Source: a virus (lineage: Duplodnaviria > Caudoviricetes). From it: 43,909 nt of DNA. A program made the position numbers and the translations under genes. The notes under the pieces are model-generated. The model was not told the DNA's origin. It saw nothing but the letters and a program-made list of their open reading frames with translations, and ran no database searches. Below, piece after piece: positions 1 through 43,909 of this stretch (within the stretch, counting starts at the first letter, position 1; each line of letters begins with the position of its first letter). The DNA lies in the IMG/VR virus record IMGVR_UViG_3300037461_000364, positions 1 to 43,909 of that record; one strand, 5' to 3'.

Positions 1-127
1 AAAGTCCGGTCGGATTCGCCAGGGTGCGATTGCCCGCGAGTGTGACGCGGAAGCTGTCGGAAATACCTGCTGGCACGTCGATAGTGGCTGCATCGGTCAG
101 CCAATAAACGCACCACTTGCCGAACCT
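1..127. repeat. Terminal direct repeat, copy 1 (assembly overlap of a circular genome)
   Basis: 1-127 is identical to 43783-43909. The length of 127 is a common assembler k-mer, and an ORF reads in frame across the junction. Confidence 0.95.
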
Positions 128-1480
128 CTCGCGGCGAATCCACTGCGCGCCATTGACCGTGAAAGTATCATCGTGCCCAGTCCCAGCCAGTACAACGTGC
201 CACTTGACCCATCCTTTAAGGTAGTTGCTGGAATCATCGATGTCGTAAGTGGTTACCCAAGTTCCAGCAGAGTCATGTTCAATGTTGAATTGTTCAATGT
301 TCACAAAATGTAAACCACCAGTTCCTACCAATCCGCGCTGGCAATGATAAACCCCGAGTCGCCCGAACTGGCTTGGGTGGGATCCGGCAACAAACTCGAG
401 CGCCTGGCGGCAACCCCAGACATTGACGTTATGGCCGTGCGTGTGTTCTCCGACCTTGATGCCCTTGTAGAAGCCGAGGACATTGACGATGCCAAGCACT
501 GTGTGGGCGTCGTTATTCAGTGCAGGAAGTTTTAGGCCGTAGCTGGTCGAGGTCGTCATTTCCGATAGGCCGTCAATGTCATAACTTCCCGTATCGAAGA
601 TTACGTTGTCGATTTCACAGCAGATGACATGCTCAAGGTCGACCGCCGTGAGTACCGGATTGCTCGGCATACGGATAGTCATGTTGCGGATGGCGACATG
701 GACATTCGAAAAATCGCCGGTCGAGCCGGACGGCCCCCATGCACCGATAAGGCACGGCGCGGTGCCGCCCGAGGTGTTGAGCGTCCCCTTGATGATCGTA
801 TGGTTGTCCGGAAGCGTCATCGATCCGATGACCGAGAAACCGGCGGGCGGTGCCACCTCGCCGCGCAGCTCGATGCTGATCTGCTCTGCCGACCAGTTGA
901 TGCGCGGCAGCAAAAGCTGTGCGTTGCTGCGGCTGGTATCCTGCAGCGAGCCGCCGATTTTATAAACGCCTTTCGGGAAGAACACCACGCCGCCGCCCGC
1001 TGCCGCCGCCGCATCGATGGCCGCCTGCACGGCGGTCGTATCGTCGGTCGTCCCGTCGCCGGTCGCGCCATAGGTTCGCACGTTGTACATGCCGCTGCTC
1101 GACAGGTTGGCGAGGCTCTGCGCATCGATGCGCTTAGAATCCCATTGCGTGATGGTGACGCTCTCGCCTGCCGCGTCGTCGACAATCACATCGCCGTCAG
1201 TGCCGCCGATAGTAATCTTCCCGGCAGTCACTGCCGTGATAACCCCAGAAATAATATTATTCGCTCCGCTGCCAGTGAATCCGCTGATCTTTACAGCCTT
1301 GCCGGACGTGAATCCGGCAGCAACGAAGCCATTTGCTGAATCGTTGAACGAGTTGTCACTGCCCTGGGCTGAGATCGTCGTCGCGGTGATTGTGACCGTC
1401 GATGAAAGTTTGGAAACGGCCACAATTTCCGCTCCAGACAATGACGAAGCGGCGGCAAGTTGGCTTGTTCTTTTGCTCAT
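1..1480 (-). CDS. Tailspike / beta-helix depolymerase-like receptor-binding protein, 5' part (continues across the circular junction to 43586; about 558 aa in total)
   Basis: Missing from the ORF track because it runs off the window edge. ATG at 1480 (MSKRTSQLAAASSLSG...). It carries the pectate_lyase_3-type entry motif YNVRTYGATGDGTTDDTTAVQAAIDAAAAAGGGVVFFPKGVY and is in frame with ORF 43586..43858 (1480+197=1677 nt). Confidence 0.85.
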   Translation of the reverse strand, partial: MSKRTSQLAAASSLSGAEIVAVSKLSSTVTITATTISAQGSDNSFNDSANGFVAAGFTSGKAVKISGFTGSGANNIISGVITAVTAGKITIGGTDGDVIVDDAAGESVTITQWDSKRIDAQSLANLSSSGMYNVRTYGATGDGTTDDTTAVQAAIDAAAAAGGGVVFFPKGVYKIGGSLQDTSRSNAQLLLPRINWSAEQISIELRGEVAPPAGFSVIGSMTLPDNHTIIKGTLNTSGGTAPCLIGAWGPSGSTGDFSNVHVAIRNMTIRMPSNPVLTAVDLEHVICCEIDNVIFDTGSYDIDGLSEMTTSTSYGLKLPALNNDAHTVLGIVNVLGFYKGIKVGEHTHGHNVNVWGCRQALEFVAGSHPSQFGRLGVYHCQRGLVGTGGLHFVNIEQFNIEHDSAGTWVTTYDIDDSSNYLKGWVKWHVVLAGTGHDDTFTVNGAQWIRRERFGKWCVYWLTDAATIDVPAGISDSFRVTLAGNRTLANPTGL

Positions 1481-1482
1481 TC

Positions 1483-4095
1483 TTACTCCAATATCATAGT
1501 GTCGCCGGCCTCATCGGCGAACGTGGCGCCGTCTTCGGCCAGCAGATTGTTATCTGCTGTAATTGTCATCGTGTGGACATGCGATTGCCAGGAGCGCAGG
1601 CCGTCGCGCATGGCGAATAGCGTCACTTCGATTTCAGTTGCCGAACCGGAAACAGAGGCGGCATAGCTTGTGCCGGAAATTCCGGATGCGCTCTCAATTA
1701 GCGTTACGCCTTCGCGGATTTCAACCGTGTAAGTCGTCCCGGCTTCCGGGCCGATACTCGTTTCATCCTGCTCGACAATATAGGCGGTTTGCGTCAATCG
1801 GTCACGGTGCGCCCAGGTAATCGTCAGGTCGCCGGTTATCGTTGTCGGGTAAGAGCTGGCCGACGGCGAGATTGATCCAGAATATTTTACGTTTCCTGGC
1901 GGATATGGGCGATATTGGCGCTGGTCGAATGTCAGCGTATCGACTGGCGCCAGGCTAATGTCAAGTTCACCTTGGCCGGTCAATGGCAACAGCTTTACGT
2001 CTAGCGTTTCGCTGTCAGCAAATTCGGTGGTTGAGAAACCGGCATACCCATCAGCAAAGAATATGCGCGATCCGGCGACATGATCCGCTGGAACTGTATC
2101 CAAAACACCCCTCGATATTGTTGCCGTATTCGCGCCTGCATCAATTGCTGAAACCAGCACATATTCATTTTCGATTACTGCATATCCGCCAGGCTCTACC
2201 AGGTCAATGTCAATTCCGCCTGACAACGTTATCGCCGTCGTTGTTTTGGTCAGCGCTTCGACAACCAGCGCTGACGGACAAAAGTCCCCATTTCCGTCAG
2301 CTGCATAATTTTCCGCGCCAATCCTGTCGTAGATGCTGTAATTGACTGCATCTCCAGATGGCCGCACGGCCAGCGTTTCAAGATAGCCTGACAGCGAATC
2401 GACGTAGGCCATGTCTGCTTCCGTCAGGCTGCGAATCAAGTCCCAATACGGCGCTTCAATAAGTTTGCGATAAGTTGCCGCCGCTGGTGGGTTCGACGGA
2501 TTGACCCACTCACCAGGTTGATTGACCAGATACGTGTTCTCAGGAAGACCAAATACGTCTTCGGATGCATCGATGATAATCTCGCCGTTTTGCAGGGTTC
2601 CGCGATTGACGGCAAGACAACGATAAACAGCGTCATCAATGCCGTAATCAGGCCATGTCAAACGAAAGACATCTCCTGGAAATACTTCCCATGCGGCGCG
2701 CGTTGCCGTTAATTTAATTTTTGCCAGTGGAGTCGAAACGGTATTCAGGTCGCGTAAGGCAACGCGCTGGGCGATGTCCGCCCGGCGAATGCCTGGATAA
2801 TTGCGCGTCTGTGCAACAACGCCGCCCTGAATTTGTATATTTGCGACATCCTGAACCGTTACCGCCGTTTGGTTGTTTGTGCAGGCCGCAATATAGACGA
2901 CAGTTATCTCATTGATCGTTTCGCCCCATGCCTGGCGCTGGTAGTCATCGGCGGATAAAAGATTGTTTGGACCGTATTGTGGCAATGTTTCTCGGTCGTA
3001 ATCGTCTCTAATCAGCTTGAGCGCAAAAAGACTTGTATCCGGCTTGACGTACAATATGCCGCCGATGTGGTCAAGAATGATTTTCAGGAATGCTTCGATT
3101 GTATCCTGCTGATTCCATACCATCGACAGGCCAAAACCTTCAGAGAACAGCGTATCGGCGGAGGAAGTAAATGAATCATTATCAATTGAACTTGTCGGAT
3201 AGCCCATCCCCCATGCCGTGTCAGTAAGGCACTGGTAAATTATATGTGCCGGGTTCATGTCGAACTGTTCGCACGATGAGTACAGCGTACATGCTACGCT
3301 GACGCTTCCGCCTTCGCCCTCAATAAAGGATCCGGTGTAACCTGAAGGGCATGATGGTGTAACAATAACTGCGGAAATTCCAACGTCTGCGCCGAGCTGA
3401 ACAGATCGCGCTGACACATACAGGGTTCCATCTTCGACCACCAGCACCGACGACAGATAGGTATAGGTAGACCCGGAGGCATCATTCCTGGCATTGATGC
3501 AGTTCGTGCCGATGGCATCGATTGTGCCGATATATCCTGTGGCCACATAGCCATACCCTTCGGGCAGCGGGTATGCGGTATGCGCGACATTGTGATATGC
3601 AGATCCGGCTTCTACGTAAAAATATCCTTCATGCGTGGTCGACCCTAGAATTTCCTGAGAATAAATTTCTGCTTTTTCCGGATACCACGCAGACCCGCCG
3701 ACCCATCCTTGCAGGATGCGCTTAACGCGGAACGCCCACGGCTTGATATAAGGGTTATTTGCCGTTACCTGGCCGCCGCGCCAGACAGCGGACAGGATTC
3801 CACGAAAAGCCGGAATCGTTGCGCCGATCGTGCTTGCAAGATATGAGTTTTCGACCTGCGTCGATTCTCCCATGAGAATATCAAGAGTACCAACTACGCC
3901 GCCTTCCTTCTTGTCACCACCAAATAATTCAGGCGCAGAAACGGAGACCGCCCCGCTAGTTGTTTGGTTTCCGTTCCATGCCGCGCGATCTCCAACAACC
4001 AGGCTTTTTACAGCGTCGACCGGGCCGTGACACAAACCCATATGCAGCCCGAGGTAATACCGGTACCCGACTGTGACTTTTTTACCGCTGCCCAT
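1483..4095 (-). CDS. Central tail tip / host-specificity protein (J-like tip attachment)
   Basis: 870 aa. N-terminal GYRYYLGLHMGLCHGPVD, plus DMNPAHII and LKLIRDDY motifs typical of siphovirus tail tip proteins; follows the hub genes. Confidence 0.85.
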   Translation of the reverse strand: MGSGKKVTVGYRYYLGLHMGLCHGPVDAVKSLVVGDRAAWNGNQTTSGAVSVSAPELFGGDKKEGGVVGTLDILMGESTQVENSYLASTIGATIPAFRGILSAVWRGGQVTANNPYIKPWAFRVKRILQGWVGGSAWYPEKAEIYSQEILGSTTHEGYFYVEAGSAYHNVAHTAYPLPEGYGYVATGYIGTIDAIGTNCINARNDASGSTYTYLSSVLVVEDGTLYVSARSVQLGADVGISAVIVTPSCPSGYTGSFIEGEGGSVSVACTLYSSCEQFDMNPAHIIYQCLTDTAWGMGYPTSSIDNDSFTSSADTLFSEGFGLSMVWNQQDTIEAFLKIILDHIGGILYVKPDTSLFALKLIRDDYDRETLPQYGPNNLLSADDYQRQAWGETINEITVVYIAACTNNQTAVTVQDVANIQIQGGVVAQTRNYPGIRRADIAQRVALRDLNTVSTPLAKIKLTATRAAWEVFPGDVFRLTWPDYGIDDAVYRCLAVNRGTLQNGEIIIDASEDVFGLPENTYLVNQPGEWVNPSNPPAAATYRKLIEAPYWDLIRSLTEADMAYVDSLSGYLETLAVRPSGDAVNYSIYDRIGAENYAADGNGDFCPSALVVEALTKTTTAITLSGGIDIDLVEPGGYAVIENEYVLVSAIDAGANTATISRGVLDTVPADHVAGSRIFFADGYAGFSTTEFADSETLDVKLLPLTGQGELDISLAPVDTLTFDQRQYRPYPPGNVKYSGSISPSASSYPTTITGDLTITWAHRDRLTQTAYIVEQDETSIGPEAGTTYTVEIREGVTLIESASGISGTSYAASVSGSATEIEVTLFAMRDGLRSWQSHVHTMTITADNNLLAEDGATFADEAGDTMILE

Positions 4096-4282
4096 TGCTT
4101 AACCTTTCGGCGTGGGCAATGACGCGCTCCGCCATCGCATTATTCATTGCACGCAACGCATCGGCAGTAATCCCGTTTTTTACAAAATCTGGCCAGTCTA
4201 TGCCCTCCCTGGCACACATTTCACGCATGCCGCGATTGCAATAGCCAAGCTCTCGACAATGGCGATGAAGCACAATAGTCAC
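4082..4282 (-). CDS. Small tail assembly protein
   Basis: GTG start overlaps the upstream stop. GYCNRGMR...GIDWPDFVKNGI motif is typical of small genes in this type of tail-tip cluster. Confidence 0.7.
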   Translation of the reverse strand: MTIVLHRHCRELGYCNRGMREMCAREGIDWPDFVKNGITADALRAMNNAMAERVIAHAERLSNGQR

Positions 4283-4512
4283 TTCTTCCCGCCCTTGACC
4301 TTGATTGGCGTGGTACGTAAGTCGCCGTACCAAAGCACATTTGGCCCAGTCAATATGACATCGCCAAATACGACAGGAACCGGCCGCCCCTGTTCGGCAA
4401 CCGGCACATCGAAATCTTTGATGGATAACGGAACCGGAACCGGCGGCTTGGGTCGCATCACATAGCTGACGACCAGCGAGACGACTAGCAGGAATATCTG
4501 AAAGTAGATCAT
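4279..4512 (-). CDS. Small tail tip structural protein
   Basis: 77 aa, hydrophobic N-terminus, PVAEQGRPVPVVFGDV...GPNVLWYGD motif. Confidence 0.8.
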   Translation of the reverse strand: MIYFQIFLLVVSLVVSYVMRPKPPVPVPLSIKDFDVPVAEQGRPVPVVFGDVILTGPNVLWYGDLRTTPIKVKGGKK

Positions 4513-4516
4513 CTGG

Positions 4517-5326
4517 TCAGTACAGCGAGGCGCCGTTAAACGGGTTCAGGTCTGGAAAATACGGCATTCCGCCGTAGTTCAGTCGATTGGCAAACTTCGA
4601 CTCGCAGGTTGCCAGGGTGTGATCGCAGCCAGGGTAAAGATAGACGATATCGGACACCGACAACCCAGGGATCTGGAAACTCACCGTGACGACGTTTCCC
4701 ACCTGCGAGCGAATAGACCGGCGGTCAAAATGGCCGGCAGCGCGCTCCCATTCCAGATACCCGCCGGCGTAGTAACCATCAGCGACGCCAAGGCTTGATG
4801 TCGTTATGGCCGCTCCGGTGATTGTGGAGACGGTTTTCGTGGCCTTCCATGTGGCGCGCACCAGCGCACATCCTGGACCATAGACGACGTGCGGGCATTG
4901 CTTCTGGTACATGCGGCGCAGGCCGACGCGCTTGAGTGAGGTGTAGACGCTCTCACAGTGGATTTCTGCTGCGGCCAGGCTCCAGGTGACGTTAAGGACG
5001 CGCCCAAGCCAGAGGGTGATTGCATTGCCATCGCCGGCGTGCAGGCGGCGCACCGTAACGGCTACAATGTCATCCGGGGGCAGCAATGAAAACAGATCAA
5101 GCACGCCGAGCGTGCGGGCGCATGTTATTTTCAGTGCCAGGCGGGCAGTTTCTGCGGTGGCCTCGACCGCATTGCGCGATATCGGCACAGCCGTGTACGT
5201 ATTTCCGCCATAAACAACATCGCCATCGGCGCTTGTGTAGCGGTAGTAAGTCGCGCCGTTGAGGAATTCATAAATCTCAACCGGGCGCCCGGATTGCACG
5301 GAAGTTTCGACGGCTGCGAAGGTCAT
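4517..5326 (-). CDS. Baseplate hub / BR0599-DUF2163-like tail protein (gpL-like Cys motif)
   Basis: CPHVVYGPGC and C-terminal PGCDHTLATCESKFANRLNYGGMPYFP. ATG at 5326 overlaps the upstream stop. Confidence 0.85.
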   Translation of the reverse strand: MTFAAVETSVQSGRPVEIYEFLNGATYYRYTSADGDVVYGGNTYTAVPISRNAVEATAETARLALKITCARTLGVLDLFSLLPPDDIVAVTVRRLHAGDGNAITLWLGRVLNVTWSLAAAEIHCESVYTSLKRVGLRRMYQKQCPHVVYGPGCALVRATWKATKTVSTITGAAITTSSLGVADGYYAGGYLEWERAAGHFDRRSIRSQVGNVVTVSFQIPGLSVSDIVYLYPGCDHTLATCESKFANRLNYGGMPYFPDLNPFNGASLY

Positions 5327-6471
5327 GGTACTGGCACCTCGATGCACGGCACGGACACGGCAAGCCCCTCGCCAGGCCGATGCAACAACTCTATGCGGTC
5401 GGCGTCGAAACGGGCGCAGCGCAGGTAGGAGATTCGGCGGAATGCGGAGGCGCTCACAGCAACGCCGAGCGCAGAGGCCAGCGTCAGGTCGATGGTCGGG
5501 CGCCCGCTCACGGTTGGGCCAGCGGCGGCGTTCGTTACCTGGCGCAGGAAAACGCCGGCCGGCGTGTCAATTTCCAGGTCGAAGGCGGTACGCCCGAGCG
5601 AGGTTGTTCCTGGCGGCGCAAAGACGCGCAGCGTGGTCGCGGACGAACCGATATCGGCAGCAACTTTGATATCGTTCTGCCAGGTCGATTGCCAGAAAGC
5701 CAGCCAGCGACCGTAGCGACTGGCGATCCAGGCGCGCAGCGCGGCAATCTCGGAAGGAGTGACAACGAGCCAGCGCATCATGAATCGATCGTCTATCAGG
5801 TCGCGCTGCTGCGAAACGGAAAGTTTTCCGGTCTCATTGTCGAATCGCTCGATCTGCCAGGAAAAATCTTCCTGCAACGCTCCACCGGCCACCGGAACCA
5901 TCGGCAAAACATCATGGCCGCGATACTGCGAATAGCTGGACGCCGCATACAGATCAACACCCGTCGACTCGAAGGAAATTTGAGCAACCTGCTTTGGTCC
6001 TGTCGGCCTTTCAAAATTGACGCTGACCGCTGCATGCGCGTTATCCACGCGGAAGACGCGCGTCGACGCGCGCGAGGAAATGACGAGGGCCAGAACCAAT
6101 GCCGCAGGCGCAACACTTTCAATGACGCATACCTCGTAATCCAGCGCACTGTTCCAGACCACCACCGACTGCCCGGCAACCAGACCCAGACCAGACGTAT
6201 CCATCGCCAAAGACACTGAAGTTCCGGCGGGAACCGCCCCGGCGAAGACCGCGAGCACCCAGTCAACAACCTGATACGACGACGCCCCGCGCACAATCGC
6301 CCGCGCTGCTGCCTGCCCGTCGGCGTCCAGTTCGTGATTGAAGTGCCACTGCCGGCGCGGCCGTTCGCGCAATCGGTGACGCATCTCCTCGGAACGGGCG
6401 CGCATCACATCAGTCCGCCACTCCAGCACCTCCATGACCTCGCCGAGCGGGAGAAATGGCCACAGGCTCAC
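5323..6471 (-). CDS. Distal tail / minor tail protein
   Basis: 382 aa directly after the tape measure gene; EVLEWRTDV and RFDADRIELLH motifs. Confidence 0.75.
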   Translation of the reverse strand: MSLWPFLPLGEVMEVLEWRTDVMRARSEEMRHRLRERPRRQWHFNHELDADGQAAARAIVRGASSYQVVDWVLAVFAGAVPAGTSVSLAMDTSGLGLVAGQSVVVWNSALDYEVCVIESVAPAALVLALVISSRASTRVFRVDNAHAAVSVNFERPTGPKQVAQISFESTGVDLYAASSYSQYRGHDVLPMVPVAGGALQEDFSWQIERFDNETGKLSVSQQRDLIDDRFMMRWLVVTPSEIAALRAWIASRYGRWLAFWQSTWQNDIKVAADIGSSATTLRVFAPPGTTSLGRTAFDLEIDTPAGVFLRQVTNAAAGPTVSGRPTIDLTLASALGVAVSASAFRRISYLRCARFDADRIELLHRPGEGLAVSVPCIEVPVP

Positions 6472-8768
6472 GCCAGAGCCTGCCGCATGGCGCTCGCATT
6501 CCGCTGCACCGCATTCATGATGATGCGCTCCCCTGACGCGCTGCCGAGAAAGTCGCCGACCACCGAACTGTCGAATGCGTTGATGATCCGGATATTCTGC
6601 GGCGCCGCAGGCCGCAGGCTTTCGCGCTGCTGCTCCTTCGTCAGCACCCGTTCACCCTTCTGCAGAATCGCCGGCACCTCATCACCAGCGAATCCGCCCT
6701 GGTGGAATCGCGGCGCACTGGCGAACGCGAGCGCCGGGACTGTCCGCGTGAAACTCGCCCCACCGGGTTCGCCGACCACTCCCCCCTTATGGAATCCGAG
6801 CGCGGCAATGCCTGCGCCGATGATTCCCCCTACTTCTCCCGTCGACCCCATATTTCTAAAAAGCGCCTTGGCAAGCTGAGCAGCAACAGCCTCGGCCAGC
6901 ATGCGCTGAACAACCTCAATGAACTTCCGCAACATCCCGTCGAGTCCCTCGCTGAACGGGTCAAACAAAAAATCCGCCATCGCCGACTGGATATTCTTCG
7001 CGGCAGACTTGGCGAACTCATCCATTTCCTTGCCGGTATCAGAAAGCTCCTTCTTCGCGTCCTCCAGGTCGTACTTCTTCGCGTCGCGCGCCGACAGCGC
7101 CTCGGTCAGCTTGCCGCGCAGTTCCAGTTCCTCGCGCATCGGCTTCAGCATCTCCTCAGTCGCCCCGCCCTCCCTGGCCATCGCCAGAGCATCGGTCAAC
7201 CGCGCCTGAATCACAGCCGAAATCTGCGCCTCGGTCAGCCCGTAGACCTCCGTCTCTTCCTCGGCCTTGGCGATCCGCTCGATCATCGCCTGCGTCGCCT
7301 TGACGTTCGCCTGCTCCTGGCGCTCCACATTGCTGCGGAACTCCTTGTACGCCGCGTTCTTCTTGTCCAGCGCCAGATACTCCTTCCACTCCGCCTCAGC
7401 CGCCGCGTACTGCGCCGCCGTCAGCTTCTTGCGCCCGCTTTCGACATCAGACTGCCACTTCGCATGCTCGCGCTCGGCAGCCGTCAGCTTCTCGGTCGCG
7501 TTCAACTCCAGGTTGGTCACGGCGATGCGCTCCTGCAGCGTCTCCATCGTCCGCTCGTAATCCGACACCCTCGCCGACCCGCCGCCGCCACCCCGCGCGC
7601 GCGGCGCCGGCTTATCCCTCACCGGAACCGGCGCATTCGGCTTGGCCTCGTCAGCCGCCTTGGCCGGCTCCAGCTTGTCGCGGAATTTCTCCATTGAAGC
7701 GATCTGGTTGCGCAGCACGGTAACGCGCTGCTCCAGATCGCCCTTCTTGCCGAAGACCATGCGGCCCAGAAGTCCGGCGTTCGCCGGGCTTTTTAGGTCG
7801 GCTTCCAGCCCGGCCAGTTCCGACTTCATGCCTTTCAGTTGCGCGTCGACAGACAGGTCAGCTTTCGACGGCCCCAGGATCACGTCGAATGGAATCTTCC
7901 CGATGCCGGCGATCCCGCGCAGCACCGCCAGCACCCCATGCCCCTCGATCTTCAGTTTGACCATCTCGGCCGCCGTATCCGCCAACGAAGGGATGAGGTC
8001 TTGCCCCAGGGAAATCTTCACACCTTCGGCGGCGGCTTTCAGCCGGGTCAGGTCGTCATTCAGCGCGTCGGCCTTCTTCGTCAGATCCTCGCCGAAGACC
8101 ACGCCCAGCTTGTGCGCCTCCTCGGAAGCGTCGCGCAGCCCCTGCGCGCCCTGGTTCAGCAATGGGATCATCCGCACCCACTGCCCGCCGAGCGCGTCCT
8201 GCACCAGCGCCGCCTTGGCCGCGCCGTCACGATACGAGGCAATCTTGTCCGCCACTTCTTCGAGCAGCTGGCGGCTTGTCTTCATTTCCCCGTTGGTATC
8301 GGTGACGGAAATGCCCATCGCCTTGTATGCCGCAGACGCCTGCCCGGCGCCGCGCGCGGCGTCCTGCGCCTTGTTGGCGAGCGTCTTCATCAGCGTCGCC
8401 ATTTCTTCCATCGACGCATCGTTCAGCTCGAAGGCGTAGCGCAGCTCGGAAACCGACTCCGTCGACTCGCCCATGCGCTGCGACAGCTTGTCGATCTCGT
8501 CGGCCGTGTCCTTGATCGCCACCGCCGACGCCAGTTGCGCCGCCGCCCAGGCAGCGATTCCGGCCGTTGCTGTCGCCACCACCGAGGTCAACGCAATCGT
8601 CGCCCCCTCCATCATGCCGGCAGCCGCCGAAGACTCTTTCAGCCCGCCGCCTGCCGCAATGGCGTTCTCCTTCAGCCCGTCAAGCTCGCGCGCCGCCTGC
8701 GCGGTCGCGCCCTTGAACCCGTCGACGCTGCCGACGACATCAATCCGCACATCGTTCTTGTCGCTCAT
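6468..8768 (-). CDS. Tail tape measure protein
   Basis: 766 aa, Ala/Glu/Lys-rich and helical; C-terminal FHKGGVVG...PRFHQGG...EVPAILQKGERVLT motif. Confidence 0.9.
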   Translation of the reverse strand: MSDKNDVRIDVVGSVDGFKGATAQAARELDGLKENAIAAGGGLKESSAAAGMMEGATIALTSVVATATAGIAAWAAAQLASAVAIKDTADEIDKLSQRMGESTESVSELRYAFELNDASMEEMATLMKTLANKAQDAARGAGQASAAYKAMGISVTDTNGEMKTSRQLLEEVADKIASYRDGAAKAALVQDALGGQWVRMIPLLNQGAQGLRDASEEAHKLGVVFGEDLTKKADALNDDLTRLKAAAEGVKISLGQDLIPSLADTAAEMVKLKIEGHGVLAVLRGIAGIGKIPFDVILGPSKADLSVDAQLKGMKSELAGLEADLKSPANAGLLGRMVFGKKGDLEQRVTVLRNQIASMEKFRDKLEPAKAADEAKPNAPVPVRDKPAPRARGGGGGSARVSDYERTMETLQERIAVTNLELNATEKLTAAEREHAKWQSDVESGRKKLTAAQYAAAEAEWKEYLALDKKNAAYKEFRSNVERQEQANVKATQAMIERIAKAEEETEVYGLTEAQISAVIQARLTDALAMAREGGATEEMLKPMREELELRGKLTEALSARDAKKYDLEDAKKELSDTGKEMDEFAKSAAKNIQSAMADFLFDPFSEGLDGMLRKFIEVVQRMLAEAVAAQLAKALFRNMGSTGEVGGIIGAGIAALGFHKGGVVGEPGGASFTRTVPALAFASAPRFHQGGFAGDEVPAILQKGERVLTKEQQRESLRPAAPQNIRIINAFDSSVVGDFLGSASGERIIMNAVQRNASAMRQALA

Positions 8769-8775
8769 GCGCCCG

Positions 8776-8824
8776 ATTCTTTCGCGTCAGCGGCTGCAAA
8801 AAAAGGGGAGCGCGCAGCCTCCCC
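8776..8824 (-). promoter_or_regulatory. Putative late promoter / terminator element upstream of tape measure
   Basis: Minus strand reads GGGG-N12-CCCC-TTTTTTT-GC-N14-AAGAAT-N7-ATG. The same spacing occurs at three other operon starts. Confidence 0.7.
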
Positions 8825-8847
8825 TGTTCCCCATGCCATTGCCCGTT

Positions 8848-9894
8848 TCACATTCCCACCCGCCGCCGCACCGCCGCCAGCGAGGACCGGATCATGCCCT
8901 GCTTCAGCTTGCCCTCGCGGTAAATTTCCGCCTTTCCCTTGCCTAGCACGCCGTCCTGCACCTCGGAAGGCAGCCGGTTCAGCGCCGCCATCGGCGACTC
9001 CTTGCCGGCCTTGTCCGCCTCGCTCACCTCGTCCTTGTAGACCACCTCGACATAGCTCAGCGTGTTCGGATGCGCCGGCCACGGGCATTTCTCGCGGCTC
9101 GGATAGACGCCTGGCCCCAGCCCGTGCACATTCTGGCTCGCCAGCAGGTCGCAGATGTCGTGCTTCGGATGTGCCGGCGAAAGCAGGAAACGGAACCCGG
9201 CGAAGTCGGGATTCTGGTCTGCGCCCGCCATGTACGCCTCGCCGTGCGCCCGGTTGATCTCCGTCCGAAAAACCCGCTGCGCCTGGTACAGCGCCGACCG
9301 CTCGCCGTCGGTCATCAGCCGCGCCGCCGTGTTGCCAAGCGCCGTGCTCTCGCCCGCGCCCAGCCGCGCCGCGACCTCCGCCGGCACCGCCTGCCCGCGC
9401 GCCAGGAACTCGCGCGCCGCCTGCGCCGACCCATGCCCCTGCACCACCGCCGACTCCACCGCCCGCGTGATCTCCTCGCGCGCGCCACGGTCGACCCGCC
9501 ACAGCCGCTCCGAAAGCATCAGGCCGTCCTGGGCCACAAAATGCCGCACGAAGTCCACCGCCTCGGTCGCCACCCGCTGCGCGGCGGCCCCGGCCAGCGC
9601 CGCCCCGGCCGCGCCCGTCTGCGCCGCCTGCGTGATTCCCGCCATCACCACCCCGTCGCGCGTCACCGCCACGCTTTCGAGGATGCCTTCCACCTGCGCC
9701 AGCACCGACCGCAGCTCGGCGAGCGTCACATTGCCATCGTTGCCGCCAGCCCGCGCGATCGCATCGCGCAGCGCTGCCGCCGCGTCGCCATAGATGCGCG
9801 CCAGTTCCGCGCGCCCCACATCGTCCAGCGTTTCCAGCGCCTTGCGCGCCGCCAGCGTCGCCCGGCGAATCTCCGCCCGCTCGCGTGCGCTCAC
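8848..9894 (-). CDS. Minor head morphogenesis protein (SPP1 gp7 / Mu gpF-like)
   Basis: LSERLW, RVFRTEINRAH, LSPAHPKHDICD and PAHPN motifs. Confidence 0.8.
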   Translation of the reverse strand: MSARERAEIRRATLAARKALETLDDVGRAELARIYGDAAAALRDAIARAGGNDGNVTLAELRSVLAQVEGILESVAVTRDGVVMAGITQAAQTGAAGAALAGAAAQRVATEAVDFVRHFVAQDGLMLSERLWRVDRGAREEITRAVESAVVQGHGSAQAAREFLARGQAVPAEVAARLGAGESTALGNTAARLMTDGERSALYQAQRVFRTEINRAHGEAYMAGADQNPDFAGFRFLLSPAHPKHDICDLLASQNVHGLGPGVYPSREKCPWPAHPNTLSYVEVVYKDEVSEADKAGKESPMAALNRLPSEVQDGVLGKGKAEIYREGKLKQGMIRSSLAAVRRRVGM

Positions 9895-10184
9895 GCCTTC
9901 ACTTCCAGCGTCGCCCGCTCGATGAAGACATGGCCAAGGCTCGTCGTCGCCGTGAATTCCAGCGTGTAATACACCCCGACCACCCCGCCGTCGACCTCCT
10001 GCCAGATCGTCTCCCCGTCAATGACCGCCGCCCCGTCCAGCAGCGCCGAAGGCGTCGCATCCGTCCCCTGCAACACGCTCGCCGTCACAGCCGCCGTCGA
10101 GATCGTCTCGCCAGCCGCCAGCAGGCGCACGAAATCAACCCCGAGACGTACCCGCTCGCCGGTTTTCTTGTCCGAGAATTCCAC
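9891..10184 (-). CDS. Putative fibre adaptor (small beta-rich virion protein)
   Basis: 97 aa, KKTGERVRLGVDF...GETI...GGVVGVYYTLEFTATTS pattern; lies at the end of the fibre module. Confidence 0.6.
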   Translation of the reverse strand: MEFSDKKTGERVRLGVDFVRLLAAGETISTAAVTASVLQGTDATPSALLDGAAVIDGETIWQEVDGGVVGVYYTLEFTATTSLGHVFIERATLEVKA

Positions 10185-10185
10185 G

Positions 10186-10422
10186 TCAGCACCTCACCAG
10201 ATAACGCCGCCGCGCAGCAGACAGCAAGCTGGCCCGCCGCGCCTCGAAAGCCAGCACGCGCCCCGGCGCCATCGCGTCGCGCACATGCTCCGGAACCAGC
10301 CGCCAGCGCCGTCCGGCCGCCTTGCGCGCCTCGCTCCACGCCAGCGCGCCAGACTCCTCCCAGGCGCCGCTTCTCCATGCGCCGTCCGCCCAGCTTCCTG
10401 TCTTCCACGCCAACAGGTTCAT
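10186..10422 (-). CDS. Hypothetical Trp-rich protein
   Basis: ATG at 10422 overlaps the upstream stop (ATGA); 78 aa with W-x4 repeats (AWKTGSWADGAWRSGAW). Confidence 0.55.
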   Translation of the reverse strand: MNLLAWKTGSWADGAWRSGAWEESGALAWSEARKAAGRRWRLVPEHVRDAMAPGRVLAFEARRASLLSAARRRYLVRC

Positions 10423-10922
10423 GCCGGCCCCCACTCGTTTCCTGGCACTCCGGCGCCGTCGACCGCAACAGCGTTGATCCGGCGAATGTCCGACCAGATC
10501 GGTGCCGCCTGCGCCGCGAGCAGGATGGCCGCCGCGATGTCGGAAGCACTCGGCCCCGTGCTGCCGCCGGTGGCGATGCCCTGTGCCTGTACCGGGACCG
10601 TGTAATTGACATTCACCTGATACGTTCCGAGCGTGGAGACGACAGGCACGCCGCCACCATCGACGAAGAGGTTGCCGGTGATGGTCAGGTTGTGGTTCGC
10701 CTCCATCGGCCGCACGCGCCACGAATTGAGCAGGAAGTAATACGGCGGAATCGACAGTCCGCTGCCAAGGTCGTCGCCTCCGGTCGCCGAGAATGCCGGC
10801 GGGTACTTGCTATTGTCAGACAGCAGCATCCAGTCGGCCCATGCGCGGAAGATGTCTTTCGCGGTGACAGAGGCACTATCGAGGATCAGCCGCCTGCTGG
10901 CGGCATCGACCGTGATAGTCAT
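10419..10922 (-). CDS. Virion structural protein (fibre module)
   Basis: 167 aa, translationally coupled to its neighbours; beta-rich composition. Confidence 0.7.
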   Translation of the reverse strand: MTITVDAASRRLILDSASVTAKDIFRAWADWMLLSDNSKYPPAFSATGGDDLGSGLSIPPYYFLLNSWRVRPMEANHNLTITGNLFVDGGGVPVVSTLGTYQVNVNYTVPVQAQGIATGGSTGPSASDIAAAILLAAQAAPIWSDIRRINAVAVDGAGVPGNEWGPA

Positions 10923-12274
10923 CAGGCATAGACCCGGTCAACCTCGGCAACCAACGAGAGCGCGATGGTCTTGCTGCGCGTCAGCGATCCGGTCGCAGCC
11001 ACGAACTTCCCATAGCCGGGGCGGATGCCGACCAACGTCACGGGTCTGTCAGTGCCGCCGGAAAACCCGCCCTGCGTATTGCCGTCGTAATCGTAATCAA
11101 AGGCGATCGAGGCCGCGCTGATCGTGCCCGTGATCGGGTCTCCACTGGCGTCGTTGACCGTGATCGCGCCGGATTCTCCGTAGTCGTTTCCGGCTCCGGG
11201 CGGGCTGGTGAAGAACAGCCGGTAGCTGGACCCCGCGCCGACCAGCGGGGCGTTGAAGCTGATCGTACCGGCGGCAGAGTAAGGGTTCGTCCGCTTGGTT
11301 CCGCCATCGTCGTAGAACTCGATTCGGTTGCTGTCGGCGGTCTGGATGTTGTCGATATAGACCGAATTCGCCGTCACCAGTGTATCGCCGACGAAGGTCA
11401 GCAGGTCGCTCTGAATCTTCCCGATCTTGCTGCCGGCATCGCCGCTGGCATTGATGTCTGTTCCCTGGCGCAGCAGGTACTGCACCTTGGTGTAAATCTG
11501 TTCGAGCGTGGCATTGTTGCCTTCGATGATGATCTTGAAATTGTAGTTGCTGCCGCCGATGCTGCGTGACTGGTTCGCCGTGTAGTAGCTGACGGTGATC
11601 CCGGAATACGGAGCGCCGGTCATCGCCCCGTCGGCGGCCTGAATCTTGAGGTCGTCCGAGTTGGCGATCAGAAAGTTCTGCTTGTTGGCGCCGGTCGCCG
11701 TCGCGCCGGTATCCGCCAGCACCGAAGATGCGTAGCGCTTGCCGTATTCGCGGCAGAACGCCTTGGCATAGGTGCGCTTGTCGAAATTGCCGTTGCTGGC
11801 GTCGCCATAGACCTTGATGCCGGCGTTGAACTGGTCCGAAAACGGGAAGTTTGTCGGGCTGTCCGTGCTGGCCAGATGATAGTACGGCTGCGCCCCGCTG
11901 TTGATCGTGCCCAGGCCGATGAAGCCGGCGAACTGCTGGGTGATTGAACTGGTGCCAGCGTATTCCGACCAGCCGCCGTCGCGCAGCATGTTGCGCGTGG
12001 TGTCGTCGTACCACGTCCAGGTACTGTAGGTACTGCCGTCGGTGCCGATCGAATACTGACCAGACAGCGCGTCGATGGCGTACATCGGGAACGGCGAGTC
12101 CTGATAGGTTGCCGTCGCCCACAGGTCGACCAGCTTGGAATAGACCGCCTGCAGCGTCACGCCATCCTTGGCCACCAGGTTTCCGGCTTCGACCAGGCGG
12201 ATTGTTCTGTTCGGCTCGTCGATAACGATCTCGGTCCCGACGTTGAGCGATGCTTTGCTGGTGATTTTTGCCAT
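10922..12274 (-). CDS. Virion structural protein (fibre module)
   Basis: 450 aa, G/S/T/N-rich; SD-like AGGAG upstream. Confidence 0.75.
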   Translation of the reverse strand: MAKITSKASLNVGTEIVIDEPNRTIRLVEAGNLVAKDGVTLQAVYSKLVDLWATATYQDSPFPMYAIDALSGQYSIGTDGSTYSTWTWYDDTTRNMLRDGGWSEYAGTSSITQQFAGFIGLGTINSGAQPYYHLASTDSPTNFPFSDQFNAGIKVYGDASNGNFDKRTYAKAFCREYGKRYASSVLADTGATATGANKQNFLIANSDDLKIQAADGAMTGAPYSGITVSYYTANQSRSIGGSNYNFKIIIEGNNATLEQIYTKVQYLLRQGTDINASGDAGSKIGKIQSDLLTFVGDTLVTANSVYIDNIQTADSNRIEFYDDGGTKRTNPYSAAGTISFNAPLVGAGSSYRLFFTSPPGAGNDYGESGAITVNDASGDPITGTISAASIAFDYDYDGNTQGGFSGGTDRPVTLVGIRPGYGKFVAATGSLTRSKTIALSLVAEVDRVYA

Positions 12275-12285
12275 GTGGAGGCTCC

Positions 12286-14940
12286 TTATGCGTAGTTGCG
12301 GTCGGGCGTCAGGCTGACCGGAATGCTGGAATCGGCGGCGCCGAGCGCCAGGCCGCGGATGTAGAACGGCACGTAGCCCGGCTTGATGAAGCCGACATCG
12401 ACGGTCGGCGTGCCGGAGTAGCCCCAGGCGTAGGAGGTGCTGCCGTGGGCATCGACTTGTTGCAGGATGGTCGAGGTGCCGGCAGTCAGGATCACGATGT
12501 CGCAGCCGGTAGGCAGGCCGGTGAAGGTGACGGTGGCGCCGGAAATGACGTTGACCATCGCGCCAGCCGTGCGGATGCTCGGCGTATCGCCGCCGCTGAT
12601 GTTGATATTGACGGTTCCGCTGGCGATATTGACGTAGATGGCCTCGTTGCCAGTGCTGCCGTCGCTGCCGGCGTAGCCGGTGAAGGTGTTGCCGACCAGC
12701 GCGATGTCTGCCGCCGTTCCGCCGACCTCGATGGCGTGGCCTGTGCCGCTGCTCGTAAACGCGCAGTTGGTGATGTCTTCCATCGCGCCGAGCGTGGCCG
12801 ACGTGACTTTCGTATCAGAGAGGTTGCAGCCATCCATCAGCGCGCCGTTCTGCGTGAAGGTCGGGCAGTTGATGAAGTTCATGCCATTGAACGAGGCGAC
12901 GCTCCGCAGCGTCACCGTGGCATTGACGACGGTCGTACCACTGAAGTCGTAGGTCGCGAGAGCGGAGGACGCCGCATCCACCTCGAAGCGGATCAGCGAC
13001 TCGGATGTGATCGTGCTATTCCGAATCTTGACCGAGTCGCCCGAGGACGCCTTGATGATGACACCGAGAATCCCCGTGTCGACGTGGATCATGCCCCCGT
13101 ACTTGGAGCCAGCGACCTTTACGAAGTCGAACGTGGCGAGGTTGCAATCGACGTTGCACGCTTTGCCGCCGCCGAACTGCACCGGGATGTAAAGCTGACC
13201 GGCGTTGTAGTACGGGAACAGCGTGCCGTTGATTGCCCGCTTGATGTCCGACCAGTTGGCGTTGTTGCCGCCCTGAATGATTGCCCGGTTGGCGAATGCC
13301 ATGTACGAGTGGTAGATGTTCGTCACTTCGTCGGCGTAGGAGCCTTGCGAGATGACCCACTTGCGGGTGTTGTTGAAGTCCGGTGCTATGCCGCTGACGC
13401 TGTGCGATGTGTCGGTGGATTGCGAGGGTTGAATGGCCCACGTCACGCGCTTGTCGCCCGCGCATTGCGGATAGGCGAAGCCGCCGACCACCCACGACTT
13501 GTAGTTGTTGGACGAGTCCAACAGCGGGAGCCGCACCCCGTAGCCAAGGTCTGCCGCCCCGGAATCGTAGTACTCGCGCGGCGAGGTGAATTGATACGTT
13601 CCGACAAGGTAGCGTTCAGCCACATTCAGGTCGAGTGTCGTGCCAAGGTCACGAATCGCGCCGGTATGGCAGCCGATGTAGGTATTCGCCGGGGAGACTG
13701 CGCTGGTGCTCCAAAAGGCATTGACCCCCGTATCAGCCACCGCGCCGTAGGCGTCATAGACCAGCCCGGCCTCTGCCACGCGAATGCGGCTCACGGTCGG
13801 GTTGGTGGTATAGACCGTCGTGATGCGCAGGCGAATCCAGTAGGCCGAAACCGAATTGACCGTGGTGGTCGCTTGGTTAGCCGGTGTGCGCCAGTTGATG
13901 ACTTGGTTATCACCGACAGTCGCCGTGAAATTGGTGGTGAGGTCGAGCTTCTTCGACACCGCTACCCAGGCACTACCGTTGTAATACTCGACGGCGAACA
14001 CGCCTGCCGCGCCGTTGGTGCAGCCGGCCCGATCCACGACCAGCGACGAGAACTGCGCCGCGTCGCCGATGTAGATGGCGTCATTGATCGCTTCGGTTGT
14101 CGGAAACGCTACGTCGGCATCGGTGTCGTTGGTCGCTGCCGTGGTCAGGTCAGTGAAAACACCACCATCATCCTGATACACATAGTCCGGGTCGCGCACA
14201 TCCCACCCGAGGAAGTTCGCCGTGGTGGTTTCGTTGGTGTAGGCCGCTGATCTCTCGCGATGGTAGCCGGTGTCGATCACGTCATGGATCGTCGCACCGG
14301 GGACAACAGGCACCCGGCCGCCCGTTGCGTTGCGGATAGCGAACTTGAGAAAGACGAGCGTGTTTGTCGTGGTCGTGCCGATGAAATCGATGCTGTCTGT
14401 CGCCCCATCTGTCGGCTCGACAGACCATCCGGAAAGGAAAGAAACCGTGCCGGCGTCCTGCGCGTCCTCGACGACGATGTTGCCGCCAGCGGGAACCGGA
14501 TTGACCGCGCCATCGACGCCGACCGCGATCAGGATCAGCGAGTTCGCGTAATTGACGTTGAGGCCGGTCATTGTGTAGGGCAGCGTGGCGTCGTTGTTGC
14601 TCCCAACGATGTCGATGCAGTCGGAATCAGCAGAGTCGTAGTAATAGTCGCGGATGATATAGACGCAGCCCGCCCACTCTTCACTCGCCCCGGTGAAGGT
14701 GCAGGGCGTGACCGGCAGCGCGGTGACGCGGTGGTAGGCGCAGGCCATGCGGATCGAGCCGGCGGTGATTTCTCCGCTCGCCGGGATTGTCCAGTTGGAC
14801 GTAATCGCCGTGCCGGTGTTGTCCCGAGAGCACATCGCCACCAGCAAGTCGCCCACCTGCACATCCCCCGGATTGGACATGAGGAAGGTGGTTGTGACCG
14901 CTGGCTCTTGCGACGAGGAAACGCCTGCGACATAGGCCAT
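12286..14940 (-). CDS. Large fibre / adhesin-like structural protein
   Basis: 884 aa, T/A/G/V-rich. N-terminal GDVQVGDLLVAM beta-sandwich-like start and beta-helix-like C-terminal part. Confidence 0.7.
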   Translation of the reverse strand: MAYVAGVSSSQEPAVTTTFLMSNPGDVQVGDLLVAMCSRDNTGTAITSNWTIPASGEITAGSIRMACAYHRVTALPVTPCTFTGASEEWAGCVYIIRDYYYDSADSDCIDIVGSNNDATLPYTMTGLNVNYANSLILIAVGVDGAVNPVPAGGNIVVEDAQDAGTVSFLSGWSVEPTDGATDSIDFIGTTTTNTLVFLKFAIRNATGGRVPVVPGATIHDVIDTGYHRERSAAYTNETTTANFLGWDVRDPDYVYQDDGGVFTDLTTAATNDTDADVAFPTTEAINDAIYIGDAAQFSSLVVDRAGCTNGAAGVFAVEYYNGSAWVAVSKKLDLTTNFTATVGDNQVINWRTPANQATTTVNSVSAYWIRLRITTVYTTNPTVSRIRVAEAGLVYDAYGAVADTGVNAFWSTSAVSPANTYIGCHTGAIRDLGTTLDLNVAERYLVGTYQFTSPREYYDSGAADLGYGVRLPLLDSSNNYKSWVVGGFAYPQCAGDKRVTWAIQPSQSTDTSHSVSGIAPDFNNTRKWVISQGSYADEVTNIYHSYMAFANRAIIQGGNNANWSDIKRAINGTLFPYYNAGQLYIPVQFGGGKACNVDCNLATFDFVKVAGSKYGGMIHVDTGILGVIIKASSGDSVKIRNSTITSESLIRFEVDAASSALATYDFSGTTVVNATVTLRSVASFNGMNFINCPTFTQNGALMDGCNLSDTKVTSATLGAMEDITNCAFTSSGTGHAIEVGGTAADIALVGNTFTGYAGSDGSTGNEAIYVNIASGTVNINISGGDTPSIRTAGAMVNVISGATVTFTGLPTGCDIVILTAGTSTILQQVDAHGSTSYAWGYSGTPTVDVGFIKPGYVPFYIRGLALGAADSSIPVSLTPDRNYA

Positions 14941-14977
14941 TATTCAGCCCCCGGAGCGGTGGAGAGGGTGTAGGCGG

Positions 14978-15166
14978 TCATTCAGTCCCTCGCCGCCGCC
15001 GCCGCACCACCTTCGGCGGCCCGTAGCATGCCGCCTCGACCCGCTCGACGATGAACCCGCCGACGATCCACAGCAGCAGGCACGCCACCACCCACCCCAG
15101 GCCCAGCAGCAGCACCCAGACGAAGCGGGTGATCGCCTCGGGGAAGAAAACGATGTCCGTGATCAT
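14978..15166 (-). CDS. Small membrane protein with Arg-rich C-terminus (lysis module)
   Basis: ATG at 15166 overlaps the upstream stop; 62 aa, one long hydrophobic stretch, ends KVVRRRRRGTE. Confidence 0.6.
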   Translation of the reverse strand: MITDIVFFPEAITRFVWVLLLGLGWVVACLLLWIVGGFIVERVEAACYGPPKVVRRRRRGTE

Positions 15167-15486
15167 TTCAGATGCTCCTTCGCCCACACCAGCACCCCGG
15201 CAACCGCAGCGATCGCCGCCGACACGCCCACCAGGATGCGCCCCATCAGCTTCGAGCCGCGCCACAGCGTCACCAGTTCCTTGATCGCCGGATTCATCTC
15301 CGCGTCGAGGGCGATGTGCTGCACCAGCATCTCGCGGATTTCGATCAGCATCTCGCGCGTCTCGCCGAGCATTTCCCGGTTCGCGTCCATGCGTCGGTGC
15401 ATGTGTGCCAGCGATTCGCCGTCTAGCGCCCGCTTGTGGGTGTAGTGCATCCCGCTGTCGTTATCGTCGTCGCCGAATTCCCGCAT
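15163..15486 (-). CDS. Holin/antiholin-like protein (coiled coil plus C-terminal TM helix)
   Basis: 107 aa with C-terminal TM ILVGVSAAIAAVAGVLVW; adjacent to the endolysin; GGAGG SD. Confidence 0.6.
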   Translation of the reverse strand: MREFGDDDNDSGMHYTHKRALDGESLAHMHRRMDANREMLGETREMLIEIREMLVQHIALDAEMNPAIKELVTLWRGSKLMGRILVGVSAAIAAVAGVLVWAKEHLK

Positions 15487-15522
15487 GATTCCCGCCAGTA
15501 TTGTTGTTCTTGCAATTCCCGA

Positions 15523-16686
15523 TCAGCGCCGGTCGACCAGCATGTCGGTCTTCTTCTGCGACCCAAAGCTCGTCCCCAGCCAGAACCCGGTCGCCCCGGC
15601 AACGATCAGCGACAACACCGAAGACACCACCATCGCCCGGATTTCGTCGCTCCATCCCCCCATGAACAGCACCGCGCCGACCACCAGGTACGCCAGCGGC
15701 AACAGCATCATCGTCACCAGCATCGCCGGCGACAACAGCGGCCGCTCGCGCGCCTCGACATCCGCCTGCCGGGCGCCGGCAATTCCGCCGCCGCCGGCCT
15801 CGCCGACCAGCGTGTACCATTTCTCCTCGACCGCTGCCGCGAAGTTGCGCGCCATCTGCTGATCTTCCTGGATGCGCATGACCGCGCCCTCGGTCGTCTC
15901 GGCGCCGGTCACGGTCCGCGCCAGCGCCGCCACCGTCTCGGCGGTCTTGGCGTTTTTCTCCGACTGCTCGCCGTTGCCGAAAATCCGGATCAGCGACGGG
16001 GCCGCCTGCATGAGCCACGGGAGCGCGGCCATAATGAACGGGGGCATGCTGAAAAATCCTTTCTTGGGTTCGGTCTTCTGCTCGCCGGCCGGCGCCGCAG
16101 CCGAAGCCGGCGCGCTTGCCTGAATGCGCGGCGGTAGTGGTGGAGTGTCAATCGGAGTGTCAACAGCAGGGGCCGGATGCGGCACTGCCGGCGCCGCAGC
16201 CGGCACCGCCTGCCCGCCCGTCAACGGCGCCGAAGACGATCCCGGCTGCTTCGCCAGAAACGCCAGGCATTTGCTCATCGAATGCGTCGGCTGGCCATAA
16301 GGCGAACCCGGCAGGCTGGCCCACTCGCGGTTGCACGCCGTAATCGCGTTCTCCCACTGCCCGACGATGACGAAATCCAGTGCCTTGCGCCGGTCGATCA
16401 GGAACAGCGCCGCCAGATCCTGCGAGCGTTCGCTGAAGTCTTCCAGGTGCAACGCCTTCGCGCACTCGTCCCAGGTCGTCGTCAGGAACTGGTAAGCACC
16501 CGCCGCCGAAGAAGTGATCGGCCGCCCGCCAAGCATCCGCGTCACCTTGTGCCGGGGATGGTCGGCCAGAGATTCGAACTGCTCGCCACCGAAAAGCGTG
16601 TGATACCCCGCGCCCTCCGTATGCCGCAGCAGCGCCAGAAACGCCTGCACGTTATGGTTTTCCAGCAGTGGCGAATAATTTCTCAT
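15523..16686 (-). CDS. Endolysin (lambda R / GH104 lytic transglycosylase) fused through a Pro/Ala linker to a holin-like membrane domain
   Basis: AFLALLRHTEG, SSAAGAYQFLTTTW, SQDLAA and EWASLPGSPYGQP are lambda-R-like. The C-terminus has two TM helices and ends GFWLGTSFGSQKK. Confidence 0.85.
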   Translation of the reverse strand: MRNYSPLLENHNVQAFLALLRHTEGAGYHTLFGGEQFESLADHPRHKVTRMLGGRPITSSAAGAYQFLTTTWDECAKALHLEDFSERSQDLAALFLIDRRKALDFVIVGQWENAITACNREWASLPGSPYGQPTHSMSKCLAFLAKQPGSSSAPLTGGQAVPAAAPAVPHPAPAVDTPIDTPPLPPRIQASAPASAAAPAGEQKTEPKKGFFSMPPFIMAALPWLMQAAPSLIRIFGNGEQSEKNAKTAETVAALARTVTGAETTEGAVMRIQEDQQMARNFAAAVEEKWYTLVGEAGGGGIAGARQADVEARERPLLSPAMLVTMMLLPLAYLVVGAVLFMGGWSDEIRAMVVSSVLSLIVAGATGFWLGTSFGSQKKTDMLVDRR

Positions 16687-16703
16687 AACGCTCCTTTCAC
16701 CCG

Positions 16704-16752
16704 ACTCTATCCGGCATCCCGATGCATTTCACGGGGCGAATCATCACGCCGC
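16704..16752 (-). promoter_or_regulatory. Putative late promoter of the lysis/fibre operon
   Basis: Minus strand reads GCGG-N12-CCCC-GTGAAAT-GC-N14-TAGAGT; spacing is identical to the other three copies. Confidence 0.6.
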
Positions 16753-16798
16753 GTTTGCCTGCCATATCCAGAATGGACGGCGGGATTGCCGTCCACTT

Positions 16799-17128
16799 CT
16801 AGTTAGAGCCATACTCGTATTCGGCCAGTTCGTCAGCCACGAATCGGTCGAATGCCTCGTCGGCACGATTCCTGAATCCTTCGCGCGCAAAGCTGATCTG
16901 TTCGTGCCACTCGGTCGGAACGACGCCGTTCTCCACCATCACCCGGTAGCGCCAGGCGTCTTTAAACACAGGGCCGTCCTCGATGGTGAGCAGCGTTGCC
17001 CGAATGCAATCGCGGGCATAAGTGCGCACGCACGCGCTGATGGTGTCGCGCTCGTCTTGCGTTTCCGCCCCGCACGCCTTGAACAAATACTCGGGCACGT
17101 CATCAACCACAATTCGTACTTCCAGCAT
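16799..17128 (-). CDS. Hypothetical protein in cassette 1 (inverted relative to attC)
   Basis: 109 aa with SD GGAGAG upstream. The stop TAG (16799-16801) lies just outside the cassette. Confidence 0.7.
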   Translation of the reverse strand: MLEVRIVVDDVPEYLFKACGAETQDERDTISACVRTYARDCIRATLLTIEDGPVFKDAWRYRVMVENGVVPTEWHEQISFAREGFRNRADEAFDRFVADELAEYEYGSN

Positions 17129-17206
17129 GTCTTGCTCTCCGTTTCAAGCGCCGGGCTCTAACCCGGCAGTCCAGCGGACGCCGTTTCGGCGCCGCTGACT
17201 TCTGCG
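16803..17206 (+). mobile_element. Integron gene cassette 1
   Basis: Begins G|TTAGAGCC (16802-16810). Its inverse core GGCTCTAAC (17154-17162) is the exact reverse complement, as expected for a cassette that can circularise. Confidence 0.85.
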
Positions 17207-17212
17207 TTAGAA
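17156..17212 (+). mobile_element. attC: attC site 1 (57 bp)
   Basis: CTCTAAC-CCGGC-AGT[C]CAGCGG[A]CGCCG-TTT-CGGCG-CCGCTG-ACT-TCTGC-GTTAGAA. It has R''/R' boxes, 5-nt spacers, L boxes, and two unpaired bases that are extrahelical G and T on the bottom strand. Confidence 0.9.
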
Positions 17213-17490
17213 GGCGTTGGTTGTGTCTCGTGGTCACAATCAATGCAGCGCAACAGCGTGCGCGGCCCTGGCCATCCGTACTGCTTCACCTCTTTGTAGC
17301 GGTGCGCTCCACCGTTCATGCAGTCGGCTTGCGCAGTATCGTAGTGAAACGAAATCGTCGTCGTGTAAGCAAAGGTCTTGTCGCACTTTATGCAAGTTTG
17401 CTGGTGCGTTTGTCCTTCTTCGTAGCCGTATCCGTCGTCGTGGTTTATCTCCACGTCAGCCCCACAGTAGGGGCATTCAGCATCTTCCAT
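17158..17490 (-). CDS. Cys-rich (zinc-ribbon-like) hypothetical protein in cassette 2 (inverted relative to attC)
   Basis: CPYC, CIKC and CIDC pairs; strong SD AAGGAG. The last 15 codons and the stop run through attC1. Confidence 0.8.
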   Translation of the reverse strand: MEDAECPYCGADVEINHDDGYGYEEGQTHQQTCIKCDKTFAYTTTISFHYDTAQADCMNGGAHRYKEVKQYGWPGPRTLLRCIDCDHETQPTPSNAEVSGAETASAGLPG

Positions 17491-17571
17491 TTTTCACTCC
17501 TTTTCCGTGTTGACCGTAGCCTTCTAACTGTGCTTTCAACCGGGACGGCTTCGCCGCCCGTTAAAGCGGCG
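17207..17571 (+). mobile_element. Integron gene cassette 2
   Basis: Begins G|TTAGAAGGC (17206-17215). Its inverse core GCCTTCTAAC (17519-17528) is the exact 10-bp reverse complement. Confidence 0.85.
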
Positions 17572-17577
17572 TCAACC
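17522..17577 (+). mobile_element. attC: attC site 2 (R' box degenerate, fused to the portal stop codon)
   Basis: TTCTAAC-TGTGC-TTT[C]AA[C]CGGG[A]CGGC-TTC-GCCG-CCCG-TT-AAA-GCGGC-G|TCAACC. Confidence 0.8.
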
Positions 17578-18954
17578 ATTCCCGATACTCGTAGCGCTCT
17601 CGCCCTTCGGCGCATTTCCCGGCGTGATCTTGATCCCCGGCACCGTCCCGGCCGGCGCCGTGCTGCCGACCGGCCCAGGGTACGGATCGCCGCGCTGCGC
17701 CTGCGCGTCGAGGCGCTCGCGAACCATCTCGGCGTTGAATCCCATCTCCTCATAGATCATGTCGCGCGGCAGGCCGATCGCGCCCCACTTCAGCATGCGG
17801 TCGGTCGTCTGGCTCGGCGTCTCGGTGCGCCGCTCGGCGAAGCTGATCACGTACTCGTCCGGGTCAGGAACCATGCCCTTGAGCAGCAACTGCAGCCGGA
17901 AGCCCTCGGAATACGCGAAGGCCAGCGTGTCCTGGAACACATCGACCTCCTCGTAGTAGTCCCGCTTCAGATCCTCGAGAATGTCGCGCGCCAGTCCGTC
18001 GGTGTAGCCCATCAACCCCTTCGGCAACGGCGACCCGGCGAAGAAGGTATCCAGCAGGTGCACCACGTCGCCGATGTCCGACAGGTTCGCATCGCCCTGC
18101 ACCGCCGACACCCCGCCCTTGCGGTTCATGTAGAAGTCGGTCGTGATCTCGCCCTTGTCCTTCTCAACCTGCGCCCGGTAGGCGTCGAGGTCGGCCTGCG
18201 CCGCGCCCTCCAGCACGTGCGCCAGGCGCAGCGGCGCCCGGTGCCGGCGACGGATCACCAGATCCTCCTCGGTCATCCGCAGCTTGCGCCACACCTCGCG
18301 GCTGGCGTCGAGGAATGGCCGCCCCATCGACCCCACGTCATCGTGCGAATCCGGATCGAAGCGGCACAGCAGCAACTGCCACAGCGGAAAGCCGACCAGC
18401 TTGGCGCCCGTCATCAGGTCGATCTGCCAGTAAGCATCCTTCACGTCCTTGAACCGGCCGCCGTCGTCCACGTTCGGCAGGATCGTCTCCGACGGCATGC
18501 GCACCGCAGCCGTCACGTTGTTGTTCGCGTCCACCACCCACTGCAGCGGCAGGTTGCCCTCCATCGCCAGCCCGCGCGCGTCGCTTTTCAGCTTCTCGAC
18601 GCGATGCAGCTGCAGCCGCCGCGCGAACGCCTCCCACTCATCTACCAGCGAACGCCTGGGCGCCGCCTGCGTGAACACCAGCCCGCCCTTCACCGTGTCG
18701 CGCGCAATCCGGCTGTGGATGCGCCGCACCCGGCCGTCCAGCCGGTCCATCTCGCGGATGTCGAGAATCGCCTGCCTGACCTCGGGGTCTACCCACATCA
18801 GCCGGTACAGGTACTTCAACTGGTTTTCCGGCGTCGTCCGCCGGCCCACCTCGCTGTCGCGCACCGCCGGGCTCGCCTGCCCGCTCGGCAACGTCGCCGC
18901 CCCACCCGCCTTGCCCGTCAGCCGCGCCCAGATTTCATTGAGTCCCATCGCCAT
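17572..18954 (-). CDS. Portal protein
   Basis: About 460 aa downstream of the terminase; GRPFLDASR..WRKLRMTEEDLVIRR..RAP motif typical of portals. The start could instead be 18948. Confidence 0.8.
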   Translation of the reverse strand: MAMGLNEIWARLTGKAGGAATLPSGQASPAVRDSEVGRRTTPENQLKYLYRLMWVDPEVRQAILDIREMDRLDGRVRRIHSRIARDTVKGGLVFTQAAPRRSLVDEWEAFARRLQLHRVEKLKSDARGLAMEGNLPLQWVVDANNNVTAAVRMPSETILPNVDDGGRFKDVKDAYWQIDLMTGAKLVGFPLWQLLLCRFDPDSHDDVGSMGRPFLDASREVWRKLRMTEEDLVIRRRHRAPLRLAHVLEGAAQADLDAYRAQVEKDKGEITTDFYMNRKGGVSAVQGDANLSDIGDVVHLLDTFFAGSPLPKGLMGYTDGLARDILEDLKRDYYEEVDVFQDTLAFAYSEGFRLQLLLKGMVPDPDEYVISFAERRTETPSQTTDRMLKWGAIGLPRDMIYEEMGFNAEMVRERLDAQAQRGDPYPGPVGSTAPAGTVPGIKITPGNAPKGESATSIGNG

Positions 18955-19189
18955 TCCCTTCAATCAGGCGCACGCTCGCCACGTTCCGCCAGCCATCGAT
19001 CAAGCCTTCCGTGTACAGATCCTTCACCACCCCGACCGCCTCCGGCAGATGCCCCTCGATGAACGCCTTGGTGCGCGTGATCCGCTCCCGCTCCGCCTCG
19101 GTCAACGGCCCCGCCGCCGGCCGCGCCGTCGCCACCATCACGGACGCCGCCGCCACCTTGCCCTTGATGCCGGCGCAGGTCGCGCTCAT
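18935..19189 (-). CDS. Hypothetical protein
   Basis: 84 aa, coupled to its neighbours; LYTEGLIDGWRNV motif. Confidence 0.65.
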   Translation of the reverse strand: MSATCAGIKGKVAAASVMVATARPAAGPLTEAERERITRTKAFIEGHLPEAVGVVKDLYTEGLIDGWRNVASVRLIEGNGDGTQ

Positions 19190-19257
19190 TTCCCCCCGGC
19201 CGCCAGAAACAGCACGATCACCGCCGCCGCAGCGAAGAAAAGCAGCGCCTCGATCAC
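19186..19257 (-). CDS. 23-aa hydrophobic small protein
   Basis: GTG overlaps the terminase stop (GTGA) and its stop overlaps the next ATG (ATGA). Sequence MIEALLFFAAAAVIVLFLAAGGK. Confidence 0.5.
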   Translation of the reverse strand: MIEALLFFAAAAVIVLFLAAGGK

Positions 19258-20852
19258 GCCGCCACCCCCAGCCCGACCAGCCGGTCGTTCGCCGAACCGT
19301 TCAGCAACTGCTCGCGCGTCACCGTGCGCCGCGCAATCACCGTCGGCGCGTCGTCCTGCCCGCGCGTCACCAGCGCCCACACCGCCGCCATTGCCGCGTC
19401 GAACAGGTCATCGCCCAACTTCGGGTCGGCCATCTTGAAGCTGGAATAGTCCGCCTTGTTCGTCTCCGCCTTGATGTTGCCGATCTGCCGCACGAACGCC
19501 CTCCAGTCGTCGATCTCCGGCGACAGGTCGAATTCGTCGAAGTACGCAATCGCCGCCTGGCCGTTGTGGAACGCCGCCCGCAGCATCGACGCCATGCTGT
19601 GCTTGGTCATCCCGGCAAAGCGGATCGGCGAGAACGGCCAGCCCGGCCAGCTTGTCGCCGTGCTCGCCCCGTCGTTCACCGTGCGCCGGTCGATGTCTGT
19701 CAGCCCCTGCGCGAACAGCCGGTCGTTCAGCGTCGTCAGCATCCCCAGCCCGTAGGCATCGCCGAGCGCGTAATCCGGGTCGAAGAACTCCCACAGCCCG
19801 ACCAGATCGCGCTCGACCACCCGGTCGTCGGTCCCCGCCGGCCACGTCCGCACGAACGGGAAGGTGCAGAAATTGCCGATCTGCTCGGCCACCACCAGCG
19901 CCGACTTACTCGCGGTGGCGCTTTCGCCATGTCCAGAATGGTCGTAGCCAAACGAGATCAGGCCGCGCTTGCGGTACTTGGCCCCCGGCAGCGGGCCGGC
20001 CGGCACCAGCCCCGCCTGTAAGCCAACAGCCAGCGCCTTGCGGATGTACTTCTCCCATATCCAGTTCTGGCTGGCCACGTTCTTGCACAGGAACTGCCGT
20101 ATCCATTCGCCCTCCGTCTGCTGCGCCCGCATCGAATCCGCCCACTCGCGGTTGAGGATGCCCAACTCGACCCCGAGATAGACATCCATCGCCGGCAGCA
20201 GGTGATACTCCCCGGAGTCGATCAGCGCCTGCATCACATCGGCGCCCTTGAACACCCCGGTCAACCGGATCTGCGGCGTGAACGTCTTGTCCGAGGCATC
20301 GACCCCGAGCCGCCGCGCAGCCCCTAGCATCGGCAGGAAGCGCGACAGCAACCGGTCCTGCGGCATGTCGTCGGTCTCCTCGAGGCTCGCCACCGTGATC
20401 GAATCGCCGTCGATCTGGCTCATGATCCCGTAGGCCCCGCACTTCGACCCGTTGGCCAGCGCGTACCCGGTATCCTTCAACTGCCGCCGCCCGTTGCGGT
20501 AGCCGACGAAGCCGGAGAGGATCTCCGAACGGCGGATCGCCTCGATGTGGTAGTTGAGATTGTTCTGCGACTGCTGCAAGCGCGGCGCGACGATCCCCTC
20601 CTCCTGCGCCGGATTCGTCGCCAGGTGCTTCAGGCAATACAACTCCTTGATCGCCGTCTTCCCCGTTCGCCGGCACGATACGTCGATCGTGTTGGAATGC
20701 GAATCCATTTCAATGCACTTTAGGTGTTGATAAGGATCAATCGTTACGCCGTGAATGTGGCGATGCCAAAGAGCGTGATCATGAGCGTACTTCATGATCT
20801 CAACCTCCGCCCGCTCCTGCACAGTCACCCGCTGCGCCGCCGATATGCGCAT
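19254..20852 (-). CDS. terL: Terminase large subunit
   Basis: Walker A-like CRRTGKT, Walker B-like VASLEE, nuclease FGYD...GDAYG...DDLFDA; upstream of the portal. Confidence 0.85.
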   Translation of the reverse strand: MRISAAQRVTVQERAEVEIMKYAHDHALWHRHIHGVTIDPYQHLKCIEMDSHSNTIDVSCRRTGKTAIKELYCLKHLATNPAQEEGIVAPRLQQSQNNLNYHIEAIRRSEILSGFVGYRNGRRQLKDTGYALANGSKCGAYGIMSQIDGDSITVASLEETDDMPQDRLLSRFLPMLGAARRLGVDASDKTFTPQIRLTGVFKGADVMQALIDSGEYHLLPAMDVYLGVELGILNREWADSMRAQQTEGEWIRQFLCKNVASQNWIWEKYIRKALAVGLQAGLVPAGPLPGAKYRKRGLISFGYDHSGHGESATASKSALVVAEQIGNFCTFPFVRTWPAGTDDRVVERDLVGLWEFFDPDYALGDAYGLGMLTTLNDRLFAQGLTDIDRRTVNDGASTATSWPGWPFSPIRFAGMTKHSMASMLRAAFHNGQAAIAYFDEFDLSPEIDDWRAFVRQIGNIKAETNKADYSSFKMADPKLGDDLFDAAMAAVWALVTRGQDDAPTVIARRTVTREQLLNGSANDRLVGLGVAA

Positions 20853-21775
20853 CAGGAGTTACCCCCCTGCGCCCGGTAATCCAGCAGCACTGGGTCTTTC
20901 TCGCGCGCCGTGCCGGCCCGCTTGAGCAGCGCGCCCAGATCCTCCAGCGCCTTCGCCTGGCGGGCCGCGAATGCCGCCTGTTCCTCGCGCTGGTCCTCGG
21001 TTTCCTTCAGCTTGCCCAGCGCCGCGTCGCTGTCTTCATGCACTTTTGGCGTCATCGACAGGTCGGCCAGGCTCAGGCCCATCCGTGAGATCCAGTCGGG
21101 AATCACCCGCAGCAACTGGTTCACCTCCTGCTGCATGACCGGCGACAGGTTGCCGTCCTTGTCGAACACCTCGAGCACCCGCGTCATGCCCTCGCGGTCG
21201 ACCACCGTCTTGGGAATCTCCCGCGCCACCCCGGAATGCAGCACCGACAGCAGCATTTCGCGCAGCACCAGCAGGCTCATACCGTGAGCCTCGCTGAAAA
21301 TCCCGTTCAGCAGTTCCGGCTTCTTCTGCTCGAAAGCCGCCCGCACCAGGACAAAATGCCCGGCCTTGAGCAGGCACACCGGCTGCGCCGCGCAGTAGTC
21401 GCGCTCGATCTCGCACGATACGCACCACTGGTAGCCGTCCGGCTTGGCCGGCAGCGGCGTCATCTCCTTGAGGTAGCGCCCATGCTTGACGTTGTTGTAC
21501 TTCGATCGGTGCTTCTGTTCCGGCGTCATGTTCGCCAGATTCTGGGCGCAGCGCGCCCGCCCGGCCGCCGTCGTCGGCCCGCAGCGCTTGCCCTCGGCCG
21601 CCCACAGTCCTTTTTGCCAGAACGCCTGGCGCGTCTCCGCCCCGCACTTCGGGCAGGCCGCGAAGTAATCGAGCAGCAGCGGCTCGTCGCCCTCGCCGGC
21701 AATCCGCGCCGGCGGCCCCTCCCACGTGTGGCGGCAAGGCTTGCACTGAAAGGCAACGTCCGTAATTTCGCTCAT
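20852..21775 (-). CDS. Putative terminase small subunit with Zn-binding N-terminus
   Basis: Coupled to terL. CKPC/CPKC pairs and GPTTAAGRARCAQN...NNVKHG motif. ATG at 21775 is preferred because it lies downstream of the promoter motif. Confidence 0.7.
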   Translation of the reverse strand: MSEITDVAFQCKPCRHTWEGPPARIAGEGDEPLLLDYFAACPKCGAETRQAFWQKGLWAAEGKRCGPTTAAGRARCAQNLANMTPEQKHRSKYNNVKHGRYLKEMTPLPAKPDGYQWCVSCEIERDYCAAQPVCLLKAGHFVLVRAAFEQKKPELLNGIFSEAHGMSLLVLREMLLSVLHSGVAREIPKTVVDREGMTRVLEVFDKDGNLSPVMQQEVNQLLRVIPDWISRMGLSLADLSMTPKVHEDSDAALGKLKETEDQREEQAAFAARQAKALEDLGALLKRAGTAREKDPVLLDYRAQGGNS

Positions 21776-21781
21776 TTCGCC

Positions 21782-21830
21782 AGTTTCATCCGCACCACCG
21801 CGCAAAAAAAGGGGCAGGCATGACTACCCC
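21782..21830 (-). promoter_or_regulatory. Putative late promoter / terminator element upstream of the packaging operon
   Basis: GGGG-N12-CCCC-TTTTTTT-GC-N14-GAAACT-N6-ATG. Confidence 0.7.
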
Positions 21831-22177
21831 GCCGACTCCAGTACCACCGCCTCGGCCACGCCCAACTGGTCGAACAGTCCCGGCCAGCGCTTGCGCGGGA
21901 TGCCCATCAGCCGCAACGTCGCCGGGATCGCCGCATGATCCAGCCCGACCGGCCGCCCGCTGTACGGATGCAGCCGCCACTGCCGGCGCAACCTGAGAAA
22001 GACGCTGACCGCCTCGACGTTGCGCGACCACACCGGAAAACTCACCGGCCCCGGCTCGCCCTGTTCCTCGACGAAGCGCCGAGCCTCTTCCTCGCCGACG
22101 CCGAAGCGCATCAGGTCGCCGATGCGCTCGCCCTCGTCCGCCTTGCCGCCGCGCAGCCAGTGGCGCACGGCGGCCAT
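21824..22177 (-). CDS. Tail assembly chaperone T-part (DUF1799-like), reachable by -1 frameshift
   Basis: VWSRNVEAVSVFLRLRRQWR...GLDHAAI motif; lies in the -1 frame relative to the upstream chaperone. Confidence 0.8.
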   Translation of the reverse strand: MAAVRHWLRGGKADEGERIGDLMRFGVGEEEARRFVEEQGEPGPVSFPVWSRNVEAVSVFLRLRRQWRLHPYSGRPVGLDHAAIPATLRLMGIPRKRWPGLFDQLGVAEAVVLESAG

Positions 22178-22506
22178 CAGTTTTTTGTCAGAACCCCGAT
22201 CAACTCGCCCTCGTAGGCAGCAAAAATCGCCTGCCCGGCCTTCGGGTAGTTGCGCGTCAGCTTGTCCAGAGCCTCCTTCGAGAATGCCGCGTTGATGTTC
22301 TCGCCCTCCCAACCGTCGACGAAGCGCGCCAGGAAGTCGGCGGTCGATTCCTTCTTGTCCCGGCTTTCTTCGAGCATGGCAAAGAATGCGTCGCGGTCCA
22401 TGTGCCGGAAGCGGAAAGTCACCGCCACTGGCGCCCGCCCCGGCACCGGAAGCGGCACCGGCAGCGTGAACGTCGGGTTCGGATCGATCGTGAACAGGTC
22501 GCTCAT
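22177..22506 (-). CDS. Tail assembly chaperone (gpG-like)
   Basis: 109 aa after the tail tube gene; FTIDPNPTF...VTFRFRH; ends in the slippery sequence A AAA AAC TGA. Confidence 0.85.
   Translation of the reverse strand: MSDLFTIDPNPTFTLPVPLPVPGRAPVAVTFRFRHMDRDAFFAMLEESRDKKESTADFLARFVDGWEGENINAAFSKEALDKLTRNYPKAGQAIFAAYEGELIGVLTKN
22180..22186 (-). other. -1 programmed frameshift slippery heptamer A AAA AAC
   Basis: X XXY YYZ pattern immediately before the chaperone stop; the -1 frame is open into the DUF1799-like ORF. Confidence 0.75.
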
Positions 22507-23438
22507 AGCGCGGTGATCTTGATTTCGTCATTACCCGTCGAAGGCGCGAACACCAGCCCGGCCTGCAACATCGCAATGCCGTCCTGGTCCTGGTACTGCG
22601 GATTGATCAATTGCACGTTCGGCGCGTCGACCTGGAACTTGTTGCCGGCGGTCGTCCCGTGAATCAACTGCACGGCGCCGGTCGTGATGTTCTTGATCGA
22701 AGTCCACCAGTCCTTCGTCGCCACCAGTTCGGCCTCCATCAGGATCTGGCCGGCCGGCTTGCGGTCGGTGATCAGCACTTCAGCCATCGCGGCGCCGATC
22801 ATCTCGCGGAACACCACCTCATTGGCCATGTCCGCCGTCAGGCTGTGCACGCGGCCGGCGTAGCCATGCACCGTCAGCGTCGGCGTGTTGGTCCGGTTGA
22901 CCGCCAGCGGCTTCTGCCATGCGGTCAGCGTCAAGGTCGGGCTGGCCGCGTCAGCCACCGTGTTGAACAGCCCGGTAAACGAGAACTTCATCGCCGGGCG
23001 CCCGTCGCGCGTGAAATCAAGGCTCATCGTCCCGCGCGCGCCGGTCAGCTTGTGCAGCAGGCCGTCGATATTGAAGTAGATCGTCACCGAGGAAAACGCA
23101 GCCGATACCGGCGAGTATTCCACCTTGACCCCGGCCGAGATCGTCTCGGCGAAGCCGCAGGCCAGCAGCAGCGGCCCCCAGGCCGGCGCCGTTCCGGCCG
23201 CGCCCGATCCGGCCGCCTCGCAGGTGAAGTCGATCTTCGTGTACAGCCCGGTCGGCAATTGCTCGTTGCTTCCCAGGAATGGCCGGATGTTGTCGCGGTC
23301 GACCGTCTTCATCTCCATCGGCATGATGGTCACGTCGGAGACCAGGATCGCGTTCGCCGCGCCGGTCGGCACCGGGTCCGTGCCATAGACGGATTCGGTT
23401 TTCGCCAGCAAGGCGGCCTTACGCTTGAGGAGTGCCAT
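22503..23438 (-). CDS. Major tail tube protein
   Basis: 311 aa; LLAKTESVYGTDP, AGTAPAWGPLLLACG and ITDRKPAG motifs. No sheath gene is present. Confidence 0.85.
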   Translation of the reverse strand: MALLKRKAALLAKTESVYGTDPVPTGAANAILVSDVTIMPMEMKTVDRDNIRPFLGSNEQLPTGLYTKIDFTCEAAGSGAAGTAPAWGPLLLACGFAETISAGVKVEYSPVSAAFSSVTIYFNIDGLLHKLTGARGTMSLDFTRDGRPAMKFSFTGLFNTVADAASPTLTLTAWQKPLAVNRTNTPTLTVHGYAGRVHSLTADMANEVVFREMIGAAMAEVLITDRKPAGQILMEAELVATKDWWTSIKNITTGAVQLIHGTTAGNKFQVDAPNVQLINPQYQDQDGIAMLQAGLVFAPSTGNDEIKITAL

Positions 23439-23589
23439 TTTCTTCGTCCTTCATCGGTTGATAATCAGCCGGCAGCGTCCGCGAAACCAGTTCGCGCCTG
23501 CCGGTCATCGGGTTCACGACATAGCGGCCACCCTGCCCCGCGTATTCGTCGTCCACCGGCGTTTCCGCCGCCGTTTCCTTCTTGCTCAC
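23419..23589 (-). CDS. Small hypothetical protein
   Basis: GTG coupled to the upstream stop; DEYAGQGGRYVVNPMTGRRELVSRT. Confidence 0.6.
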   Translation of the reverse strand: MSKKETAAETPVDDEYAGQGGRYVVNPMTGRRELVSRTLPADYQPMKDEENGTPQA

Positions 23590-23993
23590 GGCAAAACCTC
23601 CCACGTCATTGCAAACCACCCATACGGCGCGTCCATCTGCCCGGAAAACCGCGTCTCGAGCAGGTCGATCAGGTTCACCGGCAGCACGCCCTGCAAATAG
23701 TCCTTGACCTCCTCGGCAAAGGCGAACTCGGCGTCCTCGACCACTGAAGGCAAGGCGTCCTCAGGCAGTTTCAACTGCCCGACCACAGCCAGCGTCAGCC
23801 GCCCCAGATCGGCCTCGCGCCCGCGATAGTTGGCGTATCGCCACTCCCTCTGCGTGATGATCGTCAACGTCCCCGCTTCCAGATCAACCTGCGCCCGCTG
23901 CGCGAAGTCGAGAAAGTCGCGCGTCACCACCCGCGTCGGCAGCGCCTGCGCCAGATCGGCGCGGATGTCTTCGAGCTTGTCAGCCAGCGCCAC
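23586..23993 (-). CDS. Putative tail terminator / completion protein
   Basis: 135 aa between the gp10-like gene and the tail tube gene (called mainly by position). Confidence 0.6.
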   Translation of the reverse strand: MALADKLEDIRADLAQALPTRVVTRDFLDFAQRAQVDLEAGTLTIITQREWRYANYRGREADLGRLTLAVVGQLKLPEDALPSVVEDAEFAFAEEVKDYLQGVLPVNLIDLLETRFSGQMDAPYGWFAMTWEVLP

Positions 23994-24528
23994 TTGCGCC
24001 TCCGTTGATCTCGTTCACCGCCGCCCGCATCGCCGCGTCCGCCAGTTCCACCACCCGCGCCCGCTTCATCTCCAGCGCCGGCTGCATGAACGGCTGCGGC
24101 TGGATGCCACGGCGCGAAATCGCCCGCGCGATCACATACCCCAGGCGGTCCAGCTTCTTGCCCTCGGCAGTCGGGTCGACCTTCAGGCGGATCCATTCCA
24201 GCAGCCCGTTCTGCGTCCCGGTCTTGCGCATTGGCATGCGCCCGCCCTCGACCCACGGCGCGTAGTTCATCCCCGGCCGCACCGACAAGTCGCCCCACGG
24301 CGCGGAGATCTTCCCCGGCCGCACCGACAAGGCCAGATCGCCTTCACGATAGACCGAAATCGAATTGACCAGATGTGAAAACGCTTTCGGCGAGCGGCCG
24401 CGCGCCTCGCGTGCAATCTCCTGCGCCCCGCGCTCCAGCGCCCAGTACAGCCGCCGCGTCACCACTTCCGGCGCCGCCGCCAGTGCCGCGCGCGCGTTCG
24501 CGTCGTCGTAGCGGAGCTCGATCCTCAC
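23980..24528 (-). CDS. HK97 gp10-like tail completion protein
   Basis: GTG at 24528 overlaps the upstream stop; LVNSI...NYAPWVEGG...IARAISRRGIQPQPFMQPA motif. Confidence 0.8.
   Translation of the reverse strand: MRIELRYDDANARAALAAAPEVVTRRLYWALERGAQEIAREARGRSPKAFSHLVNSISVYREGDLALSVRPGKISAPWGDLSVRPGMNYAPWVEGGRMPMRKTGTQNGLLEWIRLKVDPTAEGKKLDRLGYVIARAISRRGIQPQPFMQPALEMKRARVVELADAAMRAAVNEINGGASGAG
24252..24331. repeat. 42-bp-period tandem duplication inside the gp10-like gene
   Basis: 24252-24289 and 24294-24331 match at 35/38 positions (LSVRPGKISAPW / LSVRPGMNYAPW). Confidence 0.85.
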
Positions 24529-25151
24529 CGCCCAATCCTCTCGTAGAACTCTTTCAGCAGCGCCAGGTAGAGGCTGGCCGGCGTTCCGTTGCGTGGCTGC
24601 CCGCTGATCCCGTCGCGCATCGTCACCGGCTTGGCCAGGTTGCGCAGTGCCATCTCCCGGCATGCCTCCGCCTGCGCCCGCAGCAGCAGCAGGCTGCGGC
24701 TCGATGCCGGAATATCCGTCACATCGACCGGCCCGGTCGTCACGTAGCTGGCGAAGTAGAAATAGCGATACTCGCTGCCGAGAATGGCGATCTGTTCTGC
24801 CGTCGGTGCCGGCGACAGAATCAGCGACTCGCCGCAATGGAACACGTCCGGCAAGCGGCCCGGATAATTCTTGTCCCACGGCTTCGCCACCGAAGCCGTA
24901 CCCCACAGCGCCATCTTGAAGCGCTGGAAATCGGCCGGCGCCGCGTATTCCGACTGCCCGGCCACCAGCGTCAGTGTCGCAGCCAGCGTCAGCGTCGCCG
25001 AACCGCTCTCGGAAGCGCTGCCGCCCATGTCCTCGCCAGCAGTCGCCAGCAGCCGGTCGAAGTCCTCCGGGTCGGCGAACACCGCCGCCGAATCGTGCAG
25101 GCTCGCCTGCAGATCGGCGCGCAGGTCGGCCAGGCTCATCGAACCCGCCAT
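24525..25151 (-). CDS. Head-tail adaptor / connector-like protein
   Basis: 208 aa, TLTLVAGQSEYAAPADF motif; located after the capsid genes. Confidence 0.65.
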   Translation of the reverse strand: MAGSMSLADLRADLQASLHDSAAVFADPEDFDRLLATAGEDMGGSASESGSATLTLAATLTLVAGQSEYAAPADFQRFKMALWGTASVAKPWDKNYPGRLPDVFHCGESLILSPAPTAEQIAILGSEYRYFYFASYVTTGPVDVTDIPASSRSLLLLRAQAEACREMALRNLAKPVTMRDGISGQPRNGTPASLYLALLKEFYERIGR

Positions 25152-25493
25152 TTACCCCTCGCCGCCATCGGCCGCCGAATTGTTCGCGCGGCGCAGCATT
25201 TCCTCGGCAATCGCCGCCAGCACGCCCTTGCGGTTCTTTCCGGCCAGTTCCATTGCCTCCATGCGCACCAGCCACTCGCGGTTGAGCAGATCCAGCGCGC
25301 CCGTCACCTCCGCCACGTTGCCCTCGAGCAACTCGGCGATCGGGTCTTCGTCCTCCACAACCGGCGCCGTCGCCGAACGCCGGTACTCCGGCGGCAAGTC
25401 ATCCTCGGCAAGATGCCGCGTCTCGCCCGGCGGGATCATCATCCCGCCAACGTAGATCGGCGATGCGCCCTTGTTCTCGATAGGAACCTGCAT
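25152..25493 (-). CDS. Hypothetical head-associated protein
   Basis: ATG at 25493 with AAGGA SD; C-terminal E..GKNRKGVLAAI motif. Confidence 0.65.
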   Translation of the reverse strand: MQVPIENKGASPIYVGGMMIPPGETRHLAEDDLPPEYRRSATAPVVEDEDPIAELLEGNVAEVTGALDLLNREWLVRMEAMELAGKNRKGVLAAIAEEMLRRANNSAADGGEG

Positions 25494-25509
25494 TCCATGT
25501 CCTTTCTGC

Positions 25510-25560
25510 AAAAATCCCCCGCCCCGGAGGGCGAGGGCCAAAACTCCCCGTTGCCGGGGA
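25510..25560 (-). terminator. Tandem hairpins with T-runs after the major capsid gene
   Basis: Minus strand: TCCCCG-GCAA-CGGGGA-GTTTT, then CCCTCGCCC-TCCG-GGGCGGGGG-ATTTTT. Confidence 0.65.
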
Positions 25561-25571
25561 CCGGAGACTCC

Positions 25572-28085
25572 TTACGAAGCGCGGGCGATTCTGCCGGCGC
25601 CGCTGTAGAGGATGACGCTGGTGTAGGCACCCTTGAGCTGGGTCGGCGTGTGCAGCACGACGAACTGGTCGCCGTAGGCTTCCTTCTTGCCAGTGAACCG
25701 GCCGTTGGAATCGCGCTGGTCCTGCAACTCGCCCATCTGCCACGGCTTCATCATGCGGTAACGGGTATTCCCGCGCTCGCCGATGACCACGCGGGTATCG
25801 CCCAACTGCAGCGAAGGCGCGAAGCTCTTGAAGTTCGGCACCCCGCGCACGTTGCCCAGGTCGCCGGCCGCCGTCACGTTGGCCGCGCCGCGATCGTAGA
25901 GCGCCGAGAACTGGTTGGCGCGCAGGATCTGCTCATGCACCGCACCCGACATCACCCCGAAGTTGGCTCGGTAGTAGCGCGAATCCTCGATCACCGAACG
26001 GCGCAGGCCGTAGCGATACAGGAAGTCGTCCCACTTGACGCCGACCGTGTCGCTGCCCAGGTCCGTGTCGAACTTGTGGGCGTTGGTCGAGTAGCTGTAG
26101 GTGATGGTCAGCGGCCAGGCATTGGTCGGCGTCACCGAGGCGCCCACTTCCGAGACGAAGCGGAACTCGCCCAGGTTGTAGTCCATGATGTAGTACGTGC
26201 CGGCCCCCTGCGTGCCGGTGCCGTCGTACTCGCTACGCACCACGCCGTTCAGCGTGACCACGATCGGATTCTCTGTCGATCCAACCTGATTTCCCTGCAG
26301 GTCATAGACCATGCGCGGCTTGACCACAGGGAAGTTGGCCGTCACAAAAATCTTCTTCGTGCCGTTCACATCCGAGGTCAGCGTGTCGCTGCCGGCTGCC
26401 ACCGCGAACTCGTCGCCAGCATTGACGATCTCGTTCATGATCAGCCGTTCGGTATCCTCGCCGATGATCCTGGCCGCGTTGCGCACGTTTTCCGCCACGC
26501 TGTCGAAGTCGATGCGCCCGCCGCCCGTCAGGTAACGCAGCTCATCCGAAACCTCGAATGCCAGCTTCTGCGGCATCGGGTAAGCGGTATCCAGCGCCTG
26601 CTTGATGCCGGCACGGGCGATCGCCTGGCCTTCATACTTGCGCGTGCTGTCGCGGCCGGCGCCTGCCGTGTCGCGGTAGCTGTACGGGATCTGCGCGGCA
26701 ACCGCGAATTCCAGCGTCCCGACATTGACGAACTGCAGCGACACCAGCGGATACAGCGCCTCGCGGATCACGGTACGCTCGAACACCGCCGGCACCGAAA
26801 CGTCCGACACCAGGCCATCGCCGCCGCCCAGCATCTTGTACTCGCGGCGCAGCACGGCCGCATGGTTCGCGTCGAACTCGGCCAGAACCTTCTCGACGAA
26901 GGCGGAATTCGGCGAATCCTTCGGCGCGGTCAGCCCCAGGCGACGGTCGACCGACTCCTGCAGCACCTTGACCGTGTTCGAATCGTCGACGGTGATGTGC
27001 GCATTACCCCGGAAGTTGAACCCGGAAGCCGCCAGCACCTTGTTCGCCTCGGCCTTCTCGGCCATCTTGACCTGCACTTCGGCCAACGAGCGGATCGCCG
27101 TATCCGACATAGCTGCCGAAACCACCGGCAGCAGCCCGTCGACCAGTTCCTTGCGCGTTTCCTCGGAAAGCGCCTTGCCGACATCGGAGATGGTCTCGCC
27201 CAGCAGCTTCTGGCGGCCGGCCAGATCGTCCGCCAGCTTCCGGCCGGCCTCGTCGCACTCGGCCAGCGCCTTGGCCACCGCCTTGTTCACATCGTCCGCG
27301 CTCAGGCCGGAAACCTGAACATTCACCGGCCCGCCGGCTTCAGCCAGCTTGATCGCCGACGCCTCGAACGAAGCCAGCATTTCGCCGCACTTCTTCTCGT
27401 CGTCGCCCATGCCGTCCATCGCCGCGCCCAGCGCCGTGACCAGCGAATCGGTGACGCCAGCCGACAGCTTCAACTCGCCGCACTTCTTGCGCAGCGCATC
27501 CATGTACTTGCTTTTCATCTCGGAAAGTTCCTTAAGAAGATCATCCAACAACTTCGGATGCAGCACCGTGGCGGCGCCAGCATCCCCTTCGCTCAACAGA
27601 ACCGGGTCCAATCGCTTGATACAGGGCCGCGTCACAAGCCCCGCTCCCAGGAGAACGCATCCGTGGGAATCACCCTTTTCGTTGTCGCGCCAATTCTCGT
27701 GATATTCGGCGGATAGGTACGCGAACCCGCGCACCCGCACCGCGTCGACGCCCATCGGCGTCCACTCCACCTTCGCCCGCAGGCGGTCGCCATCGACCTG
27801 CAGCGCCACCACCTTGCCCGCCGCCCCGTTCGCCGGCTGGTGCGCTACGTCGATGAACACATCCTGCCCATACACACGCTCGCTGAAATTGCGAACCATC
27901 TGGTCCAGCATGTCGCGCGTGATCGAGAAATTCCCGTAACGCGGATCGGTGAACTCCCCCGTCCGCGTCACCGTTACCCATGAAGAGGGCTGCCCTTCGC
28001 CCAGACGCACCGATTCCGACACGAAGCGCACCACGCGCCCGGCGTCGCCTTCGGCCAGCTTGATCACCCGTCCCGAACCGTGCAT
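25572..28085 (-). CDS. Mu I-like prohead protease + scaffold + major capsid fusion protein
   Basis: N-terminal FIDVAH...AAG...VEWTPMG...YLSAEY...LLGAGLVTRP (Mu-type protease), a helical middle, and a capsid-like C-terminal region. No other capsid candidate exists in the genome. Confidence 0.85.
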   Translation of the reverse strand: MHGSGRVIKLAEGDAGRVVRFVSESVRLGEGQPSSWVTVTRTGEFTDPRYGNFSITRDMLDQMVRNFSERVYGQDVFIDVAHQPANGAAGKVVALQVDGDRLRAKVEWTPMGVDAVRVRGFAYLSAEYHENWRDNEKGDSHGCVLLGAGLVTRPCIKRLDPVLLSEGDAGAATVLHPKLLDDLLKELSEMKSKYMDALRKKCGELKLSAGVTDSLVTALGAAMDGMGDDEKKCGEMLASFEASAIKLAEAGGPVNVQVSGLSADDVNKAVAKALAECDEAGRKLADDLAGRQKLLGETISDVGKALSEETRKELVDGLLPVVSAAMSDTAIRSLAEVQVKMAEKAEANKVLAASGFNFRGNAHITVDDSNTVKVLQESVDRRLGLTAPKDSPNSAFVEKVLAEFDANHAAVLRREYKMLGGGDGLVSDVSVPAVFERTVIREALYPLVSLQFVNVGTLEFAVAAQIPYSYRDTAGAGRDSTRKYEGQAIARAGIKQALDTAYPMPQKLAFEVSDELRYLTGGGRIDFDSVAENVRNAARIIGEDTERLIMNEIVNAGDEFAVAAGSDTLTSDVNGTKKIFVTANFPVVKPRMVYDLQGNQVGSTENPIVVTLNGVVRSEYDGTGTQGAGTYYIMDYNLGEFRFVSEVGASVTPTNAWPLTITYSYSTNAHKFDTDLGSDTVGVKWDDFLYRYGLRRSVIEDSRYYRANFGVMSGAVHEQILRANQFSALYDRGAANVTAAGDLGNVRGVPNFKSFAPSLQLGDTRVVIGERGNTRYRMMKPWQMGELQDQRDSNGRFTGKKEAYGDQFVVLHTPTQLKGAYTSVILYSGAGRIARAS

Positions 28086-28170
28086 GCCATCCCCTGAAAA
28101 AGAAGGTGTCGCAGCGAGCAGCGAGGGAGGAGGAGAGAGGGGGGCCTGGGCCACCCGCCGCGACAATCGC

Positions 28171-28219
28171 AGTTTCCGGCCGCCGATAGTGCAAAAAAAG
28201 GGGATGCCGCAGCATCCCT
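28171..28219 (-). promoter_or_regulatory. Putative late promoter / terminator element upstream of the capsid operon
   Basis: AGGG-N12-CCCC-TTTTTTT-GC-N14-GAAACT; also forms the hairpin GGGATGC-TGCG-GCATCCC followed by T7. Confidence 0.7.
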
Positions 28220-28242
28220 ATTGAGTTGTCAAGAGATCCTTG

Positions 28243-28491
28243 TCAGGTCGATCTCTTCAAAGGCCATGGCGTCATCGCCACCACCCCCAGATCATCCACG
28301 CCAAACCCTAGCGCCGCCCGGATACGCTCCGGATGCGTCGTCTCAATCCGCGCACCCTGCGCGATCAACCGCCGCGCCATCGCCCCGTCGATCACCTCGC
28401 CCGAATGCCGGAACAATACCACCCCCGCCCGGCTCGCCTGATTCGGATGCCGGTTCGTCCAGTTCAGCGCCCGCGCCGAACCGTCTGGCAT
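28243..28491 (-). CDS. Hypothetical protein (start uncertain)
   Basis: Fills the gap between the HTH gene and the capsid promoter; MPDGSARALNWTNRHP... Confidence 0.45.
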   Translation of the reverse strand: MPDGSARALNWTNRHPNQASRAGVVLFRHSGEVIDGAMARRLIAQGARIETTHPERIRAALGFGVDDLGVVAMTPWPLKRST

Positions 28492-28505
28492 GACCAGCCG
28501 GGTTT

Positions 28506-28748
28506 TCAAAACGGCGCAATCAGCAATTCTCCGCAGCACGGACACACCCCGAACGGATACTGCTTCACCGCCCGCGTCACCGTCGCCGGCGACAATCCGC
28601 ACTGCCGCGCCGCCCATGTCGGCGTCCGCCGGTCGCAATACACCAGGCGCAACGGCTCGCGCAGCCCAGATTTCAACCCGATGCGCTCCGCCCACTCAGC
28701 GAAGTCTGCGGCCGCTACCTGCTTTCTAACTTCTTTCTCCTCGTTCAT
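28506..28748 (-). CDS. Small HTH DNA-binding protein (TrfB/KorA-like) with C-terminal CPCC
   Basis: LRLVYCDRRTPTWAARQCGLSPATVTRAVK helix-turn-helix pattern. Confidence 0.65.
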   Translation of the reverse strand: MNEEKEVRKQVAAADFAEWAERIGLKSGLREPLRLVYCDRRTPTWAARQCGLSPATVTRAVKQYPFGVCPCCGELLIAPF

Positions 28749-28806
28749 CGCCAGCCCATACGGTTAGCCAATCCGGGCACCCTGCCCGACACATGAATCA
28801 TACTCC

Positions 28807-28859
28807 GCAAAAATATTTTTGCAAATAATATTTGCATTTTTTCGCAAAACATCTATTAT
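28807..28859. promoter_or_regulatory. AT-rich divergent control region with overlapping palindromic operators
   Basis: GCAAAAATATTTTTGC (28807-28822) and TGCAAATA-A-TATTTGCA (28820-28836); TTGCAT...TATTAT promoter-like pair on the plus strand. Confidence 0.65.
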
Positions 28860-28917
28860 TACCTCATGGCCCATCGGCCACCGCGCTCTCCGGCGACACC
28901 TGGAGATAGGAGTCATC

Positions 28918-29145
28918 ATGCAAAAGCAATCCCTGCCGCCGGCCAAAGCCGACCACTTGCCAGCCGCTTCCGGCGGCTCGGCGCATGTCCCGCTCAAATC
29001 GTATTCCGTCAAAATCACGTTGGCCAATGGCCAGCGCATCGCCTACCGGGCGCTCGCCGGCAGCAGCGTTGCCGCGCTTCAGGCAGCCCTCGACGCCCAT
29101 GGCATCACCCGCATCGTCATCCATTCAACAGGGAGAATGAAATGA
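28918..29145 (+). CDS. Small hypothetical protein
   Basis: ATG at 28918 with AGGAG SD; 75 aa. Confidence 0.6.
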   Translation: MQKQSLPPAKADHLPAASGGSAHVPLKSYSVKITLANGQRIAYRALAGSSVAALQAALDAHGITRIVIHSTGRMK

Positions 29146-29300
29146 GCAAGCGTCACCAGTGGAAATTCACCTGGAGCGGTCGCATCGGTGTTGTGATTCT
29201 TCCGCATGGGCTGCGCCAGCCGTGCGGCCAGTGGATCATCGAACTGGTCTCAGACCTCGAAAACGGCAGGCCGCGCCATGACGTGACGTGGCTGCAATGA
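29142..29300 (+). CDS. Small hypothetical protein
   Basis: ATGA overlap with the previous gene, GGGAG SD; 52 aa MSKRHQWKFTW... Confidence 0.55.
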   Translation: MSKRHQWKFTWSGRIGVVILPHGLRQPCGQWIIELVSDLENGRPRHDVTWLQ

Positions 29301-29305
29301 ATTCC

Positions 29306-29334
29306 CCCGAGGCGCGCACAGCGCGCGCCTCGGG
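29306..29334. terminator. 12-bp GC-rich hairpin between convergent genes
   Basis: CCCGAGGCGCGC-ACAGC-GCGCGCCTCGGG; no clear U-tract. Confidence 0.5.
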
Positions 29335-29361
29335 TGATACTTCTCGCCGGCCCCATTCCGA

Positions 29362-29808
29362 TCACGAGTCCAGCCGCCCCTTCGGCTTCCGCCACTTCCA
29401 GCCGGAATCACACAGCCCGAGCGTCCGCACCATCGCCGAGACGCCGCGCTGCAGCTCGCGCACCTTGGCGTCCATCGCCCGCACCTGATCGCCGAACGCG
29501 CCGGCGCCCTCGATCCGCGGGAACACGTTGCGCTCGAAGATCGCCCGCAGCCGGCGCTCGGTAGCTTCGACCTCGTGGCGCACGCCCAACGTCAGCATGC
29601 GGATCTCCTCGCGGTGCAGCGCCACCGTCTGCCGCGCCGTGTTCGCCTCGATCAGATCCTCGAACGCCTCCAGCCGGCCGACCACGCCGCGCAGCACCTC
29701 CAGGCAGACCCCGAAGTCCTCGACGAACGGCCCGAGCCTGGCCCCATCGAACGGCAGCCCGGCGCCGCCGGGCTCGAGAACGCTGGCCGGCAGCCTAATG
29801 TTGGGCAT
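29362..29808 (-). CDS. Hypothetical protein
   Basis: 148 aa, coiled-coil-like, in the antirepressor operon. Confidence 0.6.
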   Translation of the reverse strand: MPNIRLPASVLEPGGAGLPFDGARLGPFVEDFGVCLEVLRGVVGRLEAFEDLIEANTARQTVALHREEIRMLTLGVRHEVEATERRLRAIFERNVFPRIEGAGAFGDQVRAMDAKVRELQRGVSAMVRTLGLCDSGWKWRKPKGRLDS

Positions 29809-29956
29809 GGCGGCACCCCCTCACGCAGATCGAGAACGCCTCGCCGTCGGCGATGCACTCCAGGCAACTCGCCAGCACATCGCACGAGCACCGCGCCAGC
29901 GCCGCGAAGCGGATCACCCGGCCCGCTTGCCGGATCGTCACATTGAAGGCGCGCAT
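29795..29956 (-). CDS. Small hypothetical protein (53 aa, below the ORF-track cutoff)
   Basis: MRAFNVTIRQAGRVIRFAALARCSCDVLASCLECIADGEAFSICVRGCRHAQH; fills the gap exactly between two genes. Confidence 0.6.
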   Translation of the reverse strand: MRAFNVTIRQAGRVIRFAALARCSCDVLASCLECIADGEAFSICVRGCRHAQH

Positions 29957-29957
29957 G

Positions 29958-30512
29958 TCACACCATCACCAGTTCGCGCTGCGCGACCGTGCGCCCAATC
30001 TCTCCCATCGCCGGCGTCGGCATCGCCAGCAGCCGCGACACATACGCCACCTGGCCATGCAGCGCCTGGCGCATGCCGCTCGCCGTTTCCGCCTTCAGTT
30101 CCTTCAACAGCGTCAGGCGCAGCCGGTGCATGGCGATCGTCTGCGGGATCGTCATCGGCTTCGCCTCGCGCGGCACCGCCCGGCCCTCCAGCACATCGAG
30201 CACCCAGGCGCGGAACGCCTTCGCCTTCTCGGTGCGCGCCAACATCCCCAGCAGGTAGCACCCGCGCGGTGAGAAGATGCGCACCGGCTGAATGCCGCCG
30301 GCGGTTTGCAGGTCGAGAACCTGCGTCATCTCCTCGGTGAACTCGTCGGCGTTGCGGGAGTAGAGTTCAGAGATGTAACGATCCGGGTTTGAACTGCCCA
30401 AGGCACTCGCAACTTGCGAGCCCCTTAACCACGGCACATTGTGGATATCGACGACATCGAGCTCGGTATTTTCGAACACCAGAACGGCATTCGTTGCGTT
30501 TGCTGCAGCCAT
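29958..30512 (-). CDS. Bro-N domain antirepressor-like protein
   Basis: LVFENTELDVVDIHNVPWLRGSQVASALG...YSRNADEFT..MT...VRIFSPRGCYLLGMLARTEKAKAFRAWVLDVLE. Confidence 0.85.
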   Translation of the reverse strand: MAAANATNAVLVFENTELDVVDIHNVPWLRGSQVASALGSSNPDRYISELYSRNADEFTEEMTQVLDLQTAGGIQPVRIFSPRGCYLLGMLARTEKAKAFRAWVLDVLEGRAVPREAKPMTIPQTIAMHRLRLTLLKELKAETASGMRQALHGQVAYVSRLLAMPTPAMGEIGRTVAQRELVMV

Positions 30513-30555
30513 GATTGGCCTCCTAGAGATTCAGGAATACCCACCGCAAGCGGGG

Positions 30556-30617
30556 TGGGGAAGCGCTCCTACGGCTCTAGACCGTCCGGGTCCTTGCGGA
30601 TTCCCGACGCTTCCCCA
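30556..30617 (-). ncRNA. C4-like antisense RNA in the antirepressor leader
   Basis: Outer stem TGGGGAAGCG/CGCTTCCCCA encloses a GCAA-tetraloop stem and ACGG-TCTAGAG-CCGT. CTAGAG and GTAGGA are complementary to target boxes upstream and next to the SD. Confidence 0.7.
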
Positions 30618-30683
30618 TTGAGAGAAAGCGGAAAAAACAAAACCGCCTGACTGGACGGGGACAGCTAGAGAGTAGGAACCCTC

Positions 30684-30712
30684 ACAATATTTGCAAATTC
30701 AGCCAAAGTCAA
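30684..30712 (-). promoter_or_regulatory. Sigma70-type promoter of the antirepressor operon
   Basis: TTGACT-N17-TATTGT. Confidence 0.75.
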
Positions 30713-31293
30713 GCGCCGGTTTCGTCCGGAAGCAGCGCCAGCACCGCCCGCGCCGTCACCTTGCCCGCCTTCTTCTTCAGCCCGAAAATCTCCCGCAGCG
30801 CCATGATCTCCGCTTCGTCCTCGCTGGTGATCGTCAGCCGGAACTCCTCGGCCTCGTCCTTCTCGTCTGATTCCCCCGGAACCTCCCGTAGCAGGTCGGC
30901 CAGTTCATCCTCTGAAAACCCGATCAGCCCCATGTCGAAACCCTCGTCGCGCAGTTCGACCAGTTCCAGGCGCAGCAGCGTCGTATCCCATCCGGCGTTT
31001 TCCGCCAGCTTGTTGTCCGCCAGCACATAGGCGCGCTTCTGCGCCTCCGTGATGTTATCCAGCCGGATGCACGGCACCTCGGCCAGCCCGACCAGCGCCG
31101 CCGCCTCCAGCCGGCAATGCCCGGCGATGATCTGGTTGTCGCGGTCGACCAGCAAGGGATTGGTAAAACCGAACTCCCGCACGCTCGCCGCTACCTGCTC
31201 GACCTGCTCCTCGCTGTGCGTCCGCGCGTTGAAGGAGTAGCGCCGCAGCAGCGGCAGCGGGATCATCTCGATGAAGGGAGCGATGTCGTTCAT
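30709..31293 (-). CDS. ParB/Srx N-terminal domain protein
   Basis: NARTHSEEQVEQVAASVREFGFTNPLLVD...IIAGHCRLEAA...AYVLADNKLAENAGWD; ATG at 31293. Confidence 0.85.
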   Translation of the reverse strand: MNDIAPFIEMIPLPLLRRYSFNARTHSEEQVEQVAASVREFGFTNPLLVDRDNQIIAGHCRLEAAALVGLAEVPCIRLDNITEAQKRAYVLADNKLAENAGWDTTLLRLELVELRDEGFDMGLIGFSEDELADLLREVPGESDEKDEAEEFRLTITSEDEAEIMALREIFGLKKKAGKVTARAVLALLPDETGA

Positions 31294-31649
31294 TTGGCCT
31301 TGCCTCCAGCCCCGAGCGCGTCGCGGATCGTCTTGCGCAGCACGCCGGCCGCCACCCGGTGAATCGACCCGTCCGGATAGATCAACCCGAGCGCCTTCGC
31401 CCTGCGCAGAGCCACCAGGCCCGGCCCCAGGGGAAGCCCGGAAAGCTCCACAGCCTCGCGCTCGTTGAACTCCACAGCCAGCCACAGCCGGTCAAGGTTC
31501 GCCAGGTCGTGCTGTACGCCACTTTCCTCCCGCCGCACCATAGGCCACACCGCCAGAATCCTCTGCAACGCTAAATCCTGCACCACCAGCGCCGCCACCT
31601 CGTTGTTTTCGTGCGCCCGCAAGGCATCACAAGCCGCTTTCAGATCCAT
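31290..31649 (-). CDS. Hypothetical protein coupled to the serine recombinase
   Basis: TAATG overlap with the recombinase stop; 119 aa MDLKAACDAL...GLIYPDGSIH. Confidence 0.7.
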   Translation of the reverse strand: MDLKAACDALRAHENNEVAALVVQDLALQRILAVWPMVRREESGVQHDLANLDRLWLAVEFNEREAVELSGLPLGPGLVALRRAKALGLIYPDGSIHRVAAGVLRKTIRDALGAGGKAK

Positions 31650-33256
31650 TATCCACCCCTGCTGATATTGACAGCCCGCCCGCGCCGAAGCCTTCCAGGC
31701 AAGGCAACAGACAGCATGTCGGTTCGCAATGTAGCCCTGTCCGGGAGCCACCGGACATCCCATTGTGAACACCCACTCCGGGTATTCACAATGCGCTCCG
31801 GCAGGTACTCCAGCATCACGCTGCCGTCGTCCAGCACCGCGCGCTGCAGCACGTGGCGCAGAAACTCCCGCACCTTCGCCGGATTCTCCGCCGTCACCAG
31901 GATGTCGCGGAATATCCGCGCCGCCATCGCCACATCCCCAGCGTCGACTTGAGTCTGCGGGCCGGGGTCCGCGTCGATTCGCTCGATCTCCACCCGCAGC
32001 CGATCCTGTTGCGCCCGCAGCTCGCGCAACCGGGGGGCGATGTCGGCCAGGTTGAGGCCGGCGCCAGCCTCGATCGTCTCGTACAGCTTGCGCAGGCGCC
32101 GCTCGACGCCGGCCAGCTCGTCGGCAAGCGTGTCGATTCGCGCCTGCTTGTCGCGCGCCCACTTCCCGCACTGCGCCTTGATGTCCATGACGATGCGCGC
32201 GACGTTCTCGGCCGTGAAGATTCGCGTCGCCACCGCGTCGAGAAGGAAGGCATCGAGCGCGGCAACCGGAACCCGACGACTGGCGCAGCCCATCCCCTTC
32301 AGGAATGACCGGCAGTTGTAGTAGTGATACCGCGTCCCGGCCCGCCCGGTCGCTGTTTCCGTGTACATCGGCTGCCCGCACTTGCCACAGACCAGAATCC
32401 CGGAAAACGCCGCGTCGCTGCGGGGGCGGCCGCCCACCCTGGACGGCGCCCGCGCGCTGATCTTCTCCTGCGCCATGTTGAAAACCTCCTCCGTCAGGAT
32501 CGCCTCGTGCGCGCCAGGCGTCACGATCTCCCGGCCTTTGTCCTTGAACACGATCTGTCCGATCAGCGCCCGCGAACGCAGCACCGACCCCACGGTCGCC
32601 TTGTTCCACCGCCGCCCGCGCATGCCGATTCCGGATTCATTGAGGCGCAGCGCAATCTCCTTCTGCCCGGCCCCGTCCAGACACCAACGGAACACCGTCT
32701 TGACCACCATCGTCTCGCTGGCCACGGGGGCGAGCTTCTTGCGCTTGCCCATCGGCACCGCCTGGTATCCGAACGGCACATGCCCACCATTCCAGAACCC
32801 ATCGGCGGCATTTTTCGCCATCGACCGCCGGGTATCCTTGGCAATCGACCGCGAATACTGCTCGTCCATGATCGCAACGATGCTTTCGATCATCCAAGCC
32901 TCGTCCGATTCACCGAAATCCTGCGAAACGAACACCAGACGGGCGCCGATTTTGTCCAGAAGCCGCTTGTTGAGCGCCGCATCGATGTGATTGCGCGCAA
33001 AACGGCTCGAAGACCAGCACACGAAGTAGTCAATCCGCCGATCTTCGCAGTAATCGAGCGCCGCCTGGAAGCCCGGCCGGTTGCTCGTTCTCCCGGAAAT
33101 CCCGTCATCCCGGAAGACCTCGATCACACGGGCGCCCAGGGCCGCCGCTTTCGCGCGGCACTGCTCGATCTGGCTTTCCACCGGCAACCCGTCCTCGGCC
33201 TGCCGCGCCGTGCTCACCCGAGCATAGATAACCGCCGTTTTTTCCCGCTCTCTCAT
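31649..33256 (-). CDS. Large serine recombinase (resolvase + recombinase + Zn ribbon + coiled coil)
   Basis: YARVST catalytic Ser, DDGISGRTSNRPGF, SRFARN, GGHVPFGY, SGILVCGKCG...YYNC. Confidence 0.95.
   Translation of the reverse strand: MREREKTAVIYARVSTARQAEDGLPVESQIEQCRAKAAALGARVIEVFRDDGISGRTSNRPGFQAALDYCEDRRIDYFVCWSSSRFARNHIDAALNKRLLDKIGARLVFVSQDFGESDEAWMIESIVAIMDEQYSRSIAKDTRRSMAKNAADGFWNGGHVPFGYQAVPMGKRKKLAPVASETMVVKTVFRWCLDGAGQKEIALRLNESGIGMRGRRWNKATVGSVLRSRALIGQIVFKDKGREIVTPGAHEAILTEEVFNMAQEKISARAPSRVGGRPRSDAAFSGILVCGKCGQPMYTETATGRAGTRYHYYNCRSFLKGMGCASRRVPVAALDAFLLDAVATRIFTAENVARIVMDIKAQCGKWARDKQARIDTLADELAGVERRLRKLYETIEAGAGLNLADIAPRLRELRAQQDRLRVEIERIDADPGPQTQVDAGDVAMAARIFRDILVTAENPAKVREFLRHVLQRAVLDDGSVMLEYLPERIVNTRSGCSQWDVRWLPDRATLRTDMLSVALPGRLRRGRAVNISRGG
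31761..31793. repeat. 14-bp inverted repeat inside the 3' end of the serine recombinase gene
   Basis: CATTGTGAACACCC-ACTCC-GGGTATTCACAATG (13/14 paired). Confidence 0.8.
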
Positions 33257-33759
33257 ATCTCGATTCTAGCCCGTGCTGCAATCCGGATGATGTTGGTCAC
33301 GTGCAACTCTTCACGAAGCTGGCGCCAAAGCGCCTCCTGAATCAGTTTCGGGGGCGTGCCCTGCGCAGCCAGGGCGCGGATGTACCGATTCCGCTGGAAA
33401 CGGCTGTACGCCGAGTAACAGCGCAGCTTGGGCAGCCGCGCCCCACCGTCATGCTGAACGCTCTCATCCTCCGACAGCATCCGCCACAAATCTAGCCAGG
33501 TATCGAACCCGACCCGCTCGGCAATGCGCAGCCACACAGCAGGAATCCCGATCTTCTCAAGCTCGCAGAGACGAGGATCGCGCCGTTTTTTTTCGGGGGC
33601 GGGGGCGGGTTTCAAGGTCGAAAAGTTCGCAAGGGTGCAATTGTTCAGGTACTCACCCCCCACCTGGGAGGCCGCTGCCTCGCCTTGCCGAGCCCCCACC
33701 CAAAGCCCGAACAGATCACCTTGTGCGATTTCGCTCTTGTCACTTCGCTTTTCACTCAC
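33253..33759 (-). CDS. Putative Mor/C-like transcription activator (start uncertain)
   Basis: RIAERVGFD...RLPKL...QRNRYIRAL...LHVTNIIRI resembles the Mor/C layout (dimerisation helix, RNxxI, C-terminal HTH). Confidence 0.55.
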   Translation of the reverse strand: MSEKRSDKSEIAQGDLFGLWVGARQGEAAASQVGGEYLNNCTLANFSTLKPAPAPEKKRRDPRLCELEKIGIPAVWLRIAERVGFDTWLDLWRMLSEDESVQHDGGARLPKLRCYSAYSRFQRNRYIRALAAQGTPPKLIQEALWRQLREELHVTNIIRIAARARIEI

Positions 33760-33978
33760 CTGGACACCCCCGGAACCCGCATGAACGAGTTGAACAACTT
33801 CGCAATCTGGCAAAAAGCGAAGAAACGACACTACCAACGTCTACTAGAAGAATGAAACGAGCGTTTAATTGCCCGCGCTTGTCGTGTTTTAGCGACATCA
33901 GCCCGAATCGCTCCGCGCCAGAACAGGCGTTGCGCCTGACGGTTTGCCTAAAAAAAAGGCGCCGAGGCGGGGAAACGC

Positions 33979-34995
33979 TCACGCCTTGCATTTCTTGATC
34001 TGCGCCAGCAGCGCACTGACCGGCGTCTTGATCTTCGCCAGGGGATTCGACCTGTCGACTACCTTGGTCAGCTTCCGTAGCGCAAGCTGCTGATAGATCG
34101 ATGTCGACTTCGGGTCGGCGTGCCCCATGAGCCGCTGGGCAGTCACGGTAGGGATGTCGTCCTCGGCCAACTCGGTGCCGTAGGCGTGGCGCAGCGCGTG
34201 CGGATGTAGAAGCGAGGGGTCGATGCCGGCCGGTATGCCGTAGTGCTTCATCCAGTTGGTGATCGTCTTGCGGTGGATGCGCCGCTTCTCTCCGTGGTAT
34301 TCATGGGCCGGGGTATTTGGCCTGGAGAATGAGGTGAACAGCACCTTGTCACCGTTCGGAAGCAGGCGGTCGATGGCGTGAAGTTCCGGGTGCTCCATGT
34401 AAAGCTGCAGCAGCAGCGCAGCCTGCTCCGGGATCGGAATCACGCGCTCGCGGCTGCCCTTCTCCATCACCTTCAGGAACAAGCGCGGAAGCCCGTCGAC
34501 CGTATCCTTCACCACGTTCGACTCGTTGAGGTTGATCAAACCGGAAGCGCGCAGACCGCAGCCGGCCAGAACCGCGAACATCGCCGCATCGCGCACACCC
34601 CTGAGCGTCGAGAAGTCCGGCGCCCACATCAGTTTCTCGATGTCGGCCAGGCGCATCGTTCGCGGGATCTTCACCCCGACCTTCGGCTGCGGAACCCCCA
34701 GCGCCGGATTCTCGGCAACCAGCTTGCTGGCCTTCGCCCACAGGAAGAATCCGCGCACCGCCGATATGTGCGTGCGCCTGCTCAGCGGGTTTATCTGGCC
34801 CAAGCTGAACAGGTGCGGCCCGGTGAAGGCGATCAGGTCGTCAGGCGTCGCCGTCAGCGGGTTCCGGCCCAAGCCGGTCATGAATTTTTCGAGCCGCGAA
34901 AGCGCCAGGCGGTAGACCTCGGCCAGCCTCGGCGAGCGCCCCCGGTTGTGGCGCATGTAGTCCAGGAAGTCGTCAATATTGTCTGAAAAGCTCAT
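33979..34995 (-). CDS. XerC/D-like tyrosine recombinase / integrase
   Basis: N-terminal SAM-like domain; catalytic R (GCGLR), K (EKG), HALRH, MGH, and Y (STSIY). ATG at 34995. Confidence 0.95.
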   Translation of the reverse strand: MSFSDNIDDFLDYMRHNRGRSPRLAEVYRLALSRLEKFMTGLGRNPLTATPDDLIAFTGPHLFSLGQINPLSRRTHISAVRGFFLWAKASKLVAENPALGVPQPKVGVKIPRTMRLADIEKLMWAPDFSTLRGVRDAAMFAVLAGCGLRASGLINLNESNVVKDTVDGLPRLFLKVMEKGSRERVIPIPEQAALLLQLYMEHPELHAIDRLLPNGDKVLFTSFSRPNTPAHEYHGEKRRIHRKTITNWMKHYGIPAGIDPSLLHPHALRHAYGTELAEDDIPTVTAQRLMGHADPKSTSIYQQLALRKLTKVVDRSNPLAKIKTPVSALLAQIKKCKA

Positions 34996-35031
34996 GAGAA
35001 CCTCGAAAAGGGGGGGTATAGGGAAAACACG

Positions 35032-35389
35032 GGTGGATTGGTGGATATTGGTGGATAGCACCGTAAGCCATTGAAAACAAAGCGTTTAGAATCCACCACA
35101 ATCCACCAATTGCGCAAAAAGCGAAGTACAACTGGTGGATTAAAAAATAGGCACCTGTTTACTTTGGTGGATGCCTCTTGCTCTTTGGTGGATGCCTTTA
35201 TATTCTCTTTCTCTTTGATTATTAAGAGAAAAAGAGAAAAAGAAGGGCAAAAACGGCGAAATGACCGCGTGGAAGAATCTCCGCATTTGGTGGAAGAATC
35301 TCCGCATTTGGTGGATTTAAGAAGGCATTTGGTGATGCAATACATGTCCACAATCAATGACTTAGCATCAGCAAGGCCCATGATCCACC
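35032..35389. repeat. Putative replication origin with GGTGGAT/ATCCACC iterons and an AT-rich core
   Basis: About 10 copies in both orientations, a 21-bp tandem repeat (GTGGAAGAATCTCCGCATTTG x2), and an AT-rich imperfect palindrome near 35203-35238; lies just downstream of the primase operon. Confidence 0.75.
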
Positions 35390-35530
35390 AAAAAACCGTG
35401 CACTGCATGCCAACCTTTTCGCCATTTCCCAAAGGCAAAAAAATAAAGTCGGGCCTGGCCCCGCTTCTCTTCGGGCGGTTTTTGGCCGCCGGCCACACTC
35501 CATTCATGAGGGGTACGGGGAGAAATGGAT

Positions 35531-35815
35531 TCATGGAATCGCTCGCCACAGAACCCCGTTGCTGCTTGCCTGCACACGCTCGATACGCCCATCAATCACC
35601 AACATTTCGGTATGGTGGCGCACCGACGAATTGGTCATGCCGGTAGCTTTAACGACAAACTGGCAATTCACGGGCTTTCCGGCATCCCTGATCGCCTGCA
35701 GGACTTTGCGGCGGCTCTCCTCGGCTTTCAGGCGGCGGCCCTTCGTAAAAGTCGCATCCTCGCCCCCCCACCATGACCGCTTCTGGATCTGCTCCAGCGC
35801 TACAGCAAAGCTCAT
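35531..35815 (-). CDS. Small winged-helix DNA-binding protein
   Basis: RRKVLQAI...VVKATGMTNSSVRHHTEMLVIDGRIERV....LWR wHTH pattern. Confidence 0.7.
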   Translation of the reverse strand: MSFAVALEQIQKRSWWGGEDATFTKGRRLKAEESRRKVLQAIRDAGKPVNCQFVVKATGMTNSSVRHHTEMLVIDGRIERVQASSNGVLWRAIP

Positions 35816-35833
35816 TCACGTTCTCCAGTGATT

Positions 35834-38605
35834 TTAACCACCAACCGGCCGATGCACCATCACGCCGAACTCCTCCAGCTTGGCCATCGATATTGCCGCC
35901 ATGCGGTTGTATCGACGATAGCCGATCGTCTTCTCCGACTCGCCGACGATCACCTCGGCGTGTTCCATCTGCTGTTTGAATATCCGGTCGGACTTCACCG
36001 GCAGGCCGTTCCAGAACTCGCGCAGCGCCGTCGTCCGGCTCAGGTGGTGCATCACGTCGCTGGTGCGCAAGAACAGGCAGTCTTCGCCGCTGGCGCCGTG
36101 GATGTCGATGCGCCACGGCCCCTCGTAATGGCCGGCAGCGATCTCGCCCGCGATCGCCTCCATGATCCACACCCAGGGCTGGCGGTCGGGGCTCGTCTGG
36201 GCGATGTGCGCATTCATTTCGGTCAGCAAATCAGTGAGGAAGGAACCCTGCTTGGCATCGGCGCCCGTGAATCCGCACAGCAGCGTCCACGCCGTCATCA
36301 GCGCCGCGTAGTTGTTCGCCATGCGCGTAGCCCCGTCGTCCTCGCCGGAAGCGCGCGACGCATGCAGGCATGCCTCCTTTGACCGCTCGTGGATCGCCCG
36401 CACCTGCGGCGGCGTCAGTTCGGTCAGGAATGCAAGCCACTGGCGCACCGGGAATCGCGGCAGGTCTTCCGCCATCAGCTGCCCCTTCTCGCGCAGCGAG
36501 CAGCGCACGATCTTTCCGATCAGGCTCTTGACCGGCACATCCTCGCCGGAAAGCAGCACCGGCGCCGACAACAGAAACTCGGTCTGCGTCATGCCCCGGC
36601 GGCTCAAGGTGTACTGGTAGTTCTCCTGGAGCATCGCCACCGCCTTGTGGATCACCTCCTGGGGCCGCGCGGAAAGCTCCTCCCAGCAGACCGGGTGGCT
36701 GGTGTGGCTGATCGAGGTCAGCAGCCGGTACTCCGTCTGCAGTGATTGACCGGAAAACATCGTGAAGCCGATCGTGCGCTCGAGGCGCTTGATCAGCGTC
36801 GTTTTGCCCTTCCCCTTGTCGGCCTGCAGCATCATGTGCGGCCAGAACCCGAGCAACGCCTTCAAATGTCCGCCCAGGCCCCAGACCAGCGCCAGCAGCG
36901 CCGCGCTGCGCCCGAACGTCGACGCGAATGCATCGACCACCACCCGCGCGTCGCTCTTCGTTCCCGTCGGGAAAGTGAGGTTGTGGTAAGGGCACTGTTG
37001 CTCTGGATTCTCGAAGTAGCAATCCGGCCCCTCATTGACCACCAACCGCCCGTCGCGCCAGCACAGCCCGACGAAATTGGCCGCGTTGCGCTGGCCGATG
37101 TGCGCCGCGTTCTCGAACACATTCACCAGGCGCAGGAATTTCGATTGATCCCAGACGGGACCAAAGCGCTTCCACACGTCGATATTGTGCAGCCGCTCGT
37201 CGTCGATCACCTTGCGGATCAGCTTCGCCCCATGCCGCGTCGTCTGCACGCTGACCGAGAACAGCGTTTTCGGCATCGTGTCCTGGTCGCCGGTCATCGT
37301 CGCCGTTGTGCCCTGGATCGTCACCCGCGAAATCGCCGCGATGCGGAACCCGGCCAGGTCGCGCAGCGACAACTTCGGCGCCACGCCCTCGGAATCCTCG
37401 CTACTGTTCTCGACCTTGTCGACGTAGCTCGTGAAATCCGGCCGCACCCGGAAGCGCCAGTAAAGCGCGTCTTGATGGAAAGGCAGGTAAAAGCGCCGTC
37501 GACCGCGATTCGAGGTGAACAGGTCGTTCTGCGGCCCCTGCCCGGACATACCAGGAATCGCCCAGTGCTCGAGGCGCCACAGCGCCCGCTTGAGATCGTC
37601 CGGGCCGACCGCCTTGAGCAGGTCGTTCACGTCATTGACGCCCCACTCGCTAAAATCGACCATCAGCGCCGAAATGTCCAGCCCCAGGAGCTTCTCGTGC
37701 AACGCCCAGGCCGCCTTGAGACCGGCGCAATAGCCGTCTTCTCCCGGATCGTCGTTGTCCGGAACGATGATCGCCTGCTTCCCGTGCAGCCAGTCGAAAC
37801 CGATGTTGGCCACGTTCCCCGTGCCGCGCAGCGCGAACGCCGCCGTCTTGCCGGGCATCTTCGCCGATTCGATCGACAGCGCGTTGATCGGGCTTTCTGT
37901 GATATAGACCGTCTCGGCGGCGTGCAACCGCTTCACATCGCTGGTCCAGCCGTAGCCGTACTTCTCGCCCTGGCACGTCGTCTTGACCCCGCCATTCAGT
38001 GCCGCGTCAAAGTAGCGCAGGTCCACCGCCATCACATGCCCAGGATTCAGCGTGCGGACGATGAACGCGCATGCTGGCCCGCCGTGCATCTTCTCGCCGG
38101 CCGCGACATTCGGCGAGCGCCAGTCGTTGAACCCGACCGCCCCGGCCAGCGCCGCTCGCTGCGCGATCTCCGGGTCTATCCCGCGCTCGCCGACCAGCCA
38201 GTCGACCGCCGCCTTCGGCGCCGCCAGGCAACGCTCGGCGATGAACTCGGCGCGCGACTTCTCGCGCGGCGGGGCGGGCGGCGCATCCTTCTTCGGCAAC
38301 GCCACCCCGGCAAACTCCGCGATGTCCTTCAACGCATCGAACCGCGACAGCCCCAGCACCTTCTCGGCAAAGTGGAACACGTCGCCGGCCTTGAGGTCGT
38401 TCGGCGCCCCGCACGAGTAGCACTTCCAGGAATTCTTCTTCGTGTCGACGTTGAAACAATCGTTGTGGTCGCAGCACGGCGCCGGATTGATGAACGTCGT
38501 TGTCCCCGCCATCACCGCCTTGGTCGACGGCAGCCGGTAGGCGATGTAATCGACCAGGGAACACGCGCCCTTGACCTCGCTGAAAACCCGGTTATCTGTG
38601 GCCAT
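35834..38605 (-). CDS. Zn-finger / Toprim primase - helicase fusion (P4 alpha-like organisation)
   Basis: CCDHNDC...CYSC, Toprim YITESPINALS...IIVPDND, Walker A ADKGKGKT, Walker B VCWEE. Confidence 0.9.
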   Translation of the reverse strand: MATDNRVFSEVKGACSLVDYIAYRLPSTKAVMAGTTTFINPAPCCDHNDCFNVDTKKNSWKCYSCGAPNDLKAGDVFHFAEKVLGLSRFDALKDIAEFAGVALPKKDAPPAPPREKSRAEFIAERCLAAPKAAVDWLVGERGIDPEIAQRAALAGAVGFNDWRSPNVAAGEKMHGGPACAFIVRTLNPGHVMAVDLRYFDAALNGGVKTTCQGEKYGYGWTSDVKRLHAAETVYITESPINALSIESAKMPGKTAAFALRGTGNVANIGFDWLHGKQAIIVPDNDDPGEDGYCAGLKAAWALHEKLLGLDISALMVDFSEWGVNDVNDLLKAVGPDDLKRALWRLEHWAIPGMSGQGPQNDLFTSNRGRRRFYLPFHQDALYWRFRVRPDFTSYVDKVENSSEDSEGVAPKLSLRDLAGFRIAAISRVTIQGTTATMTGDQDTMPKTLFSVSVQTTRHGAKLIRKVIDDERLHNIDVWKRFGPVWDQSKFLRLVNVFENAAHIGQRNAANFVGLCWRDGRLVVNEGPDCYFENPEQQCPYHNLTFPTGTKSDARVVVDAFASTFGRSAALLALVWGLGGHLKALLGFWPHMMLQADKGKGKTTLIKRLERTIGFTMFSGQSLQTEYRLLTSISHTSHPVCWEELSARPQEVIHKAVAMLQENYQYTLSRRGMTQTEFLLSAPVLLSGEDVPVKSLIGKIVRCSLREKGQLMAEDLPRFPVRQWLAFLTELTPPQVRAIHERSKEACLHASRASGEDDGATRMANNYAALMTAWTLLCGFTGADAKQGSFLTDLLTEMNAHIAQTSPDRQPWVWIMEAIAGEIAAGHYEGPWRIDIHGASGEDCLFLRTSDVMHHLSRTTALREFWNGLPVKSDRIFKQQMEHAEVIVGESEKTIGYRRYNRMAAISMAKLEEFGVMVHRPVGG

Positions 38606-38608
38606 ATC

Positions 38609-38995
38609 TCAAATGTCGGCGAAGCGCATGCCTGAAGAGTGAACGAAGCGGCGCGTCGCCCGCGTCCGACGCGCCATGCGGAAAATCTGTAACTGCCAGT
38701 CATCGCCAGCCAGCTTGCGCAACGGCGAGGGCACCACCTCCGGATCGCCGACCGAGATACCGGCCGCCGGCGCGTCCAGCACGTCGAAGACTTCCTCCCA
38801 CGGCACCGGACAATGATCGATGACCCGCCGCAGATCGCCGACCGCCACCCACACCGGAACCAGCAACAGCGCGCCCGGCTTAGGCAAAATCAGATGGTCG
38901 AAAGAGCGAAAGACCCGCCCATCATGCGACCAACCCGCAAGCGTTTCGAGGGGAAGGCGAAACAGGGCGGGCAGCATCACCGCGACCTGACCCAC
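38609..38995 (-). CDS. Hypothetical protein
   Basis: 128 aa directly upstream of the primase, on the operon strand. Confidence 0.6.
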   Translation of the reverse strand: MGQVAVMLPALFRLPLETLAGWSHDGRVFRSFDHLILPKPGALLLVPVWVAVGDLRRVIDHCPVPWEEVFDVLDAPAAGISVGDPEVVPSPLRKLAGDDWQLQIFRMARRTRATRRFVHSSGMRFADI

Positions 38996-39243
38996 AGAGC
39001 CTCGTCGGCATGCGCGAAAGCAGCGGCAATCGTCTCCTTCTCGCGGTCGACGCGGGCATTTCCCGCCAATATCCCGGCCAGCGCCGCCATCGCATACCTG
39101 TCACGCAGCGTCTCGCGCAGTCCACGGCACTCGTTTTCCAGGCTGCGGATCTGTGATTCAAGGAATTTCGTGTCGGCCTCGGAAATGGCCCGTGCCCTGC
39201 CCGGCGAAACCGCGCCCACAGGCCCGTCAAAAAGTTTTTTCAA
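38977..39243 (-). CDS. Hypothetical protein
   Basis: 88 aa; TLRDRYAMAALAGILA...AFAHADEAL motif is common in phage early genes. Confidence 0.65.
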   Translation of the reverse strand: MKKLFDGPVGAVSPGRARAISEADTKFLESQIRSLENECRGLRETLRDRYAMAALAGILAGNARVDREKETIAAAFAHADEALWVRSR

Positions 39244-39427
39244 CGATTTTTCCCTCCAAATTCACGCCAGCCTTCCATTCCTCGATCGCCTGCTGGAACA
39301 GGCGCCCGGCCTTGCCCGCCATGTGCGCCACCCAGCGCTCGCCAAGGTGCTGACCCTTGTAGCCAAGAGCCAGCGCCTTGTAGCCAAGCCGGGTCAGGCG
39401 TTTTTCCCTGTCCGACAGCACGCGCAT
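39227..39427 (-). CDS. Hypothetical protein
   Basis: TGATG coupling with the upstream gene; 66 aa MRVLSDREKRL... Confidence 0.55.
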   Translation of the reverse strand: MRVLSDREKRLTRLGYKALALGYKGQHLGERWVAHMAGKAGRLFQQAIEEWKAGVNLEGKIVEKTF

Positions 39428-40110
39428 CAGAAAAACGCCGTCTTGACCGGATCGGCTGCCGGCTTCTCGGCCGCCGCCTTCTCGCGCTCCGCATCCTCGG
39501 CCCGCTTGCGCGCCCCGGAGCAATCGCGCGAATTCAGCGCCTTGACCTCGTCGACCGCGCACATCAGATCCTCGGCCAGCGTGTTCATGCCGTGATTGCG
39601 CGCCTGCCGCGCCATCTCGAACGAACGGCACCAGTCGACGCCGATGCTGAACGACACTAGGCCGCCGCCGCTGGCGTTGCTGCCACCGAGACCAACCACG
39701 TTCATGCACGCCGAAGTCGGCGAGCCCAGCATCAGCGCCATGTCCGGCGCCTGGCGCACCGTCGTCTTTCCGGAAACGGTCGTATCGATCTGCTGCTGCG
39801 CCGGAATGGCCGGCGCCGTAAAGCTGAACGTCGTTGCGCCGATGCTGGCCACGGCGCCGGCAGAACTCCCGGCAGAAGCCGTGGCCGCGCTTGTCGCCGC
39901 GCCGCCGGCCGCATTGCCGCCCGCGCCGCCGGCACCGCCTACGCCACCGAGGCCGACCCCCGTCCCGACACCGACCCCGACCGCGCTCTGATTGCCGTTG
40001 GCCGGCTTTTTCGAGTGCCCTTTCCGCGAACCGCCATCAGTCGCCCAGGCCGAAGCGCCGACCAGTCCGGCGAGAATGACGGTAAAAACCTTGCTGTAAC
40101 GTGAATTCAT
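39427..40110 (-). CDS. Secreted Gly/Ala-rich protein with Cys-containing C-terminal domain
   Basis: Signal peptide MNSRYSKVFTVILAGLVGASAWA, a GV/GGA low-complexity tract, and 4 Cys. Confidence 0.75.
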   Translation of the reverse strand: MNSRYSKVFTVILAGLVGASAWATDGGSRKGHSKKPANGNQSAVGVGVGTGVGLGGVGGAGGAGGNAAGGAATSAATASAGSSAGAVASIGATTFSFTAPAIPAQQQIDTTVSGKTTVRQAPDMALMLGSPTSACMNVVGLGGSNASGGGLVSFSIGVDWCRSFEMARQARNHGMNTLAEDLMCAVDEVKALNSRDCSGARKRAEDAEREKAAAEKPAADPVKTAFF

Positions 40111-40129
40111 TTTCTCTCTTCCTCAGATT

Positions 40130-40330
40130 TCAAGTGGATGGCGGAAGCTCGAACTTGAGCAGTTCCAGGCGGGTTGCCTGATTCCAGGCGTTGATTGCCT
40201 GAATCATGCCGCCGTGCGCCGGCCCGACTGCCAGGCAGTCCAGGCAGAACGCCGCGTAATTTCCCCTGCCGGCATGATTCAGGACGGTTTCATTGCTCCC
40301 GCAGAACGGGCATTGATCGAGGGCCATCAT
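40130..40330 (-). CDS. Lar-family restriction alleviation protein
   Basis: CPFCGS...CLDCLAVGP...AINAWN signature. Confidence 0.8.
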   Translation of the reverse strand: MMALDQCPFCGSNETVLNHAGRGNYAAFCLDCLAVGPAHGGMIQAINAWNQATRLELLKFELPPST

Positions 40331-40686
40331 TGATGCACCTCATCAGCAGGCTCAAACCGCTTCGCTAGGTTCTCGAAGATCGCGCTTCCGCGCTCGAAGT
40401 AACAGTGCACTTCCTGCAAGGCGTTGGAGTCCATGCGCAACACTGCCAGGCAGTCGCTCATGATTTCGTAATCGAGACTGCGCAGGCTGTTCAAGTCAAA
40501 CGGGAAGCGGCGCCCGTTGTAGCAGCCGAGCAGGAGACGCGCGACGCGGTTGCTCTGCCCCGTATCGCGCAAGGCAATCGGCAACAATCGGCGAAGCGCC
40601 TTCTCGCCGGCAATACGGTCCTGAGCGACGTGCGCATGAAGGTACATCGCGCTCATGTATTCCGGAATTTTGGATTCGTCATTCAT
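40327..40686 (-). CDS. Conserved hypothetical protein of mobile elements
   Basis: ATG at 40686; ALRRL..IA..DTGQS.RVARLLLGCYNGRRFPFDL..LRSLD motif. Confidence 0.75.
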   Translation of the reverse strand: MNDESKIPEYMSAMYLHAHVAQDRIAGEKALRRLLPIALRDTGQSNRVARLLLGCYNGRRFPFDLNSLRSLDYEIMSDCLAVLRMDSNALQEVHCYFERGSAIFENLAKRFEPADEVHQ

Positions 40687-41354
40687 GCCGCAGCCCTCCC
40701 GGCAAACTCGCGCCTGACCCGTGCCGGCGTCATCCGCACGTCGCGCAGCGGGAATGCCCGCGCCACCAGTTCGGCGCCGCCGCCCGTCGTGCTGTCCCGG
40801 CTCATCGTCAGGTAGCGCATGCACGAACGCGGGTCGCTATGCCCGAGCAGCCGCGACAGCCGCGCCAGGACGAAGGCCGGATTCTCCGAAGCCGAAGACC
40901 CGACCACCGATGCCGCGAAGGCATGGCGGAACCAGTGCGGGGAAATCCCCTCGTCGATGCCGGCCAGCCGAGCCCACACCTTCAGGCCCAACTGGAACGC
41001 CCGCACGCCCAGCCGGTCGCCGTGCCGGCCGACCACCAGCGGCGCATCAGCGTCCGCCGGCAAGCGCAGCGCCAGCAGGTCGTGGAACGCCTGCCCGGCC
41101 CCGGCGACCAGGTGCACCGTCAGGTCGCAGGACTCGCCCTTGCGCCTAGCTGCCGGCACGAACAAATACCCAAGGCGGAAGGCCGTTGTCGCCTCGCCCG
41201 TGCTCAGGCTCAGAAACTCGCTGATCCGCATGCCGGTCGTCAGCAGCACCCGCATCGCCGCCCAATCGCGCTTCGCCTGCCAGTCCCCGCGCGTCTTGAA
41301 GAATCGGCGCAGCTTCGCCTCCTCCTCGAATGTCAGACACCTGTTGCCGCTCAT
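40683..41354 (-). CDS. Small tyrosine recombinase (catalytic domain only, 223 aa)
   Basis: TGMRISE, RKG, SPHWFRH, LLGH and MRY give the full catalytic set; no N-terminal binding domain; GAGG SD. Confidence 0.9.
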   Translation of the reverse strand: MSGNRCLTFEEEAKLRRFFKTRGDWQAKRDWAAMRVLLTTGMRISEFLSLSTGEATTAFRLGYLFVPAARRKGESCDLTVHLVAGAGQAFHDLLALRLPADADAPLVVGRHGDRLGVRAFQLGLKVWARLAGIDEGISPHWFRHAFAASVVGSSASENPAFVLARLSRLLGHSDPRSCMRYLTMSRDSTTGGGAELVARAFPLRDVRMTPARVRREFAGRAAA

Positions 41355-41615
41355 TTCCTCTCTCTCCTTCAACATCGCGCGCGTCGATGGCCGCGCACAC
41401 GCCAACGTAGATGACGACAAACGCCGTCGCCTCAACCCAGTTCCTGACTCCCACCTTTCCGTTCCCCGCCGTTGTTGCAAACCATTCCCGCCGCTGCCAG
41501 CTCGTCACGGAACAACGCCGCGAACGCCACCGGCCACGGCACCCCGCCCAGCGACACCGCGCAGCCCTCTGGCACGTTGTCGCGCACCGTCAGCGAACGC
41601 GGGTCGACCGCCTGC

Positions 41616-42062
41616 TTACCCACGGCGCAGCCCACGCAGACGTTCGACCAGTTCCAGCGTCGCTGCCGCCAGGTCGTGCGCCGTCTCCTCGATGCGCGCC
41701 ATCTCCACCGGGTCGATCGCCCCGTCGTCGATCGCCGACCGCACCACCCCGGCGAAGGCGCCGAGATACACGTCGCGCGTCAGCACCATGTCCAGCAGCG
41801 AGGCATCCGAAACCCGCGACAGATCGGGCTTGCGCACCAGCAGGCAGCCCAGCGTGTCGGCGAACGCCTGGACGATGCGCAGGTCGTTCGCCGCCGCCGA
41901 CATCGCCACCGCGTCGCCCAGCCCCAGCTTCGCCGTCTCCTGGTGCGGATTCAGTTGATTGAGGAATGTTCCGGGCACCTTGCCCAGCTTGCGCGCCAGG
42001 CCGACCGCGCCATCGGGCAGGAAGTCGTGCGCCACGCGATACGCGGCGTCATGCACGTCCAT
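41616..42062 (-). CDS. Phage regulatory CII (CP76-like) protein
   Basis: DAAYRVAHDF..GAVGLARKLG....FLNQLNP motif; directly after the cro-like gene. Confidence 0.8.
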   Translation of the reverse strand: MDVHDAAYRVAHDFLPDGAVGLARKLGKVPGTFLNQLNPHQETAKLGLGDAVAMSAAANDLRIVQAFADTLGCLLVRKPDLSRVSDASLLDMVLTRDVYLGAFAGVVRSAIDDGAIDPVEMARIEETAHDLAAATLELVERLRGLRRG

Positions 42063-42124
42063 GAATCGTTCCCTCCCGGCAACTAGCGGCGCGCCGGCAC
42101 GCGGAACACACTGAACGCATGACC

Positions 42125-42322
42125 TCACGCCGCCTTTTTCTGGAACAGGATGTCGTCGACCGACAGGCCGAGCACATCGGCCCAGCGGTGCGCCCGCCTC
42201 GGCGCCACGCCGATCTTCCCGCGCTCGATGCGCGAGACGGCGGCCGGCGTGATGCCGACCAGTCCCGCCACTTCGATCTGCGTCAACCCCCTGCGGAGTC
42301 GCGCTTCCCTGATCTTGCTCAA
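42125..42322 (-). CDS. Cro-like XRE HTH protein
   Basis: IREARLRRGLTQIEVAGLVGITPAAVSRIERG; divergent from the repressor. Confidence 0.85.
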   Translation of the reverse strand: MSKIREARLRRGLTQIEVAGLVGITPAAVSRIERGKIGVAPRRAHRWADVLGLSVDDILFQKKAA

Positions 42323-42337
42323 AATGTTAACTCCCGC

Positions 42338-42360
42338 GTAACAATGGTTACATTGTTTAC
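42338..42360. promoter_or_regulatory. Operator-like overlapping palindromes in the genetic switch
   Basis: GTAAC-AATG-GTTAC (42338-42351) and AACAATG-GTTA-CATTGTT (42340-42357). Confidence 0.6.
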
Positions 42361-42402
42361 TGAAAAGGAACTGGCAGTCAACATCTTTTTGAAAGTTGTT
42401 TA

Positions 42403-42750
42403 ATGCGCAACATGGAGATCGGGAAAACGCTGGAGCGCATGCGCGAGGAGCGCCGGCTGCGGGCCGCCGACGTGGCCGCGCGGATCGGCATGAGCCGGTC
42501 CTACGTCTCGCGCTGCGAGTCTGGGGAGATCACCCCGAGCCTGGACGCCCTGGAGAAATTCGCCGCCGCCATCGGGGTGCGGCTATGCGAGATCGTCGCC
42601 CGCGCCGAAGGCGTCGCCATCGTCGTCCGCGAGGAAACGCGCGAGCAGGCCGCGACCCGTCACCTCATGGAATCGCTCGATGCCCAGCAGCGCTACAAGC
42701 TGGAAGCGATCGCGGCAATACTCAATGATGACCCGCAGGGGTCTTCGTAG
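42403..42750 (+). CDS. CI-like XRE HTH repressor (no peptidase domain)
   Basis: LERMREERRLRAADVAARIGMSRSYVSRCESGEITPSLDALEKFAAAIG. Confidence 0.85.
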   Translation: MRNMEIGKTLERMREERRLRAADVAARIGMSRSYVSRCESGEITPSLDALEKFAAAIGVRLCEIVARAEGVAIVVREETREQAATRHLMESLDAQQRYKLEAIAAILNDDPQGSS

Positions 42751-42977
42751 CCTTGTCGCATGCCGAACGACCGGCAGTCTTGGCTGCGTCCTCGGGCGGC
42801 TTCTGCGCGTTCTTGTTCCACAAAAAAAGCCAGTGCCGCCGCCAGCTTCCCGACGTTGCGATCATGCCAAGATGCCTGAGATTGCCGCCGCCCATGTTTC
42901 AGTTCCAATCAGAAAACCCGCTTGGCGGGCTATAGCTCAGATTCGCGGCCGCAAAGCGCGCGGCCAGCACATGCTTA

Positions 42978-43589
42978 CTACTCCCAAGCCGAAAATCCGC
43001 TCGGCGGACTGTAGCTCAATGATCCCGATGCAAATCTCGCTGAAATTATTGGTTGCGTCGTTGCCGCTTTATACAGTGATTCAGCCGCAAATAATGTTCC
43101 GGACACTCCTGTAAATGCCGCATTCGTGCCGGCTGCCGGGTCTCCGCTTGCCTGCCATGTGTTGTTTTTGGCAAACCAGATTTTCCCGTTGTCGAGATCG
43201 ACCGCAATGCCGAGGATGTCACCGGCAGCAAGGGTTGCGCCACAAGCGGTTCCGGTTCCGTTGTTATATTTGTTGCCGGAACTATGTTCATATCCGTAGC
43301 TTGTCGAATTGCTGCCGACGTTGGCGCTGCTTGACAGGGCTGAAGTGGCAATCCCATGAATTGACCAATCACCACCGCCCGATCCATTCGTCGTATCTAT
43401 GCGTATTTCGTAATACCACTTGCCCGAACTTTTCGGAGACAGGGCACGCACCAAGCTCCATGTATTTCCACTGTTTGCGCGCGTCGCCGTGAGATTGCCG
43501 TTGCTGAGGGTGATTTCACTCGCCTTGTCGGACGGGTTGAATGCGTTCGCGCCGACATATCTAGAAAAAAACGCTGGGCCTGTTTTCAT
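42978..43589 (-). CDS. SPRY/B30.2-domain protein, last gene of the tail operon
   Basis: ITLSNGNLTA...SSGKWYYEI...GDILGIAVDLDNGKIWFAKN...YSPPSGF. Confidence 0.85.
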   Translation of the reverse strand: MKTGPAFFSRYVGANAFNPSDKASEITLSNGNLTATRANSGNTWSLVRALSPKSSGKWYYEIRIDTTNGSGGGDWSIHGIATSALSSSANVGSNSTSYGYEHSSGNKYNNGTGTACGATLAAGDILGIAVDLDNGKIWFAKNNTWQASGDPAAGTNAAFTGVSGTLFAAESLYKAATTQPIISARFASGSLSYSPPSGFSAWE

Positions 43590-43909
43590 GCCATGCCCTT
43601 AAGCAGCGAACAGAAAAGCGTATCGTCTGTAGCGTCATATTGGCATGACAAGAAGTCTTTTGAGTTCGCCGCTGTGGACAGCACTGGCGTTCCCCCAGAA
43701 AACTTGTATTTACTACCGTATGCCAGCGTTCTGCTACCTGTAGCATCCTGAATTATCCTAAAATTGATCACCTGCCCGTCGTAAAGTCCGGTCGGATTCG
43801 CCAGGGTGCGATTGCCCGCGAGTGTGACGCGGAAGCTGTCGGAAATACCTGCTGGCACGTCGATAGTGGCTGCATCGGTCAGCCAATAAACGCACCACTT
43901 GCCGAACCT
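43586..43909 (-). CDS. 3' part of the junction-spanning tailspike gene
   Basis: In frame with 1..1480; C-terminal domain FRVTLAGNRTLANPT...IIQDATGSRTLAYGSKYKF..G.PVLSTAANSKD. Confidence 0.85.
   Translation of the reverse strand, partial: RFGKWCVYWLTDAATIDVPAGISDSFRVTLAGNRTLANPTGLYDGQVINFRIIQDATGSRTLAYGSKYKFSGGTPVLSTAANSKDFLSCQYDATDDTLFCSLLKGMA
43783..43909. repeat. Terminal direct repeat, copy 2
   Basis: Identical to 1-127. Confidence 0.95.

Follow-up and report, generated by a model that had tools for sequence, protein, structure and literature searches.

Integrons are generally seen as belonging to bacteria and, of late, as repositories of genes directed against phages. The locus described here raises the question of how integron-type cassettes could enter and leave the genome of a phage which encodes no integron integrase of its own. 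The window, that is, the whole stretch of 43,909 nucleotides that was analysed, is a complete IMG/VR virus record (100% complete) with terminal repeats, in which the minus strand carries almost all of the genes. The gene content points to a temperate tailed phage, since tail, head, primase and repressor-type genes are present together with a large serine and two tyrosine recombinases. The recombinase genes (31649-33256 for the serine enzyme, 33979-35061 and 40683-41480 for the tyrosine enzymes) are all housed within the 44-kb phage.

The cassette array was located between a portal-like gene and an endolysin gene, in agreement with the preliminary description, which had placed it between portal and lysis genes. 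The portal-like gene (17572-18963, minus strand) forms the right flank, upstream in phage transcription, and gives weak matches to phrog_104 and phrog_213 (portal) and to phrog_19480 (head morphogenesis); its product has 98% amino acid identity to that of the sister phage G001. The left flank is the endolysin gene (15523-16686, minus strand, phrog_90).

Recombination sites, cassettes and cassette genes

The attC sites were characterized by folding and by a covariance model. Twenty intI-flanking regions of Rhodocyclaceae genomes furnished 60 bacterial attC sites, and the strand was as expected in every case; 41 of the 60 sites, with a length of at most 73 nt, together with two sites from locus L036, gave the 43 sites of the model. 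The first site, attC1 (17156-17212, 57 nt), is canonical. It has 5-nt spacers, an L'' box AGTCCAGC which pairs with the L' box GCTGACT, and a GTT core, and it scored 44.5 bits (E 2e-7). Its bottom-strand fold had a z value of -5.3, and none of 200 shuffled sequences folded equally well. The unpaired C and A lie on the plus strand, which is therefore the top strand of the site, so that both cassette genes are on the bottom strand.

The terminal site, attC2 (17522-17577, 56 nt, plus strand), is degenerate. Its core is G|TCAACC where GTT would be canonical, its L boxes contain one mismatched pair, and 7 of 200 shuffles equalled its fold (z = -2.2); with 11.8 bits (E 1.4) it was the second-best match of the window and fell narrowly outside E<1. 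This core is the end of the portal gene itself, the stop codon TGA being read backwards at 17572-17574, and attC2-like sites on other contigs run on into a canonical GTT core. The degeneracy may lock the last cassette in place. The full attC anatomy previously attributed to both sites thus holds for attC1 and not for attC2, with its GTC core and L-box mismatch, and the covariance-model search proposed at that time, carried out here with a model built from Rhodocyclaceae, gave a clear match for the former and a borderline score for the latter. The median attC length was 61 nt for 65 phage sites compared to 71.5 nt for the 60 bacterial sites.

Two cassettes are delimited on the plus strand, cassette A of 404 bp (16803-17206) and cassette B of 365 bp (17207-17571). 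The start of each was said to complement its own inverse core, and this proved exact, over 9 bp for cassette A (GTTAGAGCC at 16802, GGCTCTAAC at 17154) and over 10 bp for cassette B (GTTAGAAGGC at 17206, GCCTTCTAAC at 17519), each of the four sequences being single-copy in the window. Such runs are rare by chance: among the 9,140 GTT..AAC pairs of the window lying 200-1000 nt apart, complements of at least 9 bp occurred in 4 and of at least 10 bp in 2, and both phage cassettes are counted among these few.

It could be argued that the genes are morons and that the hairpins between them represent terminators or palindromes arisen by chance. One terminator-like match is indeed present (16774-16795), where 1.1 would be expected by chance, and attC2 is not significant alone. 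Nevertheless, the score of attC1, the exact core complements, the G|TT borders found on other contigs and the invariable position of attC downstream of the attI motif described below refute this reading, which we regard as scarcely credible.

Gene A (16799-17128, minus strand, reversed relative to attC) encodes a predicted all-helical protein of 109 aa with no assigned family, and gene B (17158-17490, minus strand, likewise reversed) a Cys-rich (CxxC) phage protein of 110 aa belonging to phrog_6504, of unknown function. Both have Shine-Dalgarno-like starts inside their own cassettes, GGAG preceding gene A. Neither is stopped ahead of its core: gene A runs through its own core and takes its TAG stop from the attI spacer, and gene B reads on through attC1. 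The labels SD, L box and DR1 used in this work are assignments by analogy.

No Pfam or NCBIfam family was matched by either protein. The Atlas matches of gene A all remained below 0.85, and those of gene B were to unnamed viral clusters only. Fold searches gave nothing for gene B at E<=0.001, and for gene A a best Z of 5.2, to non-specific helices. In the bacterial genomes of the order of G006 each gene had 0 matches in 401, in a search run without a positive control. Database homologues of gene A are labelled Ralstonia, Nevskiaceae and Nitrospira. From these sequence comparisons the cargo is judged to be phage-type. No match to the module was obtained by blastn against cultured phages and plasmids. 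The RNA run X5 held two short pieces of it as unstranded contigs, with no sign of expression. A search for a Pc promoter revealed no sigma-70-like site within 16600-17800, and the genes face the opposite way.

The attI-like site and the empty slot

The module which interrupts the portal-endolysin region spans 16739-17571. Its 833 bp exceed the two cassettes by 64 bp, and this excess forms the left arm (16739-16802) of a site of 70 bp (16739-16808, plus strand) ending in the core G|TTAGAG, likely an attI landing site by its sequence. The arm comprises an upstream box (16748-16756), a DR1-like element (16768-16781), an L box (16790-16796) and a 5-nt spacer (16797-16801). Immediately before the cut, 14 bases are identical to one intI-adjacent bacterial attI. 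Bacterial attI sites have about 10 bp more than this arm between their upstream box and DR1; three viral loci have the same short spacing as the arm. The locus is accordingly not the bare attC cluster of the preliminary description; judged by sequence and position alone, an attI stands at the head of the array as in a complete integron. To the left of the first core lies a hairpin which could be taken for a terminator or a decayed attC, a notion rejected in view of the likeness to bacterial attI; no match to this hairpin was obtained in a scan of IMG/VR.

A position weight matrix was derived from bacterial attI sites, the ends of which were set by locating the starts of first cassettes in Rhodocyclaceae integrons. 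Fourteen of the 20 integron loci were used, class 1 being held out, three having no first-cassette match and two remaining unused. On leave-one-out, 11/14 bacterial attI ranked first. Position 16802 ranked second among the 1,029 GTT sites of the window and kept this rank when the most similar training site was withheld, and the head of the array in G001 ranked second among 1,050. The matrix, trained on one bacterial family, is family-specific, the class 1 attI ranking only 244/356, and it was poor for four of eight other phage array heads (22/150, 62/249, 63/171 and 78/315).

The attI-like motif occurs once in the window, compared to 0.02 occurrences expected. In IMG/VR it matched 32 viral loci, 13 of which (about 10 independent) also had attC matches, and all 29 of those attC matches lie downstream of the motif on the same strand. 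Of the 24 bases that precede the searched motif, the closest viral loci have 13-15 in common with the window. No intI was present in the flanks of any of the 32 loci, and none of 10 whole viral records checked, nine of them fragments, passed the IntI cut-off. In 301 genomes of the bacterial family, the pattern with one mismatch allowed was found in 38 places compared to about 24 for a reversed control, so that most of these matches are due to chance. Five of the bacterial places adjoin intI and five others head forward arrays with no adjacent intI. The latter are solo attI-like sites on Rhodocyclaceae chromosomes, heading forward cassettes with no flanking intI (L168, L169, L170, L174/L202 and L195). 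The genomes G028 and G613 each have one intI-adjacent attI-like site and one solo site, which we take, by inference, as a precedent for IntI acting on a distant attI. An ordinary xis-int pair lies directly beside the attI-like site in three further loci (L204, L217, L226), where the reversed cassettes are found just upstream of the excisionase gene.

The comparison with relatives proposed in the preliminary description revealed empty slots and no other cassettes at the same place. In the sister phage G001 (complete, 43 kb, 72-91% nucleotide identity over common blocks) the endolysin gene follows the portal stop after 52 bp, the slot is empty and no target bases are lost; the same arrangement was found in two metagenome contigs. 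Removal of 16739-17571 in silico gave a gapless alignment to G001 (102/117), L028 (101) and L010 (87). The relatives found had only empty alleles or unrelated inserts in the slot. The site is variable: in L010-L012 and L014 the portal stop is followed by an additional small gene or by unrelated DNA of about 140 bp. Two weak attC-like matches were also noted on the opposite strand about 2 kb downstream of a portal relative associated with Zetaproteobacteria (L019 6266-6649, L035 6587-6970).

The module would have used GGCG|TCAACC, at the stop codon of the portal gene, as its point of entry, with no loss of target and either by the action of IntI at a secondary site or by a crossover at short microhomology. 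GGCG is present at both junctions, which makes a microhomology origin possible. It is known that non-att sites can receive cassettes through IntI, which may also excise outside the insertion point (SALIN/attG, bioRxiv 10.1101/2022.09.11.507474), the secondary-site consensus being GWT (bioRxiv 2022.09.11.507474). The phage array resembles such insertions in that its terminal junction is plain phage sequence, and differs from them in that the target is G|TC, outside the GWT consensus, that an attI arm is carried along and that two cassettes are present. A second array, in L033, ends likewise: its terminal attC (7315-7371) finishes at G|TCA and there overlaps the stop codon of a native gene of 93 aa (7366-7647), which favours the use of such sites by IntI.

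These junctions bear on a different reading, in which the attI and the two-cassette block were copied once from the array of another phage by illegitimate recombination at GGCG, exchange has since ended and the genes are ordinary morons. The paired GGCG, the degenerate attC2, the shortened attI arm, the unrelated inserts in L010-L014 and the failure to find any alternative cassette fill agree with it. It is opposed by the intact attC1 and by the right junction, which falls at the IntI cut position as does the end of the array in L033. Considered with the evidence on mobility given below, we hold this single-copy origin to be unlikely, though it deserves more weight than the other alternatives.

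Mobility and orientation of the cassettes

A contig of 4.6 kb from run X6, which belongs to another study, contains positions 16811-17210 of the window with 2 differences in 400 bp (99.5%) and one or two further letter changes just inside the left core. On its left this copy of cassette A is joined to another attC arm ending in G|TTAGAG and on its right to a different cassette start; both borders are at G|TT, and a similar second attC follows 558 nt on. Such identity in another array, with exact borders, indicates recent movement and speaks against the cessation of exchange which the single-copy origin entails. A homologue of gene A (79%) in L027 is also an attC-bounded cassette with other attC sites, and homologues of 80-85% identity have no attC in three of four viral loci. 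Gene B is flanked by attC in 15/80 loci (about 8 independent) and, in addition, in G001; in the gene-B cassettes of G001, L024, L086, L087 and L131 both the attC sites and the neighbours differ. According to PMC4889954, it is unknown where cassettes come from. A handle on cassette birth is offered by gene pairs of which one member has attC and the other has none, and near-identical phage genes of both kinds bring the question of origin within reach.

The array of G001 is placed elsewhere, at about 38250-36190 (L031 16188-18320); the corresponding place in the window, near 39270, is empty. It is attI-headed and reversed, with four attC sites, and carries a gene-B homologue, a DNA methyltransferase, an unknown gene and a dATP/dGTP pyrophosphohydrolase-like gene. 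It is followed by a small block of two genes enclosed by direct repeats. Related arrays contain genes for methyltransferases as well as Mom-like and Lar-like genes.

Cassettes may also be lost by another path. L210, L224 and L225 share the attI and the first cassette with L227 and lack two further cassettes, a loss which was mediated by a repeat of 9 bp internal to the attC sites and did not occur at G|TT, leaving a chimeric site. IntI is therefore not the sole route of change, and slippage of this type would also suit a block no longer exchanged. The search for excised forms which had been proposed gave no support, as no excision joint was found among the contigs of the probable source run X1, which drop rare variants; this, too, agrees with a single-copy origin. 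Taken together, the empty sister slot, the occurrence of cassette A elsewhere with G|TT borders and the association of gene B with other attC sites support, at the level of sequence, the earlier claim that A and B are integron-type cassettes moved as units.

Genes A and B are encoded on the attC bottom strand, co-directional with the phage genes, and not on the top strand as is usual for cassette genes, an orientation on which the preliminary description did not remark. All 52 attC matches in 84 loci were oriented opposite to the anchor gene. A longest-ORF test gave a weak result for phage cassettes (24/33 and 16/28), was too crude for GC-rich phage DNA and was replaced by a PHROG test of 50 cassettes (two of the 52 were left out, their top-strand ORF being shorter than 20 aa), in which PHROG matches fell to bottom-strand ORFs in 23/50 (19/45 without anchor genes) and to a top-strand ORF in 1/50. 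In the bacterial control the longer ORF was on the top strand in 79/85 cassettes. With reversed genes the slot would suit phage cassettes, and bacterial ones would lie antisense to the flanking genes. The proposal that the phage is a cassette vector is weakened, as far as bacterial cassettes are meant, by this orientation and by the phage-type cargo.

Source of the integrase and relation to known systems

The absence of an integron integrase, as first described, was upheld: no protein of the complete record exceeded the cut-off of the TIGR02249 profile (265 bits), the two tyrosine recombinases reaching 34 and 20 bits and having no IntI insertion. A betaproteobacterial host, for example a member of the Rhodocyclaceae, is likely. 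A portal relative (75%) resides in a Rhodocyclaceae genome which has IntI, and IntI above the cut-off was found in 36/61 genomes of this family. It is established that IntI acts on the folded bottom strand of attC and recombines it into attI, that a given attI is for the most part served by its cognate IntI, and that intI is under SOS control (PMC5027507, PMC8946536, PMC4889954).

We consider that the locus is probably an integron platform devoid of integrase, with a likely attI and two reversed attC cassettes, at which host IntI, acting in trans as we infer, would insert and excise phage accessory genes. New cassettes would enter at the attI-like site, and cassette A would thus be younger than B. 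Phage transcription is expected to run from portal to lysin and to enter the array at its far end, so that expression would be confined to reversed cassettes and the newest one would lie farthest from the promoter. Expression would then proceed by read-through from the portal side, in a mirror image of bacterial integrons, and SOS-induced host IntI would be present when a temperate phage is induced.

Either tyrosine recombinase of the phage (33979-35061 or 40683-41480) might instead move the cassettes without host IntI. Both enzymes are kept in G001 (83% and 91% identical), itself array-bearing, and in the 360-aa enzyme the catalytic residues are preserved and a short segment is present which XerD lacks. 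Such a role is nonetheless very improbable. The genes lie 16 and 23 kb away from the array, the products lack the IntI insertion, no homologue flanks the other phage arrays examined, the enzyme beside attI in L204, L217 and L226 is that of the ordinary xis-int pair, and the attI-like site resembles the partners of bacterial IntI.

The recruitment of host IntI remains the preferred reading, and it is tempting to extend it, with about even chances of being right, to a phage mirror-image integron system in which a family of phage attI sites draws in host IntI by mimicry of the host attI. These sites would serve reversed cassettes that are formed from ordinary phage genes and make up a pool of their own. 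If true, reversal would prevent host cassettes from being expressed in the phage, and phage cassettes in the host, and phages would exchange their own accessory genes via the same host enzyme. The locus is an unusually clean test case, as it combines a complete genome, an empty-slot sister, a near-identical cassette elsewhere and candidate cognate integrases.

Compared to the sedentary chromosomal integrons of Rhodocyclaceae (intI-attI-attC), the phage array has the same attI core region, attC anatomy and complementarity of starts and inverse cores. It differs in having no intI and no recognizable Pc, in its bottom-strand genes and phage-type cargo, in its shorter attC and in the attI arm, shorter by about 10 bp. 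The attI-headed CALIN of the Shewanella prophage M16-3 has intI in the same prophage (PMC9892861).

Phage CALINs, that is, attC clusters without integrase, have already been described, e.g. in Tetrasphaera phage TJE1, and five of six phage attC sites recombined with IntI1 (Qi et al. 2023, PMC9892861); the main text of that report presents neither an empty-site relative nor a phage attI family. What appears to be new here is the reversed phage cassettes and the phage attI family without intI, on neither of which a paper was found in the literature covered, mostly that outside subscription journals. The present array resembles the phage CALINs in its attC cassettes without intI and in its small accessory genes (methyltransferases in related arrays), and is unlike TJE1, whose three attC sites and annotated genes share one strand, in the reversal of its genes. 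In TJE1 (L235, 77-1519) the annotated orf1 and orf2 were seen to read into the attC sites and not to stop at the inverse core.

Follow-up and report, generated by a model that had tools for sequence, protein, structure and literature searches.

The phage analysed here carries two integron-type gene cassettes, each with its own attC site, in an array behind a putative attI-like site. The phage has no integron integrase gene (intI), and the conserved genes of both cassettes are encoded antisense to attC. The anatomy of the array, the mobility of its units, the polarity bias of related viral cassettes and the frame in which their genes leave the cassette are direct observations. We consider it probable that the array is moved by a host IntI and read by the phage's own operon.

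Genomic context and anatomy of the array

The window (the whole stretch of DNA analysed, 43,909 nt) is an entire 43.9-kb virus record, in which the tail, head, primase, repressor and integrase genes identified indicate a temperate tailed phage. Its recombinase genes (31649-35061 and 40683-41480) encode one large serine recombinase and two XerC/D-like tyrosine recombinases. A phage-encoded IntI was considered and rejected: with the integron-integrase model TIGR02249, which has a cut-off of 265 bits, the two tyrosine recombinases of the window scored 34 and 20, and no IntI exceeded the cut-off in five related virus records (two complete, three fragments). Among the loci collected, an IntI motif matched genome loci only.

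The array occupies an 833 bp insert (16739..17571) that extends from the endolysin leader to the portal stop codon. Its upstream neighbour in the direction of transcription is a portal-like gene (17572..18963, minus strand), which has only weak portal matches (E about 3e-4 to 4e-4) and is 98% identical in the sister phage G001. The downstream neighbour is an endolysin-domain gene (15523..16686, minus strand; phrog_90 endolysin, E 2e-35), with a 387 aa product that has a long Pro/Ala linker and two hydrophobic stretches at its C-terminus. Elsewhere in the window, positions 10184-15035 and 28218-29387 have no match in G001, the former region containing two long ORFs, of 450 and 884 aa, that match neither Pfam nor PHROG. 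An 864-aa ORF at 25572-28166 has an N-terminal Mu-like prohead protease domain and is perhaps a protease-capsid fusion, which is a guess.

Cassette 1 (16803..17206, plus strand) runs from the core TTAGAGC to the G of its own site, attC1 (17156..17212, plus strand), and has complementary ends. attC1 is canonical, with R'', L'', L' and R' boxes, the conserved AAC and GTT, 5-nt spacers, and an extrahelical C (17171/2) and A (17178); it folds strongly (z = -4.7 against 200 shuffles), and its family recurs in viral contigs. Cassette 2 (17207..17571, plus strand) runs from the core TTAGAAG to the G of attC2 (17522..17577, plus strand), and its 10-nt complementary ends are GTTAGAAGGC and GCCTTCTAAC. 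attC2 has the boxes, the AAC and three unpaired left-arm bases, but its R' is G|TCAACC, with G|TC instead of G|TT, and its fold is weak (z = -1.5, 200 shuffles). The G|TC end, overlooked in the original prediction, overlaps the TGA stop codon of the portal-like gene (17572-17574).

The left arm of the plus strand holds an unpaired C and A in both attC1 and attC2, which makes the plus strand the top strand; the pattern of unpaired bases is that of the strands named in the available part of Table S3 of PMC9892861. The core pairs 16802/17162 and 17206/17528 are the sole two complementary 9-nt pairs spaced 120-1300 nt apart in the window. The complementarity of core and inverse core at the cassette ends measures 9 and 10 nt, and the inverse core matches 8-12 nt of the 3' end of the gene. 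The two attC lie 366 bp apart, giving at least two attC within a few kb, and no integron integrase is nearby; the array is thus a CALIN rather than a complete integron, which has intI. A consensus scan for Pc, which may miss a promoter, found no sigma-70-like site in 16600-17800.

The conserved genes are antisense to attC

In a classical forward cassette, the top strand carries the gene and then the attC of that cassette; here, the conserved genes are on the bottom strand. ORF1 (16799-17128, minus strand) encodes a phage protein of 109 aa and has a Shine-Dalgarno (SD) sequence, GGAG, 8 nt before its ATG. ORF2 (17158-17490, minus strand; 110 aa) has the SD sequence AAGGAG 6 nt before its ATG, and encodes a cysteine-rich domain of ~94 aa followed by a 16-aa tail. 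Both ORFs are co-directional with the terminase, portal and endolysin genes. The original prediction had described two ORFs with SD sequences antisense to a plus-strand attC and co-oriented with the terminase-portal operon, and the ORFs, SD sequences and unpaired bases were all located.

Neither gene carries its own stop codon: each passes the core as TCT AAC (Ser-Asn), as had been proposed, and the codons were located at both cores. The last ORF1 codon, AAC, straddles the crossover (16802|16803), and the stop just outside the cassette that had been noted earlier is the TAG at 16799-16801, the codon directly after the crossover, which is provided by the spacer of the attI-like site. ORF2 reads NAEVSGAETASAGLPG through the whole of antisense attC1 and ends, also as anticipated, at the TAG in the inverse core (17158-17160). 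The peptide predicted from this minus-strand reading across attC1 is AEVSGAETASAGLPG.

Protein searches recovered 434 homologues of ORF2 and 40 of ORF1. Substitutions in eight DNA homologues fall mostly at third codon positions of the minus frame; for ORF1 there were 53-58 substitutions at third against 4-12 at second positions in 4/4 homologues. The plus frames keep amino-acid identity at only 47-69%, yet are open in 7/8 homologues. These codon-position and identity patterns rule out the plus-strand ORFs as real genes, though their frames are mostly open, and it is the minus-strand ORFs, on which the original prediction depended, that are conserved.

Neither ORF matched Pfam or NCBIfam, and PHROG matches were weak, with none for ORF1. 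The atlas matches of ORF1 were all under 0.9. The structural model of ORF2 gave a best Z of 3.5 to zinc ribbons (rmsd 2.7, 44 residues aligned), so that the protein, as modelled, weakly resembles a double zinc-ribbon-like phage protein; the clusters of its structural look-alikes are about 90% viral. Searches with ORF2 found nothing in the collections of phage and plasmid records; across 401 genomes they gave a single match, weak and broken. Four RNA-library runs yielded seven low-depth contigs, four on ORF1 and none on ORF2, which are strandless and may derive from DNA.

The head of the array resembles attI

The site to the left of ORF1 was overlooked in the original prediction. It is a third site (16739..16802, plus strand) and is not an attC: it consists of a symmetric hairpin (16774-16795), a 6-nt spacer and the G of the core, with neither an inverse core nor an extrahelical left-arm base. 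The same shape of box, 6 nt and GTT is found beside intI in L450, L451, L454 and L449, and other phage arrays begin with it. The intI-adjacent regions of two of these four genomes, GACGTCCA CTTATC G|TT and GCCGTCTA ATTCCA G|TT, nearly match the window head, GCCGTCCA CTTCTA G|TT, whilst the other two retain the 6-nt spacing; the sites of L450 and L451 are similar to the window head in both shape and sequence. The sample for this attI comparison comprised the four genomes and L225.

The head-type hairpin pattern occurred at six sites in the loci collected, the window's included, and at none in shuffled sequences. A related pattern, GGTGTCTA-N6-GTTAG, had 60 distinct viral matches; a complementary core then follows in 11/60, and the other 49 may be chance matches or uncalled. 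Judged by its sequence, the head to the left of cassette 1 appears to be an attI-like site. A decayed attC is a less likely identity for the third hairpin because the inverse core AAC and the extra left-arm base are both missing. The 35 nt to the left of the head hairpin do not begin with a core. Separately, L465 (1501-1580) and L053 carry tandem 30-nt copies of an attI-like head, each opening with a core, which amount to mini-cassettes of attI.

Reverse cassettes are a phage-typical class

We surveyed cassette orientation with one left-arm attC pattern, taking 124 of about 170 loci from viral contigs and 133 of about 3100 from genome contigs, with long flanks for the first 80 loci of each set only; one attC family pattern and the loci seeded by ORF1 and ORF2 thus form the base of the survey. 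Orientation was called from our own amino-acid composition score, a crude measure used in place of a gene caller, which left 42-65% of sites uncalled. With this score, the own cassettes of 82 complete viral attC were reverse in 44 cases and forward in one (34 uncalled, three too short), and those of 78 bacterial genome attC were reverse in none and forward in 22 (51 uncalled, five too short). A second caller, which used complementary cores as anchors, found 63 reverse, two forward and 47 uncalled among pattern-seeded viral loci (n=112), 21, none and 16 among loci seeded by ORF1 or ORF2 homologues (n=37), and none, 22 and 33 among genome loci (n=55). PHROG matches were found for 30/83 reverse genes, seven of them DNA methyltransferases, vs 3/24 forward genes. 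The proposal that reverse cassettes form a phage-typical class, for which a count of phage against bacterial arrays had been suggested as a check, is supported by this bias, the called bacterial cassettes being forward only. A universal reverse rule is contradicted by the cultured phage TJE1, which carries forward cassettes. As a separate feature, the right spacer of attC is 5 nt long in 47/82 viral sites and 15/78 genome sites (L025-L281).

Reverse cassettes do reach host integrons, where they face against the array direction, though rarely in our sample. The attC1-family left arm was detected in one of 401 genomes sampled (order of G004). That contig, G362:C130, is a chromosomal integron with an IntI of 466 bits; the attC1-family site belongs to its first cassette, which holds a reverse methyltransferase gene with its stop codon in the core, and forward cassettes then follow. 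In the corresponding locus (L534 4636-8900), the methyltransferase of the first cassette is of phage type. We take the later cassettes to be SRPBCC-like and toxin-antitoxin-like from their resemblance to known families. Host IntI may have placed the reverse cassette in G362:C130, where, judging from orientation, it would be silent. The earlier suggestion of reverse cassettes residing in host integrons therefore stands for one example, whilst such storage, at 1/401 genomes, looks rare.

Neighbouring sites end stop-less genes in the Asn frame

Reverse polarity puts the attC that belongs to a cassette at the 5' end of the gene, so that the 3' end is bordered by the next site in the array, whatever that is. 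ORF2 homologues stay linked to their 5' attC but vary in 3' site and tail. Four pairs have the same 5' site and different tails (L294/L320, L315/L369, L290/L295, L296/L364); the L294 tail is NVEFSG...VMRI, for example, and that of L320 is NV. Native homologues without attC stop directly after the domain (L316, L323, L398; L443). Together with the X6 contig described below, these pairs support the earlier claim that the C-terminal tail comes from the neighbouring site and varies with it.

Stop-less genes make up only part of the class. Of 83 non-redundant reverse genes, 34 pass the core, 22 end at a TAA within it and 27 end before reaching it, so that the reverse cassettes predicted to be stop-less are indeed so in 34 cases, but 49/83 carry their own stop and the property is not a rule of the class. 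Exactly 8 nt separate the stop from the crossover in 14 of the 27 genes stopping before the core, which constitutes a third stereotyped ending.

All 34 read-through genes pass the core in the frame that reads AAC as Asn, and none in the other frames. Within 30 nt beyond attC, a stop closes the antisense Asn frame in 48/49 phage attC clusters, whereas each of the other two frames is closed in 33 (p 7e-5); the frames of bacterial attC are closed in 27, 27 and 25 of 35, with no preference for the Asn frame. The Asn frame is also closed in 10/10 sites whose current neighbour has its own stop, and is closed within 12 nt in 31/86 phage attC. With an Asn-frame stop in nearly all phage att sites, a stop-less cassette ends within about 30 codons wherever it is placed. 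The 33 closed tails are 1-30 aa long and share no motif, eight of them being only 1-2 aa. Residues 100-110 in the tail of the ORF2 model have pLDDT under 50 and lie outside the folded domain, although the low value partly reflects poor alignment depth there. Without a motif and outside the folded domain, the tails are likely to be tolerated by-products rather than a diversifier.

Three forms of ORF1 occur: native genes (L442, L443, L445), a cassette version that stops in the core (L444) and the stop-less version of the window; native and cassette versions of this one gene are about 80% identical, and their differing cores suggest separate captures. A broader reading, which we put forward tentatively and hold to be possible, is that phages maintain a cassette pool of their own, an integrase-less and mirror-imaged integron. 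Phage genes would repeatedly have been made into cassettes, the att sites would have co-evolved an Asn-frame stop that renders them plug-compatible, the native and cassette versions of ORF1 would be snapshots of cassette birth, and the pool would leak into host integrons. With the array mirror-imaged, the cassettes of such a pool would be read by phage promoters.

Read-through could instead be kept for the sake of translation, with ribosomes melting the antisense attC hairpin and coupling to the next gene, mirroring ORF-11 of attI1 and short attC ORFs. The start of ORF1 follows the ORF2 stop by 29 nt, the RNA of antisense attC1 has a strong fold around this stop (z -3.7), and coupling of this kind is described for forward arrays in the accessible text of PMC8876359. 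We regard this explanation as unlikely, since ORF1 has its own SD sequence and many tails end within two codons, which leaves the hairpin untranslated; the 31/86 phage attC that close the Asn frame within 12 nt also speak against it.

The original prediction went further and proposed that changes in cassette order generate a combinatorial variation of C-termini. Functional tails of this kind could act as stability tags or in partner binding. The tails do change with cassette order, the ORF2-family cassette forms shown retain the Asn frame, and one 16-aa tail occurs on unrelated proteins (L073, L091, L104, L138, L148). The shared tail, however, merely tracks a shared attC family, and the identical peptide is present in the shadow frame of a forward cassette of L534. 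The lengths of 1-30 aa without a common motif, the 8/33 tails of 1-2 aa, the low model confidence, the tailless state of 49/83 genes and that of the native homologues likewise speak against selection on the peptide, and we find a function of the tails improbable.

Cassettes move as discrete units

In the complete sister phage G001/L002, the portal stop is followed by a short leader and the endolysin gene, and the insert is missing; BLAST matches end at 16737 and resume at 17568. The phage sequence of G001 resumes directly after the G of attC2, as canonical crossover polarity predicts. In turn, where the window is empty, G001 has an array of its own, made up of an attI-like head and four reverse cassettes. 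That array (G001:C1 about 36244-38290; L447 16244-18290; L369) lies within a 3-kb insert, the corresponding position of the window being 39270, and includes a DNA methyltransferase gene and an ORF2-family gene; repeated copies of a 90-nt junction stretch are also present in the insert.

A contig of run X6, from another study, contains 16811-17210 with two differences in 400 nt, adjoined on the left by a different attC, so that ORF1 there would run on past Asn. Runs X12 and X13 contain parts of cassette 1 without flanking phage genes. The empty site of G001 and the placement of cassette 1 beside another attC identify the cassettes as units that move discretely. No cassette-skipping joint was found in the eight runs examined. 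The opposite recombination polarity, in which the gene would be tied to its 3' attC and the tail fixed, is ruled out by the co-inherited 5' site and by the empty-site junction that follows attC2. Stop codons as favoured insertion cores were also considered, and are unsupported (4/18 called cases).

In the mechanism that we consider probable, host IntI would insert and shuffle the cassettes, and the phage's own operon, given the orientation of the genes, would transcribe them. New cassettes would enter at the attI-like site, which lies farthest from the promoter in the inserted run. That att sites carry an Asn-frame stop may reflect a shared end-of-gene convention, held by selection against run-on into the next gene, with the tail itself probably a tolerated by-product. 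A relic array, moved by homologous or illegitimate recombination, with att sites that are no longer IntI substrates or are used by a phage tyrosine recombinase, is very unlikely: the lack of intI in a phage with two XerC/D-like recombinases, the G|TC core of attC2 and the core-less 35 nt beside the head hairpin would fit it, but moved copies have boundaries at or within 10 nt of cores, an attC1-family reverse cassette stands first behind a host IntI, G001 has the same two recombinase genes and different arrays, and phage attC of other families recombine with IntI1 according to the accessible text of PMC9892861.

Relation to known systems

Phage CALINs have already been published (Qi et al. 2023; PMC9892861), together with IntI1 recombination of phage attC; as described in the available text, they likewise have at least two attC and small genes, often DNA methyltransferases, and no intI. 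The CALIN of MW202573 contains part of the attC1 left arm, is reverse and has a methyltransferase ending in MKPNV. The forward cassettes of TJE1, the phage tested in that study, differ from those of the window in that their genes read into their own attC, so the tails are fixed. In TJE1 (L531 1-1515), AAC is in frame, and the genes end in ...SNNEFKATKAP and ...YNNEFDLTT. The accessible portion of PMC9892861 makes no remark on the polarity of gene against attC, missing stops, the Asn frame or attI-like heads. No report of reverse-polarity phage cassettes was found in the literature searched, with subscription journals mostly outside its coverage, and the portion of PMC11551772 available held nothing pertinent; the reverse polarity is apparently unremarked in print.

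The cassettes of classical chromosomal and mobile integrons have the same attC boxes, extrahelical bases, complementary cores and discrete movement, and the same order of attI and then array. They differ from those of the window, in which the gene runs antisense to the top strand, has its own attC at the 5' end and may take its stop from the neighbour. The called bacterial cassettes of our survey follow the classical layout in 22/22 cases. The 'reverse integron' of Treponema has its intI turned towards the array, whereas the window has no intI and the reversal concerns the cargo genes.

Insertions at attG and SALINs (10.1101/2022.09.11.507474, as far as the text is accessible) also place cassettes outside an integron by host IntI, a role that would apply in the phage as well. 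The target core in the window, G|TC, departs from the GWT consensus given there for genomic targets, and the insert brings an attI-like head. In ORF-11 of attI1, the accessible text of PMC8876359 describes a frame that spans the crossover and is ended by a stop in the partner site; it encodes a short sense-strand leader peptide, whereas the frame described here encodes the antisense C-terminus of a cargo protein. Pieces of attI can act as recombination sites within arrays, as in the delta-attI-type cassettes described in the available part of PMC12901181. The bottom-strand preference of recombination aligns genes with Pc (PMC5371416, accessible text).

According to the textbook, the polarity of attC keeps genes in line with Pc, a rule that the reverse class breaks. 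The class also offers, in antisense attC, an explanation for a set of odd, low-complexity C-termini of phage proteins, a point of importance for annotation. The origin of integron cassettes is an open question, and a phage gene family that occurs both natively and in cassettes with independent boundaries makes cassette birth accessible to phylogenetic and bench tests. Through reverse cassettes, phages are likely to gain methyltransferases and small accessory genes in a modular manner, using an enzyme of the host.
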